From contig JAQGDQ010000086.1 of assembly GCA_030141605.1 (NCBI GenBank), positions 119,418-183,417 of the forward strand: a DNA stretch of 64,000 nt. The letters run 5' to 3'. A model generated the notes under the pieces. It was given only the letters and a program-made list of their open reading frames with translations, was not told the DNA's origin and made no database searches. Shown piece after piece: positions 1 through 64,000 of the stretch. The translations under genes were made by a program, and so were the position numbers. Source of the stretch: Tubiluchus corallicola (Eukaryota > Animalia > Priapulida). Every line of letters begins with the position of its first letter. The stretch's first letter is position 1.

Positions 1-1792
1 ATTTCTGGGTTATCAATTATGAGACTGTACATATCAATAGTGTTGCTTTGGCTTCAGACAATCGTACACAGGTGATGTCACTTGCATGAGATGGCTTGAG
101 TGACTGACATGGCTTCAGGTTAGCGGGCAGTTCTGTTTTTTGCATCTATCAAAGCTTGCTAATGTAAATATTTTCATTTGTTCGAACTAAATGTTTTGGC
201 ACACTTTTCATAAGATTGCATTCAAATGTGTTTCACAGTCGAAATTATGTAGAATTCGCCTTAAAAAATCGTTGAAAACATCACTTCAACATCACAGAAC
301 AGCAACTTTGCCTAAAATTCTGCAATGCGTTCGATATCTACTTTGATTTCCTAGGACACTATATGGCAATTTTCCATGCGACCTAACTATTGTTTCCATG
401 GGATACCTCTATTTTGTGAAGATTGCATCCGTCTTTGTCATTAAATTTTTATATGGAAAATTCATCGTCGTTATTTTCACTAATAATAGGAACTTGACAT
501 TCATTTAGTATACAAAATCATAGTTATACGAACTATTCTGTTGTTGATTTTGAAATAATCAGCAATTTATGATTATAAAATTTATTTTTAATCGTTTCCA
601 AAGTTCTGAGGGTTGTGTAAATTTTTCTTATGTGCCTATTTTCGTAGCTTATAAATGAGTAAAAATGTGTCTGCCTTTCCCAGGCTTTCAGAGGAGCATG
701 GTTTTTCAGTATGGTAAGTTGCATGGGGAATGTGGCTGTGTTTGCAGCTTAAATAGACATTCGCTCTCGCATTTTACTTAGCGAACAATAGATGGCAGAC
801 ATTTACTATATGATTATGCAACGTCAAATTTTACATTTTTGTTCTTTGTGCATTGATTTTTTGTACCATTCAAGGTGTTGTACATCCCTTTTCACCAGTG
901 TTGTACACAATAACTTCCTGACTAGTCTAGCCTTCATAGCAGTAATGTGAGCTGGTAAGTTAATTAATAAGGCAACACAAATGTGTGAAAGACTTACGAC
1001 TCCAAGCTATAAGAAATTTGGCGGTAAAGATTTTGTCGCTTTTAGTACCAGATGTAGGATGCATTTCAGTGTGGTGTGCTATGGAACTTGAGAGGATAGT
1101 CAAGGCACAGGTCATTTACAACTCAAAAATTGCATGGAGTTGGTCCAAGTTTGGGCAACTTCTAATGACAGATGGGAAACAGCTTTTTGCAGATAATCGG
1201 TAGTCCATGACCTTGAGTGTGTTGTTCAAGTTCAAAGTCATAGGTTATGGAATTAGCCTCCGAACTTAGCTTACATGTTGCATCAGATAGTGGAAAGATT
1301 TTAGTACTAGTCAATGGCCGTTGTCAGTTAGTGATTTCAGAAAATGTAAGGAATTGGGTAATCAGTGTTATACTACTCATAAAGAATCATGAGGACAATT
1401 TTCTTGAGGATTGTATGAAAATTTCTTTGTTTGAGGAATATGCATTTAAGTATGCGGAGTAAACTGAGAAGTGCAAAGGATAATTTAGTATATGTCATTC
1501 ATTACAATTTTTGTACTGTTTTGGCAAATTTGAACAGTTCATTGCGCAGCCAACAAAATTTGCGTAAAAAAATTTAAAAATTTCTGTATCCTGCTTTCCA
1601 TCCCGAAAAAATACTGGTCTATATAGAAAAACATACAGCATTGTTTACAATCTGCCATCTTTTTGTCTATAATCCAGCCACCAGCATTTAGCTATAGAAT
1701 TAATGATTAATGGCAAAATCTTTTAACATTTATTTCGTTAACTGATGCATAGAGTTTGCTTCTTGCATGTTTTTAATGCTTTTATATTTCAG

Positions 1793-1851
1793 CTGGGGAG
1801 GATTGCACAACAGCGGTGGATATCTACGCTTTTGGCATTTGCGTTTTGGAG
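1793..1851 (+). CDS. NRBP1: NRBP exon (GEDCTTAVDIYAFGICVLE)
   Basis: tttcag acceptor, gtaaga donor; kinase subdomain IX-like DIYAFG. Confidence 0.9.
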
Positions 1852-4800
1852 GTAAGAAACTAAAATTTTTTGTGTGCTTGTATGTTGTTTACAAAATATC
1901 ACAATTAATATTATTGTTTGTATGGAAAAATCCTTGCATCAGTCAATCATGCATGTTAAACTGTAACTGCACAGTGTTTTGGAAACTTTTTCATGGTAGT
2001 TATAGTTTGTGTTAGCCACTAGCAGCATTGTAATTGTGTTATTTGTTAATGTGTGGCTTTAACTTGAAAGTTAGTTACATTTTTGTTAGTTGTATGTGAA
2101 TTATTTAGATGTTCATGCAGTCTAATGATGCCATTATCCAAGATATTTGTTTACGGCACTGTACTTTACTTTCATTGTTTTGACTGACATCACTTGTAAC
2201 TAGTTATAACTTCATTTACTTAAGATTTTGTCTACATTCTTCTTACAAAAATAAAATTTTGGCTTAACTCATTTTAATTTATGACTGAAACTTGGTGCTA
2301 TTCACATGACTTGGTAACTTATTTTGCATTGTATAATTAAGCTGTTCTTTTCTCAACATTTTGCTATTGTAAAAGAATCTAAATAAATTATGTGGTTAAA
2401 GTAAATTAATTTTACTTTTTTGATCTATAGATGGCAACGCTAGGTAACATATCAGGGAATGGTGAAGGGATAGCTGTTACTGATGAAGCTATACACAAAG
2501 CCATAGATCTACTTGATGATAGTCTACAAAAGGTATGTATAAATGTTAGGAGTAATTATCACTTTAATTTTCACACGGCTGAAATAACTGTTTCTTGTTG
2601 AAAATCAACTCAAGGATTGCATTAGGCTCGCTAATATAGCAAATGATTGCTTTAATTATGATGCGACAATACAGTATAAAAACATTAATACAGAACACAA
2701 TAATAAATAAAACATTGCAGCTGTCTTACCCCCTGATAATACCCAATGAAAGTTCTGCATAGTTATACCCTTAGCCAACCACTTAACACCAGTAAATGCG
2801 GTGCATCCAGGATATTGGGTGATAGGATTTCTGTGAATAAATCATAGTTGCAGAGTTAAATTTCTACATAACTGTAAAAACAACTTGACGATTCGAAAAT
2901 TTGAACAAATTTGTTTATCTGTTTGCTTTATTGATTATGCTTGTTTTTACAACTGATATAGAGTATAGTATAATTCCAACATTTTTGCAAACATACTGAC
3001 CAAGTTTTCCATTGTTTGTTTTACAGGATTTCATTCTCAAGTGTTTGTTTTACAGGATTTCATTCTCGAGTGTTTGTTTTACAGGATTTCATTCTCAAGT
3101 GTATAGAGAAGGATCCAAAGAAGCGGCCGAACACAAGGCGACTTCTGCTTCACAAGGTTTTATTTGAAGTGCACTCGCTAAGACTACTAGCGGCACATGT
3201 TCTTGTAAATAACTCTAGTAAGTTCATGTTGCTTTTGTAATCATGGAGCAGTTCTTTAATGGCACTAAATGAATTGGAGACAGGGATTTTAAGTGCTGGG
3301 TGTTCAACTATTATGCAAATGTTTATTTTTTCATACTTGAAGAACATTCTTGTCTTTATTTCGTTAAAAGCCAAATAATATTAATGAGATTTAACTGTAA
3401 ATAGGTTATATGTAATAAGCACCACTTAAAACTATTTTGTTTATTACTTTTTTATCAACATTCTGGCTAAATCAGTACATTTTCATATGTTAATGGCTAG
3501 CTTTAGTTATATAAACTTGTTCCAGGTTTGTTAGATAATATTTCCGAGGAATCGTATAAGGAGAGAGTAGAAGGGGAATTTGCATTTGTTCCTGCCCGAA
3601 ATGGAACGCAATTGACTTACAAGTGAGCAATATCTTAATGAGTTTCTTCTGCAGCAATTTAAATTTCTACCTTTCCAAGTTTTACATTTGTTAGTAAAAA
3701 TGCTAATTGGTCGGGTTACCTGGTAGACAATGAAACAAATGCTTTAAGGCCGTGAAGGCCATGTTCATTTAATCACAAAATGTGCATAAAAACCTTTTTT
3801 GGAATTGCTGAGAATTTGGAATTTTATGAGAAATACATGCAGTCTTTTGTTTGCCTGATTTCGAGTGATTAGCTTTATTAATTTTATAAGAGAAAAGTAG
3901 CCTCTTTGTAATTGCAAGCCGTCTTCTGCTTGTATTTATATCAAAAGCTAAGTGTTTTTATAATCATACATCAAAAGCTCTGTTATATCGTGTTACGATT
4001 ATTTATGTTGTAAATGCTTACTGTCTCATATTTTGTCTTTTGAGAACTATGCCATGTCTGTACAAATCTGGTCGTGCGTAATAGGAACTGAACTCAATAT
4101 AAAACTGTTGTTTTTTAGTTATTCTGAATTATTACTGAAGGAAAAACTAGAAAAATTCCTAGAGGATGTAAAGTATAAAATTGTTGTTTTTTAGGTATTC
4201 TGAATTATCACTGAGGGAAAAACTAGAAAAATTCCTAGAGGATGTAAAGTAAGTAGTCTTATTTGTTTCTGAGTTCCCAGGGTTGCTTGTTTTTGTTTCC
4301 CCCATTTCTATAAGAGTTGGCATTTTCTCAACTGTTGTACATCCATGTACAGGATTAGTTGATCCGTTATTGACTAATGCAATCTGAACTAACTAAATTA
4401 TCAGTGGCAGTTGCGGTTTTTCGGTAGTTCCGCAGTTTCGGTTTACAGTCAAATTAATTGCCTTTTTATTATACAAGAAAGGAGGTCATGAAATCAGAGC
4501 CATCTCTCCAGTTTCCAACTTTCTTCAAACTAAATAGTCTTGGTGAGAACAATGCTGAGTGGTCACAAGTGTGCACTTTGCTGTGATAGTGAAGCAGCAC
4601 TAAGTATTGTTGGTAAATAAATAAAGCTGCTTCTAGACGTTTTTACCATCTATATTGTTGCTAACCATTTCCCTCATTGTTGAAAAATATACACTCGTCT
4701 GAAATAAGTCCTATCATTTCAGTGTCTCACCTTAGAAGATTATGTTAGAAAATAAATTAAATTCCGGTTCTACTACAACCATACATGATCAGTAATAAGC

Positions 4801-7680
4801 AGTAAAGTGCTGCAATCTGGCTCCAGTGTACCTTATGGCTCATTCAGATTATCGAGGTTTCTCATCAAGTATCTCCCAAGCATGTTCAGACTAGAGAACA
4901 AAACTTGCTGCATGTCACTCTACGACAGTAAGTGCGAACTGACAGTTCCTTCTCTGTTCACTGTGGGTAGTGTCTAGACTAACTAGCCGAGGCATTTACA
5001 CTATACGGTAAATTAACTCTCAGCAACTGTTGGAGAGTTTACAATTTTTTACTTATAGTAACTCGCAAAGCAGTTTACTCTTGCGAGTTTGCTGTCAGAG
5101 AGAAAACAGAACAGAAAACTCTAGTCTGAACACGCTGTTACTACATAAAACTGGACTGTAAGCTGCTCCTTATACGTGTATTAGCACTGTGTACAAAACT
5201 GTACTTACTAACTAAGTAATGATAAACCATTGTCACTCATATCTACCACGTGTAAAGTAAACATGCTTCTCAAATTGCTATTTTTTCCAAAATTTTTACA
5301 TAAACAAGAATCATCAATTTAAGTGTGTACTTTTTAACACAGATGTGGCATCTACCCTCTGACTGCATTTGAGATTCCTGGTATTAAGTTGCGACCTCGC
5401 GCTGTCTCGCCAGAAGTGGCCGAATCGGTGAAGTCGAATACTCCAGAGCCACTTGATGTGGAAACCCGCAAAGTGATGACAATGCAATGTAATGTGAAGC
5501 CAGATGAGGAAGGAGAAGGGATACAGGTAGAATTATAATATAGTTTAATTTTTTAATTTGAAGATTAGCAATTCATGACGCAATGAACCCACATTTATAA
5601 TCATCACATTGGATTTGTGTCAAAGGGTTCATTATTCAAATTCAAGCTTTGAATTTTCCTTGACTTTCACATTTCTTTTACATCATTTGGGGAACTACTA
5701 TGTATGAAAACAGTTAATGTTGTCATCACTCTCTGCACTATTGTCGTCATTATCATCATGTCATTATCTCCATCATTACATTACTATCGTCAAGACCACT
5801 GACAATCATTGTTGTCACCATTGTCATCTGTATAGTTATTATTAATGTAATAAAAATTTGTTTCTTATTTCAATAATAATGTAGAAATATATTTATGTAA
5901 ACATAAACGTGTGAGCTTATTATGAACAACAAAACAAGATAACTTAAGCAAATTAAGAAAGCTCTAAAAGTAGAAGTAAAAGTATACATAGAAGAGGCTG
6001 CTTCTCTAACTTTTCGCATGTGCAACATGCAGCATACACCACTATCTAAAACGTAACATTTTGCTATCAACTAAACAACTGCATGTTAGTCCACTATTTT
6101 GCAGTCATTTTTAGGTAGATTCAAACAACATTTCATGAAAGAGACTTTATAAGTTCATTCTGATATTTCTTTATTTTCTAAGGGGCATCATATAAGCTTA
6201 TTATGAAAACGCTTATTATTTTTTTCATGTGAGAATATAGCAGTGTAATATTTATGGAACTTGCAGAAATCAAATTGATAATTTGCATTCATAAAAAAAC
6301 TCTGATTTTTTGTGATGATTTAGTGTTTTTTTTTGTATGTTCTCATATCGTGTAATTAAAACGAGTGTTTATTACTTGAAAGACTTTTCTGTAAATTGCT
6401 AAACTTGCTATTTTTTGTTTGTTATGGTTCCTTGTCCTGTTCTTTTTCAGCTTTTTTGTTTTATTTTTTATTTTTTAGTCATTTTAAATTAGAAAGTTGC
6501 TTTGATTGTTGGCGAAGGATGGCCAACATACTACCAAATTGTACTGTGATGCTTTTGTTTGCCATGAGTTACACTGAGAATTTTGACGGTACAAAATAGT
6601 AATTAGTTTTTCTTAATCTTTAAACAACTGTCTATTTCAGATGACATTATTGTTACGGATGGAAGACAAGATGAATCGACATCTAAGCTGTAAAGTATTA
6701 GACCAAGACAATAGTACGGATCTTGCTCATGAGCTTGTTCACTATGCATTTATTAATGAGGTAAATTAATACTCGAATTTTTGAAACTAGATGAGCTAGC
6801 TCGTTGCTTTAATAGAATACGAAATCTCAGAAGTGCCAGTTTTCATTTTTCTTACGTAGCTGCTTGATATTTTAAATTGGTATTCCCACTGCTTCATTTG
6901 GTCTCTACCGTCGACCAACCATGTGCATATTATAGGCATGAAACTAGCTTGCTTTTGAAACTTAAAAAGTCTTGAATCAAAATTAACGTTTAGAAAAAAT
7001 CACTCATTGTACTGAACTCGGTTTTGTGATTAATATAGGGCTTTACCAGTACAAATTGTGATTTGCTAAACTTTCAGAACTGTTTTTAGCTTGATGAAAA
7101 TTATTTTGTGTACAAATGTCAAGATGTTTTCATTAACCAGTGTCATCAGATATACTCTTGCACATAAATAATAGTAATTATTTAGACTTTAGAGCTTTGT
7201 TGATAATTATAATTACAAATACAAAATTAGCATAAATCTTATGATGACAGAGAATGAACTATTAACTGTAGAAAACCGCAATGAGGTGTAAAGCAACGTA
7301 GCAAGACAGCAAAAGTGACAAACTTGACGTAAAACTGGCAAGCTTCACATTTTGTTATTTATCTTACTGAAAGAGTTTTGTATATTACATTGTTGTTCTC
7401 TACTAATAAGCAATGATGCATATTAGCAATAAGTAACATTAAATTTTCTTCTGTTTTTGGCAATGGACAGTTGAAAATACCATTCTGTTTGGCCTTGTTT
7501 AGTGTTACCCAATTTTATATTGAACAATTACTATTTCCTTAGGCCGACAAAGATAGAGTAGCAAGCTTCATCGACGAGCATTTGCGCTCGTTGCGCAATC
7601 AAATGGCGCCAGACTCGACAGCTCCAGGCATGGTTAATGGATTCCAGGTTGTGCATCAGACACCGTCTGTGTCCTCATAG
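1793..7680 (+). CDS. NRBP1: Nuclear receptor-binding protein (NRBP/MADM pseudokinase), 5'-partial; join(1793..1851,2431..2532,3085..3217,3526..3622,4195..4248,5343..5526,6641..6760,7543..7680)
   Basis: Phase-consistent GT-AG exons translate to TTAVDIYAFGICVLEMA..., LFEVHSLRLLAAH, LEKFLEDVKCGIYPLTAF, TPEPLDVETRKV, LLLRMEDKMNRHLSC, ELVHYAFINEAD, which are hallmark NRBP segments; TAG at 7678-7680. Confidence 0.93.
2431..2532 (+). CDS. NRBP1: NRBP exon (MATLGNISGNGEG...DSLQK)
   Basis: ctatag/gtatgt, phase 0-0, 102 nt. Confidence 0.9.
3013..3102 (+). repeat. 29-bp tandem repeat x3 spanning an NRBP splice acceptor
   Basis: tgtttgttttacaggatttcattctc(a/g)ag repeated, with AGs ending at 3026, 3055 and 3084. 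Confidence 0.95.
3085..3217 (+). CDS. NRBP1: NRBP exon (DFILKCIEKDPKKRP...EVHSLRLLAAHVLVNNS) with BC-box-like motif
   Basis: Third of three tandem acceptors and the only in-frame one; donor gtaagt. Confidence 0.88.
3526..3622 (+). CDS. NRBP1: NRBP exon (LLDNISEESYKERVEG...QLTY)
   Basis: ttccag/gtgagc, phase 1-2 matches flanking exons. Confidence 0.85.
4119..4172 (+). CDS. Duplicated copy of NRBP 54-nt exon (YSELLLKEKLEKFLEDV); possible alternative exon or pseudo-exon
   Basis: 76-bp tandem duplicate keeps the AG acceptor and an open frame; donor is weak (gtataa). Confidence 0.4.
4195..4248 (+). CDS. NRBP1: NRBP exon (YSELSLREKLEKFLEDV)
   Basis: ttttag/gtaagt, phase 2-2. Confidence 0.88.
4879..5136. 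mobile_element. MITE-like element with 18-bp terminal inverted repeats
   Basis: agcatgttcagactagag ... ctctagtctgaacacgct (17/18 match); internal inverted repeat aactcgcaa/ttgcgagtt. Confidence 0.6.
5343..5526 (+). CDS. NRBP1: NRBP exon (CGIYPLTAF...EGIQ)
   Basis: acacag/gtagaa, conserved GIYPLTAF and ETRKV. Confidence 0.92.
6641..6760 (+). CDS. NRBP1: NRBP exon (MTLLLRMEDKMNRHLSC...FINE)
   Basis: tttcag/gtaaat, conserved C-terminal domain. Confidence 0.92.
7543..7680 (+). CDS. NRBP1: NRBP last coding exon (ADKDRVASFIDE...SS*)
   Basis: ccttag acceptor, in-frame TAG; AATAAA at 7801 and further downstream. Confidence 0.88.
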   Translation, partial: ADKDRVASFIDEHLRSLRNQMAPDSTAPGMVNGFQVVHQTPSVSS

Positions 7681-10091
7681 CAGTAGCCATTCCATAGCTA
7701 TTTACTACAAAATTCCAGCATGTTTTGAAATATGCTACAAACTGTCTAGGTTTTAATAATTATGTATATTATACTTAATATATAGTTAACTATCGTCCTC
7801 AATAAATGGTCAATGGTCGCTTAAGAAAATGAATCGTATGGAGTTTCATATAGTTTTTAAACAGGGTATTGTGCTTGAGGTCTTACAATTGATCATAAAT
7901 ACAAATATTTCTCAGGTGCAAGATTTCTCATATCTGCAGTTTTCAAATCATAGCTGTTACGTAAATTGTTACTGGTGTTACAGGTACTCATACCAGGTGA
8001 GCACATGGCTTTGTCATAGTATTATGCTTGTACTTAGCTGAGGTTTTAGAGATTTATGTCATTGGTGGTTTCTTCGCATAGTAAGACTCCTTGGTGGAAC
8101 AGGTGATTGTTTTTTGTTGTGCTGAACATTTACAATTTTCATCAATGGTGAGTTGCAGTAGCCTACCTCTTAGAGTCATTGTCATCATTTGCAGCAATTT
8201 TATGGTAGTCAAATTTTGACAACTAAATTGTTGTTAGAATTTGTTGCCAAAAAAGTGGTCTGTTCATTGATTTGTGAATTGCTCTTTATTTTTTCTGTTA
8301 AAAGTTATTGTTTCTTTTCATGCAGAGCAGCGATTAATAGCGTTTAAGCCTGATAATTGCTCTAATTGTCTATGAAAAATCAAAATTATTAGTTTTTCTG
8401 GTTTTTGGAAATACATGTACACTCTTTTTTCTTGTTCTTAGATTAAAATTTCGTCTGTCATAGTAGACATGATGACTCTGCTTTTTTTTTCCATTAATGA
8501 TACCTGTGTATTTAATAATAACAAAAGACAGCAGAAAGTCTGTAGTGAAACTCAATAACTTTTTTATTGTTTTCTGTTATCATCAGATAACTAGGTTAGA
8601 GGATGGCTAAATACATCTCTATATCACCATTGTGCACTTGTGTATTTAATTACTAAACTGTTTACCTATTATACTCCATGTAGGAGTTTTAAAGTAAGGT
8701 TTACCTAAGCTTTGAATAATTATGTTTCAGTTAGTTATTGTTAGTACAAAACCAAAACTATAACCATATTTAAGGGTACAATTATAACACGCCAAGGTTT
8801 AGTTTTATATTATTTTGTAATTTAAAGGTTTTTTGTGAATTTAAATTATTTGATACCAATTGTATTACGAGCACTTAACTTGTGCGTTTGGATGAGTTTC
8901 AATTGTATGTAACCTATAATGCATATGATTTGTAAAATTACTTATCCCATCTAACAGTGCTGTAATAATTCCCATAGATGACAGCATTGAAATTGTAAAC
9001 AGTTTTGTATGGTATATTATGCTAAGAATGTGATAAGACTTTTTTGACCTGAAAAGGAAAACATGTGGGTTAGCAGCCCTTTTTACTAAAACTGGCACGT
9101 CGGTGTGTAACTAAGTTACTTCACATACACTTGGAAACTCTTTATCATTTTTCAAATGATAAAAATATTTATTTGGAAATAAAACAGGATTATTAGCAGT
9201 TTCCAAGGATCATAAATGAAGTATTTTTAATAACATTAAAAGGTCATAATTATTTGGACACCAAACATTTTGAGAGTCACTCACTGAAGTTTTGCTTTTA
9301 TGTATTTGTGTAAATAGTTGTTTTTTTATTGCAAAAACATTTTGAAGGTATTAATGCTAAAATTCTCCAAATTGATAAAAATGATTTGCATATCTCATAA
9401 TTTATAAAGTTGACATTGCCATTTTGTATAGTGATAATTCAAAACTTAATAAAAATTATTGTCTTTGCTAATGCCTTTTTCCACCAGGGGTTAAGGTTTC
9501 ATTTTTGACCTAAGATGCAGGTTCATGATTATTGTCATTTTCTGCAATTGTAAACTCAGTATTGTGTTGATGTGTCGTAACTTCTTTTGTCACCTCAAAA
9601 CAATACCTGGTATCATGCTGGCTTGTTTTCAGACTTCTATTGTATAGGCCTAATGCAATTTCAATAAGTTCAACTTGATTTATGAAGTTTTGTTGCAAAA
9701 AATAGAAGTGATCTGCATCAGATCAGATCTGAGGTTTATAATTGTCAAGTGTTCTGCTTTTAATTACACGTGTTCGTGTTTGGAGCACTAGTGTACATTG
9801 GTGGATATAGAATGCACTGACAAGGTTAGAAATAATGAATTGACAGTAACAATATGATTATGACGGGAATAATATCTGGAATTTGACGGCACTTGCAGTA
9901 AATCTCTAGTATAAAACCTCGTCTAAGCATAATAAAACAGCGCTGTACCGGTCTAGCATGACGTGCTGTACCATGCTTTAGACATGTACACTGAGGGATT
10001 TGCACGTGGTTTGTATATTCACATTACAGTACTGACGCTAATCGAGAAGTTTTTTTAATGAAAAATATCGTTTTAAACTGTGTCTTGAAGT

Positions 10092-10162
10092 ATGGCCTCG
10101 CGACAAATCGTGAAAAAGATTATCCAGACTGCTAATGCAGCTGCTGCCGTCGGTCCGTACAG
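10092..10162 (+). CDS. RIDA: RIDA exon 1
   Basis: ATG...GPY, donor gtaagc. Confidence 0.9.
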
Positions 10163-12121
10163 GTAAGCATTGATGGACTTACCAACTAACAGCATGAATA
10201 CAATACTACGAGTGCAGCTTACTATAGTATAAGCTTAATTTATGGTCTTTGGAGAAATAAAAACAAGAATTTTGTGAGCATTTTACTCAAATCACTGTTA
10301 AGATTTCAAGAGTCGTAAACATAGACTCATAAAATAGTAGCGTCTTTTTGATCTGAAAGTATATTGCTGCAGTATGCAGCCCTCCATTCGGTCTCAAAGT
10401 TCTTGTATGTTTGCTACTGACGAGCCTTGCAATATGTGTAGCAGCATAATTTATATAATATGTATACACCACATATTATATATACGTGTGTTATGTATAG
10501 GATTATAAGAATCATTTATTCTATTTGAAGGTTGACGTTGTAGATTAAATTTTATTATAACAACTAAGATAGGCTTATAAAATTACTCGATATTTTTTCA
10601 GTCAAGCTGTACTTGTAGACAGGACGTTGTACATATCTGGTTGTCTAGGATTAGATGCTAAATCTGGAGTTATGGTGGAGGGTGGAGTTGTGGAGCAGAC
10701 TCACCAGGTAAGTTTTTATGGAATTTAACCCACAATCTGTTAAATTAACTCTTGCTACTATACTGTATCTTTACAAGTCAATTTTCTGGCTTTTTATGGG
10801 CTGGTGCCTAAGCTTAACTATTGTTACCTTAGCCCGTTTGGCAAATTGCAAATACGTATTTTCCATCTCCTTGGGTCTCATTTGGAGGTAACCCTATAGT
10901 TCTTGTTCTCTCTGATATGTTGTTACGTTAAGCCATTTTATCATTACCATGTCTACAGTATTTTTACGAAAAAATCTTGCAAAAAGGTCTCGTATCATTG
11001 ATTTCCAGATACTGATAGGTTTGTTGCTCCTTGATTCAGAACTGACACTTGTAAATCCGGTTTTTTTTTCAAACATCTTATCTGTGGAACTCCATTTTTG
11101 CCAGAAAGTTGCTTATCTGTTAGCTAGGTCGAAAATGCCAACAAGTATTTCCCATTGCAGTAAGCCTATTTTTGTACATATATTTGAATTTTCACTTTTC
11201 TGATATGGCTCCTTACTCTTGTGGCCACCACTGGCATTGTTCTGCTCATTTTCTTGTCTTGATCTGCTGGTGAAGTAGAGCCGTAAATTACTGGCTGCCG
11301 AGTGGCTTTTGCTTCATACTGTTTTTGAAGCTGTTAGCTACCTTGCAGCAGATACGTGGTAGAATTGTTCAAAGGTATAGTTCATTGCCCAAATGTGTGG
11401 AATAAATTCTAGATCACTGTGTGAACATGCATAATCCTACATGGGCTAAACTGATAAGTCCTAATTATCACCCAATGGCTTTTGTGATCATTTGTATACA
11501 TTTTAAAGTCATAAATGGTACATAAAAAAAATTAAACTACGTAATTATGTCGTCATAGGCACTAAAGAACATGGGAGAGGTGCTTAAGGCAGCAGGGTGT
11601 AGTTTTGAGAATGTTGTCAAAACGACCGTGCTTCTGGCTGACATCAACGATTTTGCCGCCATGAATGAAGTTTACAAGAAATATTTCACATCGTCTTTTC
11701 CTGCCAGGGCAGCATATCAAGTAGCAAACTTGCCTAAGGTATGTACTTTGGTCATTCCACAATCACGAGAGCCTCATTTGCTATTGATACTATGTACTAA
11801 TATGTCAATAACAGTTACTATCATAAATGTATGCTAACTGTATTCATAAATGAAATGTATGTATACTACAGATGTATACTGTAGTTGCGATTTTATTGTT
11901 ATAGACTTTGTATTTTGAGGAAAACTGATTTAATTCGATATGTAAGCTTTGAAGTTGGTATATAAACACAAAACATACACCCACATATGTATATGTAGTC
12001 TTGTATACATATCATTGCATATATTATTAATTTTAATTGTTTGATATTTTTCTTTTTATAGGCTGGGAGAGTTGAAATTGAAGCAATTGCAGTGACTGGG
12101 CCTTTGGAAATACAGAATTAA
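10092..12121 (+). CDS. RIDA: 2-iminobutanoate/2-iminopropanoate deaminase (RidA/UK114/HRSP12), 138 aa; join(10092..10162,10602..10707,11559..11738,12062..12121)
   Basis: Translation contains [46 protein letters not shown] and VEIEAIA, the RidA/YjgF signature with the catalytic Arg; complete ATG to TAA; AATAAA at 12663. Confidence 0.96.
10602..10707 (+). CDS. RIDA: RIDA exon 2
   Basis: tttcag/gtaagt; [16 protein letters not shown]. Confidence 0.93.
11559..11738 (+). CDS. RIDA: RIDA exon 3
   Basis: catag/gtatgt; [13 protein letters not shown]...LPK. Confidence 0.95.
12062..12121 (+). CDS. RIDA: RIDA exon 4
   Basis: tatag acceptor; [19 protein letters not shown]. Confidence 0.92.
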   Translation, partial: AGRVEIEAIAVTGPLEIQN

Positions 12122-13561
12122 CCAAAGAGCACACTGTAGATTAATCATGGTGCAGTAGATACAAATTGTTCAAGTTGAAGTTACAGTTTGGGAAAGGAGC
12201 AGAAGTAGATCTGTGATAGCTCAAAGTTATAATATGTTAGTTGTTACTTTACTGTTCACAATGGTTATTTCCTAGACTTTGCTGAAAACCACGAGAATCA
12301 TAACCGAGAAACTGAGAGTACTAAGGCATGTACGTCACATATTAAGCGGTTGATCCCATAAAGCTACATTTTAGTTGACTGATGTGGGGTCCCACGTCTA
12401 AATTGAGTAAATCGTAGTAATTATTTTTTGTTAAATTAATAAGTCTTATTTTAACTGCAGTTTTGAATTTTGTTAGTATTTTTTAGTCTTTTAACTGTTT
12501 TTTTAATCTTAATTTGTAAATATTCAGTTTGTTATTGAAGTCCAGAATTACCTGTCATTGTAAAACCAGGAAACATTGCTCAAAAATTTACTTTAGACAT
12601 TGTGTAACCAGTTAATGCTAAACTTTCTTATCAATTTTATTTTGTGAATAAGTGAATTTGCAAATAAAAGACATACCAGTACTTGTTATTTTGCGAAATT
12701 ATGCTATTTTTACAAAAGTATTACATAATGATGCTGTGATATATCGTTTATTAGTTTTAAAAAATTTAGATACCATTCCAACCGTGAATGGAATTACCAT
12801 ATTATCCCTAAGTCTGTAATTGTACGAGTGTGGTGATGCATGTATATTAAAACACCTTTAACGCGTTAAATAAGTATCCAAAAGGTACCAACTTGTTCAC
12901 TGAAATCATACGATCTGCACAGCAAATCAAGTGTACCAAATCCGAAATTAAAACAGTACAGCAAAATTATTTGTTCCATAATTTGTTCACTGTACAATGC
13001 GAATTTGTTAAAGATATGCTTCTATTTTAATAATAATATTTAACCTGAACACCCTATTGCAGTTTTTGTGCAGAAACATCATGACCACTGCCAATTACAG
13101 TCTTTAACAATATAAAATCTTAATTTTCATTACTGCTTTGAAATTTAAACTTCAAGTTACGTAATTACGTAATTCATGATACCGTATTGTAATTTTGATT
13201 TAAAATTGGCAAATCCAAGAAATTTTGAAATTACCTTTGTTTTCTATCTGGTTAACACCTGTTAATTAGTTAAGTTCAAATAAGTTATAAACTGTTGGAA
13301 TGCAAGTCACATAATTTCTGTTCTTGGTGTTTGTTGTCATAGACTTTGTACACAACTCAGAACACAGAGGATTCAGACACGTCACAGCGTTACATTGTAC
13401 TACAAATGAACGTGTTTTTGCTCAAACTTTATTCCCCAATTTCAAACTGCTAAATCTTTGAAAACTTGTGTCGTTATTGCAAATTTTACATTATATCATT
13501 GTCCGAAAAAATGCAAATCCCTTGCATTAATATGGTATTACTGCAAACGTATGATCATCTA

Positions 13562-14018
13562 TATGGGTTCCCAACCTTGGGGTCGCGGGCTTGTTAAAAA
13601 AAATGCTGTTTTCATGAAAAGTATGTAGGTACGTCTTGCATCCTCAGTCTCTCATTACATCATTTTGTTTTGGAAAGTAAAACTGGTTTTCCCACTCTAA
13701 ATGCGGTATATCAGCACTTGATTTACTGGGAAAATGAAAAGGCACATTGTTCCATTCTGTACACTTGTGTACAGTGTACACCGCCCGAAAGTCTGTCGTT
13801 ATTCATTTTACCTTGGATACCTATTGCTGTTGCATTACTGTTCACTGAGACACAGGTGCAACCATCACATGAATGAATTAATGAAACAGTCACTCATTGT
13901 TCAATAATTTGAATAGTAAGTTAAAATTAATAAATGCGAGTGATAATGATGTGTAATAGTATAACATGTGATTATATTCTTCGAGGGGTTGCCCTCAATG
14001 AAAGGTTGGGAACCACTG
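13562..14018. mobile_element. Non-autonomous hAT (Charlie-like) MITE
   Basis: Ends ggttcccaacct-tggggtcgcg ... aggttgggaaccactg resemble Charlie-type TIRs. Confidence 0.6.
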
Positions 14019-14641
14019 ATCTAATACTGTCAATAAGCAAGTGCAAAAGCTGCTGAGTACTGGTATAGTGATATTAGATATGCATTAGCAATGATCATTT
14101 GTATCTAAATAATCAGTGACCACGGTCCAGAGTCCACTTCGCATAGTAATGGCAATAGGAAGTTTACACTCTTTATATCCATGAGTATAATCCATTCCAA
14201 ACTGGCTAATTAGTTGATCTCATCTCTCTATTTTGAACTTCACATTAATGAGTGATACATCTTAGCTTTGTATATAGTTTGCCCATTTTTCAACAAACCT
14301 TCATGTCAACATTTTTGAAACATTATGCAGTATCACATGTACACATGATATGACATCTGAAAGCTGCAACACTTGGCATTAAACTCAAAGAATTTTGCCA
14401 TGTTTGAGTTTGCGTAACACAATAACATTATAAAAACAGAGTATTGTGCAAGATGAAATCTTAAACAAACTTGTCTGTTGCAGGAAAAAATAAATGGAGA
14501 TGTACAGAAATGAGCAGCAAAGTATTACATGGGCTTAGCTCAGTGATTAGCTAATGTTATTGGTTAAGTGTAAGGCTCCATGAATTTGCAATGAACTTCG
14601 CTGAAATATACTTAAATGAATTCTGCATTGATTAATGGATT

Positions 14642-14839
14642 TGGATTTTCTAGCTGCCATTTTGAATTCAAGATTGTGATGATAACATTATTTTTGAAAA
14701 AGTGTTAAGACTTCGTCAAGACGCCACATATCGTCAAACAACTTCATAGAAATATAGTAGAACAGGCTCCGCATCTATTGACAAAGTCCTATTTTTGATT
14801 GCATTCTTGAATTCCAGATGGCAGCGATAAAAAACCTAA
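14642..14839. mobile_element. Degenerate inverted-repeat (MITE-like) element
   Basis: gctgccattttgaattcaaga versus tcttgaattccagatggcagc. Confidence 0.4.
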
Positions 14840-16304
14840 GACTTGCGAATTTGTAAAAGATAGTCATTGAACAATATAGAAATATACTACTGCATTGATC
14901 GACCGAATCAGATTTCCATTGGATGAGGCATTGACGTCATTTTTTAATTCATGACTTTGAGTTTAGTGTCCTTCGAGTAGTAGTTGGACTCAAACTTATT
15001 TTTTTTCACATTTTATCATTCTGGAAGTTTTCACAGCAATGAGTGATTACAATATTTACAATTTATCTCAAGGATAGACCTGCATGTTAAAAAAAAGATT
15101 GCCCTTTAATATGTTTTAATTTATCATCAATTTTATTTTATATTTAAAACTTAATACTGGATTAAGATTACACATTTTACACAAAATTTAATCAGTATTA
15201 CTTGGATGAGTTAATATTCATTATTAACACTACATATCTGCATTACAGTTAAAATTTACTAGTTTACGTACTTTAAGGTTATGCAATTATGCATATGTAT
15301 ACAAGTGATTCATGTAAAGTTCACAGTTAGAAAGTTATATTTACGACACTGGTACACTGTGTACTATAAAAACACAAACACGAATAAAAGTACAGCTATG
15401 AATAAAAAATCCTATCCAAATATAAACAAATTACTATAATATTCGCAAAATAAAAAAGACACCGGTTTGTTTATCAACCTATACTTGTAAAAAGTAGCTT
15501 TTTACAATTTAATGTGATAATGCAAACATTTAAAATCTACAGGTATAATTCTAAGCTCTTAATTTTAAACTCTTTATTAGAAATATATGTAATGAACGTT
15601 TTACTCGGTATAGTACTTTGTGTTTTGAAAGTTATCCTAAACGGGGTATTTTTCATTGTTTTTTACGGGCCATAACAGCTATGTATTCTGAATTTTAGCA
15701 CCTCTTAAATGTGCATGATTTGGCACATTGTGATATATTTACAACACACATCGCAATCAAACATGCAGTCTTAGCAATGTTTTTGCTCACAGAAAATCAA
15801 AATGTACTAAATAAGTTGATACCCATAGTTTAATGTGCCAGCTATATATTTTATGTAAAATGAATAGGACTATATATTTTAAAATAGTTGATTTACTTTC
15901 TAGCTTCTATGATTTCAAAGACAATTATATGTTAATGTTACAATAAATGATATACGAAATAAAACAAATATAAGCCATAAGATACACTCTCAGATTTTTA
16001 ACAATTCAGTCTTAGAATCGAATCACCCATCCACGAATAAGGGTTTCTAAAGCTAAAACAGCCAGGTGATGTAAAAGTATGCGTGTCAACAGGAACGCGA
16101 AACTGTCTTGGAAGTTCCACGATTGATGGCTTACGAATATTATTCACTTGACATTACACATACGTTTCTTTTTGAATGCTGATGAAAAATCGACCATCAG
16201 ATTTATTATTACATGTTTATTATTGTATGGCCTGGCTTGTACACATCAAACACAGTGCCTACATTCTTAAGGAGTACCACTGGGTCTGAGCCAAGTTCTA
16301 CACA

Positions 16305-16342
16305 TTATGATTTGTTGACAGGCTCTTCATTTTTTGCCTTGT
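16305..16342 (-). CDS. Last coding exon DKAKNEEPVNKS*
   Basis: ctttttgcag acceptor, phase 1, TAA. Confidence 0.7.
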
Positions 16343-19300
16343 CTGCAAAAAGGAAAGTATAACTAACAGCAGAACATTAAAAAGTTAATCAAAAGTTATT
16401 ATTTTCAACAAAATTTATGCTTGTTATGTGTTAGTCTGCACTTGTGTTAGTGACTGTAATGCAACTCACATCTATAAGTGTTATCTTAGCACTATTGTAA
16501 CTGCAGAATTCAATGCATTTTGAAATTTAACTGGTTTTAAGGATAGATAAATTGACCATTCTCAGTTTTAATCATTTTGTAAAACCTTATGGTACACAGC
16601 AATGCATTTCCAAACAGGTTTTGTAATCATCAGTTAGTCTTCATGACTTTGAAAATGTAACCAGTAGATCGACTGAGCTCATTTACTGGCATACAGAACA
16701 ATAACAAGACAGGATAACATTTAGTAAAATGTATGAAGGCCATAACAAAGAGTTATGCCAGCAATAGTAGAGGGCAATCGCAGAACAGTTTCATAGTAAC
16801 ATTTGGTGGAAAATCGTAATTGATTACTTCCGAGCCAGTATATTTAATTTAAAGTTGGCGCTCTTGTCTTTTAATTGTACTACAGAGTGTCTAAATGATC
16901 CAAAGTTGCAGAAATTTATTCCAAGATATTTACATCATTTTATAACAGTTATCTATTCGTCATTCTATATTACTCTGATGTTCTTGTTTTCTTACTTGTG
17001 GATTGATAAAATTTGGGTACATTTAAATTTTGTTAACACTTTTGTATGTATGGCAATTTTTCTTGACACACACACACAGAAATTATTTGACAAGTTTATA
17101 TTACAGATTTCAGGATACTACCCAACTTTGGTTTCGACCTTAGGAATGTCAAGAATGGCAACTTAGATTGCAAGATCCCAAATTCGGACGCCTTAGCAAT
17201 GTTTTTTACAGCGTGCATTGTCTAGCTTCTACGTATGCTGGCAAGAATCAGAATCGATGGTGCATTTAGCAGCACCAAATGTCAAATCCACAAAATGGTA
17301 AATTCTCAAAATGACTTTTGCAACTAGTGACATTTACGAAAAAGGTCTCAGCAAACTTAACGTAAAAATATCGTCCATTCACAGAAATGTGAGAAATATT
17401 GTTGATGTATAAAATCAATTCAATGTTAACAGTTATCATTCCTAAATTAATAATGTCCACAAAAATTAATGTAGTACAGTTGCACTCTGTGTTGTTGGGC
17501 ACTGGGCTGTACCATTAACCACAGAACAGACAATAACTATTGTGAATGTGAAAAGGTAAAATAAATGATAGGAATTGGTGTTATGTGAGATTTTTCTAAG
17601 TCACAAAGGACTAGACTGGATATGGAACCACATCACAAGTGTAAGGTAACGAATAATATAAAGCTGAGAGCGTGCGTACCTGGTCGCATGTTAAACTCTA
17701 CAGTGAACTCACACTCCAAAGTATGAACTGGTTCTATACATACAGCGACTGAGTCCATAGTTACGTTTGATTTCTTCTCTGGTAAGGCAACTGTTAAAGG
17801 AAAACAGTACCCAATTTTAGACCCTAGCAAAAAATGACTTAAGAAAAATATACTGAAAGTTTTCAAGAATAATTTACATTATTACGGCAGAAACCTGATT
17901 TCGTTTGTTTTCAGATGTTGAATGCTTTTGGCTATTCACACTTAAATGGATAACAGTATTGGCATCTCAGAAATATATTGCACAAACAATAGATGCTGTA
18001 GCTGATCAGCAAAACAAATCCGACCTAAAGCGTGTGCAAACTCATGGAATCACACGTTGGACCAGTAATAATCACATCATTTGAAACTCCTGACGCATAT
18101 TTTGTGTTTTAATGTCAAAATTAAAGCCATATTTCAGTTTCGTTTTTGCAAATACGCGAAATGTGATTAAAATGTTTCTGATGTCAAAAAATTTACTCCA
18201 CTTGTAACGTTATTGCTAGCTATGCCGGCCAGCTGTTAATTAAAGTTCTAAACTAATATTTGATCTTTATATGTAACAAAATGCATCGTATCGTATAGAT
18301 CATAGATGAAAAGAGGTAGGATCTGAAAAACTGGCCTGTTTTCCTTTTGCATTTAAATACTGTTTGTGTTGTAATTAATGCTACAACATTTGAATTCAGC
18401 ATTACAATAGTTGGATAATAGAAAAGCGTAGTGTAGAAACCAGTTATACAACATCTGAAAATCAAAATCACTGCGTAAGATGGTAAGTTTTAGTGCTACC
18501 TAACACAATCAAGCCAAATTTAATGGAAACATTAACAAAAAAAGGCAAATAAAAGTTTTTTTATTATTATTATTATCACATTCAGTACAATATAAAGCAC
18601 ACAGTGAAGTGAAGTGAAGTGAAAAAAGATAAAAGTGATCCATGGTGACATTTAACTGAAACAAAAAGAGAAGTTTGTGTTCTGTGGTTAATGATATCAC
18701 AGTTATCATTGTGGTTAGTGATGGTTCTGTGGTAACTGGCCTCTTATAGATTACATAAGTTGACATGATATGATACAATATTATTTTTATGAATGATCAC
18801 CAAAACTTCTAACAGCACATACATCAACAATTTTTGCCATTTTACTAACATTATTGTTTTGACTACAAACACTTAACAGAGAGCTTTTCGAATGGTCCAC
18901 ATTTCTTTACTACATCATACAATCGTATAATTATATTTTCTGTAGTTCATGTAAATTTAATGTTAAAGGAAACTACACCTCGTGTGCAAAAGTACTTCTA
19001 AATTATGACTTTAAAATGGCCAACCAATTATACCTTCAGTTTCCTTTTCTATATATTTATAACCATATAGAACAGGAGTATGACATTTTCTCCATGACTG
19101 CTAACACCTGTAACTAGCAGTTTTATTAATAACTCACCTGGTTGTGATTTTTTGATTGTTCCATCATTTACTGGTTTTGCATCTGCTGCTGACTCTTTTT
19201 GTGTTGAGTCTGCAATTTGCAGTATAGTTTGTTAACAATGCAATTCTATATAAATTCATATATTCAAGATGGAGCCTAGCTGAAAAATTACAACTTAGTA

Positions 19301-22300
19301 AACTGTTACTCAGTATTATTAAGTCTGCAAGGTAAATTAGTAAAAGGCAATAGGAAAATAACAAGTGTGTATTTTGAAATATCCTTATAATTACATAAAA
19401 AACATATCTCGAAACAGCAAACACACTTGTATAATGATTCAGTTGAATTAACAGTTGCGTCTAGTTCAGCTCAAACAATGACTTGGCTGTCAAGAGATCT
19501 CTTATTTCAATGCACCTTAAGCTAACTGGACTAATAGCAGCACTCAAATTCATGTTCTCTATCCATGTTATCTCACCTCACCCTTTATATGCAATTTATC
19601 TCAACTCAAAACAATTCAGTTAATTATTTGTCCCAATTAACATCAATTCGGGGTAACAAAAAACTAGACAGGCACTCTACTAATTAACAAAACATGTGGT
19701 CTGCACTTAGCAGCTAAACTAAACACTTAATATTTTGCTTTAATCGAATAATCCAGAGCATAAGATGAATTATGGGAATTAGAGGAATAACAATTGATAT
19801 TACTAATTAGGTAAAAAGGGTTCCTTATATGGCATACTGCCCAAAGAATGACACCTCTCCATGTCTACAATTTTTTGGAAGCAAGAGGAATCTCTAACCA
19901 GCTTGTAAATCATCAGCAGGCTTTGTCTTTGCGGGTGATGTCGGTTTGTCTTGTTCTACTTCGTCAGATGTAACTGCTTCTAGTCTATTAAAGTCAATGG
20001 TATAACTGACATAGGATGGAAGTGGGTAATTCAACTTTGAAACTTTGGTATAATGACATATGGCTGCGGTAATGTGCAAATTAACACACTGACTGAAACA
20101 TTTTAGTTTTTTATACTATTGTGAGATTAGATTTAACCTGTAGGTTCTTTTGTCTCACCTTCATCTTGCTTTGATTTTTTGTTTTCAATAGGTTCTTGTG
20201 TTCTTGTAGTATCTACCTCGGGTAAATCTTTTGTTTCACCTGCAACAAATAAGTTATTAAACTGACATTGGTGGTGGTAAAAATTTTATATTAAAGGTGA
20301 AAATTAAATACCATTCGTGTACATCAAGTAGATGTGGACAGATGTGCTCTAGACAGACACAAAATTTGCATGAGAAGTATTACCTCCCGTGCCATTCTTC
20401 GGGAAAGGGGGTTATCGTGGCGAACCAAGTGATAACAGGATGTGCTTTGCAACCAAAGTTAGGCAACACCAAAGCCAGTTAGTGAATGGTTAGTTGACTG
20501 CAGGTTCAATACTCGTTTGGTTGGTGTAGCCATTCTAATTTAAGCTATTTACCTCACACAGGGTATTGTTATACATTATAATGTGGTTGAGAGTGAGACA
20601 CCCCTATCAGTTTGATGTTTCATCTGGACGATTAGCTGTGATAGCAAGCTAGATTCTGGTCCCACAACAACTACTCTCATTAAAATAGGGCCTGCCATGG
20701 AGTGCGGGATTCCACTTAAGAAAATGTCAAGCATCTCTTATCACAGGTTGTGGGGTAAAGACCTATCTCATGCAAAATGTAAATTTAATGTGGCAAGAAT
20801 CGAGTGAGCAGATTTTGACTTGATTCACCATAGCACTTTGAATATCAGTAAAATTATAATTCAGAAATCGTTTGTTGTGTAGCAGATAACTATTTGTATG
20901 GCCTGCTACAAACAAGGAATGAAGGTGTTTAAAAATGCACGGTGGGGCAGAGGAATTGAGGAAAAGTGATGGAGTGCTATTTGGCAAATGCCCTGAAAAG
21001 CCCAATTTCAATGTTGTTTATACGAAAAATAAACATCTTCTGTACCTGCTGCACAGGTCTGTTGGTCAGTATGGTGCACAACTTACTTTAAGTTTTTTAA
21101 AGGACTGCGAACCAAGCCAACCAAAATATATAAAGAACCAATGAGAAATTACAGAAGAGTTTGGCACCACACAACAACTTGTGATCACATTTCTTTTATC
21201 GATCAACTTTCCTTTCAAAAATTTAATAAATTATGGGTCGTTCAATCAGTGTATGTTTATATTTTGCTAGACTTGATTTTCAATACTTGTCGACTCAAAA
21301 CTTGATTTGATCACCAGTTATCTGGCTTCATCTCATGCAAACACAAAAAGAAATGGCAGCATGTTTTTACAATGTTTTTTATATTGATGTCCAATCATAC
21401 GTCACCAAGGTGAAAAATTCTACAACAGGTCCAGAATTCGTTCAGTAATAACAAATTATGAAAGTAGTAAAGTACACATGAATACGAAACCATGTGTAAA
21501 GTCGAAAGTAAAAGTTGCTTCAATGATTTAACTGCAAAGAAAATACTTTCCAAGATTCAAAACTTTTCAATTAGCTAATTAAGTAGTTACTTGATGCAAT
21601 ACATTTTCAAAATTTAGTTTTCTGCTCTAACAAAATCATTTATGCCACAAAAGATTCTTTCCAGGTAACTGTATAGATTCCTCATTTTCCAGGGAAACAT
21701 TGCATTATTTAATTAGTTTTCGGTCATACCAAATATCGTAAAATTCATCTGGTACACGTTTGTCACTACAGAACCGTGCAATCTACATTTTATAAAACAA
21801 AAAATCAATCACTCCCTAATTTGAGTAATTACAACCTTTTTCTAGTTTGGAATCTGGCTGCTTTACTTCTGCGCCTTCTGATTCCACTTGTTCTGTTACT
21901 GTAAAGAGAAAACATAAACTAACAGCAAAGTTGAATGTACAAATATAGACTAAGAAAAACAGAGGCCAACAGACCACAAAAGAATATTAGACAGTTCTAC
22001 AGTAACAGCCTTAATGAATTCCTGACACAAGTTTATTAGCCACACGTTGAACAAATCCAATTCAGGACAAAGATTTTAGACTCACCGCCTTCTTGCTCAG
22101 GTTTTAAAATTCCCCGTTCTATTAAATCTTCTTTCCTTGAACGAGTAGAAATTTGCCTTTCTAAAACTGGAACAAATCCAAAATATATCATTTCTAATGC
22201 TATTTTAAATACACGTTAAAAGTAATTATTATATGACAAGGCCTTTAATTCCCATTTTGCTATTAATCCATCAGGATTCCAAATATATTGAATATTTCCT

Positions 22301-25300
22301 TCTAGCCCAAATTCTTCCACATTAAGTAAATCAACTTAATTTGCTTTGTTTGTAAATTACAAATACAAGTAAATAAATAACATTTATATTATTTAAGAGA
22401 ACTCATTTGAGAACTTATAAGAGAAACTGAGAGAAATTGAATTCTTACCTTGGATTGAGTTTTCCATAAATGCACTTTTCTGCCGTGGCACCACTAAAAC
22501 AAACCCCATACATGTTAATGTTATGGTACACACATTATAATGTTACAAAATGTAATATAGTTACTAAAAGTGATAATGAATTCAATTTATGCAAGGTTAT
22601 GAAATAATAAAAATATAGCCCAGATATACCCTTCAACTACACTTATTACAGTACAGTGTAACAAGTAGAATACTGAATTTTTATTTTCAAAAGCAAACAA
22701 ACCATGTCACGAAAAAGCAGTGCAATTTTTAAATTGTACAAGTCCATTTAACAGAGAGCATTGAAAATAATAGATATATTACACATACGCTGACAAATAA
22801 CTGACACATTTTGTTACATATCATGCAATAGCACAGCAGTAAAATACATGGTAGGTATGATTAACAGAAACAGACAGACATTCGTTTAAAATAAATATGT
22901 GTAAAATTTGTTCAGAAATACAAATATTAAAAGGTTAGTAACACAGTCAGATCGAACTAGTTTATCAACAAGAATATTGGATTAACTGGACTAACACAAA
23001 TTATGAAATTAGAAAATATTTTTTTGGAAGCTTTCAAATACATCCATTAATCAAATTACAGAAGTTTTGCATATGACCAATTAGTACAATACCTCATGAA
23101 AAACAATGTTTTATTAATTGAAAGCAGCCTTCAAGTGTGTATCATAATTCACACTGGCAAGATACACAGAGTTAATGAAGTAGTGAAGGAATAAAGATCA
23201 TGCAGCATAGTTTACAAGTGTTTTAGACTGAATAGTTAATTTGCCTATAAATAGTTGTACTGATTAAATTGCTTTATAATACATATTGCACCAGCATTCC
23301 TACATACGCATGTCAACATGCTTTCTCTACAAGAATGAACATTAGTGTTAGCAAATAGTAGCAGCAACAGTGTTTACAATTTTTTTTAATTTAATAATAA
23401 TGAAATAGCAACGGATTATATGAAGATAAACATTGATGAATTAATGCAATACAACAGGTCCTAGGAAGAAACTAGTTAGTAATCCTAGATCTAGAGGTAC
23501 CAGTCCTGTAATCACAAGTTTCTCACCTACTGGTACATCTTTGTCAACTAAATCCACAGTGTCTAGTGTGTCTTTCTGTGGTACTTTTTCAACATTATTG
23601 TTCTCTCTGTCACTGTATTGCTTATATTTGGCCAATTTTGTCACCAATGTATCATGTTTCTCAAGCACAACGTTGTTTTGACAGTTGATAATGTCAGTGC
23701 TCGTCGAAACCTTGCTATTTTCACCAGGTTTGTGATCTAGCTTGCTTCCTCTGTCACCATCACTTGTTATCAGAATATCTCGAGTACCTTGAGTTTTGTC
23801 CTCAGTAAGATCTCTTACTTGCCCACCAATCTTCAGAGTACGTGCTTTTGGGTCAACATTTTGCTTTGAGCTGTCGTCTGCTGCCTGCTTAGATGCTTTT
23901 TTAGCAGCAATCCATTCAGACAAATGTTTCAGAGATGGGTGAAAATTTTCTGTTGCCTCACTGTTTCTCAAACTTGTTGATTCATCGCAAAATTGATTGG
24001 TATCTTCACTCTTCTTTCCTTTTTGAAAATTCTCTGCTTCTTCTACTAAACAAGAACTGACTGCTCGAGTGTTTTCAGCAACACTGTGCTCCAAGTGTTG
24101 GCTAATGATTTTACCACTATCAGCGATCTGTCTGATACTGCTAAACTGGTTTTCCTTCTCGTGTTTCTCAAAAGTTTCGTTTTGTCCTGTGGCTTGATTT
24201 TCTTCCATTACAGTGGTTTTCAGAAATGAGTTTGTGTGATTAGTAAGTAAGCCGTTTGTGATAAGTTCTGGGCACGTGCTCAGCTTGACATCATCGCTTA
24301 CCAAATCATAGTTAACCTGTTCTTCCATGCCATTACACTCTGTTTGACGACCTGAAGAATCATCAAATTTACTATCCATTTTGATGCCAGTATCACCTTC
24401 AATGGCTGTATTTTCTTTGTGTATGACACATGCCTCATATATATCAGCATTATTATCTACAAGAGACAAAGCATGATGAGATCCAGAATCAACAGTAGTA
24501 TTTTCATTGATGCTAGCAGCATTCACAAGAAAAGTTTCCCTGTGATTGTCTTTCTCATCACATTGATCAACATTTCCATCGACATCATCGTGTAGAGGCA
24601 ACATGTGTTCTGCAAAAGAAGTACAAGCGTGAGTATCACCAACTGTATGTGGTTTTGTGTTACTTGAATCGGAAAAGTTGTGCATTGCAGAAAATTGCAT
24701 AATATCTTCACTATCAGCAGCTGCTGGAGGTGGCTGCTTTTTGATTTCACACTGATTCCTTACAGAAATATTTTTCAAGTTATTTGATTTAGACAAGCTG
24801 TCATCAATGTTTGAAGTTGCAACGTCAGAAAGTGCAGCATCGGCATGTTTTAAGTCTTTAGCAATACTTTGTTCCAAGTGTCGGGACTCATATGTTACCT
24901 CCACATTATTATCTGCAAGAGCCAAAGTGTGATAAATGGCAGAATCAGTGATAGGATTTTTATTTTCTATGAGGCTAAGATCATTCAGATGAGGAATAGT
25001 TTCTCTATGATTATCTTTTTCATTATGTTGATCAGCACCTTCATCAACATCATTGTATACAGGCACATACTGTTCTACAAAAGAGTGACAAGCATAACTA
25101 TCACCAGATGTATGTGGTGCTATGTTACTGGTATCGAATGAGCTGCTCTGTGCATGCAGCTGCACAATTCCTTCATCATCAGCAGATGCTGGAGGTGACT
25201 GAGTTACAATTTCATGTTGATTCCTATCTTCAGAAAATATGTTTTTGAAGCTATTTGTGTTACACATGCTGCCGTTCATGTTTGACTTTGCAGTAACAGT

Positions 25301-28300
25301 AAGTACAGTGTCAGTATTTTCCAAAGCTTCTGCAACTCTCTGTTCTGAGTGTAGGCAATCATATGTATCAGCATTATGATCTGCAGGAGACAAACTGTGG
25401 CAAGAGCCAGAGTCAGTAGTAGGATTTTGATTTTCATTGTTCAAAGGCAACACAGTTTCTTTATCGGCATTATCATGCATAGGCACGTAATGGTCTGCAA
25501 AAGAAGGACAAGCATGATTATCACCAGCTGCATGTGGTGTCGTAGTACTGAAATCTGGACAGCTGTGCTGTGTGGAAAGTTGCAGATCATCTTCTTCACC
25601 AGCAGAAGCTGGAGGCGACTGAGTTCTGACTTCACACTGATTTTGTTCCAAGTGTAGGTACTCATACGTTCTAGCGCTATTATCTACAAGAGACAATGCG
25701 TGACAGGAACCAGAGTCAGTTATAATATTTTCGTTGACGCTAGAAGCATTCAGAGGTGTAACAGTTTCTCTATGATTATCTTTCTCATCACAATGGCCAG
25801 CATCAGCATCAACATCAATATTTGCAGGCATATATTGCTCTACAAAAGAAATACAAGCATCACTATTATCAGCTGAATGTGGTGTTGTACTACTGAAGTT
25901 GAGAGAGCTGTGCTGTACAGAATGTTGCACAATATCTGCAATATCAGCAGCTGCCGTAGGTGACTGAATTCTAATTTCACACTGATTCCCAACTTCACTA
26001 AACATACTTTTCAAGCTACTTGTATTAGACATGTTGTCATTCATGTTTGATGTTGTAATGTTAATAGATGCAGCATCAGAATTTGTCATCTCCATCTTTT
26101 CGCCGCCCCTAGAGAACCCAGGAGGACTGACTGACATTCCATCCTTCAACAATTGTTCTTCTTTATCTGGCATCTCTACATTTTTGACATCTTCAGAAAC
26201 ATTGCTACAGCTTCCAGTGCTAGTCTTGTCATTAGTTGTGTCTGAATATGATTTTGGAAAATTAATAGGACCAGTTTTGCACTGCTGAGCTGTTATATCA
26301 CTTTCGTTTTGATCCTCACGTAACAACGAACTTTCAAGTTCTGTTGATACAACTTTTGTGGTAAACAAAACGCTTTTTCCAACCTTCTCGCTTTCTTCAA
26401 AGAGTTCCTTCGTTTCTTCCATTGTAATATATGTAGCTGACACTGCCAAATTTGATTCTTCATTTAACTTTTCTGCATCACAAGAATGAATTTCTTCGAA
26501 AGGCATATTTTCCAAATGGAGTTGCTGTTTAGGGGCAGCTGCTGATATAGCATCATTTTCAGTAAATTTTTTTACAAACAAATTTGTTGTGGATGAACAA
26601 TCCAAATCTGTTTTAACTCTGGTATCAAGCTGTCTTATGTTAATTTCCTCTGATTTTGCATCATGCTGATCACTATCATCATGGACAGAAAATCTCTCAC
26701 ACAATGTAGCTGACTCATCCTTTGCAATAACATTGTCATGATCAGTACCAAATTCTCTTTCAACATCAGCAGGTGTGCTCACTACACGCATCCGGGAAGA
26801 ATTTGTCTTGATTACGGCTTCAGGTTTCGGTTCAGACAAGTGACGAGAAGACTTCAAGCAGATGGGAGATTTTCTAGTTTTAGCAGCAATTTTAGCTGTT
26901 CTGTCAGGAATACAAACTTCAAGTACTTCACTGTGATTACCTTCAGAACTTTCGCTCTCGCTGACACTTTCGCTGCCCAGCACTTCTATGTTTGTTATTA
27001 CTGGTACCGAAAGGTCTACTTTAAACTGTCTTGAACCAATCTGTATTATATGCCGTGTTATTTCAGGTGTACCAGATCGAACAGCTATAGCACACACATC
27101 AGATGCAATTTCAGGCATCGGATTACCGGCACTCACTGAATGCCTGGTTTTGAACGTATGTCGATGTGGCGGGTGTGCTGCAGCTAGACTTGTTTTCGGC
27201 TTTTCTCCATATTCTGCAACAGCAATGCACACAGCCGGTTTTGGTTCAATGTCACACGTATAATAAACAACATTTTCCTCAAGTGCAATATTGTCATTAG
27301 GATAGTCACTGCGATCTACATCTGATGTGAATACTATTTTCTTTTCTTCATCATTACTATTATGTGGATTAGCTGACCAATCTGGTTTTTCTGAAAAGTC
27401 GGAAACATGAAACTGATGATCAGAAGAAGAAAATGACTGCTCCATGTATGCCTCTTGTTCACATTCAGAAGTGTAGTAAACAACTGGTGACTGGTTTTCT
27501 GTAACACCATCTTCAATACCATCTTGTTGACTCCATTCGTGAAAATTTTGCCCATTAGTAGCTTCATCTGTTAGTTCCATAATCAGATCATAATTTTCGT
27601 TCTGGTTTGCTTCATTCTTCGAAACACTTGCTGGATTTTCATCTGATGTTCCGCTATCATCCATAATCAGATCATAATTTTCGTTCTGGTTTGCTTCATT
27701 CTTCGAAACACTTGCTGGATTTTCATCTGATGTTCCGCTATCATCCATAATCAGATCATAATTTTCGTTCTGGTTTGCTTCATTCTTCGAAACACTTGCT
27801 GGATTTTCATCTGATGTTCCGCTATCATCCATAATCAGATCATAATTTTCGTTCTGGTTTGCTTCATTCTTCGAAACACTTGCTGGATTTTCATCTGATG
27901 TTCCGCTATCGCCACAAGGGTATTGAAGACTGGAGGAAGGACTAACTCTAGAATTTCTAAATAGTTTTGACTGTTCCCAAGCTGATTCATGGTGGGCAGG
28001 ATCACCAAAGAGAAATTTAACTGGGTTTATAATAGCGGAGCTGCTCAAGCCAGTATCGACTTCAGATTCGTGTTTATTCCGACGACCAAAGATATTTTTT
28101 ACAAAAACATGTTTGTTGTCTTCTCTGCACTCCACATAAACAGCTGCAGATTGCTGAAAGTCTGCAACATAAAGTTAATTAGTAACAATTTAAGAGTACC
28201 TAAAATATAATCATAATTTCGTAATAAAGGTACATTGCTGCCACACCTGAAGCTCAACAAAAAGAACGTTGCATGATTAATAAATTATGGCCATGAATAC

Positions 28301-31300
28301 AAAATACCAAGTGCTATATGGTAACTAACAGAGGAGCTTTCGTGCACAAAGCTGCCTAACTAAATTCTCAAACTGCATAGAAACATATTCAGAATGTGCG
28401 ACAACTAAAGCAGATTTCATGCAGTCTGAATCTACTGTCACCTGCCACATCTGCTTCAGATGCGTCAATCAAATCGTGACGTAATCTATCAATCGACACA
28501 CATTCTGAATGCTTACAAAAATGTCTTTAACGGTTTTCTAACTTCCTTAACATGAAGTAAGGTGTTAATTATGTTCACAGCAGTTAAACAATTAGATTTC
28601 TGGGGCAGACTATGAAAAATGAGATTTAATTTAAGGAAAAATAACTTGCATTTCTTGTTTACATTGAAACACATAATGATTGGTACTACTAGAAAACAAT
28701 TTTACTATAGTTATTGTATTAATTAAATGTTAAATGCATCATAGCCAACAAAAATTTATCAATCTGACTTACCACATCACATAAACATTTATATCTAAAC
28801 ATAAAATTTCTTGCTTTTCTAGGTACATGCAATCATTTGTTTGTTTTTTTATCATTCTCAAATAAAATTGTCACTACAGATTTACTTTAATAATAAGTTT
28901 CGCAGACCTCTCAACCCTCGGAGAAAGCAAATCTGGAGATTTTTCAGAAAACTGGATATTCCTCAAAAAACTTGGAGATTCTACATCGCAAATATAAAGC
29001 TAGATTATTTTTCACTATGGCACTGAAACTTTTTCATGAAAAAAAGCAAAACAAATGTAGTTAAATATTAAGATAGTTTTGTAATAACTTGCTAGTTGAA
29101 AACAGCACAAATAATATTGAACGTTTGCTAAGTTTTACTGTTGATCACGAGTGTTTTCGATGCAAGACGTGCTTGTTAAAGAGGCTGCTTGGATGTGGCA
29201 GCACTCTAAACTGATTCACAGAAGAAAAATTTTCTATTATTTAGTTTTACTCAGTATTATCAAAATTTATTGACTTTTGTATTAACTGTGATAAAGTAAA
29301 GATGTACAGTGAAACAATAAGAAATTAGTTAATACTGTGAGACTCACGGCAATACCGTAAGAGTTGAGAAGTCTACATTCCATAAGATTGCTACATGATA
29401 CATTAACAATTTTAAACAAAACACCACAAACGTTTGACATTATTTTTCAGAAATCTGACAATGCAAGTTAGTCGTCCAAACAAAACTAGAATGATATATT
29501 TATACAGTTTATTCATGTTTTTCAAAAAGATGCTTTTAATTGCACTTTAGAGTAAATTTTGATTTCTTTCAAGACAGAATGGAAGTATCACATTCAATTA
29601 TCTATATGATAATTCAAAAACCACTAACTTAATTAATACACTGGAGCAGGGGCGCAGCCAGGTTCTAAAGTTAGAGGGAGCAAGCGCATAAAAAAGGTGC
29701 TATGACACATACCAAATAATTTTTAATGCATTGATTATACATGTTAATTTTGTGCTTAACATGAATCCACAAGGAAGATAAACTTTTAAAGGAAATACAT
29801 AATTGTTATTTTGCATAACAAACACAAAATCATACGTATAATAAAACGTAAAGACACTGAAACTTGCCTTTGTAAAATATAATTGACAGTAGGTTTACTA
29901 CTAGACAATCGTTTGGCAAAATATAATATAACAATTCGATTTGGGGCAATTTGATCCTTCGTTCAATCAGTCAACCTTGACAAATGAGTTGCATAAATGC
30001 ACTCTCATTTCAAAACATGGGAGGCAGGTTAGTCAAATAAGTAATGATTCCATTATTGAAAAGGCACCAATTTTGAAAAATTTGCTCTGATGGAGCAGTT
30101 GCTCTCCTTGCTCCCCTGTTAGCTATACACCACTGCACTGAACTCTAAACTAAATTAATATAATGCTTTGACTTTTATCTTTTTAGTCAAAATTGGCCAT
30201 ACTAGAAAAAAGTTTCTGTTGTGACTAACAATCAAACTCAGACATGCAGTGGCATAGCTAATAGGGGAGCAAGGGGAGCAACTACTCTCCCTAGCACATT
30301 TTCAAACAGCTGGCACCTTTTCAAAATTTTTTTAACCCTTTGGTTTACTTGTACAATAAAAGTCAAATACTTTTTTATTTTTTAATTGATTATTTGAAAG
30401 AATTTTCTGAGCCTTTACTTTATTCATGTATTTTCCCCTAAAACTATTGTGTTTACAAAATTAAAATGTGTAATAAATGCATTAAAAATTATTTGACATG
30501 TATCACGAAGCCTTTTTTATGTGCTTGCTCCCCCTAACTTTAGAACCCGACTACTGGCTACCTCTCTGCAGACATTGTTATTTAATATAAAATTTTCATT
30601 TTTGTTTCTTTCTTAGCGTTCTTTCAAAGTTGTCAACAAGTTTATTGCGCATAAAAAATGAAATAGAGGACATGTAGCTTAATTTTGAATTGTTCTCTTA
30701 ATCAACTTCAAACAAAATATAGACACAAATTATATGCAAAGATTTAGAAAGACTGACATTTTCTCCAAGACTGCACTTACAAAATAGTCTAAATTGCCTA
30801 ACATAGGGATAATTAAAACATTACAAGTGGTAACTGTGACAACAACTGGAAAATGTTCCAGAAGGAAGAAGGCAAGCTTTGCGCTGCACATTTTGCATTT
30901 TCGCCAGACACATTACATACTTACTGGCTAAGCAAACAATAGCACAATACATTATTAATGCCAATCCATCAAATAAGGCTTTTAGTCAGTTAACAAGGAA
31001 AGCTATGTCACTGTAAAGGCATCTATACCACAAGTTAGCTTAAATTAGTAACATAAGTTGATAGTTTGCAGTTCCTTTTGTTATCATTATTGCAACAAGT
31101 TTACGCCACCATATCCATTCGAGAATTTTGCTTCTGTCAAGAGTTGCAAGAAAATTTCGAGCAATAGCGTTCTAACATTTCCTCACATTGAACATTACGA
31201 GATTAAATGGAGAAGAATGTAGTTTATATTGATTCGGTGTTGTCGACTCACGTCAGCCTTACTATATATATATATGCAATAACTTTAGAGTATTAGTCGT

Positions 31301-34298
31301 TGGATCTGATAACAGGATTCTGAAGGTTTTCAAATACAATCAGAAGCCTTTCAATCTTTCAAAGTGTAAAATGAGATTTTGCAAACAGGGAAACATAACC
31401 AACAAAAACTATCTTAATATATTAAATTACTGCATTTAATCGCATCTGTGGCAAGGAAACCATTTAATGCTGTCAAAACAAAATGATCATTGAGTTTAAT
31501 AGTCAAACAATATTCAAATGCAAAACCTTTAACTGTGTTAGTGCAATTCCTATTTCTAAGGAATTACAGTACCTGGTTGCTCAGGTTTTGCAGGCTCCTC
31601 GGGTGATTTCACAGCTTCTTCATCATCATTGCTTCCTCGCAATGTTTTAGTGGAGTCTATGTCTTCTGTAGCTGGCTGTTTAAGCTATAGAAGACCATAA
31701 AGCATTAACTTTAATGGCTGACTGTTAGTTTCAGTTGGCGCTAATCAAGTAAGCAATAGTATTCTTCCAACAGTTTAGTATTAGGCTACGGACAAGTTTT
31801 GTATCTATCCGAATGCTCTAAAAATCACTTTGCTTGTGTAAATTTCTTCAGTTTCATTTTATAATTATCATGATTCATAATCAAACGTACCTAAGATGTC
31901 ACAATAAATATATGAACAATTTATGATTAAAATGCAGAACTGCGATATTACACAATTTTATCAGTGTGCAATACACTTGATAATACAAATAAATACTGTA
32001 TTGTTTGATGTTAGTCAAGTAGTAATTAATTTGATGCTTACTGCAGCAACTTCCAGTACTTCAGCTGGACTAGCAACACCTTTTGTCTCGTCTGAAAAGA
32101 ATTTATATTGAGCATTGAAAGATTTATAACTAAAAATAGAAACATAATTTGCACAGTATGCAATTAACTGAAAATTACGACTTTTTGTGACTCTGTAAAT
32201 CAATAGAAAATTATGGTTTATGTTAATATTTTTGTAAAGTGTGGAATGTGGATATTGTTATAACCTGAATAACAGCACAGTCAATTTAAAGCCTTAATAG
32301 AAATTATGGAACAAATGCTGCTGATTTTTTATCAATCAATATGTTTGGCAAATCACAACAATGAAGACATAGCAACTAAACAAATGATGCAAATGACCTA
32401 GCTTTTGCTGCAAGGCATATTTATTCAAAAGGACATTGCTTGTTATACACATTTACATGCAGTGCCAATAACATAACCCAATAACAATCAATAATTATTG
32501 ACTGCAACTAAGTATACGCGTAGTCAAACCATTTCTAAAGTCATAACATGAGCCTGCTAATGGTACGCGAAAGTGTAACAAAGAAAAATAATGTTCTGTC
32601 AATATTTATAGAGCCAGGTGTAATCACTCTTAAGTAAGACCCAACCTGGTTACCATGGGAACATAATATGTTTGTACACTGACTGACATAAAGACATACC
32701 ACAAACTAATATAAAAAAATAGTTTCCATTTTGGAGTGTTTTTGTAACAATTTCAGACAGTAAATTTAGCTTCAACAATACTTAAATAAAATCTTGATTT
32801 CGTCATTTCTATTTTATCTGAATTCATGAAAAAAAGCATAACACTGCTGTCAAGACTAGGTTAATGGAGAACAATAATTATTATGTTTAGGACTGCCATA
32901 ATTATGCAATATATAAGCCTAACTAACTTAAACCTTTATGAAAAAGAATGCGCCCAGCAGAGGATGATGCAAAAACAGCAGTGAAGTTCCAGTTGCAATA
33001 TTAGTAATAATGCACACCATTCCGCAACAAAACTGTTACACAGCAACATTCCCATAACCAACTTGAAATTTATTTGCTGAATTCAAATCATTAATCAACT
33101 CACTGTTAAATCAATACTTTAATACGTATGATTCTGAATCATGTTGAGTGCCAATTTGCAAACAAAACAGCACCAAGTTTAGGAAAATTCAGGTGTATCC
33201 AACTATTAGCACACTAGCTTTCAAGCATGGCATGAATTTCATTTTTCCAATTTATAGATAATATTTACCAAAAAAAGTACGGCATTAAGAGTTTGATATT
33301 AAAGCAAAACTGATATCAGTATTTCATAACAGTTTCATCATGTGATATGTTGATCGTCCTATGCACTCACAGAGCTCTATAACTATGAAAAAGGTATAAC
33401 TTCCCTGCACAAACTAGGCATGGACAAGAGTAGGCTGGTTTCTAACAATTGCACCTGCAGCTCAAATGGAAATCTTTCAAATGAAATAAATTAGATTATT
33501 AGAAAGTTTGGTATTCAACTCTCAGCTTAATTTTTTTGATTCCTTAGACAGTAAGGAAAGCTGGTTACTGTATTATAATTTTAAAAATAAAATGAGTGCA
33601 AACAGCTCGCGATAAAATTGACATTTCATCATTTCAAGACAGAGAATAGTGGTCCTGTAACAGCTAGCAAATTAGCAACATTATCAGTAAAGAAAACAAA
33701 TGCTAAGCAGCAGTAATTAATTGTGCTTAATAATTACTGGATATATATGAGCAAATATTAATGGGGTCAGCAGTTAACATACATTACTAACAACAATGGC
33801 CTTGTAGCATAACGCTAATGCACTTTTCACAGGCCCTTCGTGTTTGAAAATATTTGTAATACAGGAACATTCTTAATTATAATTTCTTGATAAACAGTAT
33901 TTTAATAGTGTAATATAATAGAGTATACTCTAATATTACTTTAATGAGGAATGAGGATGTCAAGCTACGTTACAGACAGTTCAATAATTTTGAATAAACA
34001 CAATGATCTACTAAATAAGAATAAACAGTATGCGAAAAAAAGTCCACCTTGACCTCAGGAAACTGGCAATATACCATATTTGGTAATATAATCAAAAGTA
34101 ACTATGCAAATAAATGTAAAGCAAAAAATTACTATTTAAATGATTACCAGCAGTCTTTGGCACATCATTTTGTCCTGCTTTTTGTTGTTCTTTGGGAACT
34201 TGTGCTGACTCGCCAGCAGTCGTACCAGGTGCTTGAACTGCATCTTTAGCCGATTCCTGATCGTTGGATTTCTTTTTAGAGCTAGAAGCACAGCCCAT
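16305..34298 (-). CDS. Uncharacterised N-acylated, acidic/disordered protein with one RPEL motif; complement join of 34148..34298, 32042..32091, 31573..31684, [23527..28161], 22449..22493, 22086..22166, 21836..21898, 20138..20239, 19899..19979, 19138..19209, [17680..17790], 16305..16342
   Basis: All exons have GT-AG boundaries and chain in phase from MGCASSSKKK to DKAKNEEPVNKS*; about 264 aa without the bracketed exons and about 1809 aa with the giant exon. Confidence 0.78.
17680..17790 (-). CDS. Possible cassette exon VALPEKKSNVTMDSVAVC...NMRP
   Basis: tttcctttaacag/gtacgc, 111 nt, open in phase 1-1; composition differs from neighbouring exons. Confidence 0.4.
19138..19209 (-). CDS. Exon DSTQKESAADAKPVNDGTIKKSQP
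   Basis: ttgcag/gtgagt, 72 nt, phase 1-1. Confidence 0.75.
19899..19979 (-). CDS. Exon EAVTSDEVEQDKPTSPAKTKPADDLQA
   Basis: Phase 1-1, 81 nt, donor gttaga; acceptor could be 6 nt further in. Confidence 0.65.
20138..20239 (-). CDS. Exon GETKDLPEVDTT...EPT (alternative donor would end it at 20159)
   Basis: ttgcag acceptor; two phase-1 donors (gtgaga, gttaaa). Confidence 0.7.
21836..21898 (-). CDS. Exon VTEQVESEGAEVKQPDSKLEK
   Basis: ttacag/gttgta, 63 nt, phase 1-1. Confidence 0.7.
22086..22166 (-). CDS. RPEL-motif exon VLERQISTRSRKEDLIERGILKPEQEG
   Basis: ttccag/gtgagt, 81 nt; fits the RPEL consensus LxxxIxxRxxxxxLxxRGIL. Confidence 0.82.
22449..22493 (-). CDS. Exon VVPRQKSAFMENSIQ
   Basis: ttttag/gtaaga, 45 nt, phase 1-1. 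Confidence 0.72.
23527..28161 (-). CDS. Giant 4635-nt exon (1545 codons), acidic and Ser/Asn/His-rich, repeat-containing
   Basis: Covers nearly all of the 1564-aa ORF 23441..28135; ttgcag acceptor is in frame with the upstream exon; donor gtgaga at 23526; phase 1-1. Confidence 0.82.
24435..26085 (-). repeat. Four degenerate ~110-155-aa protein repeats starting NQ(C/H)E
   Basis: Recurring NQCE..QSPP, PH.....AC.SF, EKDNHRET, DSGSCH.LSL, HLEQ. Confidence 0.85.
27576..27910 (-). repeat. Perfect 84-bp coding tandem repeat x4 (DDSGTSDENPASVSKNEANQNENYDLIM)
   Basis: Identical units seen in both DNA and ORF translation. Confidence 0.95.
29647..30135 (+). mobile_element. hAT-type non-autonomous element, copy 1
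   Basis: TIRs caggggcgcagc ... gctatacaccactg; flanks cactggag/cactgaac (6/8 TSD). Confidence 0.7.
30247..30568 (-). mobile_element. hAT-type non-autonomous element, copy 2 (inverted, shorter)
   Basis: Both ends are reverse complements of copy 1; flanks cagacatg/cagacatt (7/8 TSD). Confidence 0.75.
31573..31684 (-). CDS. Exon LKQPATEDIDST...EPAKPEQP
   Basis: ctatag/gtactg, phase 0-1. Confidence 0.78.
32042..32091 (-). CDS. Exon DETKGVASPAEVLEVAA
   Basis: ttttcag/gtaagc, phase 1-0. Confidence 0.75.
32649..32662. promoter_or_regulatory. RFX X-box GTTACCATGGGAAC in intron 1 of the MGCASS gene
   Basis: Fits the GTHNYY-AT-RRNAAC consensus. Confidence 0.45.
34148..34298 (-). CDS. First coding exon MGCASSSKKKSNDQESAK...VPKTA
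   Basis: aaaATGG start context, MGCxxS myristoylation/palmitoylation motif, donor gtaatc, phase 1. Confidence 0.82.
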
Positions 34299-34527
34299 TT
34301 TATCAGTTCACCGGAAAACAAAAATAAAGAGGTACCATAATTGATTGGATGGCATAGTAAAGTTTCCTTCGAGAGATTACAACACATTAATAAGTAGCAT
34401 TACGTAGTGTAAAGTCTTTAAACTTCTGCTGGCAAAATTTACTTGATAGTATTGCGAGGACTCAATAACTGCGTTGCAAAACAGTAGAAAAACCTGCAGT
34501 GCAATTGTTTGTAGCCGCGCTCTATCG

Positions 34528-34542
34528 GTTGCCCGTAGCAAC
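34528..34542. promoter_or_regulatory. RFX X-box GTTGCC-CGT-AGCAAC
   Basis: Fits GTNRCC(N0-3)RGYAAC, 230 bp upstream of the MGCASS ATG; extra half-site GTTGCTA about 10 bp away. Confidence 0.6.
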
Positions 34543-36113
34543 AGGCTGTACGGTTGCTATTAAATTAAAAACTAATGATTCAGTCAAGTAAAATACTGTG
34601 TTATTTCATTACAGCTTAAAATCTATTGTTAAAACATATATTTCCGATATAATTGCACTGTATTTTACTATTGTACCAAAATTTATTTTAGTGTATTAAA
34701 TAAAATTAACAAAAACTAACATTTGAGCATTTTGACTAGGAGATGGCAGCACCTACCCTGGCTCACCCTCCGTCGTATACGAGAGGTAGGTGTAGGACGC
34801 CGAGTAATCCACTAGCCGAAGTAGGGCACTTCCGGTAAAACGCATGTGCTAAATTTGCGGAAAAGCAGTGTCGTACATAGGCCGCCCAAGTAGGATAGTG
34901 GCGATTTCTGTCGAGAATTTTGACATAATGAAACGTAAAATTAAATTTGTTTAAAAAAACTAACTTCATAGTAATGATGGATATTCCTTGACAATTTACA
35001 AATGCATTTTTTACAACAATATCATCATTATTATCAGCTCCATTAATAATTATCATCATAACATTAAACTAAGTATCTAATGCTTTAAAGAGAGAAACTA
35101 TGTAAGGCACATAGCTCACTAGCCCGTTTACTTAGTAGAAAACAATTATTTGTACAAGAGGTAGTGAAAGGGATCACCTGTCTGTGAAGCGAGACAAAAT
35201 AAAAATGATATACCTTAAGCAAATTTTTGATTCGCCTAAAGAGTGGGCTTATTTAGCTTCAAACAGATTAATATTGAAGCCAAATTTAATATTGGCCATC
35301 TTACTAATTCAATTTAATTTATTTATTAACTCCGCAACAATTATCAAAATACAGTATTAGGAATACATGCAATATTATGTAACAAAGGAGAAGAGCAGCG
35401 AAGAACCCGTAGGTTATCTAGTCAGCCACCCTTTAATAGCTAGGATTAAATAAAATTAATTTTGGCACCGTTCTCAATTTAGTTGACGTGTGTAATTGGC
35501 AATTAAATGATGGAAAACGCAGTACTGTAGAACATTATAATTTGAATAACCAAAAATTTACAATTCTAAAATACTGTGAATATACGAAGCAAACAAAATA
35601 AAAATAACTTAAGATTTTTAACATAACAGAAAATCGATAATGTGAGCATTAACTAAACAATACGGCAAAAAACAGCAGAATGTTCAACCAAAGATGTTCA
35701 TAAAAGAATATAATAAATCAAACCAAGGAAAAATAAAGTAAATATAAATCATACAAAACAAAACAAAAAAACAGATAAGAAAAAAACAAAACTGAAACAA
35801 ACTGTTGTAAAATAACATCAACGACTGAAGCTGTCGAGAAAGAGAATATAATAAATTAAACCATCGAAAAACTAAATCAACTGTAAATAAGTCAAAATGA
35901 AATCAAAATATAGCAAAAACTTAAAGAAAACCTTGTAGTGTTGTAACATTGAAAAAAATATATAGATTTTCCAAGTACATAAGTAAAATATCTCATTCAT
36001 TTGAATCCTGCAATAAGTTGTTTTTTATAGTTTAGAATGAACTTGTTGTAGTTACTTGACTTTAATTGATGTGATAATGAATTCCACAGCAAAGATCCTT
36101 GGTGTTTTAAAAG

Positions 36114-36117
<4 letters not shown>

Positions 36118-36143
<26 letters not shown>
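36118..36143. repeat. (TA)n microsatellite
   Basis: Seen directly. Confidence 0.85.
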
Positions 36144-36149
<6 letters not shown>

Positions 36150-36341
36150 AATTTAATATATATTTATATTTAATAACTCAAAATAGGATTCTTTTATTTT
36201 ACCAGCTGTATAATAAATTATTATATTTTATTAAATTATAATAAAACGATTTTGACGTTTTCAATTATTATTATTAAATAAAAAAAGATAACGGGTGCTG
36301 CCAGTACGGTTAACGACTTAATTCCCGACCTGTCTCTAGTG

Positions 36342-36447
36342 TCCTGCTTGGGCAGCCCATGTACGACGCATCTTACTTAGGCAGCCCATATACTACGCGT
36401 CCTACTTGGGCTAGCCCATGTACGCTAATTGTCCTACTTCGGCTAGT
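36342..36447 (+). repeat. ~29-bp GC-rich tandem repeat x3.5
   Basis: tcctacttgggcagcccatgtacgacgc variants; reverse complement present at about 34870-34895. Confidence 0.8.
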
Positions 36448-36784
36448 GGGTTACTCGGCGCCCAAGAGTAGGTTTGTTGAGTGTGCTCCAAGGCAAGGCG
36501 ATTGGACCCATTCCAATTATAAGACCGAAATGGTTAGTCTTGTAATGCATTGTGGTTGTGAACACAATATAAATTGTAGGTGCAATTAATTAACGTTCCG
36601 CAAGAATGGCAAGTTATCCATGTCAACGGTAGATTCTTGTTTTAGGCCTATATTTATTATAATTATAAATATAGCATAGATTAATACTAGTAATAGTATT
36701 AATAAATAATAGTATTAGTAATAGTATAATGTAAGTGCGCGAGGCTTTTACACATCAAGGCTCTATATGTGTGTGTGTGCGTGG

Positions 36785-38114
36785 GTGTGTGTGAATGGCA
36801 ACAGTGCACAGCTACATAACAAGAGGTTAGCTGAAAAGTAATTAAAGTAAATGTAAGGTAAGATGCTTTACTGTACGGTGCATAGCAGCTTCCACGATTT
36901 TTATACTTATAATATAGGTAAGATTTTAGGTAAATTTGGTTATCTAAATGAGAAAAGGCTTGTTAGAACAGACTTTGCCATTAAAAGGCGTACAATTAAT
37001 TACGTGATCTCCTTTTCAATGGTAACTTCAACTAGCATACTCTACACTCTGTTACAGTATGCAAGAGAATTTAACATTGTTTCCATTTGAAAAAAAACCG
37101 AACACCTGCATACTTGCAGTCCCATATGCAATAAATAATTTTAAACTTTCCAAAAGAAAAAGATGATTCCTGAAGAACTGAAGAAAAATAACAAGACGAA
37201 CCTGAAGAAAAAGAAGAAGTAGAACAACAACAGATAGACAGAGACAACAATTAAGGGCAAAAAGAACATGAACAAAAAAGAGCAAAAAGAAGAAGAAGAA
37301 GAAAATTAAAAAGAAGAACAACACAACAGCAGTAGACAGACAGAGAAACAGAACAACAACAACAACTACCACAAGAAAAGGAACAAGAAGAAGAAGAAAG
37401 AGAGCAAGAAAATTACGATGATGGTAGTGATGATGGTGACGGTTTGATAGTTTGATAGGTAGTGATGATGTCATTTAGTAAGATTAATAAAAATAGCTGG
37501 AAAATATAATAAAAATAAGCATATCTAATTTTTGTATTGAAAGCAATTTATTTTTTTTACAAGTTGACCAGCTAACAACTTAACATACACGAAAAACAGA
37601 TATGTAGGCCTGTAATTAATTATTGTATGATACGACACAAACTCCCGTGGCTACAACTCATAATAATCATAAATTATGCAACGAAACTAAAAATACAGGT
37701 TAAGGGCCACATACGTCACTGCTCAATAGCGATTGCGCATTAGTGTGTAAACACTTATTCATGTTCGAGCTTCTTGCGTGTTGTTTTGTGTGTGTATGTG
37801 TGTGTGCGCGCGTGCGTGTGTGTGAATGGCAACAGTGCACAGCTACATAACAAGAGGTTAGCCGAAAGGTAATTGAAGTAAATGTCAGGTAACATGCTTT
37901 ACTGTACGGTTCATAGCAGCTTCCATGATTTTTATACTTATAGATAAGAATTTAGGTAAATTTGGGTATCTAAATGCGAAGAGGCTTGTTAGAACAGACT
38001 TTGCCAGAAAAAGGGTGTACAATTAATTACGTGATCTCCTTTTCTTTGGTAGCTTCAACAAGCATGCTTTACACTCTGTAACAGTATGCGAGAGAATTTA
38101 ACATTGTTTCCATT
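36785..38114 (+). repeat. ~300-bp direct duplication (36785-37087 and 37816-38114) upstream of GALT
   Basis: gtgaatggcaacagtgcacagctacataacaagagg...gagaatttaacattgtttccatt present twice with scattered mismatches. Confidence 0.9.
37170..37410 (+). repeat. GAA/CAA-rich low-complexity tract
   Basis: Degenerate (AAG)n/(AAC)n. Confidence 0.8.
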
Positions 38115-38910
38115 CCATAACATATTGAGAATCTTTATCTTTCTTCAAGGATTCTACTTGTTGACAACCATTATTGCGTATTGTTTTCCTGTAATATCCT
38201 AATATTTTGCTATTATTATTCCTTAATACACATTGTTTACGTATTACTTATCACATGCATGCTGAGTTTGTTGGCACAGAAATAAGTGAGCTGTTGTTTC
38301 TTGCTCTTTATTACACACTTCATTTAATTAGCAATAAGATGTCACCATTTTGGTTATGAAAATGCCTTTTTAGAGTGTATAAGCATCTAAATTTATCTTT
38401 GGTGAAATTAGTTTAATCGCTTTGCCAACCTTGGTTCATTTCAGTGTGAGACAATAAAACTCTTACACTAACCAGCAACGCAACATTACTGCAGAAATAT
38501 TGATAGAGCTAGGTAAGAATTAGTATGGCAATACTGATATCAACTGGTAACAGCTACTGTCAGTAAGAGTTTTGCACTAGTTATTACAACAGCTTAATAA
38601 CTAGTGAGTAAGTACAAAGAAAGATAATGAATCACTTTTTAAAATTTCAGTTATACAGTACAGTTATAAGGCATTATACTTATTAATTTTGCAGGAATGA
38701 GTGTCAACACTGTTGGGAACTGAAAGCGGTCCTAGACCTGCTGTTTATAATGTGAGAATCTGTGTACATGTACAGTCCTCTGATGGCTTTCTTCAAATAG
38801 CAGTTAAAGCCAGCTTAGTACAGGATTTCCAAATTTCAAATCACCTAGGCGCTACAGGTACCTGCTCTTTTTGACTGCACTTTGAGCTGAAATTGATTGG
38901 AATTGTATGA

Positions 38911-39987
<1,077 letters not shown>

Positions 39988-41944
39988 GCTTTTATCAGTA
40001 TTAACATCAAACTGTTGAGCTATAAAAACTTTTGACTACATTATTGTTCTAACACCAAATATAATGGTCATCCTTAATGCTGCAAACATAATAATTGTGT
40101 TTGTTTCATTATAAAACCATGTATTATTGTTCAATAGCCTAAGTATAACTTCCATCAGTATTATGTATAAAAATAACTTTCCTACGTTTTGTTACTCCGA
40201 CTTGTAATGTTATTCATAATTATAGTTGCTCAATGAAGTGGAAGTCCATCCATCGGCCTGTCTGTCATCACGTTTTTTAGCTGTGCAGTAATTTTTGGAT
40301 GTTCATACTTGCCATACAGGTACATCAATATGGGCCAAATTCGGAGCCTATTAGTTATCGAGTCAATTTTTATGTTTTGTAGTTTTTTCTGTAAGAAAAT
40401 TCTACCTAATTTGCTCAGGTGTATGCAATTTATAAATACCAAAGAAAAACTGACCGCTAAATGAATTATGATTTATCAGCAGTGTTTAAGATAAGAATCA
40501 GTACCATGCGTTAAACCCTTACATATACTCAGGCTTTTTTCAGACTTTTTGTATGATGTCATTTCTGTGTTAATACGGAAAATACGTTTTTAATTAAATG
40601 AGCTAGGCATACGCCTGTATCTGGATGCAACTTCAGATGTTATACAAATTTATGGTACTTTATAATGATATTATGATACAATTTTAAATGAAAACTACAA
40701 TCTGTGTCAATGGAGAAACTTCTCGCACAAGACTTCTCTGTCATGATGCAAAAGTACAACCACAAATGACAAACTGCAACAAATGAACAGATAGTATGGA
40801 ATTTATTTCATATACATAATATATTACAAAAATTTTCATCTTTCTTATTAGAAATATTATATTTTTATTAAGTAAAATCTGTATGTAAATGTTTTGATAC
40901 GAGAGTACATAGAAACAGGGCATATATCTTACAAATGCAAGGACAAAACACGGTAGAACTTGAAATAATTTGTGACATTATTTACAAACGATAATAATTA
41001 TTGTCGTGATAATGTTATTAGCTACCAAACAATTTTAACAAAACAATAATAAATGATCACAGCAATTATACGCATTGCAAGTGTCAGGTGTTATAATTTA
41101 ACAAGCATGGTTAGTTGAAAAGTGAGGACTCACCTAAGCTGTGAGTACACATAGTAAATTTGGACCTTAAGTGAGATGTGGTAAAAGAATATGTACATAC
41201 ATGTATTTCCAGATTAAAGTCTTACTACCATTCAGTACTACAGAATGGCATGTATATTCAGAAACAGAAAGTTTGTAATTTTGGTAACACAGGTTAATGT
41301 CAAAGGTGACAAAAATAGTGTAACAGGAACCTTTTTACAGCAGAGTCATACACTAAGTATTAACCAATGGCTGAATATGTTGGTTATACACTTCAGGCTC
41401 AGTCAAACAAGATTACCAGCCTATTACAAAGCACGGAAATTAAACAATTGCTTTATAATTATGCTGCAGTGCTGTGTAACCCACTCGTATACTAAACTCA
41501 AACTGAGCTGAAATGAAAATTATAAAAACTGCTGCTACAGAACGTAAATGGATACAGGTACTTGGCACTGCAAAAAACGACACTTGCTGCTTTATTCCGT
41601 TGCTATTGCCCAAATGAACTGAAAACTCCATTGCACGCTCCTTGTTCACTGCATGTCAGTCTACTAAATAGAGTTACATTGTCAAGTACCTCGACAACTT
41701 GCTTCTTGCATAACATGGGTATAAACATTTTTCATGATATCAGTGCTTGCATAATTTTCTACATACTATAATCACAGGCACAAACAAACATTTCTGCTGT
41801 AGCACATTTCAGTAGACAGCTGGATAGGTCCACTGCTATTTGTACGATAATACTTTGTTCTTTGCAGTACACATATGAGCAGTGACAACAGGCAGAAAGT
41901 CCTGCCATTAAAACTGTATGCACTCTTAACACCGTAAATCAGTG

Positions 41945-41960
41945 CTACGGTCGATGAAAC
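41945..41960 (-). CDS. PHACTR: PHACTR terminal exon (FHRP*)
   Basis: tttcag acceptor; conserved RFHRP C-terminus. Confidence 0.92.
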
Positions 41961-44900
41961 CTGAAAAAATCAATTAGAAATACGTTAATTAATTTTCTAT
42001 AATCTAGACTTACTAATGTGTGTGGCATATTTCAAATCAGAAAAGCAACAGTAAAGATCACAAAAGACTATAAAATGTCAGCAAATTTTCGTATTTTTGC
42101 ATTACCTTCCATCTGAATGCTGTGGTTAATAGATATTCTGCATACTAGAGGTTTAAATTAAAAGGCTGTTAAAGAGGATGCTAGAAAGGCTGATCAAAAA
42201 GGTTATAAAATTTTGTCTGTTTAGAGGTGAAATGAAATAACAGTTTACAAAAATAGTACCTTGTTAGATGCCTGCTCTTTTCATGTACGGGCATCTCAGA
42301 AGCTTTAAAGTCATTCAGTTCTTTTCTTATAGCAGCCTGTAAAGCAAAAAAGTCGGATTTAGTTTGGAAAGCTTTGGAAAGCTTAAGTTTTCCTTCTTCT
42401 AATTCCTAACATCTCTATTCCTAGCAGATCATTATTAAATAGTGTTTACCTGCTCAAAGATGCATTTGTTTATTCCAGAAGTAAAACCGGTTTTGCACGT
42501 TTGATTAGTGTTTAAAATCACAGTGTCATAATTTGGAAATGCAATTATAGTTTGCACCGAAAGTGATTAAAACTACTGACGGCAATGGTTACTTTTGCTC
42601 AATCTCGCACTAACATGTACTCGGCAGTAATGAAACAGTATTTAATTAGCTCCAACTTGCTAGATATCTTAACGTTAAAGTAAAAGCTCTAGGAGTAGAT
42701 AAGTAATTAGTGTACGTATAGTTAACTTTTTTGCCTTGTTCAAGTTTTTAGCATCTCGAAGATAGGATGCACAAACTTGGAAATAACAAAACAAACAGAA
42801 AAATAAATGGATGCTCATTGTTTTAAATCTAGTCCAATCTCTAATTAATCTCTCACGTAAAAAATAATGCATTTCACCTTATCCTTGGGTGTTAGACGAG
42901 TCCAGGGTTTGTCAGCTTTTCGATCGTAAATGTGTGCTTCCGTTACCTCAACGTAATCATTAAATTGAATGATCTTCCTTTCACGGAGATCCTCAATTGT
43001 AGGTCTAAAGCTCAACTAGAAGTAAAAACGCCATGATTTACGCAAGCATTAGTGGTTAGATAGAAATATAATAGGGACATCCAGGTTTTTGCAACTTGTA
43101 TATTATTGCCATTTCATGAGTAAATTAGTATTAAGAAATGTTTCAGTGTTGAAACAAAGATGCTTAGAAAATAAAAATTGCTAAACGTGTAGCTTTTCGG
43201 TTGTATAGAGTTGATGAGCATCAACAAAATTCCATTACGATTCGAAAATGATTTTGATTTTAGTTAGAAATTATCAAGTTAAAGACCTTAATCAATTAAA
43301 CACTGACAAACAGTGGTCATATTTTTATGCATAGTTTTCTATTACAAAAGCCTAAAGTAAATACTTCGGTGTATAGCATCACAGTTATTAGAATGCAGGA
43401 AATGTTGCAAAATAAAAGGCAAACCTTTCTTAGCAATAAAATTTTTCTTTCCTCCATTTGCTGCTTTGCTTCTGAAGGGGACAATTCTGCAAAAAAGTCA
43501 CAGGAACAATGAAAAGCGAGAAAAGCAATCTTATATTACACAACTAAATTGTAGCATCTCAAGGTGTTGTTCCAAAATACTATCAGGATAATACTGTTTG
43601 CTGGCTAAGCAACATTACACACTTCTTGTAAGTTTTTGTATGTAGTTTTACTTTTGTTACGCATAACTTCAATTCTGTACATAACAATATCAACTTGTGG
43701 AAAAAATTCATATGTATATTCTATCATATCTAATGGTAAACCATCATTATTGATATTTATTGTGAGAACTAATAAATTAATACAATGTAACATGTTTAGT
43801 TTAAAATTAATCAATGTATTATTATTATTATTGCTTGAAACAGGAGTATGTATTAATGGTAAGCATGATGAAGGTTACAAAATAAATCTCTAGAACAACT
43901 TTATATGAAAAGTGTGATAAATTTTTTACTTATTTTTTTAAAGATTTGTTTTATCATGCACATAAGTTATGAAAATATTGATTTAGTATGATCCTGTATG
44001 CATGACATCTTTGTCTTTTACATTTGTGACACAGCTCTTCAAACGTTCCTCATAATCTCCCATGTAATCGCAACTCATACAATTCATCAACTAAAACTTT
44101 TCATTAACACAATACATCATAACAAAACTACCAAACATCACTTACGCCGGAGGATATTTCGTTGTTCCAACTCAACAGGAGACGGCCGGAAGCTCAACCT
44201 CCTCTCTAGGCGATTAGAGATCTCCTCCCGTGTTTCCGCTCTTTCCTGATCGGTTTGCATCGGGATAATGTTCCGCTCCACCAGCTCTTTCCGCGAGGAG
44301 CGGTGACTGAGCAATTTTTCTAAACTGTCTTTACGTGCCACTTTAGCTGCCCAAGAACCTAAATAAGCAAAGAAAAATTAAAAGATAATTCAAGCTAAAA
44401 CAGGGTTATTTACATAGGATTCTTGTTGATGCAAAAGTGCTAAAGAAGTAAATAAAGGTGAACATGGCACTGATTTACAACTTACATCTGGCATTTCAAT
44501 ATTATCAACTTTACATACTATAAAGCAAAGTATGTTATACTACATGCAAGGTCCTCACTGCTGTAGTTTAACATGCCAGATTAACATTTTACAAATAATG
44601 TACAGTAAATTATGCAGATTGACATGAACTTACAGTCAAGTTTTGGCTTTAACTTTCTAAAATACTCCTGAAATGCATTGATTTGATTTCAAAAAAGTTT
44701 CATTAATCTTAAAAAGTTAAAAAAACGGTTTTGTTCTTATACAGCCCATCTCATCAGAATCACCATAAACAAATGGTGTATTTAACAGGCATGCAAACAA
44801 GTTAAACAAACATGGTAACTAGCACTCGAACCTGCTGTTTTCATTAAACCAACTGGCCCTATCAAAGTATTCAATAACATAACAATCCTATTAAGCAGCA

Positions 44901-47900
44901 AGCTGGAAATGTTCTGCACTGAACAAGTTTGGAAACCAAAATGACTTTAATGTATACGATGATTAGGGGAGATAACTTATGATTATTATAAAGCACTGAC
45001 TGGAAAACACGAGTTAAATCTGTTAGATACGAAGTCGCTAAAATTTCAAGATCATAAAAAGTTTCTGCATCTGCAGGTTTCACTTTTCATCAAATCTAAA
45101 TTATTTCTGAATTTAGAAAAAAGTTAAAACTCCTCTCTTTTTTAATACATCTTGGTACACTGCATGACAGAGGGGCCACTTTTCAATTATTAGGGAAAAT
45201 CTCTAAGATGAGATACTGAAGTGGCGGTGGTGTCTTTGGTATGTTCAGGTGCATGTATATCATCCCTCATAGACTTTTCAACCGAGTTTGAGTTGTTGCT
45301 GGCACGCGCTTTCCCGCGAGAATTTGGTTGCATTCTGGAAGTGCTGTTTACTTTCTCCGGGACATGGATTTAAAACATTGAAACCAAAAAAGATCAATTT
45401 TGTTCAGCATATAAATACAGTTATACACATATATTCGATTTTTGAGCTACTGCTGTGCAGCTGCACCATACCTCAATAAATGAGTCTTTTATACTGCTTA
45501 AATCTTAAATATCTGATATTGTTGAAAACAAGGCATAATTTTATTATGTTTTTATCAAATGACCAAAAACAACCTAAATAGTTACGCACATTATAATGAC
45601 AGTACAGTCACATCCAGTTAATGCACTACACACCGCTATAGAAGATGTGACTAGTCTACAGCTTGCACTTACAACTATGAACAATAAACATACTCATCAC
45701 ACCACTATCATCTTCATCATCTTCGTCTTCATCTTCTCGATAGTTGATGTCCTCATCATCTGAGTCTGCCTCATTATATTTTGATGGATCACGGATTACA
45801 ACCCGAGGCCGACACTGTTTGATGTTCTCTTTATTATCGCTCGGTAACTGAAACCTGGGCTTCGCAGGAACTTCCGGTTTCACTCTAAATAAGCAAAAAG
45901 AACAGATGCATTATTTGCAAACAATTATAGATTTATGTTCTATTCCCAGCAATACTGCATTTTCACTTAGAACTACTTTGACCTTCAATGTATTGTATTC
46001 AGTGCACATACAAATAGAACCTTCAATCTTAGAAATCCTATTGTGATCAATGTTATGAGAAGGTCTGTAAAACACACATATGAAACATGTCACAGTGCTT
46101 ATAGCTGAAAGTAAAGACAAAAGAACAAATAATTTGTAAAATAAGCAAGGAACATGTGTGTATGTGTACACCAGCTAGCAAACAATTTTGCACAGTTACT
46201 AAGCTGTTAAACACTTTTTGGAAGTACGTATTTCTTTATTGATGTAATTTACATCTGCTTTGTGGACATCTACATATTATCACATTTACTTTTTAGCTTT
46301 TATTGGCTTTAGCTGACTGATGTTTAAGAAATCAGAAATTCAGCATCCACTTCTTAGTGTCCCATAGAAAACAAAAATTCCATTAGCTAAAATTTATTTG
46401 ACAAGGCAATATTCTTCATGTCATAATTGCACATTCAGACAATTCAAATTCAGTTTGTTGAGTGTAGTTATGCAGTACACAATATTCAGCATCAAACTAC
46501 CACTGACTACGATGATTTTAAAGCGTTTCATCTGGTAGCCTGTCTAGTATCTCACCTGGGTGATGCATCACCAGAGCTGAAGTTAACACGATGCTGTGGC
46601 AATTGTGGAGGATCACCATCTTGTCGCAGCACCCCTAAACGTGGACTAGGTTGACTGTGCTCCACCCGTACAGCAACGCGAGGGCTGGGGCGGGATGGTC
46701 CCGCACCCTTTAATGCACTCTTCACTGGTAGGGCATCTAGTCGTGGTTCTCGAGCAGCAATCTAGGAAAAGAATGTGGGAACCCATCAAATTTTGTAGTT
46801 TTAGTCTCTGATTTTTACAGCAATCTTATTTTTAGCTAAGTAAGTATATTCGTGATTCAGAGTGCATAAAGAGAAAAGACCAAAAAATACAAATTAAAGC
46901 TCTTTTATAATACATTTAATAGGTATGTATTAAATTTTGATTTCCTCTTCATACGAAAGACTTGCTTTCTCGATTCATTGCCATGGACAGGAAAACAATT
47001 AAAGGAAAAATGGGAAATGATCATGGCAGCAAAACTCTGTTTTTGTGAAGATTTTCCATTATTTATCTAACTGAATTTTCTCGGCAGCTATGCTTATGTA
47101 GGTTAATTACTAATTTTGTCATCATTTGCGATAATAATGCTAAATAATTGATGCAAAGAAGCTGAATTTTACTTAAACAGGAAGCGGCATCTTTGTTTAC
47201 GCAGCAGTGATTAATTTTGTAGCAAAAAAGTTGAGCTACATTGATTGAAACTGATCTTGTGACGCCACATCTAAAAAAATTAACGCGCTGTTGATTTACA
47301 CAAAATTGTTGGGTGATACTGAGACCAAGCCCGCTCTCACCATTTATTATATGTAAGGCCTATTGTAAATGACTTCGTCGTTACAGTTACTGTTAACAGT
47401 TTTGTGTAAATCAGCAGCGCGTTAATTTGTTTAAATGTGGCATCACAAGATCAGTTTCAATCAATGTAGCTCAACTTTTTTGCTACAAAATTAATCACTG
47501 CTGCGTAAACAAAGGTGCCGCTTCCTGTTTAATTGAAATTCAGCTTCTTTGCATCAATTTACTACTGCCTCTGGTATTTTGATTTACTTCAGCCAAATAG
47601 TCAACTAGGTGATTCAAACAGCACCTTTCTTTCGCCTCGTTTCAAAAGAAGGAAATGAGTTTTAATTAATGTACGTTCCTAGTCAGAAATCAAAAATTAT
47701 ACAATAACATTTGTATTGCATGTCATATGTAGAAATGCAATTCCTACAGTCCAGGTATCTCGAAAATTTACAAAATAAAAATCTTGAGAAATTTTCTTGT
47801 CAAACAAAAGGGATTCAAAAATTACTTTTTTATTTAATACTAGATCATTTATTAATTTACAACTGTGTTTTCTAGTAATTATTAGACTCGTCCTGATTTT

Positions 47901-50900
47901 CATTATAAATACAACCTTCTGCCCATCATTTAAATTTTAAAAAATCCCGCCTTTTCGTGTACTTGGTTAGAAATGCGACACTGATGAAAATGCACCGCAG
48001 TATCTTTGCAACTGCTTCGCACACATATATTCAGATTTGCCTCACTTTATGAAATTTGCAAACATGCTGCATAACAGTACGAATGAACAGGATGCAAGTT
48101 TTGGTAAAAATTATTCTAATATCAGCTGCAACTGCCTTTTAAGGAAATTACCTGTTCGATTAGGGAAGTGTCTACAAATGGCGATGGTACACCACCAGTT
48201 GATATCACTACGGCAGGACTAGTAGCTGTTGCAGAAACCTGATTTGATGATAATGACGTGTTATCTCCATCAGTCGTTTCATCGTTTAACGATATTCGAA
48301 TTTGTTCAGCTGAAACATAAAAATAGCATTGTCAATTTCACTTACCAAAGATATCACAATACTGTGACACTATCAATTTATTTCATATTTTACAATAAAT
48401 AATTTAATATATGAAAGAGGAGAGATTCGATAAAGGAAAATCCACCTCGAATTTTATTTTCTTACAGAACCTGATTAATTAACTTCATCAGAGAAAGACT
48501 AACAAAAGTTTAAAGTAGGCAGCATGTGGGATCATTTATAAACAATTACTGTTATGTTGAATTGCCTGAAAAAAATCACTTTTTGATGTTATTAGGCCAT
48601 TACAGGTAAAAATGCAACAGAGTCTATTACCAAAACTATGCATGAAAGCAATTAGCCTTTCAGTGGAACCACCTGGTCGAAACGGATTGACAAATGATCA
48701 AGGTAGAAAAGCACACATTAAGCAACTGTTAAACTTTGTAAGCCTCCGCGCAATGGACAACTTTTGCTAACTGATCTACGGAAATTAATACAGAAGTGCC
48801 TACCCTGAACTTTTCACCTTTTGAACAAAATGAAGTTCACTTAAAAGAAACAAGATATCCTGAGGATATGTCTAGATAGCATACTATACAATCTCAAGCA
48901 TTTTAAAAAAGAAGTAAGAAAAAGAACTAATAAAAAGGAATCAGTAAACAATATAGATTCAGCACAAGGGGAAAGTTTTGAAGGCTTGTACAGCCTTCAT
49001 AAAAAAAACTTTTTCTTACTAATTAAGAAACCAAAAAACCAATAATATAATAATTAAAAAGGTCCCTTACAACAACAAAGATATAACAATGAAAATCCTA
49101 GCAAATTTATTATGAGTGCAACTTTTTCCAACGTTAATGTGATCTAAATGATACATCGATTTCGATACAGCAATGTCGGAACGTACATGTGAAGCATTGT
49201 CATGAAAATGTATTAAATGCCTTTTCAAAAGATTTTCTACAATTTTCGAATAATTTCAGCAAAACTGCAATTTGTAATCGAGTTATTTACATTTAGCACA
49301 CTAGGAAACTAAAATACTACTTAGTACATCGATTTCTGTAGACCACCTGGCAATTAAAAGAAGAATAAGTAACAAAATGGACTTATATACCGCAACTCAT
49401 TATAATTTATACAAAATCTTATAACTAGAAGAATGTGTTAAAGTTTATCAGAGGATGATATGGAAAGGAATGTGGCATCATATTAAAGATGAATTTTATA
49501 GAAAACAGTTAAAAAACTTTCATGTTTTCATTTCGGCACAGACACAGTCTACATTTTAAAGGCAATTTGGACATAAATTCCTTTTTGCGCTCCAGTCAAA
49601 AATAGACACAAACAAATCAGGAATGCGCTGAGCTATATGTTGCCAAAACATAAGTGCAAGCATTTAGCAGCAGTAGTGAAAGAGAAATTACGCAGAACCC
49701 TTGGAACATGGACGCATTATTGACTAGAAGCGATATTATGACTGGCCTTTGAAAGCTTAGGGGAAGCTGCTTTGCAACAACATTAAAGCATCACTGAACT
49801 GCAGTAGAGCTCTAAAAAATACCACTTGACTAAGCAGGGGCAAAGTATGTAGTAAATTACAAATTCTGCTAAACAATTAAAACTTAAAAAAAGTGAACTA
49901 CTCATTATGAAAATAAATGGTTTTCAGTAAAGCACTGAAATCGGATTATAATATACTGAAAAATATATTCATATAGAGACATTTTGAACCACAAATAATC
50001 AGATGGAAGTTTTTGTAATAAACTTGACAAGTGATTTTAAATCATTGGCTCAGGAATTATTATAAATGCATCCCGTAGTTTAGGAAGTATTTGCTTTCTT
50101 CAGTTATCTTAAGTATGCTGAAACAATCATGGGAAACACTTACGTTCAACTATACTGCTACTATCTTGATTACTAGTTTGCATATAACTAAGGTTGTAAT
50201 CAGCCTCAGGTATTGGCACTGTGATGGATTCATCATAAACCTGTTCGCTGAGGAACACCTTGTGTGGGTGAGGGATATGGTCCGTCGACGATGACGTAGT
50301 AGTGACCCGTGCAACTGGAACTGTGACGGTTGTGGAAACTGTCGCTATGTGATTCACCTGTGCTATGGTCACTGTGGAAACACAAATATACAAAAATCAC
50401 TAAGCAATGTTGAAGTGATATAAAAACATTGGTAAGCTGACACTACTAATCAACATTTTCAATTATGAAACACATTTCTATAACATTCATTGTAGACAAG
50501 CAGCTATTTTATTGATATACAAACATACAAACATTGACATACAAACATTTTATTGATAGACAAAGGTCACAGATCACATAGATTTTAAAAGAAAAGTAAA
50601 GCAAAGAACTATATCTACAATTATTGCAACATACAAACAACACTAAAATTCACAGTACAGTATTAGAATTTAAGAATTCGAATGTGAAGAAACACTGCAA
50701 TTCAAAATTGAAAGCCTACTGTTAAATGTAGTATACTTGTAGTGAAAAAAGTGAATGTGAAAGTTGATAAATTGAACTTCACATCTGGAAAGTTTTATAA
50801 TCCATTATTTTCGTGTAATACGTTGCAATTTGCACTGACGAGAGAGCTGGATCCGCCATTGTACTAATCAGAATAATTGTCTAGCTTTCAATACATTTTC

Positions 50901-51580
50901 TTTCTGAACATACTCAAGGGAACTCACACAATAACGCTGAGTTCTTTTCTTGCTAATATGATTATAGCCTATAGTCGCTGTATTTTGACTTACAAAGTCT
51001 AACAAACGTGCAGGGAGAAAACAGAAACTGCAAACACAGAGAAGAAAACAGATAATACGATGCCCCATGTGGCAAAAAATGAAAAAACAGGCTCTTATGA
51101 AACAGAGCGTGTTTGACCGTCACATCTATATCATTTGTCCTCAAATAAATCCCGAAACAGAGTTCAATGGACCCAGTTGTTCCAGTTTTTCTGCTGCCTA
51201 TGACGAATGACTTATATTACTTCTTAGCTTATATTACACTAAACTTACGTAAATAATTATTGTAAAAAACACAAGTCTGATTTACTAAAATCTCTGCAAA
51301 AATTTTAAGAAATCAAAGTGACTTTTCAGAATGAATGTTTTCTGGAAAACTCATAAGTGGCAGGCTTACTCGAGTTTAGAACAACTGGACAACCATGAAA
51401 ATCACCTACCCATGCCATTTCGCTGTCCTGCCGTCATCTCTTTGGAAGAATTTTCTGGTGTCTGGTCACCATTCTGGTGATCGTCCGATGTCTCCAACAT
51501 CTGCAGAGGCATCGGAACGGGCGTGTCAGTGATGACATCACCATTGGCTGCGTAAGCGTCATCGGCATCTTTCACCGATT
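41945..51580 (-). CDS. PHACTR: Phosphatase and actin regulator (PHACTR), 5'-partial; complement join of 51410..51580, 50144..50371, 48152..48309, 46556..46761, 45694..45884, 44146..44358, 43425..43486, 42878..43015, 42260..42336, 41945..41960
   Basis: Three C-terminal RPEL repeats plus the PP1-binding tail [10 protein letters not shown]...[28 protein letters not shown]...HLTRFHRP*; all exons phase-consistent. Confidence 0.93.
42260..42336 (-). CDS. PHACTR: PHACTR exon [25 protein letters not shown]
   Basis: ttacag/gtacta. Confidence 0.94.
42878..43015 (-). CDS. PHACTR: PHACTR exon [24 protein letters not shown]...PKDK
   Basis: ttctag/gtgaaa; last RPEL and PP1-docking segment. Confidence 0.95.
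43425..43486 (-). CDS. PHACTR: PHACTR exon [21 protein letters not shown]
   Basis: ttgcag/gtttgc, phase 1-0. Confidence 0.88.
44146..44358 (-). CDS. PHACTR: PHACTR exon with two RPEL repeats (KVARKDSL...[14 protein letters not shown])
   Basis: atttag/gtaagt. Confidence 0.95.
45694..45884 (-). CDS. PHACTR: PHACTR exon VKPEVPAKP...SDNKEN...acidic tract
   Basis: atttag/gtatgt, phase 2-1. Confidence 0.88.
46556..46761 (-). CDS. PHACTR: PHACTR exon [19 protein letters not shown]...GDASP
   Basis: tcctag/gtgaga, phase 0-2. Confidence 0.85.
47146..47559. mobile_element. Foldback/MITE-like long inverted repeat: 165-bp arms (47146-47310, 47395-47559), 84-bp spacer
   Basis: Arms are near-perfect reverse complements; lies in a PHACTR intron. 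Confidence 0.85.
48152..48309 (-). CDS. PHACTR: PHACTR exon [12 protein letters not shown]...SLIEQ
   Basis: tttcag/gtaatt, phase 1-0. Confidence 0.8.
50144..50371 (-). CDS. PHACTR: PHACTR exon [11 protein letters not shown]...SSIVE
   Basis: ccacag/gtaagt, phase 1-1. Confidence 0.78.
51410..51580 (-). CDS. PHACTR: PHACTR exon [15 protein letters not shown]...QRNGM
   Basis: tttcag/gtaggt, phase 1-1. Confidence 0.8.
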
Positions 51581-53003
51581 CTGAAATAAATGCAGAAACA
51601 ATAAAAAACCAATTATGACAAAAATCACTAACAAAATGCAAAACAGCAAAGAAAAAAAGTGACTTATTATTCAAGTGCCACGTTTGAACCGAAAAGATTT
51701 CAGATTTCCAGATTTCAAAAGATAGTACTTTCCAAACTGACCTTTAGCAGTAAAGTTACAAGATACATTAATTAACTAGACATATTGCAAGTCTATAGCT
51801 ATATACATGTATTTAAAATGAAAAAAACGACACTGGAGCTGTGACTGTCCTAATTTTCTGAACAGCAGACCAATAAACACTGTTTGCGAAAAGTCTCGGT
51901 TTTACTTAGTCTGAGTTTCATTTACCCTGTTCACAGCTGCAAACAGAGAATGAAATGGCCATTATTACAGATTAATCCACAGAATTCGATGTCAGACTCT
52001 CAAATCAATAGAAAAAACACTCATCATCTACACTTCAGTCAGCCAGTGCTGCTTTTTCTGCAAACCAAATCGATCAAAATGCGAGCTTGGAGAGAAAACA
52101 AAGGCGGAAGATAAAACCATTACACAGCTAAAAAGTGTAATTTAATGGACTGGCTTCTCTTGTATGCACAAAAGTGTGCAAAGATGTTGGAGATGTTTGT
52201 GTGCTGCTTTTCACATAAACACAATGACTCAACGTCAGCTATGTTTGCTGAAAATTTAACAAAACCAGTAAATGTCAGACTCAGATAACCATTAGTAAAA
52301 TTGTTACAAAAACTCTCCCTCATCTAAGGATAGTTGAAGCAGATGGCTATAAGTACATTTTGAGACACTTACAGACAAAACAACCCATTATTCGTTTTAC
52401 TAACAACCTGTTGTTTTTGCAATCTGTATATTTTTATGTGAAATAAACTCATAATAATAAATAAAAATGTTTTTTACCCGAGGTTTTGTACTCACAGTTT
52501 AACCTAAAACTTGTAATTTACCTACAGCAATTGAACTACAACAAACTTCTTATTTATGTGAACCAAATGATTTCGGTGGAGTGAGGAAGGATATTGACGA
52601 GACAGAAGGTAACAGAAACAAACCAGGTATAAAGAGAATGTGGTACAGATACTAGAAATTGGCAAAAGTTTTCAACAGTAGGTCTGGCTTCAAATCCTTT
52701 ATGGTAACTTATTGAGACAGATCTAAATCATTCAAAAACACAACGCAATGACTTGTAAATAAAACTTAATCATCAGTTCACATCAATCTAAATCCAAGCA
52801 CATAAAAGGCTTAAAAATACTGAAGTGAAAAAACTAGCGGATCAAAAGATGTAGATGAACAAAACAAAGAAACAACAATTTTTGACCCACGAATTAATGA
52901 CAAGAAATTTGAACAAAATCATTAATTAAACAACACATACTACGTGCGGCTAGTATAAAGTATTTCGGACCTCATCAGAACTTCCGGTTCCACCTTTACC
53001 TAC

Positions 53004-53088
53004 CGGGCTCATAGTCAATCGACTGCTCTCTGTCTTCTGAATGCCTGCGACAACGTTTCCAAAACTGCAACACCCAACTTCCAAACAT
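53004..53088 (-). CDS. PHACTR: Candidate alternative first coding exon of PHACTR (MFGSWVLQFWKRCRRHSEDREQSIDYEP)
   Basis: ATG plus phase-1 donor gtaggt compatible with the exon at 51580; CRE/E-box cluster about 300 bp upstream. Confidence 0.55.
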
Positions 53089-53374
53089 TGATGACCAAAC
53101 AATAATTGTAGCACTCAACAGTTCGCTTTCGCTTGACTCATACAGCAGCAACCGATAATCAAAGCCAGTGACAGTGACAATACAGAACAAACTGAGCGAA
53201 GACTTTGACTAGAAAACTTTTGACCACAACAGTAATCAAGCATATATTAATTACACATGGTACAATTTTTATTACAGAAGAATTCCTCAGCTCCGCCAGA
53301 CACATAAGTTCCTCCCAAAACGTCTTTCTCAGAGTTCCCTGACTCCCTTGATTCAGACTCTCAGTTGATCCACA

Positions 53375-53396
53375 TTACGTCATCGGGTCACGTGAC
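53375..53396. promoter_or_regulatory. CRE/ATF-like site (TTACGTCA) next to palindromic GTCACGTGAC (USF/TFEB CLEAR-type E-box)
   Basis: Motifs read directly, upstream of the candidate PHACTR first exon. Confidence 0.5.
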
Positions 53397-55372
53397 ATCA
53401 CACACAGCGGCGAAGCTGCAGCAAGTGTTCTATGAAGCTTATGGCACTAGCATGAGTGGCTTCCCCATATGCTGCGGCTCGCATCCATGACTTGTCAAGG
53501 CTGCTTTATTATAAAACCCACAAAGGCAGGATAGAATTGCGTGTCTGTAAAGCTTCCTCAGTTAGATTATAAAACGCGGGGTATATGCGTTTCTTGTAAA
53601 AAGCGTTCGAGTTTATTTACAGGCTCAATGACTCAAGACAAACTGAACGTTCTTTTCATTATTTTGATCAACCAAAGTGAAATATTTTCAATTTGAATTC
53701 GTGAATTCATGGTTTTAAACTCCATAAAACTGCATATTTCCGCAAAAAAAACGAAGCCAAGGTGTCAACCTAAATGAAGATCAGTGCCGCAGAACTGCCA
53801 ATTTCAAATTTTTCTTGTAAACAACCAAAAAAGTTAAATTAACTTCAGTATCGTTAATTCTGCCATTTTAAACAAAATTCAGCATGGATATGCATTCTGT
53901 TAAAAAACATAGTTTTTCAAGGTAGTGGGGTTTCATGAGAGCACAGGTGGAATGTTTTTTTTTAAATAAAGGGTGGTTTATTTACCAAATTTTTCATATT
54001 AAGCAGTTGAAGTGAAATGTAAATTTAACAAAAAACCTCTGACACTAAGTTTAACCACAAGAAAACACAATATTGTGGTTACTGATTATACTATCAAACA
54101 TGCACATCACTTTTAGGAAAAAATAAGACAGCACAGTGTAGCAGCGGGATATTACACGCATTTTATTCGCTACTTAAATAAAAATTCTCGGAACAAAGAC
54201 TCAAAAAAGTAACTTGAATTAGCACTTCTACAACCTACCTTACTGAGTTACTAATACTAATCAAGCTGAAAATAGTACCAAGTTTGGTAAAATATGGAAA
54301 TGTACAACGTTGGATAGTGGCGCCATCTGTAGACAAAATTTATGAGAATTCAGGCGACACAGCTAAGTTTGTCGTATACAGAGTTACGCGAGTTGTATGC
54401 ATATTATTCAGTTTTAGTATTGAGAAATGGCTTGGAAGTTATAGAGTGCTTTTTTGTTTCGTGTGCCTAGGTTCGATTTTCACATTCACTGAGCTTTGCA
54501 CAAAATTGCCTACGAATCATTAGCTAGGCATTGATCACAAATTGCATTTGGAGCATAGGTGTTTTCGTGCATGGAAATGACTAGTGGTCTGGCTTACAAA
54601 TTAATGCCATATCCACGGCAATAAATATAATATGTGACACGTTTGCTCAGAGTAATGAAAAAAATTCTTATGCAAATATTTACTGCAGATACAAAATGCC
54701 TTAACAACGTGTCCGACAAAGTTACTTACTTTTTCAAAGCTGCAATTTTCAAATTAATAAACAGTAGTGAGAAGATCTAAGGAACAGAAAAGTTTCTTTA
54801 ACATGTATAGCAGGATTTAAGTTTTTATTGCTGATCAAAGCAGTGCAGCAGGAGTGTTTCACAAAACGTCATTGCCTTTGATAGTCATCAAAAGTTTCAG
54901 CAAAGAGAAAGCTCAGTAGTCAAAGTGTACTAGCTACATACATTATACATAGTTAACAAAGTTAACGGGCTCAGTGTGTGTGGTTTTAGTAAATGGATGG
55001 GTGACCACCATGTAGTTCAGTTCTATGTTCATCTGCCAAACTGCCTGTCGCTATTTGATCTATTTCTCTCGTTGATAGGCTGTATAAGTACTTGACAGCA
55101 AACTACGTTCTGGTCTTACCACAAATACCAACAACTTGAATAGACCCTGTTGCTGTATGCTGGATGCTAGTTTACAGAATGTCGGACTGTATACAATATA
55201 TCATCACTGGGCGATTACTGGGAAACAGAGTTTGGCAAACGGTACTGGCTCGGTGGTCTTCAGAGTTACAGAAATGACCGAAAGAACGTTCCTAGTTAAA
55301 AAATCATTTTTGACGTTCCAAAAATAAATAACGCAGCAAGACGCAAGGTTCTGCCCGTATTTATTTGCTTAC

Positions 55373-55556
55373 ACGAAATTGTTTTGCTTGTCTTTGTTTT
55401 GTACTTCAAAGATTTGGAAGACAAAGTTACTAGAGACGGGTTAGCTGGAGTAAGTGCCTTGCAGTGCAGATGGTAATGATTGTGCAGCACGCGCATATAT
55501 TGAAGGCTTTCGGTTACAAGCTTTATAAACACGCATACTGTATTCATTGCTACCAT
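55373..55556 (-). CDS. Second candidate alternative first exon of PHACTR (MVAMNTVC...TSKTIS)
   Basis: ATG with phase-1 gtaagc donor; GA-repeat tract upstream at 55701-55727; no homology support. Confidence 0.3.
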
Positions 55557-58500
55557 TCCTTGAACGTAATGAAAATGGCTTCCGGGGTAAGTAGCGAGAA
55601 GCCAGACAGGGAAGCTGAGGTAGAAGCAAAATATAATGCGTAGATCCGATAAAAAGCAGAACTAAACAATTTCAACTCTTTGAAGTACACTAGTGACCAG
55701 GGAGAGAGAGAGAAAAAGAGAGAGAGAAATTAATTGTACTAATCTAACGATTTTTCACTCATTACAGAGGCCACAGCACCAGAAACCACAATTGTTTGAT
55801 TTGGGTCATCAATACGATTCCCCTCAGAGAAAACTTGCCTTGTCCAAAACAATATTTGCCCATTGAACATCAAAGGGAAAATCGATTTTTAACAGCCATA
55901 TCGTTTTCATTGAACTATAAATTCAAAAGGAGAATTCACAAAGTGCGCTTCAAAAAATAACAAACGCTAACTAACGCTAAGCAACGTTAAAAAAAGTAAT
56001 TGCATAGATGACCTATCTCTGTTAATCTATTTGTTTCTGCATAAAGAAGGTGGCTAACGTTTCTAAAACTAGATCCGAAAAACTTAGGCACCAAAGACGT
56101 CAAAAAACGAAAAACCAAAATTGAAATTATTTACACAAGAAATAACTGAAATGAAAGTATTCACACGGATGACTTGCAGTAACTAGGACAGTTCGCGACA
56201 AAATGGGTCATAAAGGGATTGAGAAACAGTTTTATGAATATTAAGGCTTCAAAAACATTATTTTCTAAAACCCATCATTGTTTTGTTTGCTGTGGTTCAG
56301 TGCTTCGCGATGGGCAGAACCACAGACGAAAGAATGACAGCTTAACTCTGGTAAAAACACGAATGCCAAACAAAAGGCCACGTTTCTTAAAGAAACATAA
56401 GAGTTGAGCCGAGGCAATTCCAGCCAAAGAAACTTCGGTACAACTGATTACTGCTACGTACACTGCTTTTTGCAAAACTTATCGTTATCAATCTTTAACA
56501 CATAACAAAATTAGCTTCGTTGCTTACCGCAAACCATTTCGACCCCTCCCCTCACCTCTGCGTCATGAAGCCAATTTATTGTTCCCAAGCTCTCACTACA
56601 AAGTGAAGGATTGTTAAAGTAAAGGGTATCACATGTACTATAATGCAGCATTTTATCGACGATTTGCGATTGGCTTTGTGTTAATGATAAACTGTGGGAG
56701 ATTAAGCACCGTTATTCATATATGTATAACACATACGAATATAGACGTGACAGAAAGAAGTTTAACTAATGTTTGGCTAGTATATTATTAGTGCAGCTAA
56801 ATACATGTATACTGTTACCATTATCTATAGTGGGCGAAACTATAGATGCAGAAACGATTTACACGCGATTAACTATGAGGAATAAGTATGCACACATTAG
56901 CCGGCTTCGGCAACTACTGTCCCGAATCCAGTAATTTCACTGGATTGATTTATCTAGTGCGCCCCACTAGAGATCGCTTATAAGTCAGTTTGTATCGATT
57001 GTAAGTGGATCACGCGCTAGCCGAGGTAACACAAGACTTGGCATTAAAAGCAATGGAGGATGACCTAATTTTAGAAAAGTGCTTGAATGTGCAGCTAAGT
57101 GGGTATTCTAACAATATGTAAGATTGGGCGAATAGTGCAAAGCGAGCACTATATGAATAACGCTCAATATGATAAAGTTGGGGGCGATGAGGTTGCTGGT
57201 GCTGAAGTCGAGAGAACACTGAGTTCAGGGGAACAAAGAAACGTCTAAGATGAGCGTTTGTACGAAGTAGTGCTTCAATATTGTGTAACCAAAGCACACA
57301 CTCTTTTGCGATACGTCCAAATCTGTTGTCGATTTTGTTTGTGAAGTCATTTATAAGTGGGCAAAAGAAATGAAGTAATTGTGACAGCACTGACGTAAGA
57401 TATCCGAGTGGCCCTTACAGAATAGCCTTCCCGAATCACAATGGATGCCCCTGCTATTTTTTAAAAGGAACGGTCAAGCCTGGCAAGCTAGGCTTATTTC
57501 AATGTTCGCGAAGATGTTAGATTTTAGCAATAAGAATGAGAAAAGCTGCTCGCATAAATAGGCATAATTGATAAATTCATTTTAAAATTGCGATCATTTC
57601 ACGTTTGGATGCTCCCATTTTGAAAGTCCACCAATGACGTCGTTCAACGGCTGAAGAAAAGCAGAACTGCCAATTTCCAACTAAAGTATAATAAGGTCTT
57701 ACAAAAAATTATGTAGCTAATTTTTTGTGAGTATTAGTTAAGCTGCAAAAGTTTGAATTAGTAATAGGCTTAAAGTCATGCGCTTACAGATAGGCACGAA
57801 GTCCAACAGTTACGTCATAATTTTCAAGTAAATGGCGGCTACAATCACGCCCAAAAATTTCTATACAGCGATAGTAAAAATTAACTCCATGCTTAAGTTT
57901 AAGAGATAACAGTAAAATAAACCCAACCCAACATACTAACTGACTTGTCCTTTCCTTTAGTATCATGGTGATGATGGTGGTGGCCTAGCAATAGTGAGCA
58001 TTGTCATAGTACAATCTATACGCATTAATGGACACTGGTTAAACTACAAATTATTGTAAACACGTGAACACAAAATTAAATACATATTTAAACAGAATGT
58101 ACACACTTTTTAATTAAGTCGTTTTTATTGTGTTGAGGCTTTGATAATAGAACAATAAAGTTCACTCTTTGCAGAATATTACTCTCGTAAAACAAATATT
58201 AAAATTCGCTGGAAAATAACGCGTGAATACTGTTAGCTGTAGACTTTATGTTGAGTGTTTTGTTTGCATTGCTGGATGTTTTTCTTGTTTGCAAGCACGG
58301 TCTTGTTTAGTATTTTTAATTTCCTTGTTCCCACTGATTTCTACATTAATTCAAGTATCATCTCATACTGTGTTTGCTATAATTTTTTTCCAGAAAGTTT
58401 TTTTTTGTTTCAGGAAAGAAAATACTACCGAACGAAGTCAATAAGCATAAGTCTACGTAATTGTTTTGCTGCTACACAGTGTTATTAAAAATAGTTAATG

Positions 58501-59284
58501 AAGTAAATTATTTGATCCATATAGATGTATCCTGTGTACAGCAATTAACGCTTGTTTGCTATCACCCAGGCCAGGTAATACTCAGAGCTGGCTATGCTTA
58601 ACTTAGGCAAACTAATCCACAACCCACAGAGAATCTGTTGAAAGCTGCGAATCTATTTTCAGGAAAACAGAGTTTGATGACGTTGCATTTTTTTTAAAAT
58701 TGTGTTTGTAGCTCCAAATTTCAACTAGTCTGCCGTTGAACCATGTCCTCCCCCCCACATACACACACACATTATACACTATACATATTACGAAATGATA
58801 CATGTAAAAATCTCGTTTCCCGTTACATCCAATGGCAACAATGTCCACGTACTGCACGAGTGACGAATTGCGCGCGTGTTTATGTGTCCACATATTATAC
58901 GCGATGCGTATTATTGCGTGTTGCAGAATAAAACATGAGAAAAGTGTTGATTATGTTGCTGAAACGCGTCATATTAAAGTATTAGTCTACTGAAAGCAAA
59001 GCTAGACCTGCAAGGACGACACGCGAGTCTTTCATTAGAGTACAACGGATAATTTGTAGCTCAAACATTTTAACCTGTAATTTGCCAAGCAGGATACTAT
59101 AAATTGCACTATGGCTTAAATTATAACATAAAGTGAAAGCTTCGTAACGTTGCGGAGGTGCAGCGTAGTTTGAAAGGATGTGCTTAATAAAAAAGTGAAT
59201 TACACGAAAACTGAAGCAGTATCACGTGAAAGTATTGAAATATTGAAACATTTTAGATGAATACCCCATGTGTTACCTTATCTT

Positions 59285-59529
<245 letters not shown>

Positions 59530-62500
59530 TATACGTTTTGAGTTTGCTCAGATGGTACTTCTTCAACATTCGTTTGTTCACTCATTCAATTTCGGATCGG
59601 TATAAACCAAAATAAAAATATTTGTAAAGTGTCCGGAATCTGCTCCCTTTTCACTCATCTAACATTCAGCTTTCTCCAACCCCACTTATCACTTCCTGTT
59701 GGCCCTTCACCTTTCTCATCTTGTTCGTCCTACCCTTCTCCACCCTCTTCTCGTATGATTCTTATTGTCTAAATCTCTTAAAGAATGAAGTAAATGCTGT
59801 AATAATTTTCCATCATCTCAAACAACTTGAAACATCTTCTGAAGTACACCGCAAGTAAAGCGTCCAGTTACCCATGACGACCAGGCGACGCCAGTGGCAT
59901 GAATTGACCCTCTAGTCGGCACGTTCACCTAATACCACTTCATCGCTATTGACAAAGTCATGAATATTAGGGTTGTTAAACATACTACACAATACCATGC
60001 TTAAAGTCGTGGGAACTGATATTATCTATCACAACTTCTTGTTTAGGATTTTATTCGCTCTGACAATGTACATGAATATTTCATTGCTTCTCTTATCACA
60101 CACAAGTACTTACACATACACGACAAACAATGGTAAGTCTTTTACGTCACTGAGTCATTCACAAAATGTAAGGGATTCCGAAAATGAAATAAATCCCAAA
60201 CGGGATTGATAAAATATAAGACTCATGTTGCGTCTTATAGTTAATGATTATTTTCTTGCAATTAATCGCTCAATCGCAGTGACACATTTGGTATTTTTAC
60301 ACAAATGTGTATGACAAACTCTCCGAGAATTATACATAGAAAATTTAATGCTTAGAATGTTATGACAATTTAAGTAAGTGCCCCACGCTTACCGTAATAA
60401 TACCATTCATCTGGCAAGCATTCATGTACGGTAACTACTACGTTCCTTTAAAACTTACCAATGTAGTAAAAATCAACAAAATGCTAGTCCCTCTACTATT
60501 AAACGCCAAGTTACTACAGTTTTGCGTTTTGCCCATTAATAGCACTAAGTTTATTATACTTAATTTATTACACAATCTACAAAATATCAAAATGTCTCCA
60601 GAGACTGCAAGAATCAAGGATTCCAACGAGTTCATTTCGATGGCCATGCGGCACCTCCAGAAAAAGCGAAACAACTTTTCTACATTAGTTACAGTGACCG
60701 GTAAACGCAGTAAGTATTGATTTTACTTTTTTACAAATGAGAACCACTAAACGATTTTTTGCTTCAAGGTTTCCAATAATTATTGTTCTGGAATTACATG
60801 CATTACTAAACACGGTATGCTATGGCTTTGTCGCAATTTTAATTTTCGGTACAGTATACGAATAAGTCTCCAATTTTTTTAAAAATCAAAGACAAATTTT
60901 CATCGCTCGGCTGTACCAAAATACCGACATTCCGTGCACGCATACCATTGATAAAACATCAACACTTCCTCGAGTCAGACACAAACAAAACCGGACAGAC
61001 CAGAATTTTCTAATAATCGGGCAGCAAACAACACGCGGCAGAAAATCAAGGACAGAAATTGAAGAACAACGAAAGACTAAACTGTATTATGATGTTCACT
61101 CACTGACTAGAAGAGTTGGTTCTATATTAAGAGGCTTGATGTGCTCAAAGTGTCCAAATTGCGAAAACTGGACATATTACTCAAAAGCCTGCTTGGGATT
61201 TTAGAAAACGTATATGCTCAATTATAAAATTTTCAGACTTGTCAAAAAACACCACAACATCACTCAACTGCCGCTTTGCTTTTTGAAGTAAATATCACCT
61301 TTTGATGTAAATACAGTTGTAAAATTATTTACGGAGTACAAAATTTGTAATACTTAAACAATAAGATTGTGCAAAACATACACAACGGTTGTTATACAAT
61401 GAGTAGTTTTAACATTCTTATCAATCATTTTTTTAAATACAAGTCGAATTTTTTTCGATACGCTTAATATTCAAAAGATGTTTTCTTGAAACATGTACAA
61501 TTTTCAGTTTTTCCTTTATTAGTCCTTACAAGATTGCTAAACTGTGCATTAGGGCTAATGCACTTCAGAAGCCTGGAGGGAGTGTGTGATTACTGTGTCG
61601 CAAATGAACGCATTCCTCAGTTGTTCTCAAGGTAATTACAAACACAAAAGTTGCAAATGGTCTCTTAATAGACAAGTTAGATTTTGGACGTCAAACCGAC
61701 CATTTACAAGGAAAACACGTTTAGAGTTTTTAGAATTTAATGCAACCTTTTTATTATTTTGCAGTGCTGTTTGTAAGTAACCAAACGGCGGCATTTGCTA
61801 ATGTCAGCATAAAATTCAAAGCGATTAAACGCAATACGTGTAATGGGGTGCTTTATTTAAACACAGGGGAAAACAAAAATGGCCTTTCTTTTTATTGACC
61901 TACAACATGAACGGCTAAAATAAATCGTTAGCCAGTCACACCAACTACAGCCATAAAAATATAAGATCTTTTGTTGACAACAACTTTAGTTATAATGTGT
62001 CAAATGTTAGCAAAATAAACATTTTTTCGTTGTTTTGAATTAGGTTCTACCAACAGTAGAACAAAGCAGAAAGGAGTAACACAAGCATTGAAATTTATTG
62101 ATTACATGAGTCAAGCCTCTCTGGTTATAATTACTGAAATAACAAAAATGATTATTGTGGCATACCATATAGAAAAACCTGTTCTTATTTTATGTAAGTC
62201 TAATCGGCATTATTTCGAAACAAGTTTTAAGAAAATTGCAATCAAGTGATGATAATAGAATCCATGAATGTATCCATGCGTGTGTAAAGTGGTGGTAGCG
62301 ATATGCAAATTTTACTTGCTTATATATTACACGTCATCAAAGTTCACAATAAGAGTAAATATAATTTTGCTAATAATATCGTCTAATTAATTATTTTGCA
62401 ATTCACAACATACAGATTCTGGTCAAAATGACACATGGAAAGGTTAAAAGATACCTTTCTTTGAGTACACAACAGGTTGAAAGGTGAGATAATGTTCAAA

Positions 62501-64000
62501 ATTTGGAAAATTTGCACTTTAGTTGTACGAATTTGTATGTATCAAACGTAGTTTCGTTTAATGGCAGATTTATGTCAGTTTTATTAACGCTAAAGTTGCA
62601 ATTATGAGCAAATTTTAAACTGCTTTGTTTATTTGTAACTTCAAATGTCTTTTTAGTTAATATGTGTTTTGCCAATTATAGATGCTGTGTATTAGGTGGA
62701 AATTTTTATAAATCTTGGGTTAAATTTTGCTTTAATCCAGCTTTCGTTGCAGGTTTATTGAATAAACTAAACTAAAACTTGGCGTGAATTCGCGCACTTA
62801 ATGGTTAAAAATGATTAACCCCTCAAGGCCTTAACCAAACAACATTCCGACGTCGAAAAACGTGAGCAACAAGCCCTTTTTTAATTACTAGGACACGTTT
62901 CGACCCACATACAGACTGATACAGCACAAGACATGAATGTAAAAGGAGTAGAATTTACTGTACATGTTTACAGTTGAACTTTGGCACATGACTGTTGGCG
63001 AATTGATTACATTTAACAAGGACGGCTCAACTTTGCTCAAACGAAGTACTCATAAACCACATAAATACAAATTATAAAATAACAGAACATAAAATCAATT
63101 CGACTAGAGCGCTTTGTTTCTGATATTCTACACAAGGCTTGTACAGCAGTTCTCGATACAAGACGATTAAGATTCGAAAAAATTTTCATTCTAAAAAGAC
63201 GTTTTAGTATAGTTCTCGGTGATCAGCATGCACTTTAAACACAGCAACCTGTTGATTTGGAAACTTGTCGACGGAGCGATGAAAGTTTTTACAAGAAATA
63301 TGTTTAATATAAGAAAAACTATGCTTTCAAGAAACTTCTTATTAAGAAGTATTCAGATCCAAAGTAGAATCAACAATAACTTTTTCAGTTACAAGGTATT
63401 CGTCACATTTTGTGAATTGTGATCATACGAATTAGTGAAGCCTTATAATTACACATTTATGGTATGTAAATGAAATGGGATGATTTTTCGTATCCTATTC
63501 CACTTTGAAGTACGTTATAAAATATATATTTTAACACATACAAAATTGCTAAACACTTTCTTATAATTAAATATTAGTTTAGGAGATTAATTAACAGCAG
63601 GCGAGCACAGTTAGTCGTCACAACTGACATAATTTTGTTAGCGGCACAAACATTCCATGAGTCTATATTGTACTGTGAGCCTGCGTTGTGTTTTTGTACT
63701 TTTTTATGTATGAATAATAATAATAATAATTACACGTGTTTGCAAAACGGAAAATTGAAAATTTGAAATAAAGTGCTACTATTACAGCGCTGACTATTAT
63801 TTATACCAATTCGACAAATTTCAACGTTACCGGAGTACCAACACGCGATTTTGCCACGCCAGAATTGAGAGGTACAGCGCTTGTTTTTTATGCAACGAAA
63901 TATACGCGGTGTCATTCTAACTAATGAATAGTGGTATGCATGTAACAGCGAAGAATTATATAACGGCATTCGTGTCAATAATTCTTCACGTTAGTCATTC

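What the first reader, a model, noticed from the sequence alone, without database searches (positions are those of the whole stretch)
16305..34542. Unrecognised lipid-anchored, single-RPEL gene next to PHACTR: candidate membrane or ciliary G-actin binder
Seen: a phase-consistent minus-strand gene of 11-12 exons. It starts MGCASSSKKK, is otherwise acidic and disordered, and contains one RPEL motif (LERQISTRSRKEDLIERGIL). Established: MGCxxS followed by a basic patch directs N-myristoylation and Cys palmitoylation and is common in ciliary/flagellar membrane proteins. RPEL motifs bind G-actin in the MRTF, PHACTR and ArhGAP12 families. I know of no animal family that combines a dual-acylation N-terminus with a lone RPEL and has no PP1-binding, SAP or GAP domain. 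Inference: a membrane-tethered G-actin sensor or buffer, possibly competing with the neighbouring PHACTR.
Basis: partly seen in the sequence, partly recalled or inferred. Interest (0 to 1): 0.8.

Follow-up and report, generated by a model that had tools for sequence, protein, structure and literature searches.

The report
Membrane-anchored offshoot of PHACTR's actin motif
An invertebrate gene next to the actin regulator PHACTR carries a copy of PHACTR's front-end actin-monomer-binding motif inside an acidic protein with a predicted lipid anchor, so it likely arose by partial duplication of PHACTR and would hold actin monomers at the membrane without the phosphatase output.

Summary
The gene model holds on sequence evidence. 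Twelve minus-strand GT-AG exons (34298-16305) join in frame, giving 264, 301 or 1,846 aa. The motif passes Pfam's RPEL cut-off (30.3 bits against 23).

The motif is not a generic RPEL. It is the PHACTR N-terminal type: class profiles score it 37 bits against 3 or less, and it falls in that tree clade at 100/100. It sits on an 81-nt phase-1 exon whose borders match vertebrate PHACTR's, after an exon resembling the end of PHACTR's membrane/NLS exon. PHACTR lies directly upstream on the same strand. Best reading: a partial tandem duplicate that swapped PHACTR's basic-hydrophobic anchor for acylation and lost the triple RPEL and PP1 site, leaving a membrane G-actin tether.

Not shown: the splice joins (no RNA laid on this gene), actin binding, lipidation, and any homologue. 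Nothing supports a ciliary role. The neighbour has no N-terminal RPEL within the window, but its locus probably extends beyond it, so gene fission is open.

Side lead: the gene is tail-to-tail with RIDA, as human myristoylated ERICH5 is recalled to be. New variant of a known kind; interest 0.5.

The parts
34148..34298 (-). Coding exon 1: ATG, Met-Gly-Cys-x-x-Ser plus three lysines (predicted myristoylation, palmitoylation and basic patch); ends phase 1
32042..32091 (-). Exon 2, phase 1 to 0
31573..31684 (-). Exon 3, phase 0 to 1, acidic and proline-rich
23527..28161 (-). 4,635-nt phase 1-1 exon (1,544 codons), skippable in frame; four perfect 84-nt repeats and four degenerate 115-155-aa units
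22449..22493 (-). 45-nt phase 1-1 exon; its last 12 codons resemble, in register, the end of PHACTR's N-terminal (Nt) exon, without the basic-tryptophan membrane/NLS motif
22086..22166 (-). 81-nt phase 1-1 exon encoding the single RPEL motif, of PHACTR N-terminal type
21836..21898 (-). 63-nt phase 1-1 acidic exon
20138..20239 (-). 102-nt phase 1-1 acidic exon
19899..19979 (-). 81-nt phase 1-1 exon; acceptor weak and its exact position uncertain
19138..19209 (-). 72-nt phase 1-1 exon; acceptor middling, donor strong
17680..17790 (-). 111-nt phase 1-1 exon, more hydrophobic, strong splice sites; optional in the model
16305..16342 (-). Last coding exon with TAA; AATAAA at 16221 and 16207
34443..34542 (-).
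   Evidence: unverified
41945..53012 (-). Neighbouring PHACTR, likely parent: 11 exons, 490 aa, triple RPEL and conserved C-terminus; no Nt or N-terminal RPEL exon inside the window
10092..12121 (+). RIDA/HRSP12 gene, tail-to-tail with the gene studied, stops about 4.2 kb apart (context for the ERICH5 lead)

Best explanation
The gene carries a PHACTR N-terminal-type RPEL motif on its own 81-nt exon, likely arose by partial tandem duplication of the adjacent PHACTR, and is predicted to make an acylated, disordered membrane protein that would tether one G-actin. Step 1 (shown in sequence, joins inferred): the exons splice into short (264/301 aa) and long (about 1,800 aa) forms. Step 2 (predicted from established NMT rules): Gly2 is myristoylated and Cys3 palmitoylated, with three lysines helping, which gives a constitutive plasma-membrane anchor in place of PHACTR's basic-hydrophobic patch. 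Step 3 (inferred from motif conservation): the RPEL at residues 121-142 of the short form binds a G-actin monomer. Step 4 (inferred): with no triple RPEL, PP1 site or NLS it has no PHACTR-type output, so it would act as a local monomer tether or buffer at the cortex. The optional 1,544-residue exon between anchor and motif would set how far from the membrane the actin is held.
For: Motif class: profiles built from the homologues give 37.0 bits for the N-terminal RPEL against 3.2, 1.8 and 1.9 for C-terminal repeats 1-3. Mean identity is 12.8 of 22 to 23 distinct N-type motifs against 6.3-9.1 for the C-types. In a 101-row, 24-column tree it lies inside the N-type clade, 100/100. The best PDB match is the Phactr1 peptide of 4B1U/4B1V, 21.0 bits against at most 15.7 for MRTF chains. 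It keeps 8 of 9 positions invariant in the 23 N-type motifs, including the core Arg; the ninth is Val to Ile. Exon borders: human Phactr3's Nt (aa 1-52) is one exon and the RPEL starts right after it (PMC4236165), matching the intron at 22448-22167. Annotated eel PHACTR1 proteins diverge right after motif residue 26, where this exon ends. The preceding exon's end matches the Nt end in register: 4 of 252 other 12-mers and 57 of 5,000 shuffles score as high. PHACTR is adjacent on the same strand. Met-Gly first exons with a Cys-Cys pair are joined to the homologous PHACTR exon in a related transcriptome and in two octopus isoforms, so acylation-type starts already occur in PHACTR. Big exon: 1,544 open codons against at most 154 in 200 shuffles; none of 6 variants from a second DNA set makes a stop; its diverged repeats stay stop-free in only 13-59 of 2,000 neutral simulations.
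Against: No RNA shows any join of this gene. No homologue with this layout was found, so there is no cross-species conservation of exons or motif. The motif's branch is long (0.63 against a median of 0.048), and a position that is basic in 23 of 23 N-type motifs is Gln here, which may mean relaxed function. No DNA similarity remains between the two genes beyond one 49-nt non-exonic match, and no protein similarity lies wholly outside the motif region. The 3' exon border matches vertebrate PHACTR1, but molluscan isoforms splice about 8 residues later, and this species' own N-terminal RPEL exon was not seen. Actin binding and lipidation are untested.
Confidence: 0.6

Rival explanations
1. PHACTR fission by duplication and reciprocal loss: the upstream copy kept the triple RPEL and PP1 site and lost its N-terminal RPEL, and the downstream copy kept only the N-terminal module. 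The two genes are then the halves of one ancestral PHACTR in permuted order.
For: The window's PHACTR is a complete 490-aa frame without Nt or N-terminal RPEL. A scan of 3,517 six-frame segments finds the N-type motif only at the orphan exon (E 3e-9, next 1.8) and no Nt (best E 0.31). A related transcript contig runs from a short first exon straight into exon 51580.
Against: Octopus has the same internal-promoter isoform alongside full-length forms (P0008 against P0010/P0011). The relative's first exon is not in the window, so the locus probably continues beyond 64000, where the N-terminal exons may lie. No genome was available to look.
Confidence: 0.2
2. The RPEL is a decaying relic. The protein works as an acidic, disordered, acylated membrane scaffold of the MARCKS/BASP1/ERICH5 style and does not bind actin through this motif.
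For: Long branch and loss of one conserved basic residue. About 90% of the short form is low-complexity sequence, and the big exon's repeats drift neutrally at the amino-acid level (26 synonymous against 88 non-synonymous single changes).
Against: 8 of 9 invariant positions are kept while the flanks have lost all likeness to PHACTR. The motif exceeds Pfam's cut-off.
Confidence: 0.15
3. The gene is the invertebrate orthologue of vertebrate ERICH5 (C8orf47), held beside RIDA since the bilaterian ancestor; ERICH5 would then be an old PHACTR offshoot. This is compatible with the best explanation's mechanism but gives it a much older origin.
For: The gene is tail-to-tail with RIDA here. Human ERICH5 and RIDA/HRSP12 lie in one 1-Mb, eight-gene block at 8q22 (PMC5386118; also PMC7954304). 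ERICH5 is a proven NMT substrate (PMC8689648), its first ten residues match 6 of 10 here, and it has two differentially used isoforms (PMC13589402). Direct adjacency and convergent orientation in human are recalled, not shown by a call.
Against: Met-Gly-Cys starts are shared by unrelated acylated proteins (RP2, RFTN2). No exon frame hit any Pfam family suggesting ERICH5. No ERICH5 sequence could be fetched for alignment. The motif groups, weakly (87/76), with chelicerate PHACTR motifs rather than outside the protostome-vertebrate split. The comparison was made after the fact.
Confidence: 0.15
4. The exons are the real 5' part of the PHACTR transcription unit, misplaced by an assembly error or joined by trans-splicing, and not a separate gene.
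For: The RPEL exon's donor and the PHACTR acceptors at 51580 and 50371 are all phase 1. High-copy repeats lie between the genes at about 34.8-37.8 kb, and no listed contig bridges them.
Against: The gene has its own six downstream exons, stop and poly(A) signals. It lacks the Nt core present in 35 of 54 homologues examined. Restoring the usual order would need two false joins. None of the 4 related RNA contigs laid on the PHACTR side was also laid on this gene's exons.
Confidence: 0.06

Closest known systems
PHACTR1-4 N-terminal module (Nt plus N-terminal RPEL; PDB 4B1U/4B1V; PMC4236165, PMC7599070)
   Same: Same motif class, matching exon borders, remnant of the Nt end; a membrane-targeting element upstream of one RPEL.
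   Different: No basic-tryptophan membrane/NLS patch, no C-terminal triple RPEL, no PP1-binding tail; the anchor is predicted to be acyl chains about 115 or 1,660 residues upstream.
ERICH5 / C8orf47 (human 8q22; PMC8689648)
   Same: Met-Gly-Cys-x-Ser-Ser start, glutamate-rich, alternative isoforms, near RIDA.
   Different: No RPEL known to me in ERICH5 (recalled, untested); no sequence homology tested beyond ten residues.
MRTF and RPEL-rhoGAP (ArhGAP12 family) G-actin sensors
   Same: RPEL motif that binds G-actin.
   Different: Weaker motif match; no SAP, GAP or other effector domain detected.
MARCKS / BASP1 / GAP-43 (recalled)
   Same: Acylated N-terminus, acidic low-complexity chain, one short interaction motif, cortical actin role: a works-like analogy.
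   Different: Their effector or IQ motifs are unrelated to RPEL; no homology is claimed.

Membership tests
RPEL motif proteins (Pfam PF02755) | RPEL match above the curated cut-off with the core Arg | tested here: met
   30.3 bits against 23; core Arg kept
RPEL motif proteins (Pfam PF02755) | Binds G-actin | not testable with these tools
PHACTR family | N-terminal RPEL motif | tested here: met
PHACTR family | Basic-hydrophobic Nt membrane/NLS motif before the RPEL | tested here: not met
   Nt profile finds nothing in the gene; only the Nt end survives
PHACTR family | C-terminal triple RPEL repeat | tested here: not met
   One RPEL only in the gene span
PHACTR family | C-terminal PP1-binding domain | tested here: not met
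   No similarity to PHACTR C-termini and no RVxF-like motif in the 264-aa form; two loose pattern matches in the big exon
ERICH5 | Myristoylation-type Met-Gly-Cys N-terminus and acidic composition | tested here: met
   6 of 10 first residues identical; 21.5% D+E; generic features
ERICH5 | Sequence homology along the protein | tested here: inconclusive
   No Pfam hit in 9 exon frames apart from RPEL; no ERICH5 sequence available to align
ERICH5 | Conserved adjacency to RIDA across taxa | tested here: inconclusive
   Adjacent here; same 8q22 block in human; intermediate taxa not testable
Ciliary dual-acylated proteins | Ciliary localisation or a specific targeting signal | not testable with these tools
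   The N-terminal pattern is shared with non-ciliary proteins

The most novel reading that the evidence does not exclude
The gene is an ancient PHACTR offshoot and the invertebrate orthologue of the uncharacterised human myristoylated protein ERICH5, kept tail-to-tail with RIDA across bilaterians. It would define an overlooked class of lipid-anchored, effector-less RPEL proteins that hold G-actin at membranes, with a giant cassette exon acting as an adjustable tether.
Probability: 0.15. Interest if true: 0.8.

Novelty: new variant of a known kind. Interest (0 to 1): 0.5.

Why it matters
The known animal RPEL proteins couple G-actin sensing to an output: transcription, PP1 or a RhoGAP. A protein with only a lipid anchor and one RPEL would be a pure monomer tether, and a natural test of what PHACTR's poorly understood N-terminal RPEL does alone. 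It also shows a new gene built from one PHACTR exon module, with one type of membrane anchor exchanged for another. If the RIDA linkage reflects orthology, it would give human ERICH5 an origin and a testable actin connection. If the gene is confined to this lineage, it is a neat but local case.

Tried and rejected
No genome is held for this window, so the region upstream of 64000 could not be searched.

RNA: no RNA holder was listed. Run X1 is genomic DNA with short contigs. Run X2 gave spliced contigs on PHACTR, but on this gene only one 52-nt repeat piece; that blank is not evidence on expression.

Homologue searches: the RPEL exon frame gave 0 of 12 candidates at E up to 10 among proteins of 105-2,000 aa. 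The PHACTR exon 50369-50145 gave 0 of 68. A 30-residue motif query against 1.84 billion representatives gave 1 hit, P0055, a PHACTR; such a short query has little power. The Atlas gave an uninformative 0.77 hit for exon 1 and generic RPEL clusters at 0.89-0.90 for the motif frame.

Literature: RPEL+myristoylation+Phactr 0 papers; RPEL+myristoyl 4 and PHACTR2+myristoyl 3, seen as listings only, none on such a protein by title or abstract start; RPEL+evolution+G-actin+invertebrate 5, listings only; Phactr1+RPEL-N+actin+affinity 0. The library lacks most subscription papers; the Phactr1 RPEL structure paper (PMID 23041370) is not held, so the actin-contact positions are recalled.

Earlier findings: none near this place, by sequence, by words or in relatives.

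The acceptor at 19984 breaks the frame and was rejected for 19979. A candidate exon near 28501-28442 was not placed in the model. No structure or complex prediction was run.
Full report
OBSERVATION. The minus strand carries an ATG at 34298 that opens MGCASSSKKK, and one RPEL-like motif at 22.1 kb; the other RPEL-like motifs in the window belong to a PHACTR gene at 42-45 kb. Twelve AG/GT-bounded exons join in frame to a TAA at 16305. Leaving out phase 1-1 cassettes gives 264 aa (10 exons), 301 aa (11) or 1,846 aa (12). With matrices trained on 14 donors and 15 acceptors of the neighbouring genes, 9 of 11 acceptors fall in the top 7% of AGs and 10 of 11 donors in the top 8% of GTs in the span; the acceptors at 19979 and 19209 do not. 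Of 20 blindly listed open phase-1 cassettes, 14 lie on modelled small exons, 3 in the big exon and 3 in introns. The RPEL exon scores 30.3 bits against Pfam's 23; the other 8 exon frames scanned reach no cut-off. No RNA tests it: no RNA holder was listed, and neither laid run shows an exon join on this gene.

THE LARGE EXON. Exon 28161-23527 has 1,544 open codons, against at most 154 in 200 shuffles, with strong phase-1 sites; of 6 variants listed from run X1, one is silent, five are missense and none is a stop. It holds four perfect 84-nt repeats and four units 71-78% alike in DNA whose amino acids drift about neutrally. The repeat region stays stop-free in only 13 (at 13% divergence) or 59 (at 8%) of 2,000 neutral simulations. 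I infer a translated spacer. It lies between anchor and motif, moving the RPEL from residue 121 to 1,666.

WHICH RPEL. A search with the neighbour's C-terminal exon returned 54 PHACTR proteins of 149 candidates. Of these 54, 42 hit the orphan exon by tblastn at E up to 10, the best through an N-terminal motif. Sorted by class, the orphan motif averages 12.8 of 22 identities to 23 N-type motifs and 6.3-9.1 to the three C-types, and shares 9-10 with its own neighbour's C-terminal repeats. Class profiles give 37.0 bits against 3.2, 1.8 and 1.9. In a tree of 101 distinct motifs (24 columns, P0055 left out, rough bootstrap) it sits in the N-type clade at 100/100, weakly beside mite and spider motifs, on a long branch. 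Its best solved relative is the Phactr1 peptide of 4B1U. It keeps 8 of the 9 invariant N-type positions, including the core Arg, but has Gln at a position that is basic in all 23.

EXON HOMOLOGY. PMC4236165 (parts 1-2 of 4 read) states that Phactr3's Nt, aa 1-52, is encoded by one exon, that its basic-tryptophan stretch targets the plasma membrane, and its Nt-deletion primer starts at the RPEL. The orphan has an intron at this point. The 12 residues before it match the end of Nt in register (4 of 252 other windows, 57 of 5,000 shuffles as high), while the membrane/NLS core is gone. Annotated eel PHACTR1 proteins diverge right after motif residue 26, where the orphan's 81-nt exon ends; octopus isoforms splice about 8 residues later. 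Outside this region no protein likeness to PHACTR remains, and the only DNA match is a 49-nt non-exonic piece, so the event is not recent.

THE NEIGHBOUR. PHACTR at 53012-41945 reads as 11 exons and 490 aa with no N-terminal module. Spliced contigs of a related form in run X2 show five internal joins at or within a base or two of my model; 7 further rows were not displayed. No Nt or second N-type motif occurs in 3,517 six-frame segments. This does not prove loss. Octopus makes the same short form from an internal first exon beside full-length forms. The X2 contig starts with 101 nt not found in the stretch laid; the 30 nt shown read in frame as a Met-Gly start with a Cys-Cys pair (read by hand) and match nothing in the window. 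The locus therefore probably runs past 64000. The octopus short forms P0010 and P0011 also begin Met-Gly and contain Cys-Cys, so acylation-type starts recur in PHACTR itself.

MECHANISM. Shown: frame, motif class, exon borders, absence of other domains. Predicted from established rules: Gly2 myristoylation and Cys3 palmitoylation. Inferred: one G-actin bound at the motif. In Phactr1, G-actin at the N-terminal RPEL blocks importin binding to the adjoining import signal, and the Nt sequences target Phactr3/4 to membranes (PMC8629116 and PMC7599070, passages). The orphan has lost that gated element and gained a distant, constitutive anchor, so it has no evident output. The simplest role is a cortical monomer tether or buffer whose reach is set by splicing of the large exon. 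An indirect effect on PHACTR-PP1 through local G-actin is possible but would need high abundance. Nothing points to cilia.

ERICH5 LEAD. RIDA (10092-12121, plus strand) faces the orphan tail-to-tail. Human ERICH5/C8orf47 and RIDA/HRSP12 share an eight-gene block at 8q22 (PMC5386118, one table passage; PMC7954304, passages and supplement 6; 16 of its 26 supplements were not searched). Direct convergent adjacency is my recall. ERICH5 is N-myristoylated (PMC8689648, passages), and its first ten residues match 6 of 10 here, but RP2 and RFTN2 start similarly (supplement 2). It has two differentially used isoforms (PMC13589402, passages), and PMC13036854 (passages) reports no mechanistic study in its cancer setting. 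I could not align ERICH5, so this stays a lead at about 0.15.

KNOWN OR NEW. It is not a PHACTR: three of four defining features fail. It is an RPEL protein by profile. Searches found no protein with this layout and no paper on one (listings only), but these searches are weak for short motifs and for subscription journals. The host is an unidentified invertebrate; unchecked notes on the same genome suggest a non-arthropod with some genes shared with priapulids, and another giant exon.

VERDICT. Real gene, about 0.9; PHACTR-derived motif exon, about 0.85; functional actin binding, about 0.75; full best explanation, 0.6. New variant of a known kind, interest 0.5.

Noticed in passing
window 51580-51410 and run X2 record 11; proteins P0010, P0011: PHACTR short isoforms lacking the N-terminal RPEL begin with Met-Gly first exons carrying a Cys-Cys pair, in a related transcriptome and in octopus, joined in phase 1 to the homologous exon. 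Lipid-anchored PHACTR-PP1 isoforms may be a wider protostome feature.
   Followed up: partly
window 34312-34311 (minus): A good pyrimidine tract 13 nt before the ATG ends in GG, not AG. Four upstream ATGs lie in the presumed intron, and run X1 differs at 34385 within one of them. It could be a variant, an assembly error, a non-canonical acceptor or a nearer start site.
   Followed up: partly
window 28161-23527 (minus): 4.6-kb cassette exon with four perfect 84-nt repeats (27910-27576) and four degenerate His/Cys/Asp-rich units; an unchecked note reports a 19.6-kb exon in IQGAP of the same genome.
   Followed up: partly
window 44358-44146 (minus): The first C-terminal RPEL of this PHACTR has Ser after the core Arg where 81 of the C-type motifs examined have Pro; the close relative P0001 shares it.
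   Followed up: no
window 52388-52373 and 55863-55839 (minus): Two further short Met-Gly-Cys or Met-Gly-x-x-Cys frames end at phase-1 donor-like sites upstream of PHACTR exons; possible alternative first exons.
   Followed up: no
window about 1000-7700 and 10092-12121 (plus): An NRBP-like pseudokinase gene (name recalled from its exon translations; Pfam gave only a weak kinase hit) followed by RIDA.
   Followed up: partly
window 29600-30600 and 34800-37800: High-copy repeats (X1 depth 200-1,600 against about 5), the first with opposite-strand joints suggesting an inverted-repeat element; a long GA microsatellite lies at about 59280-59540.
   Followed up: no
window about 28501-28442 (minus): A short open stretch with a fair donor just upstream of the large exon; a possible extra cassette, acceptor not resolved.
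   Followed up: no
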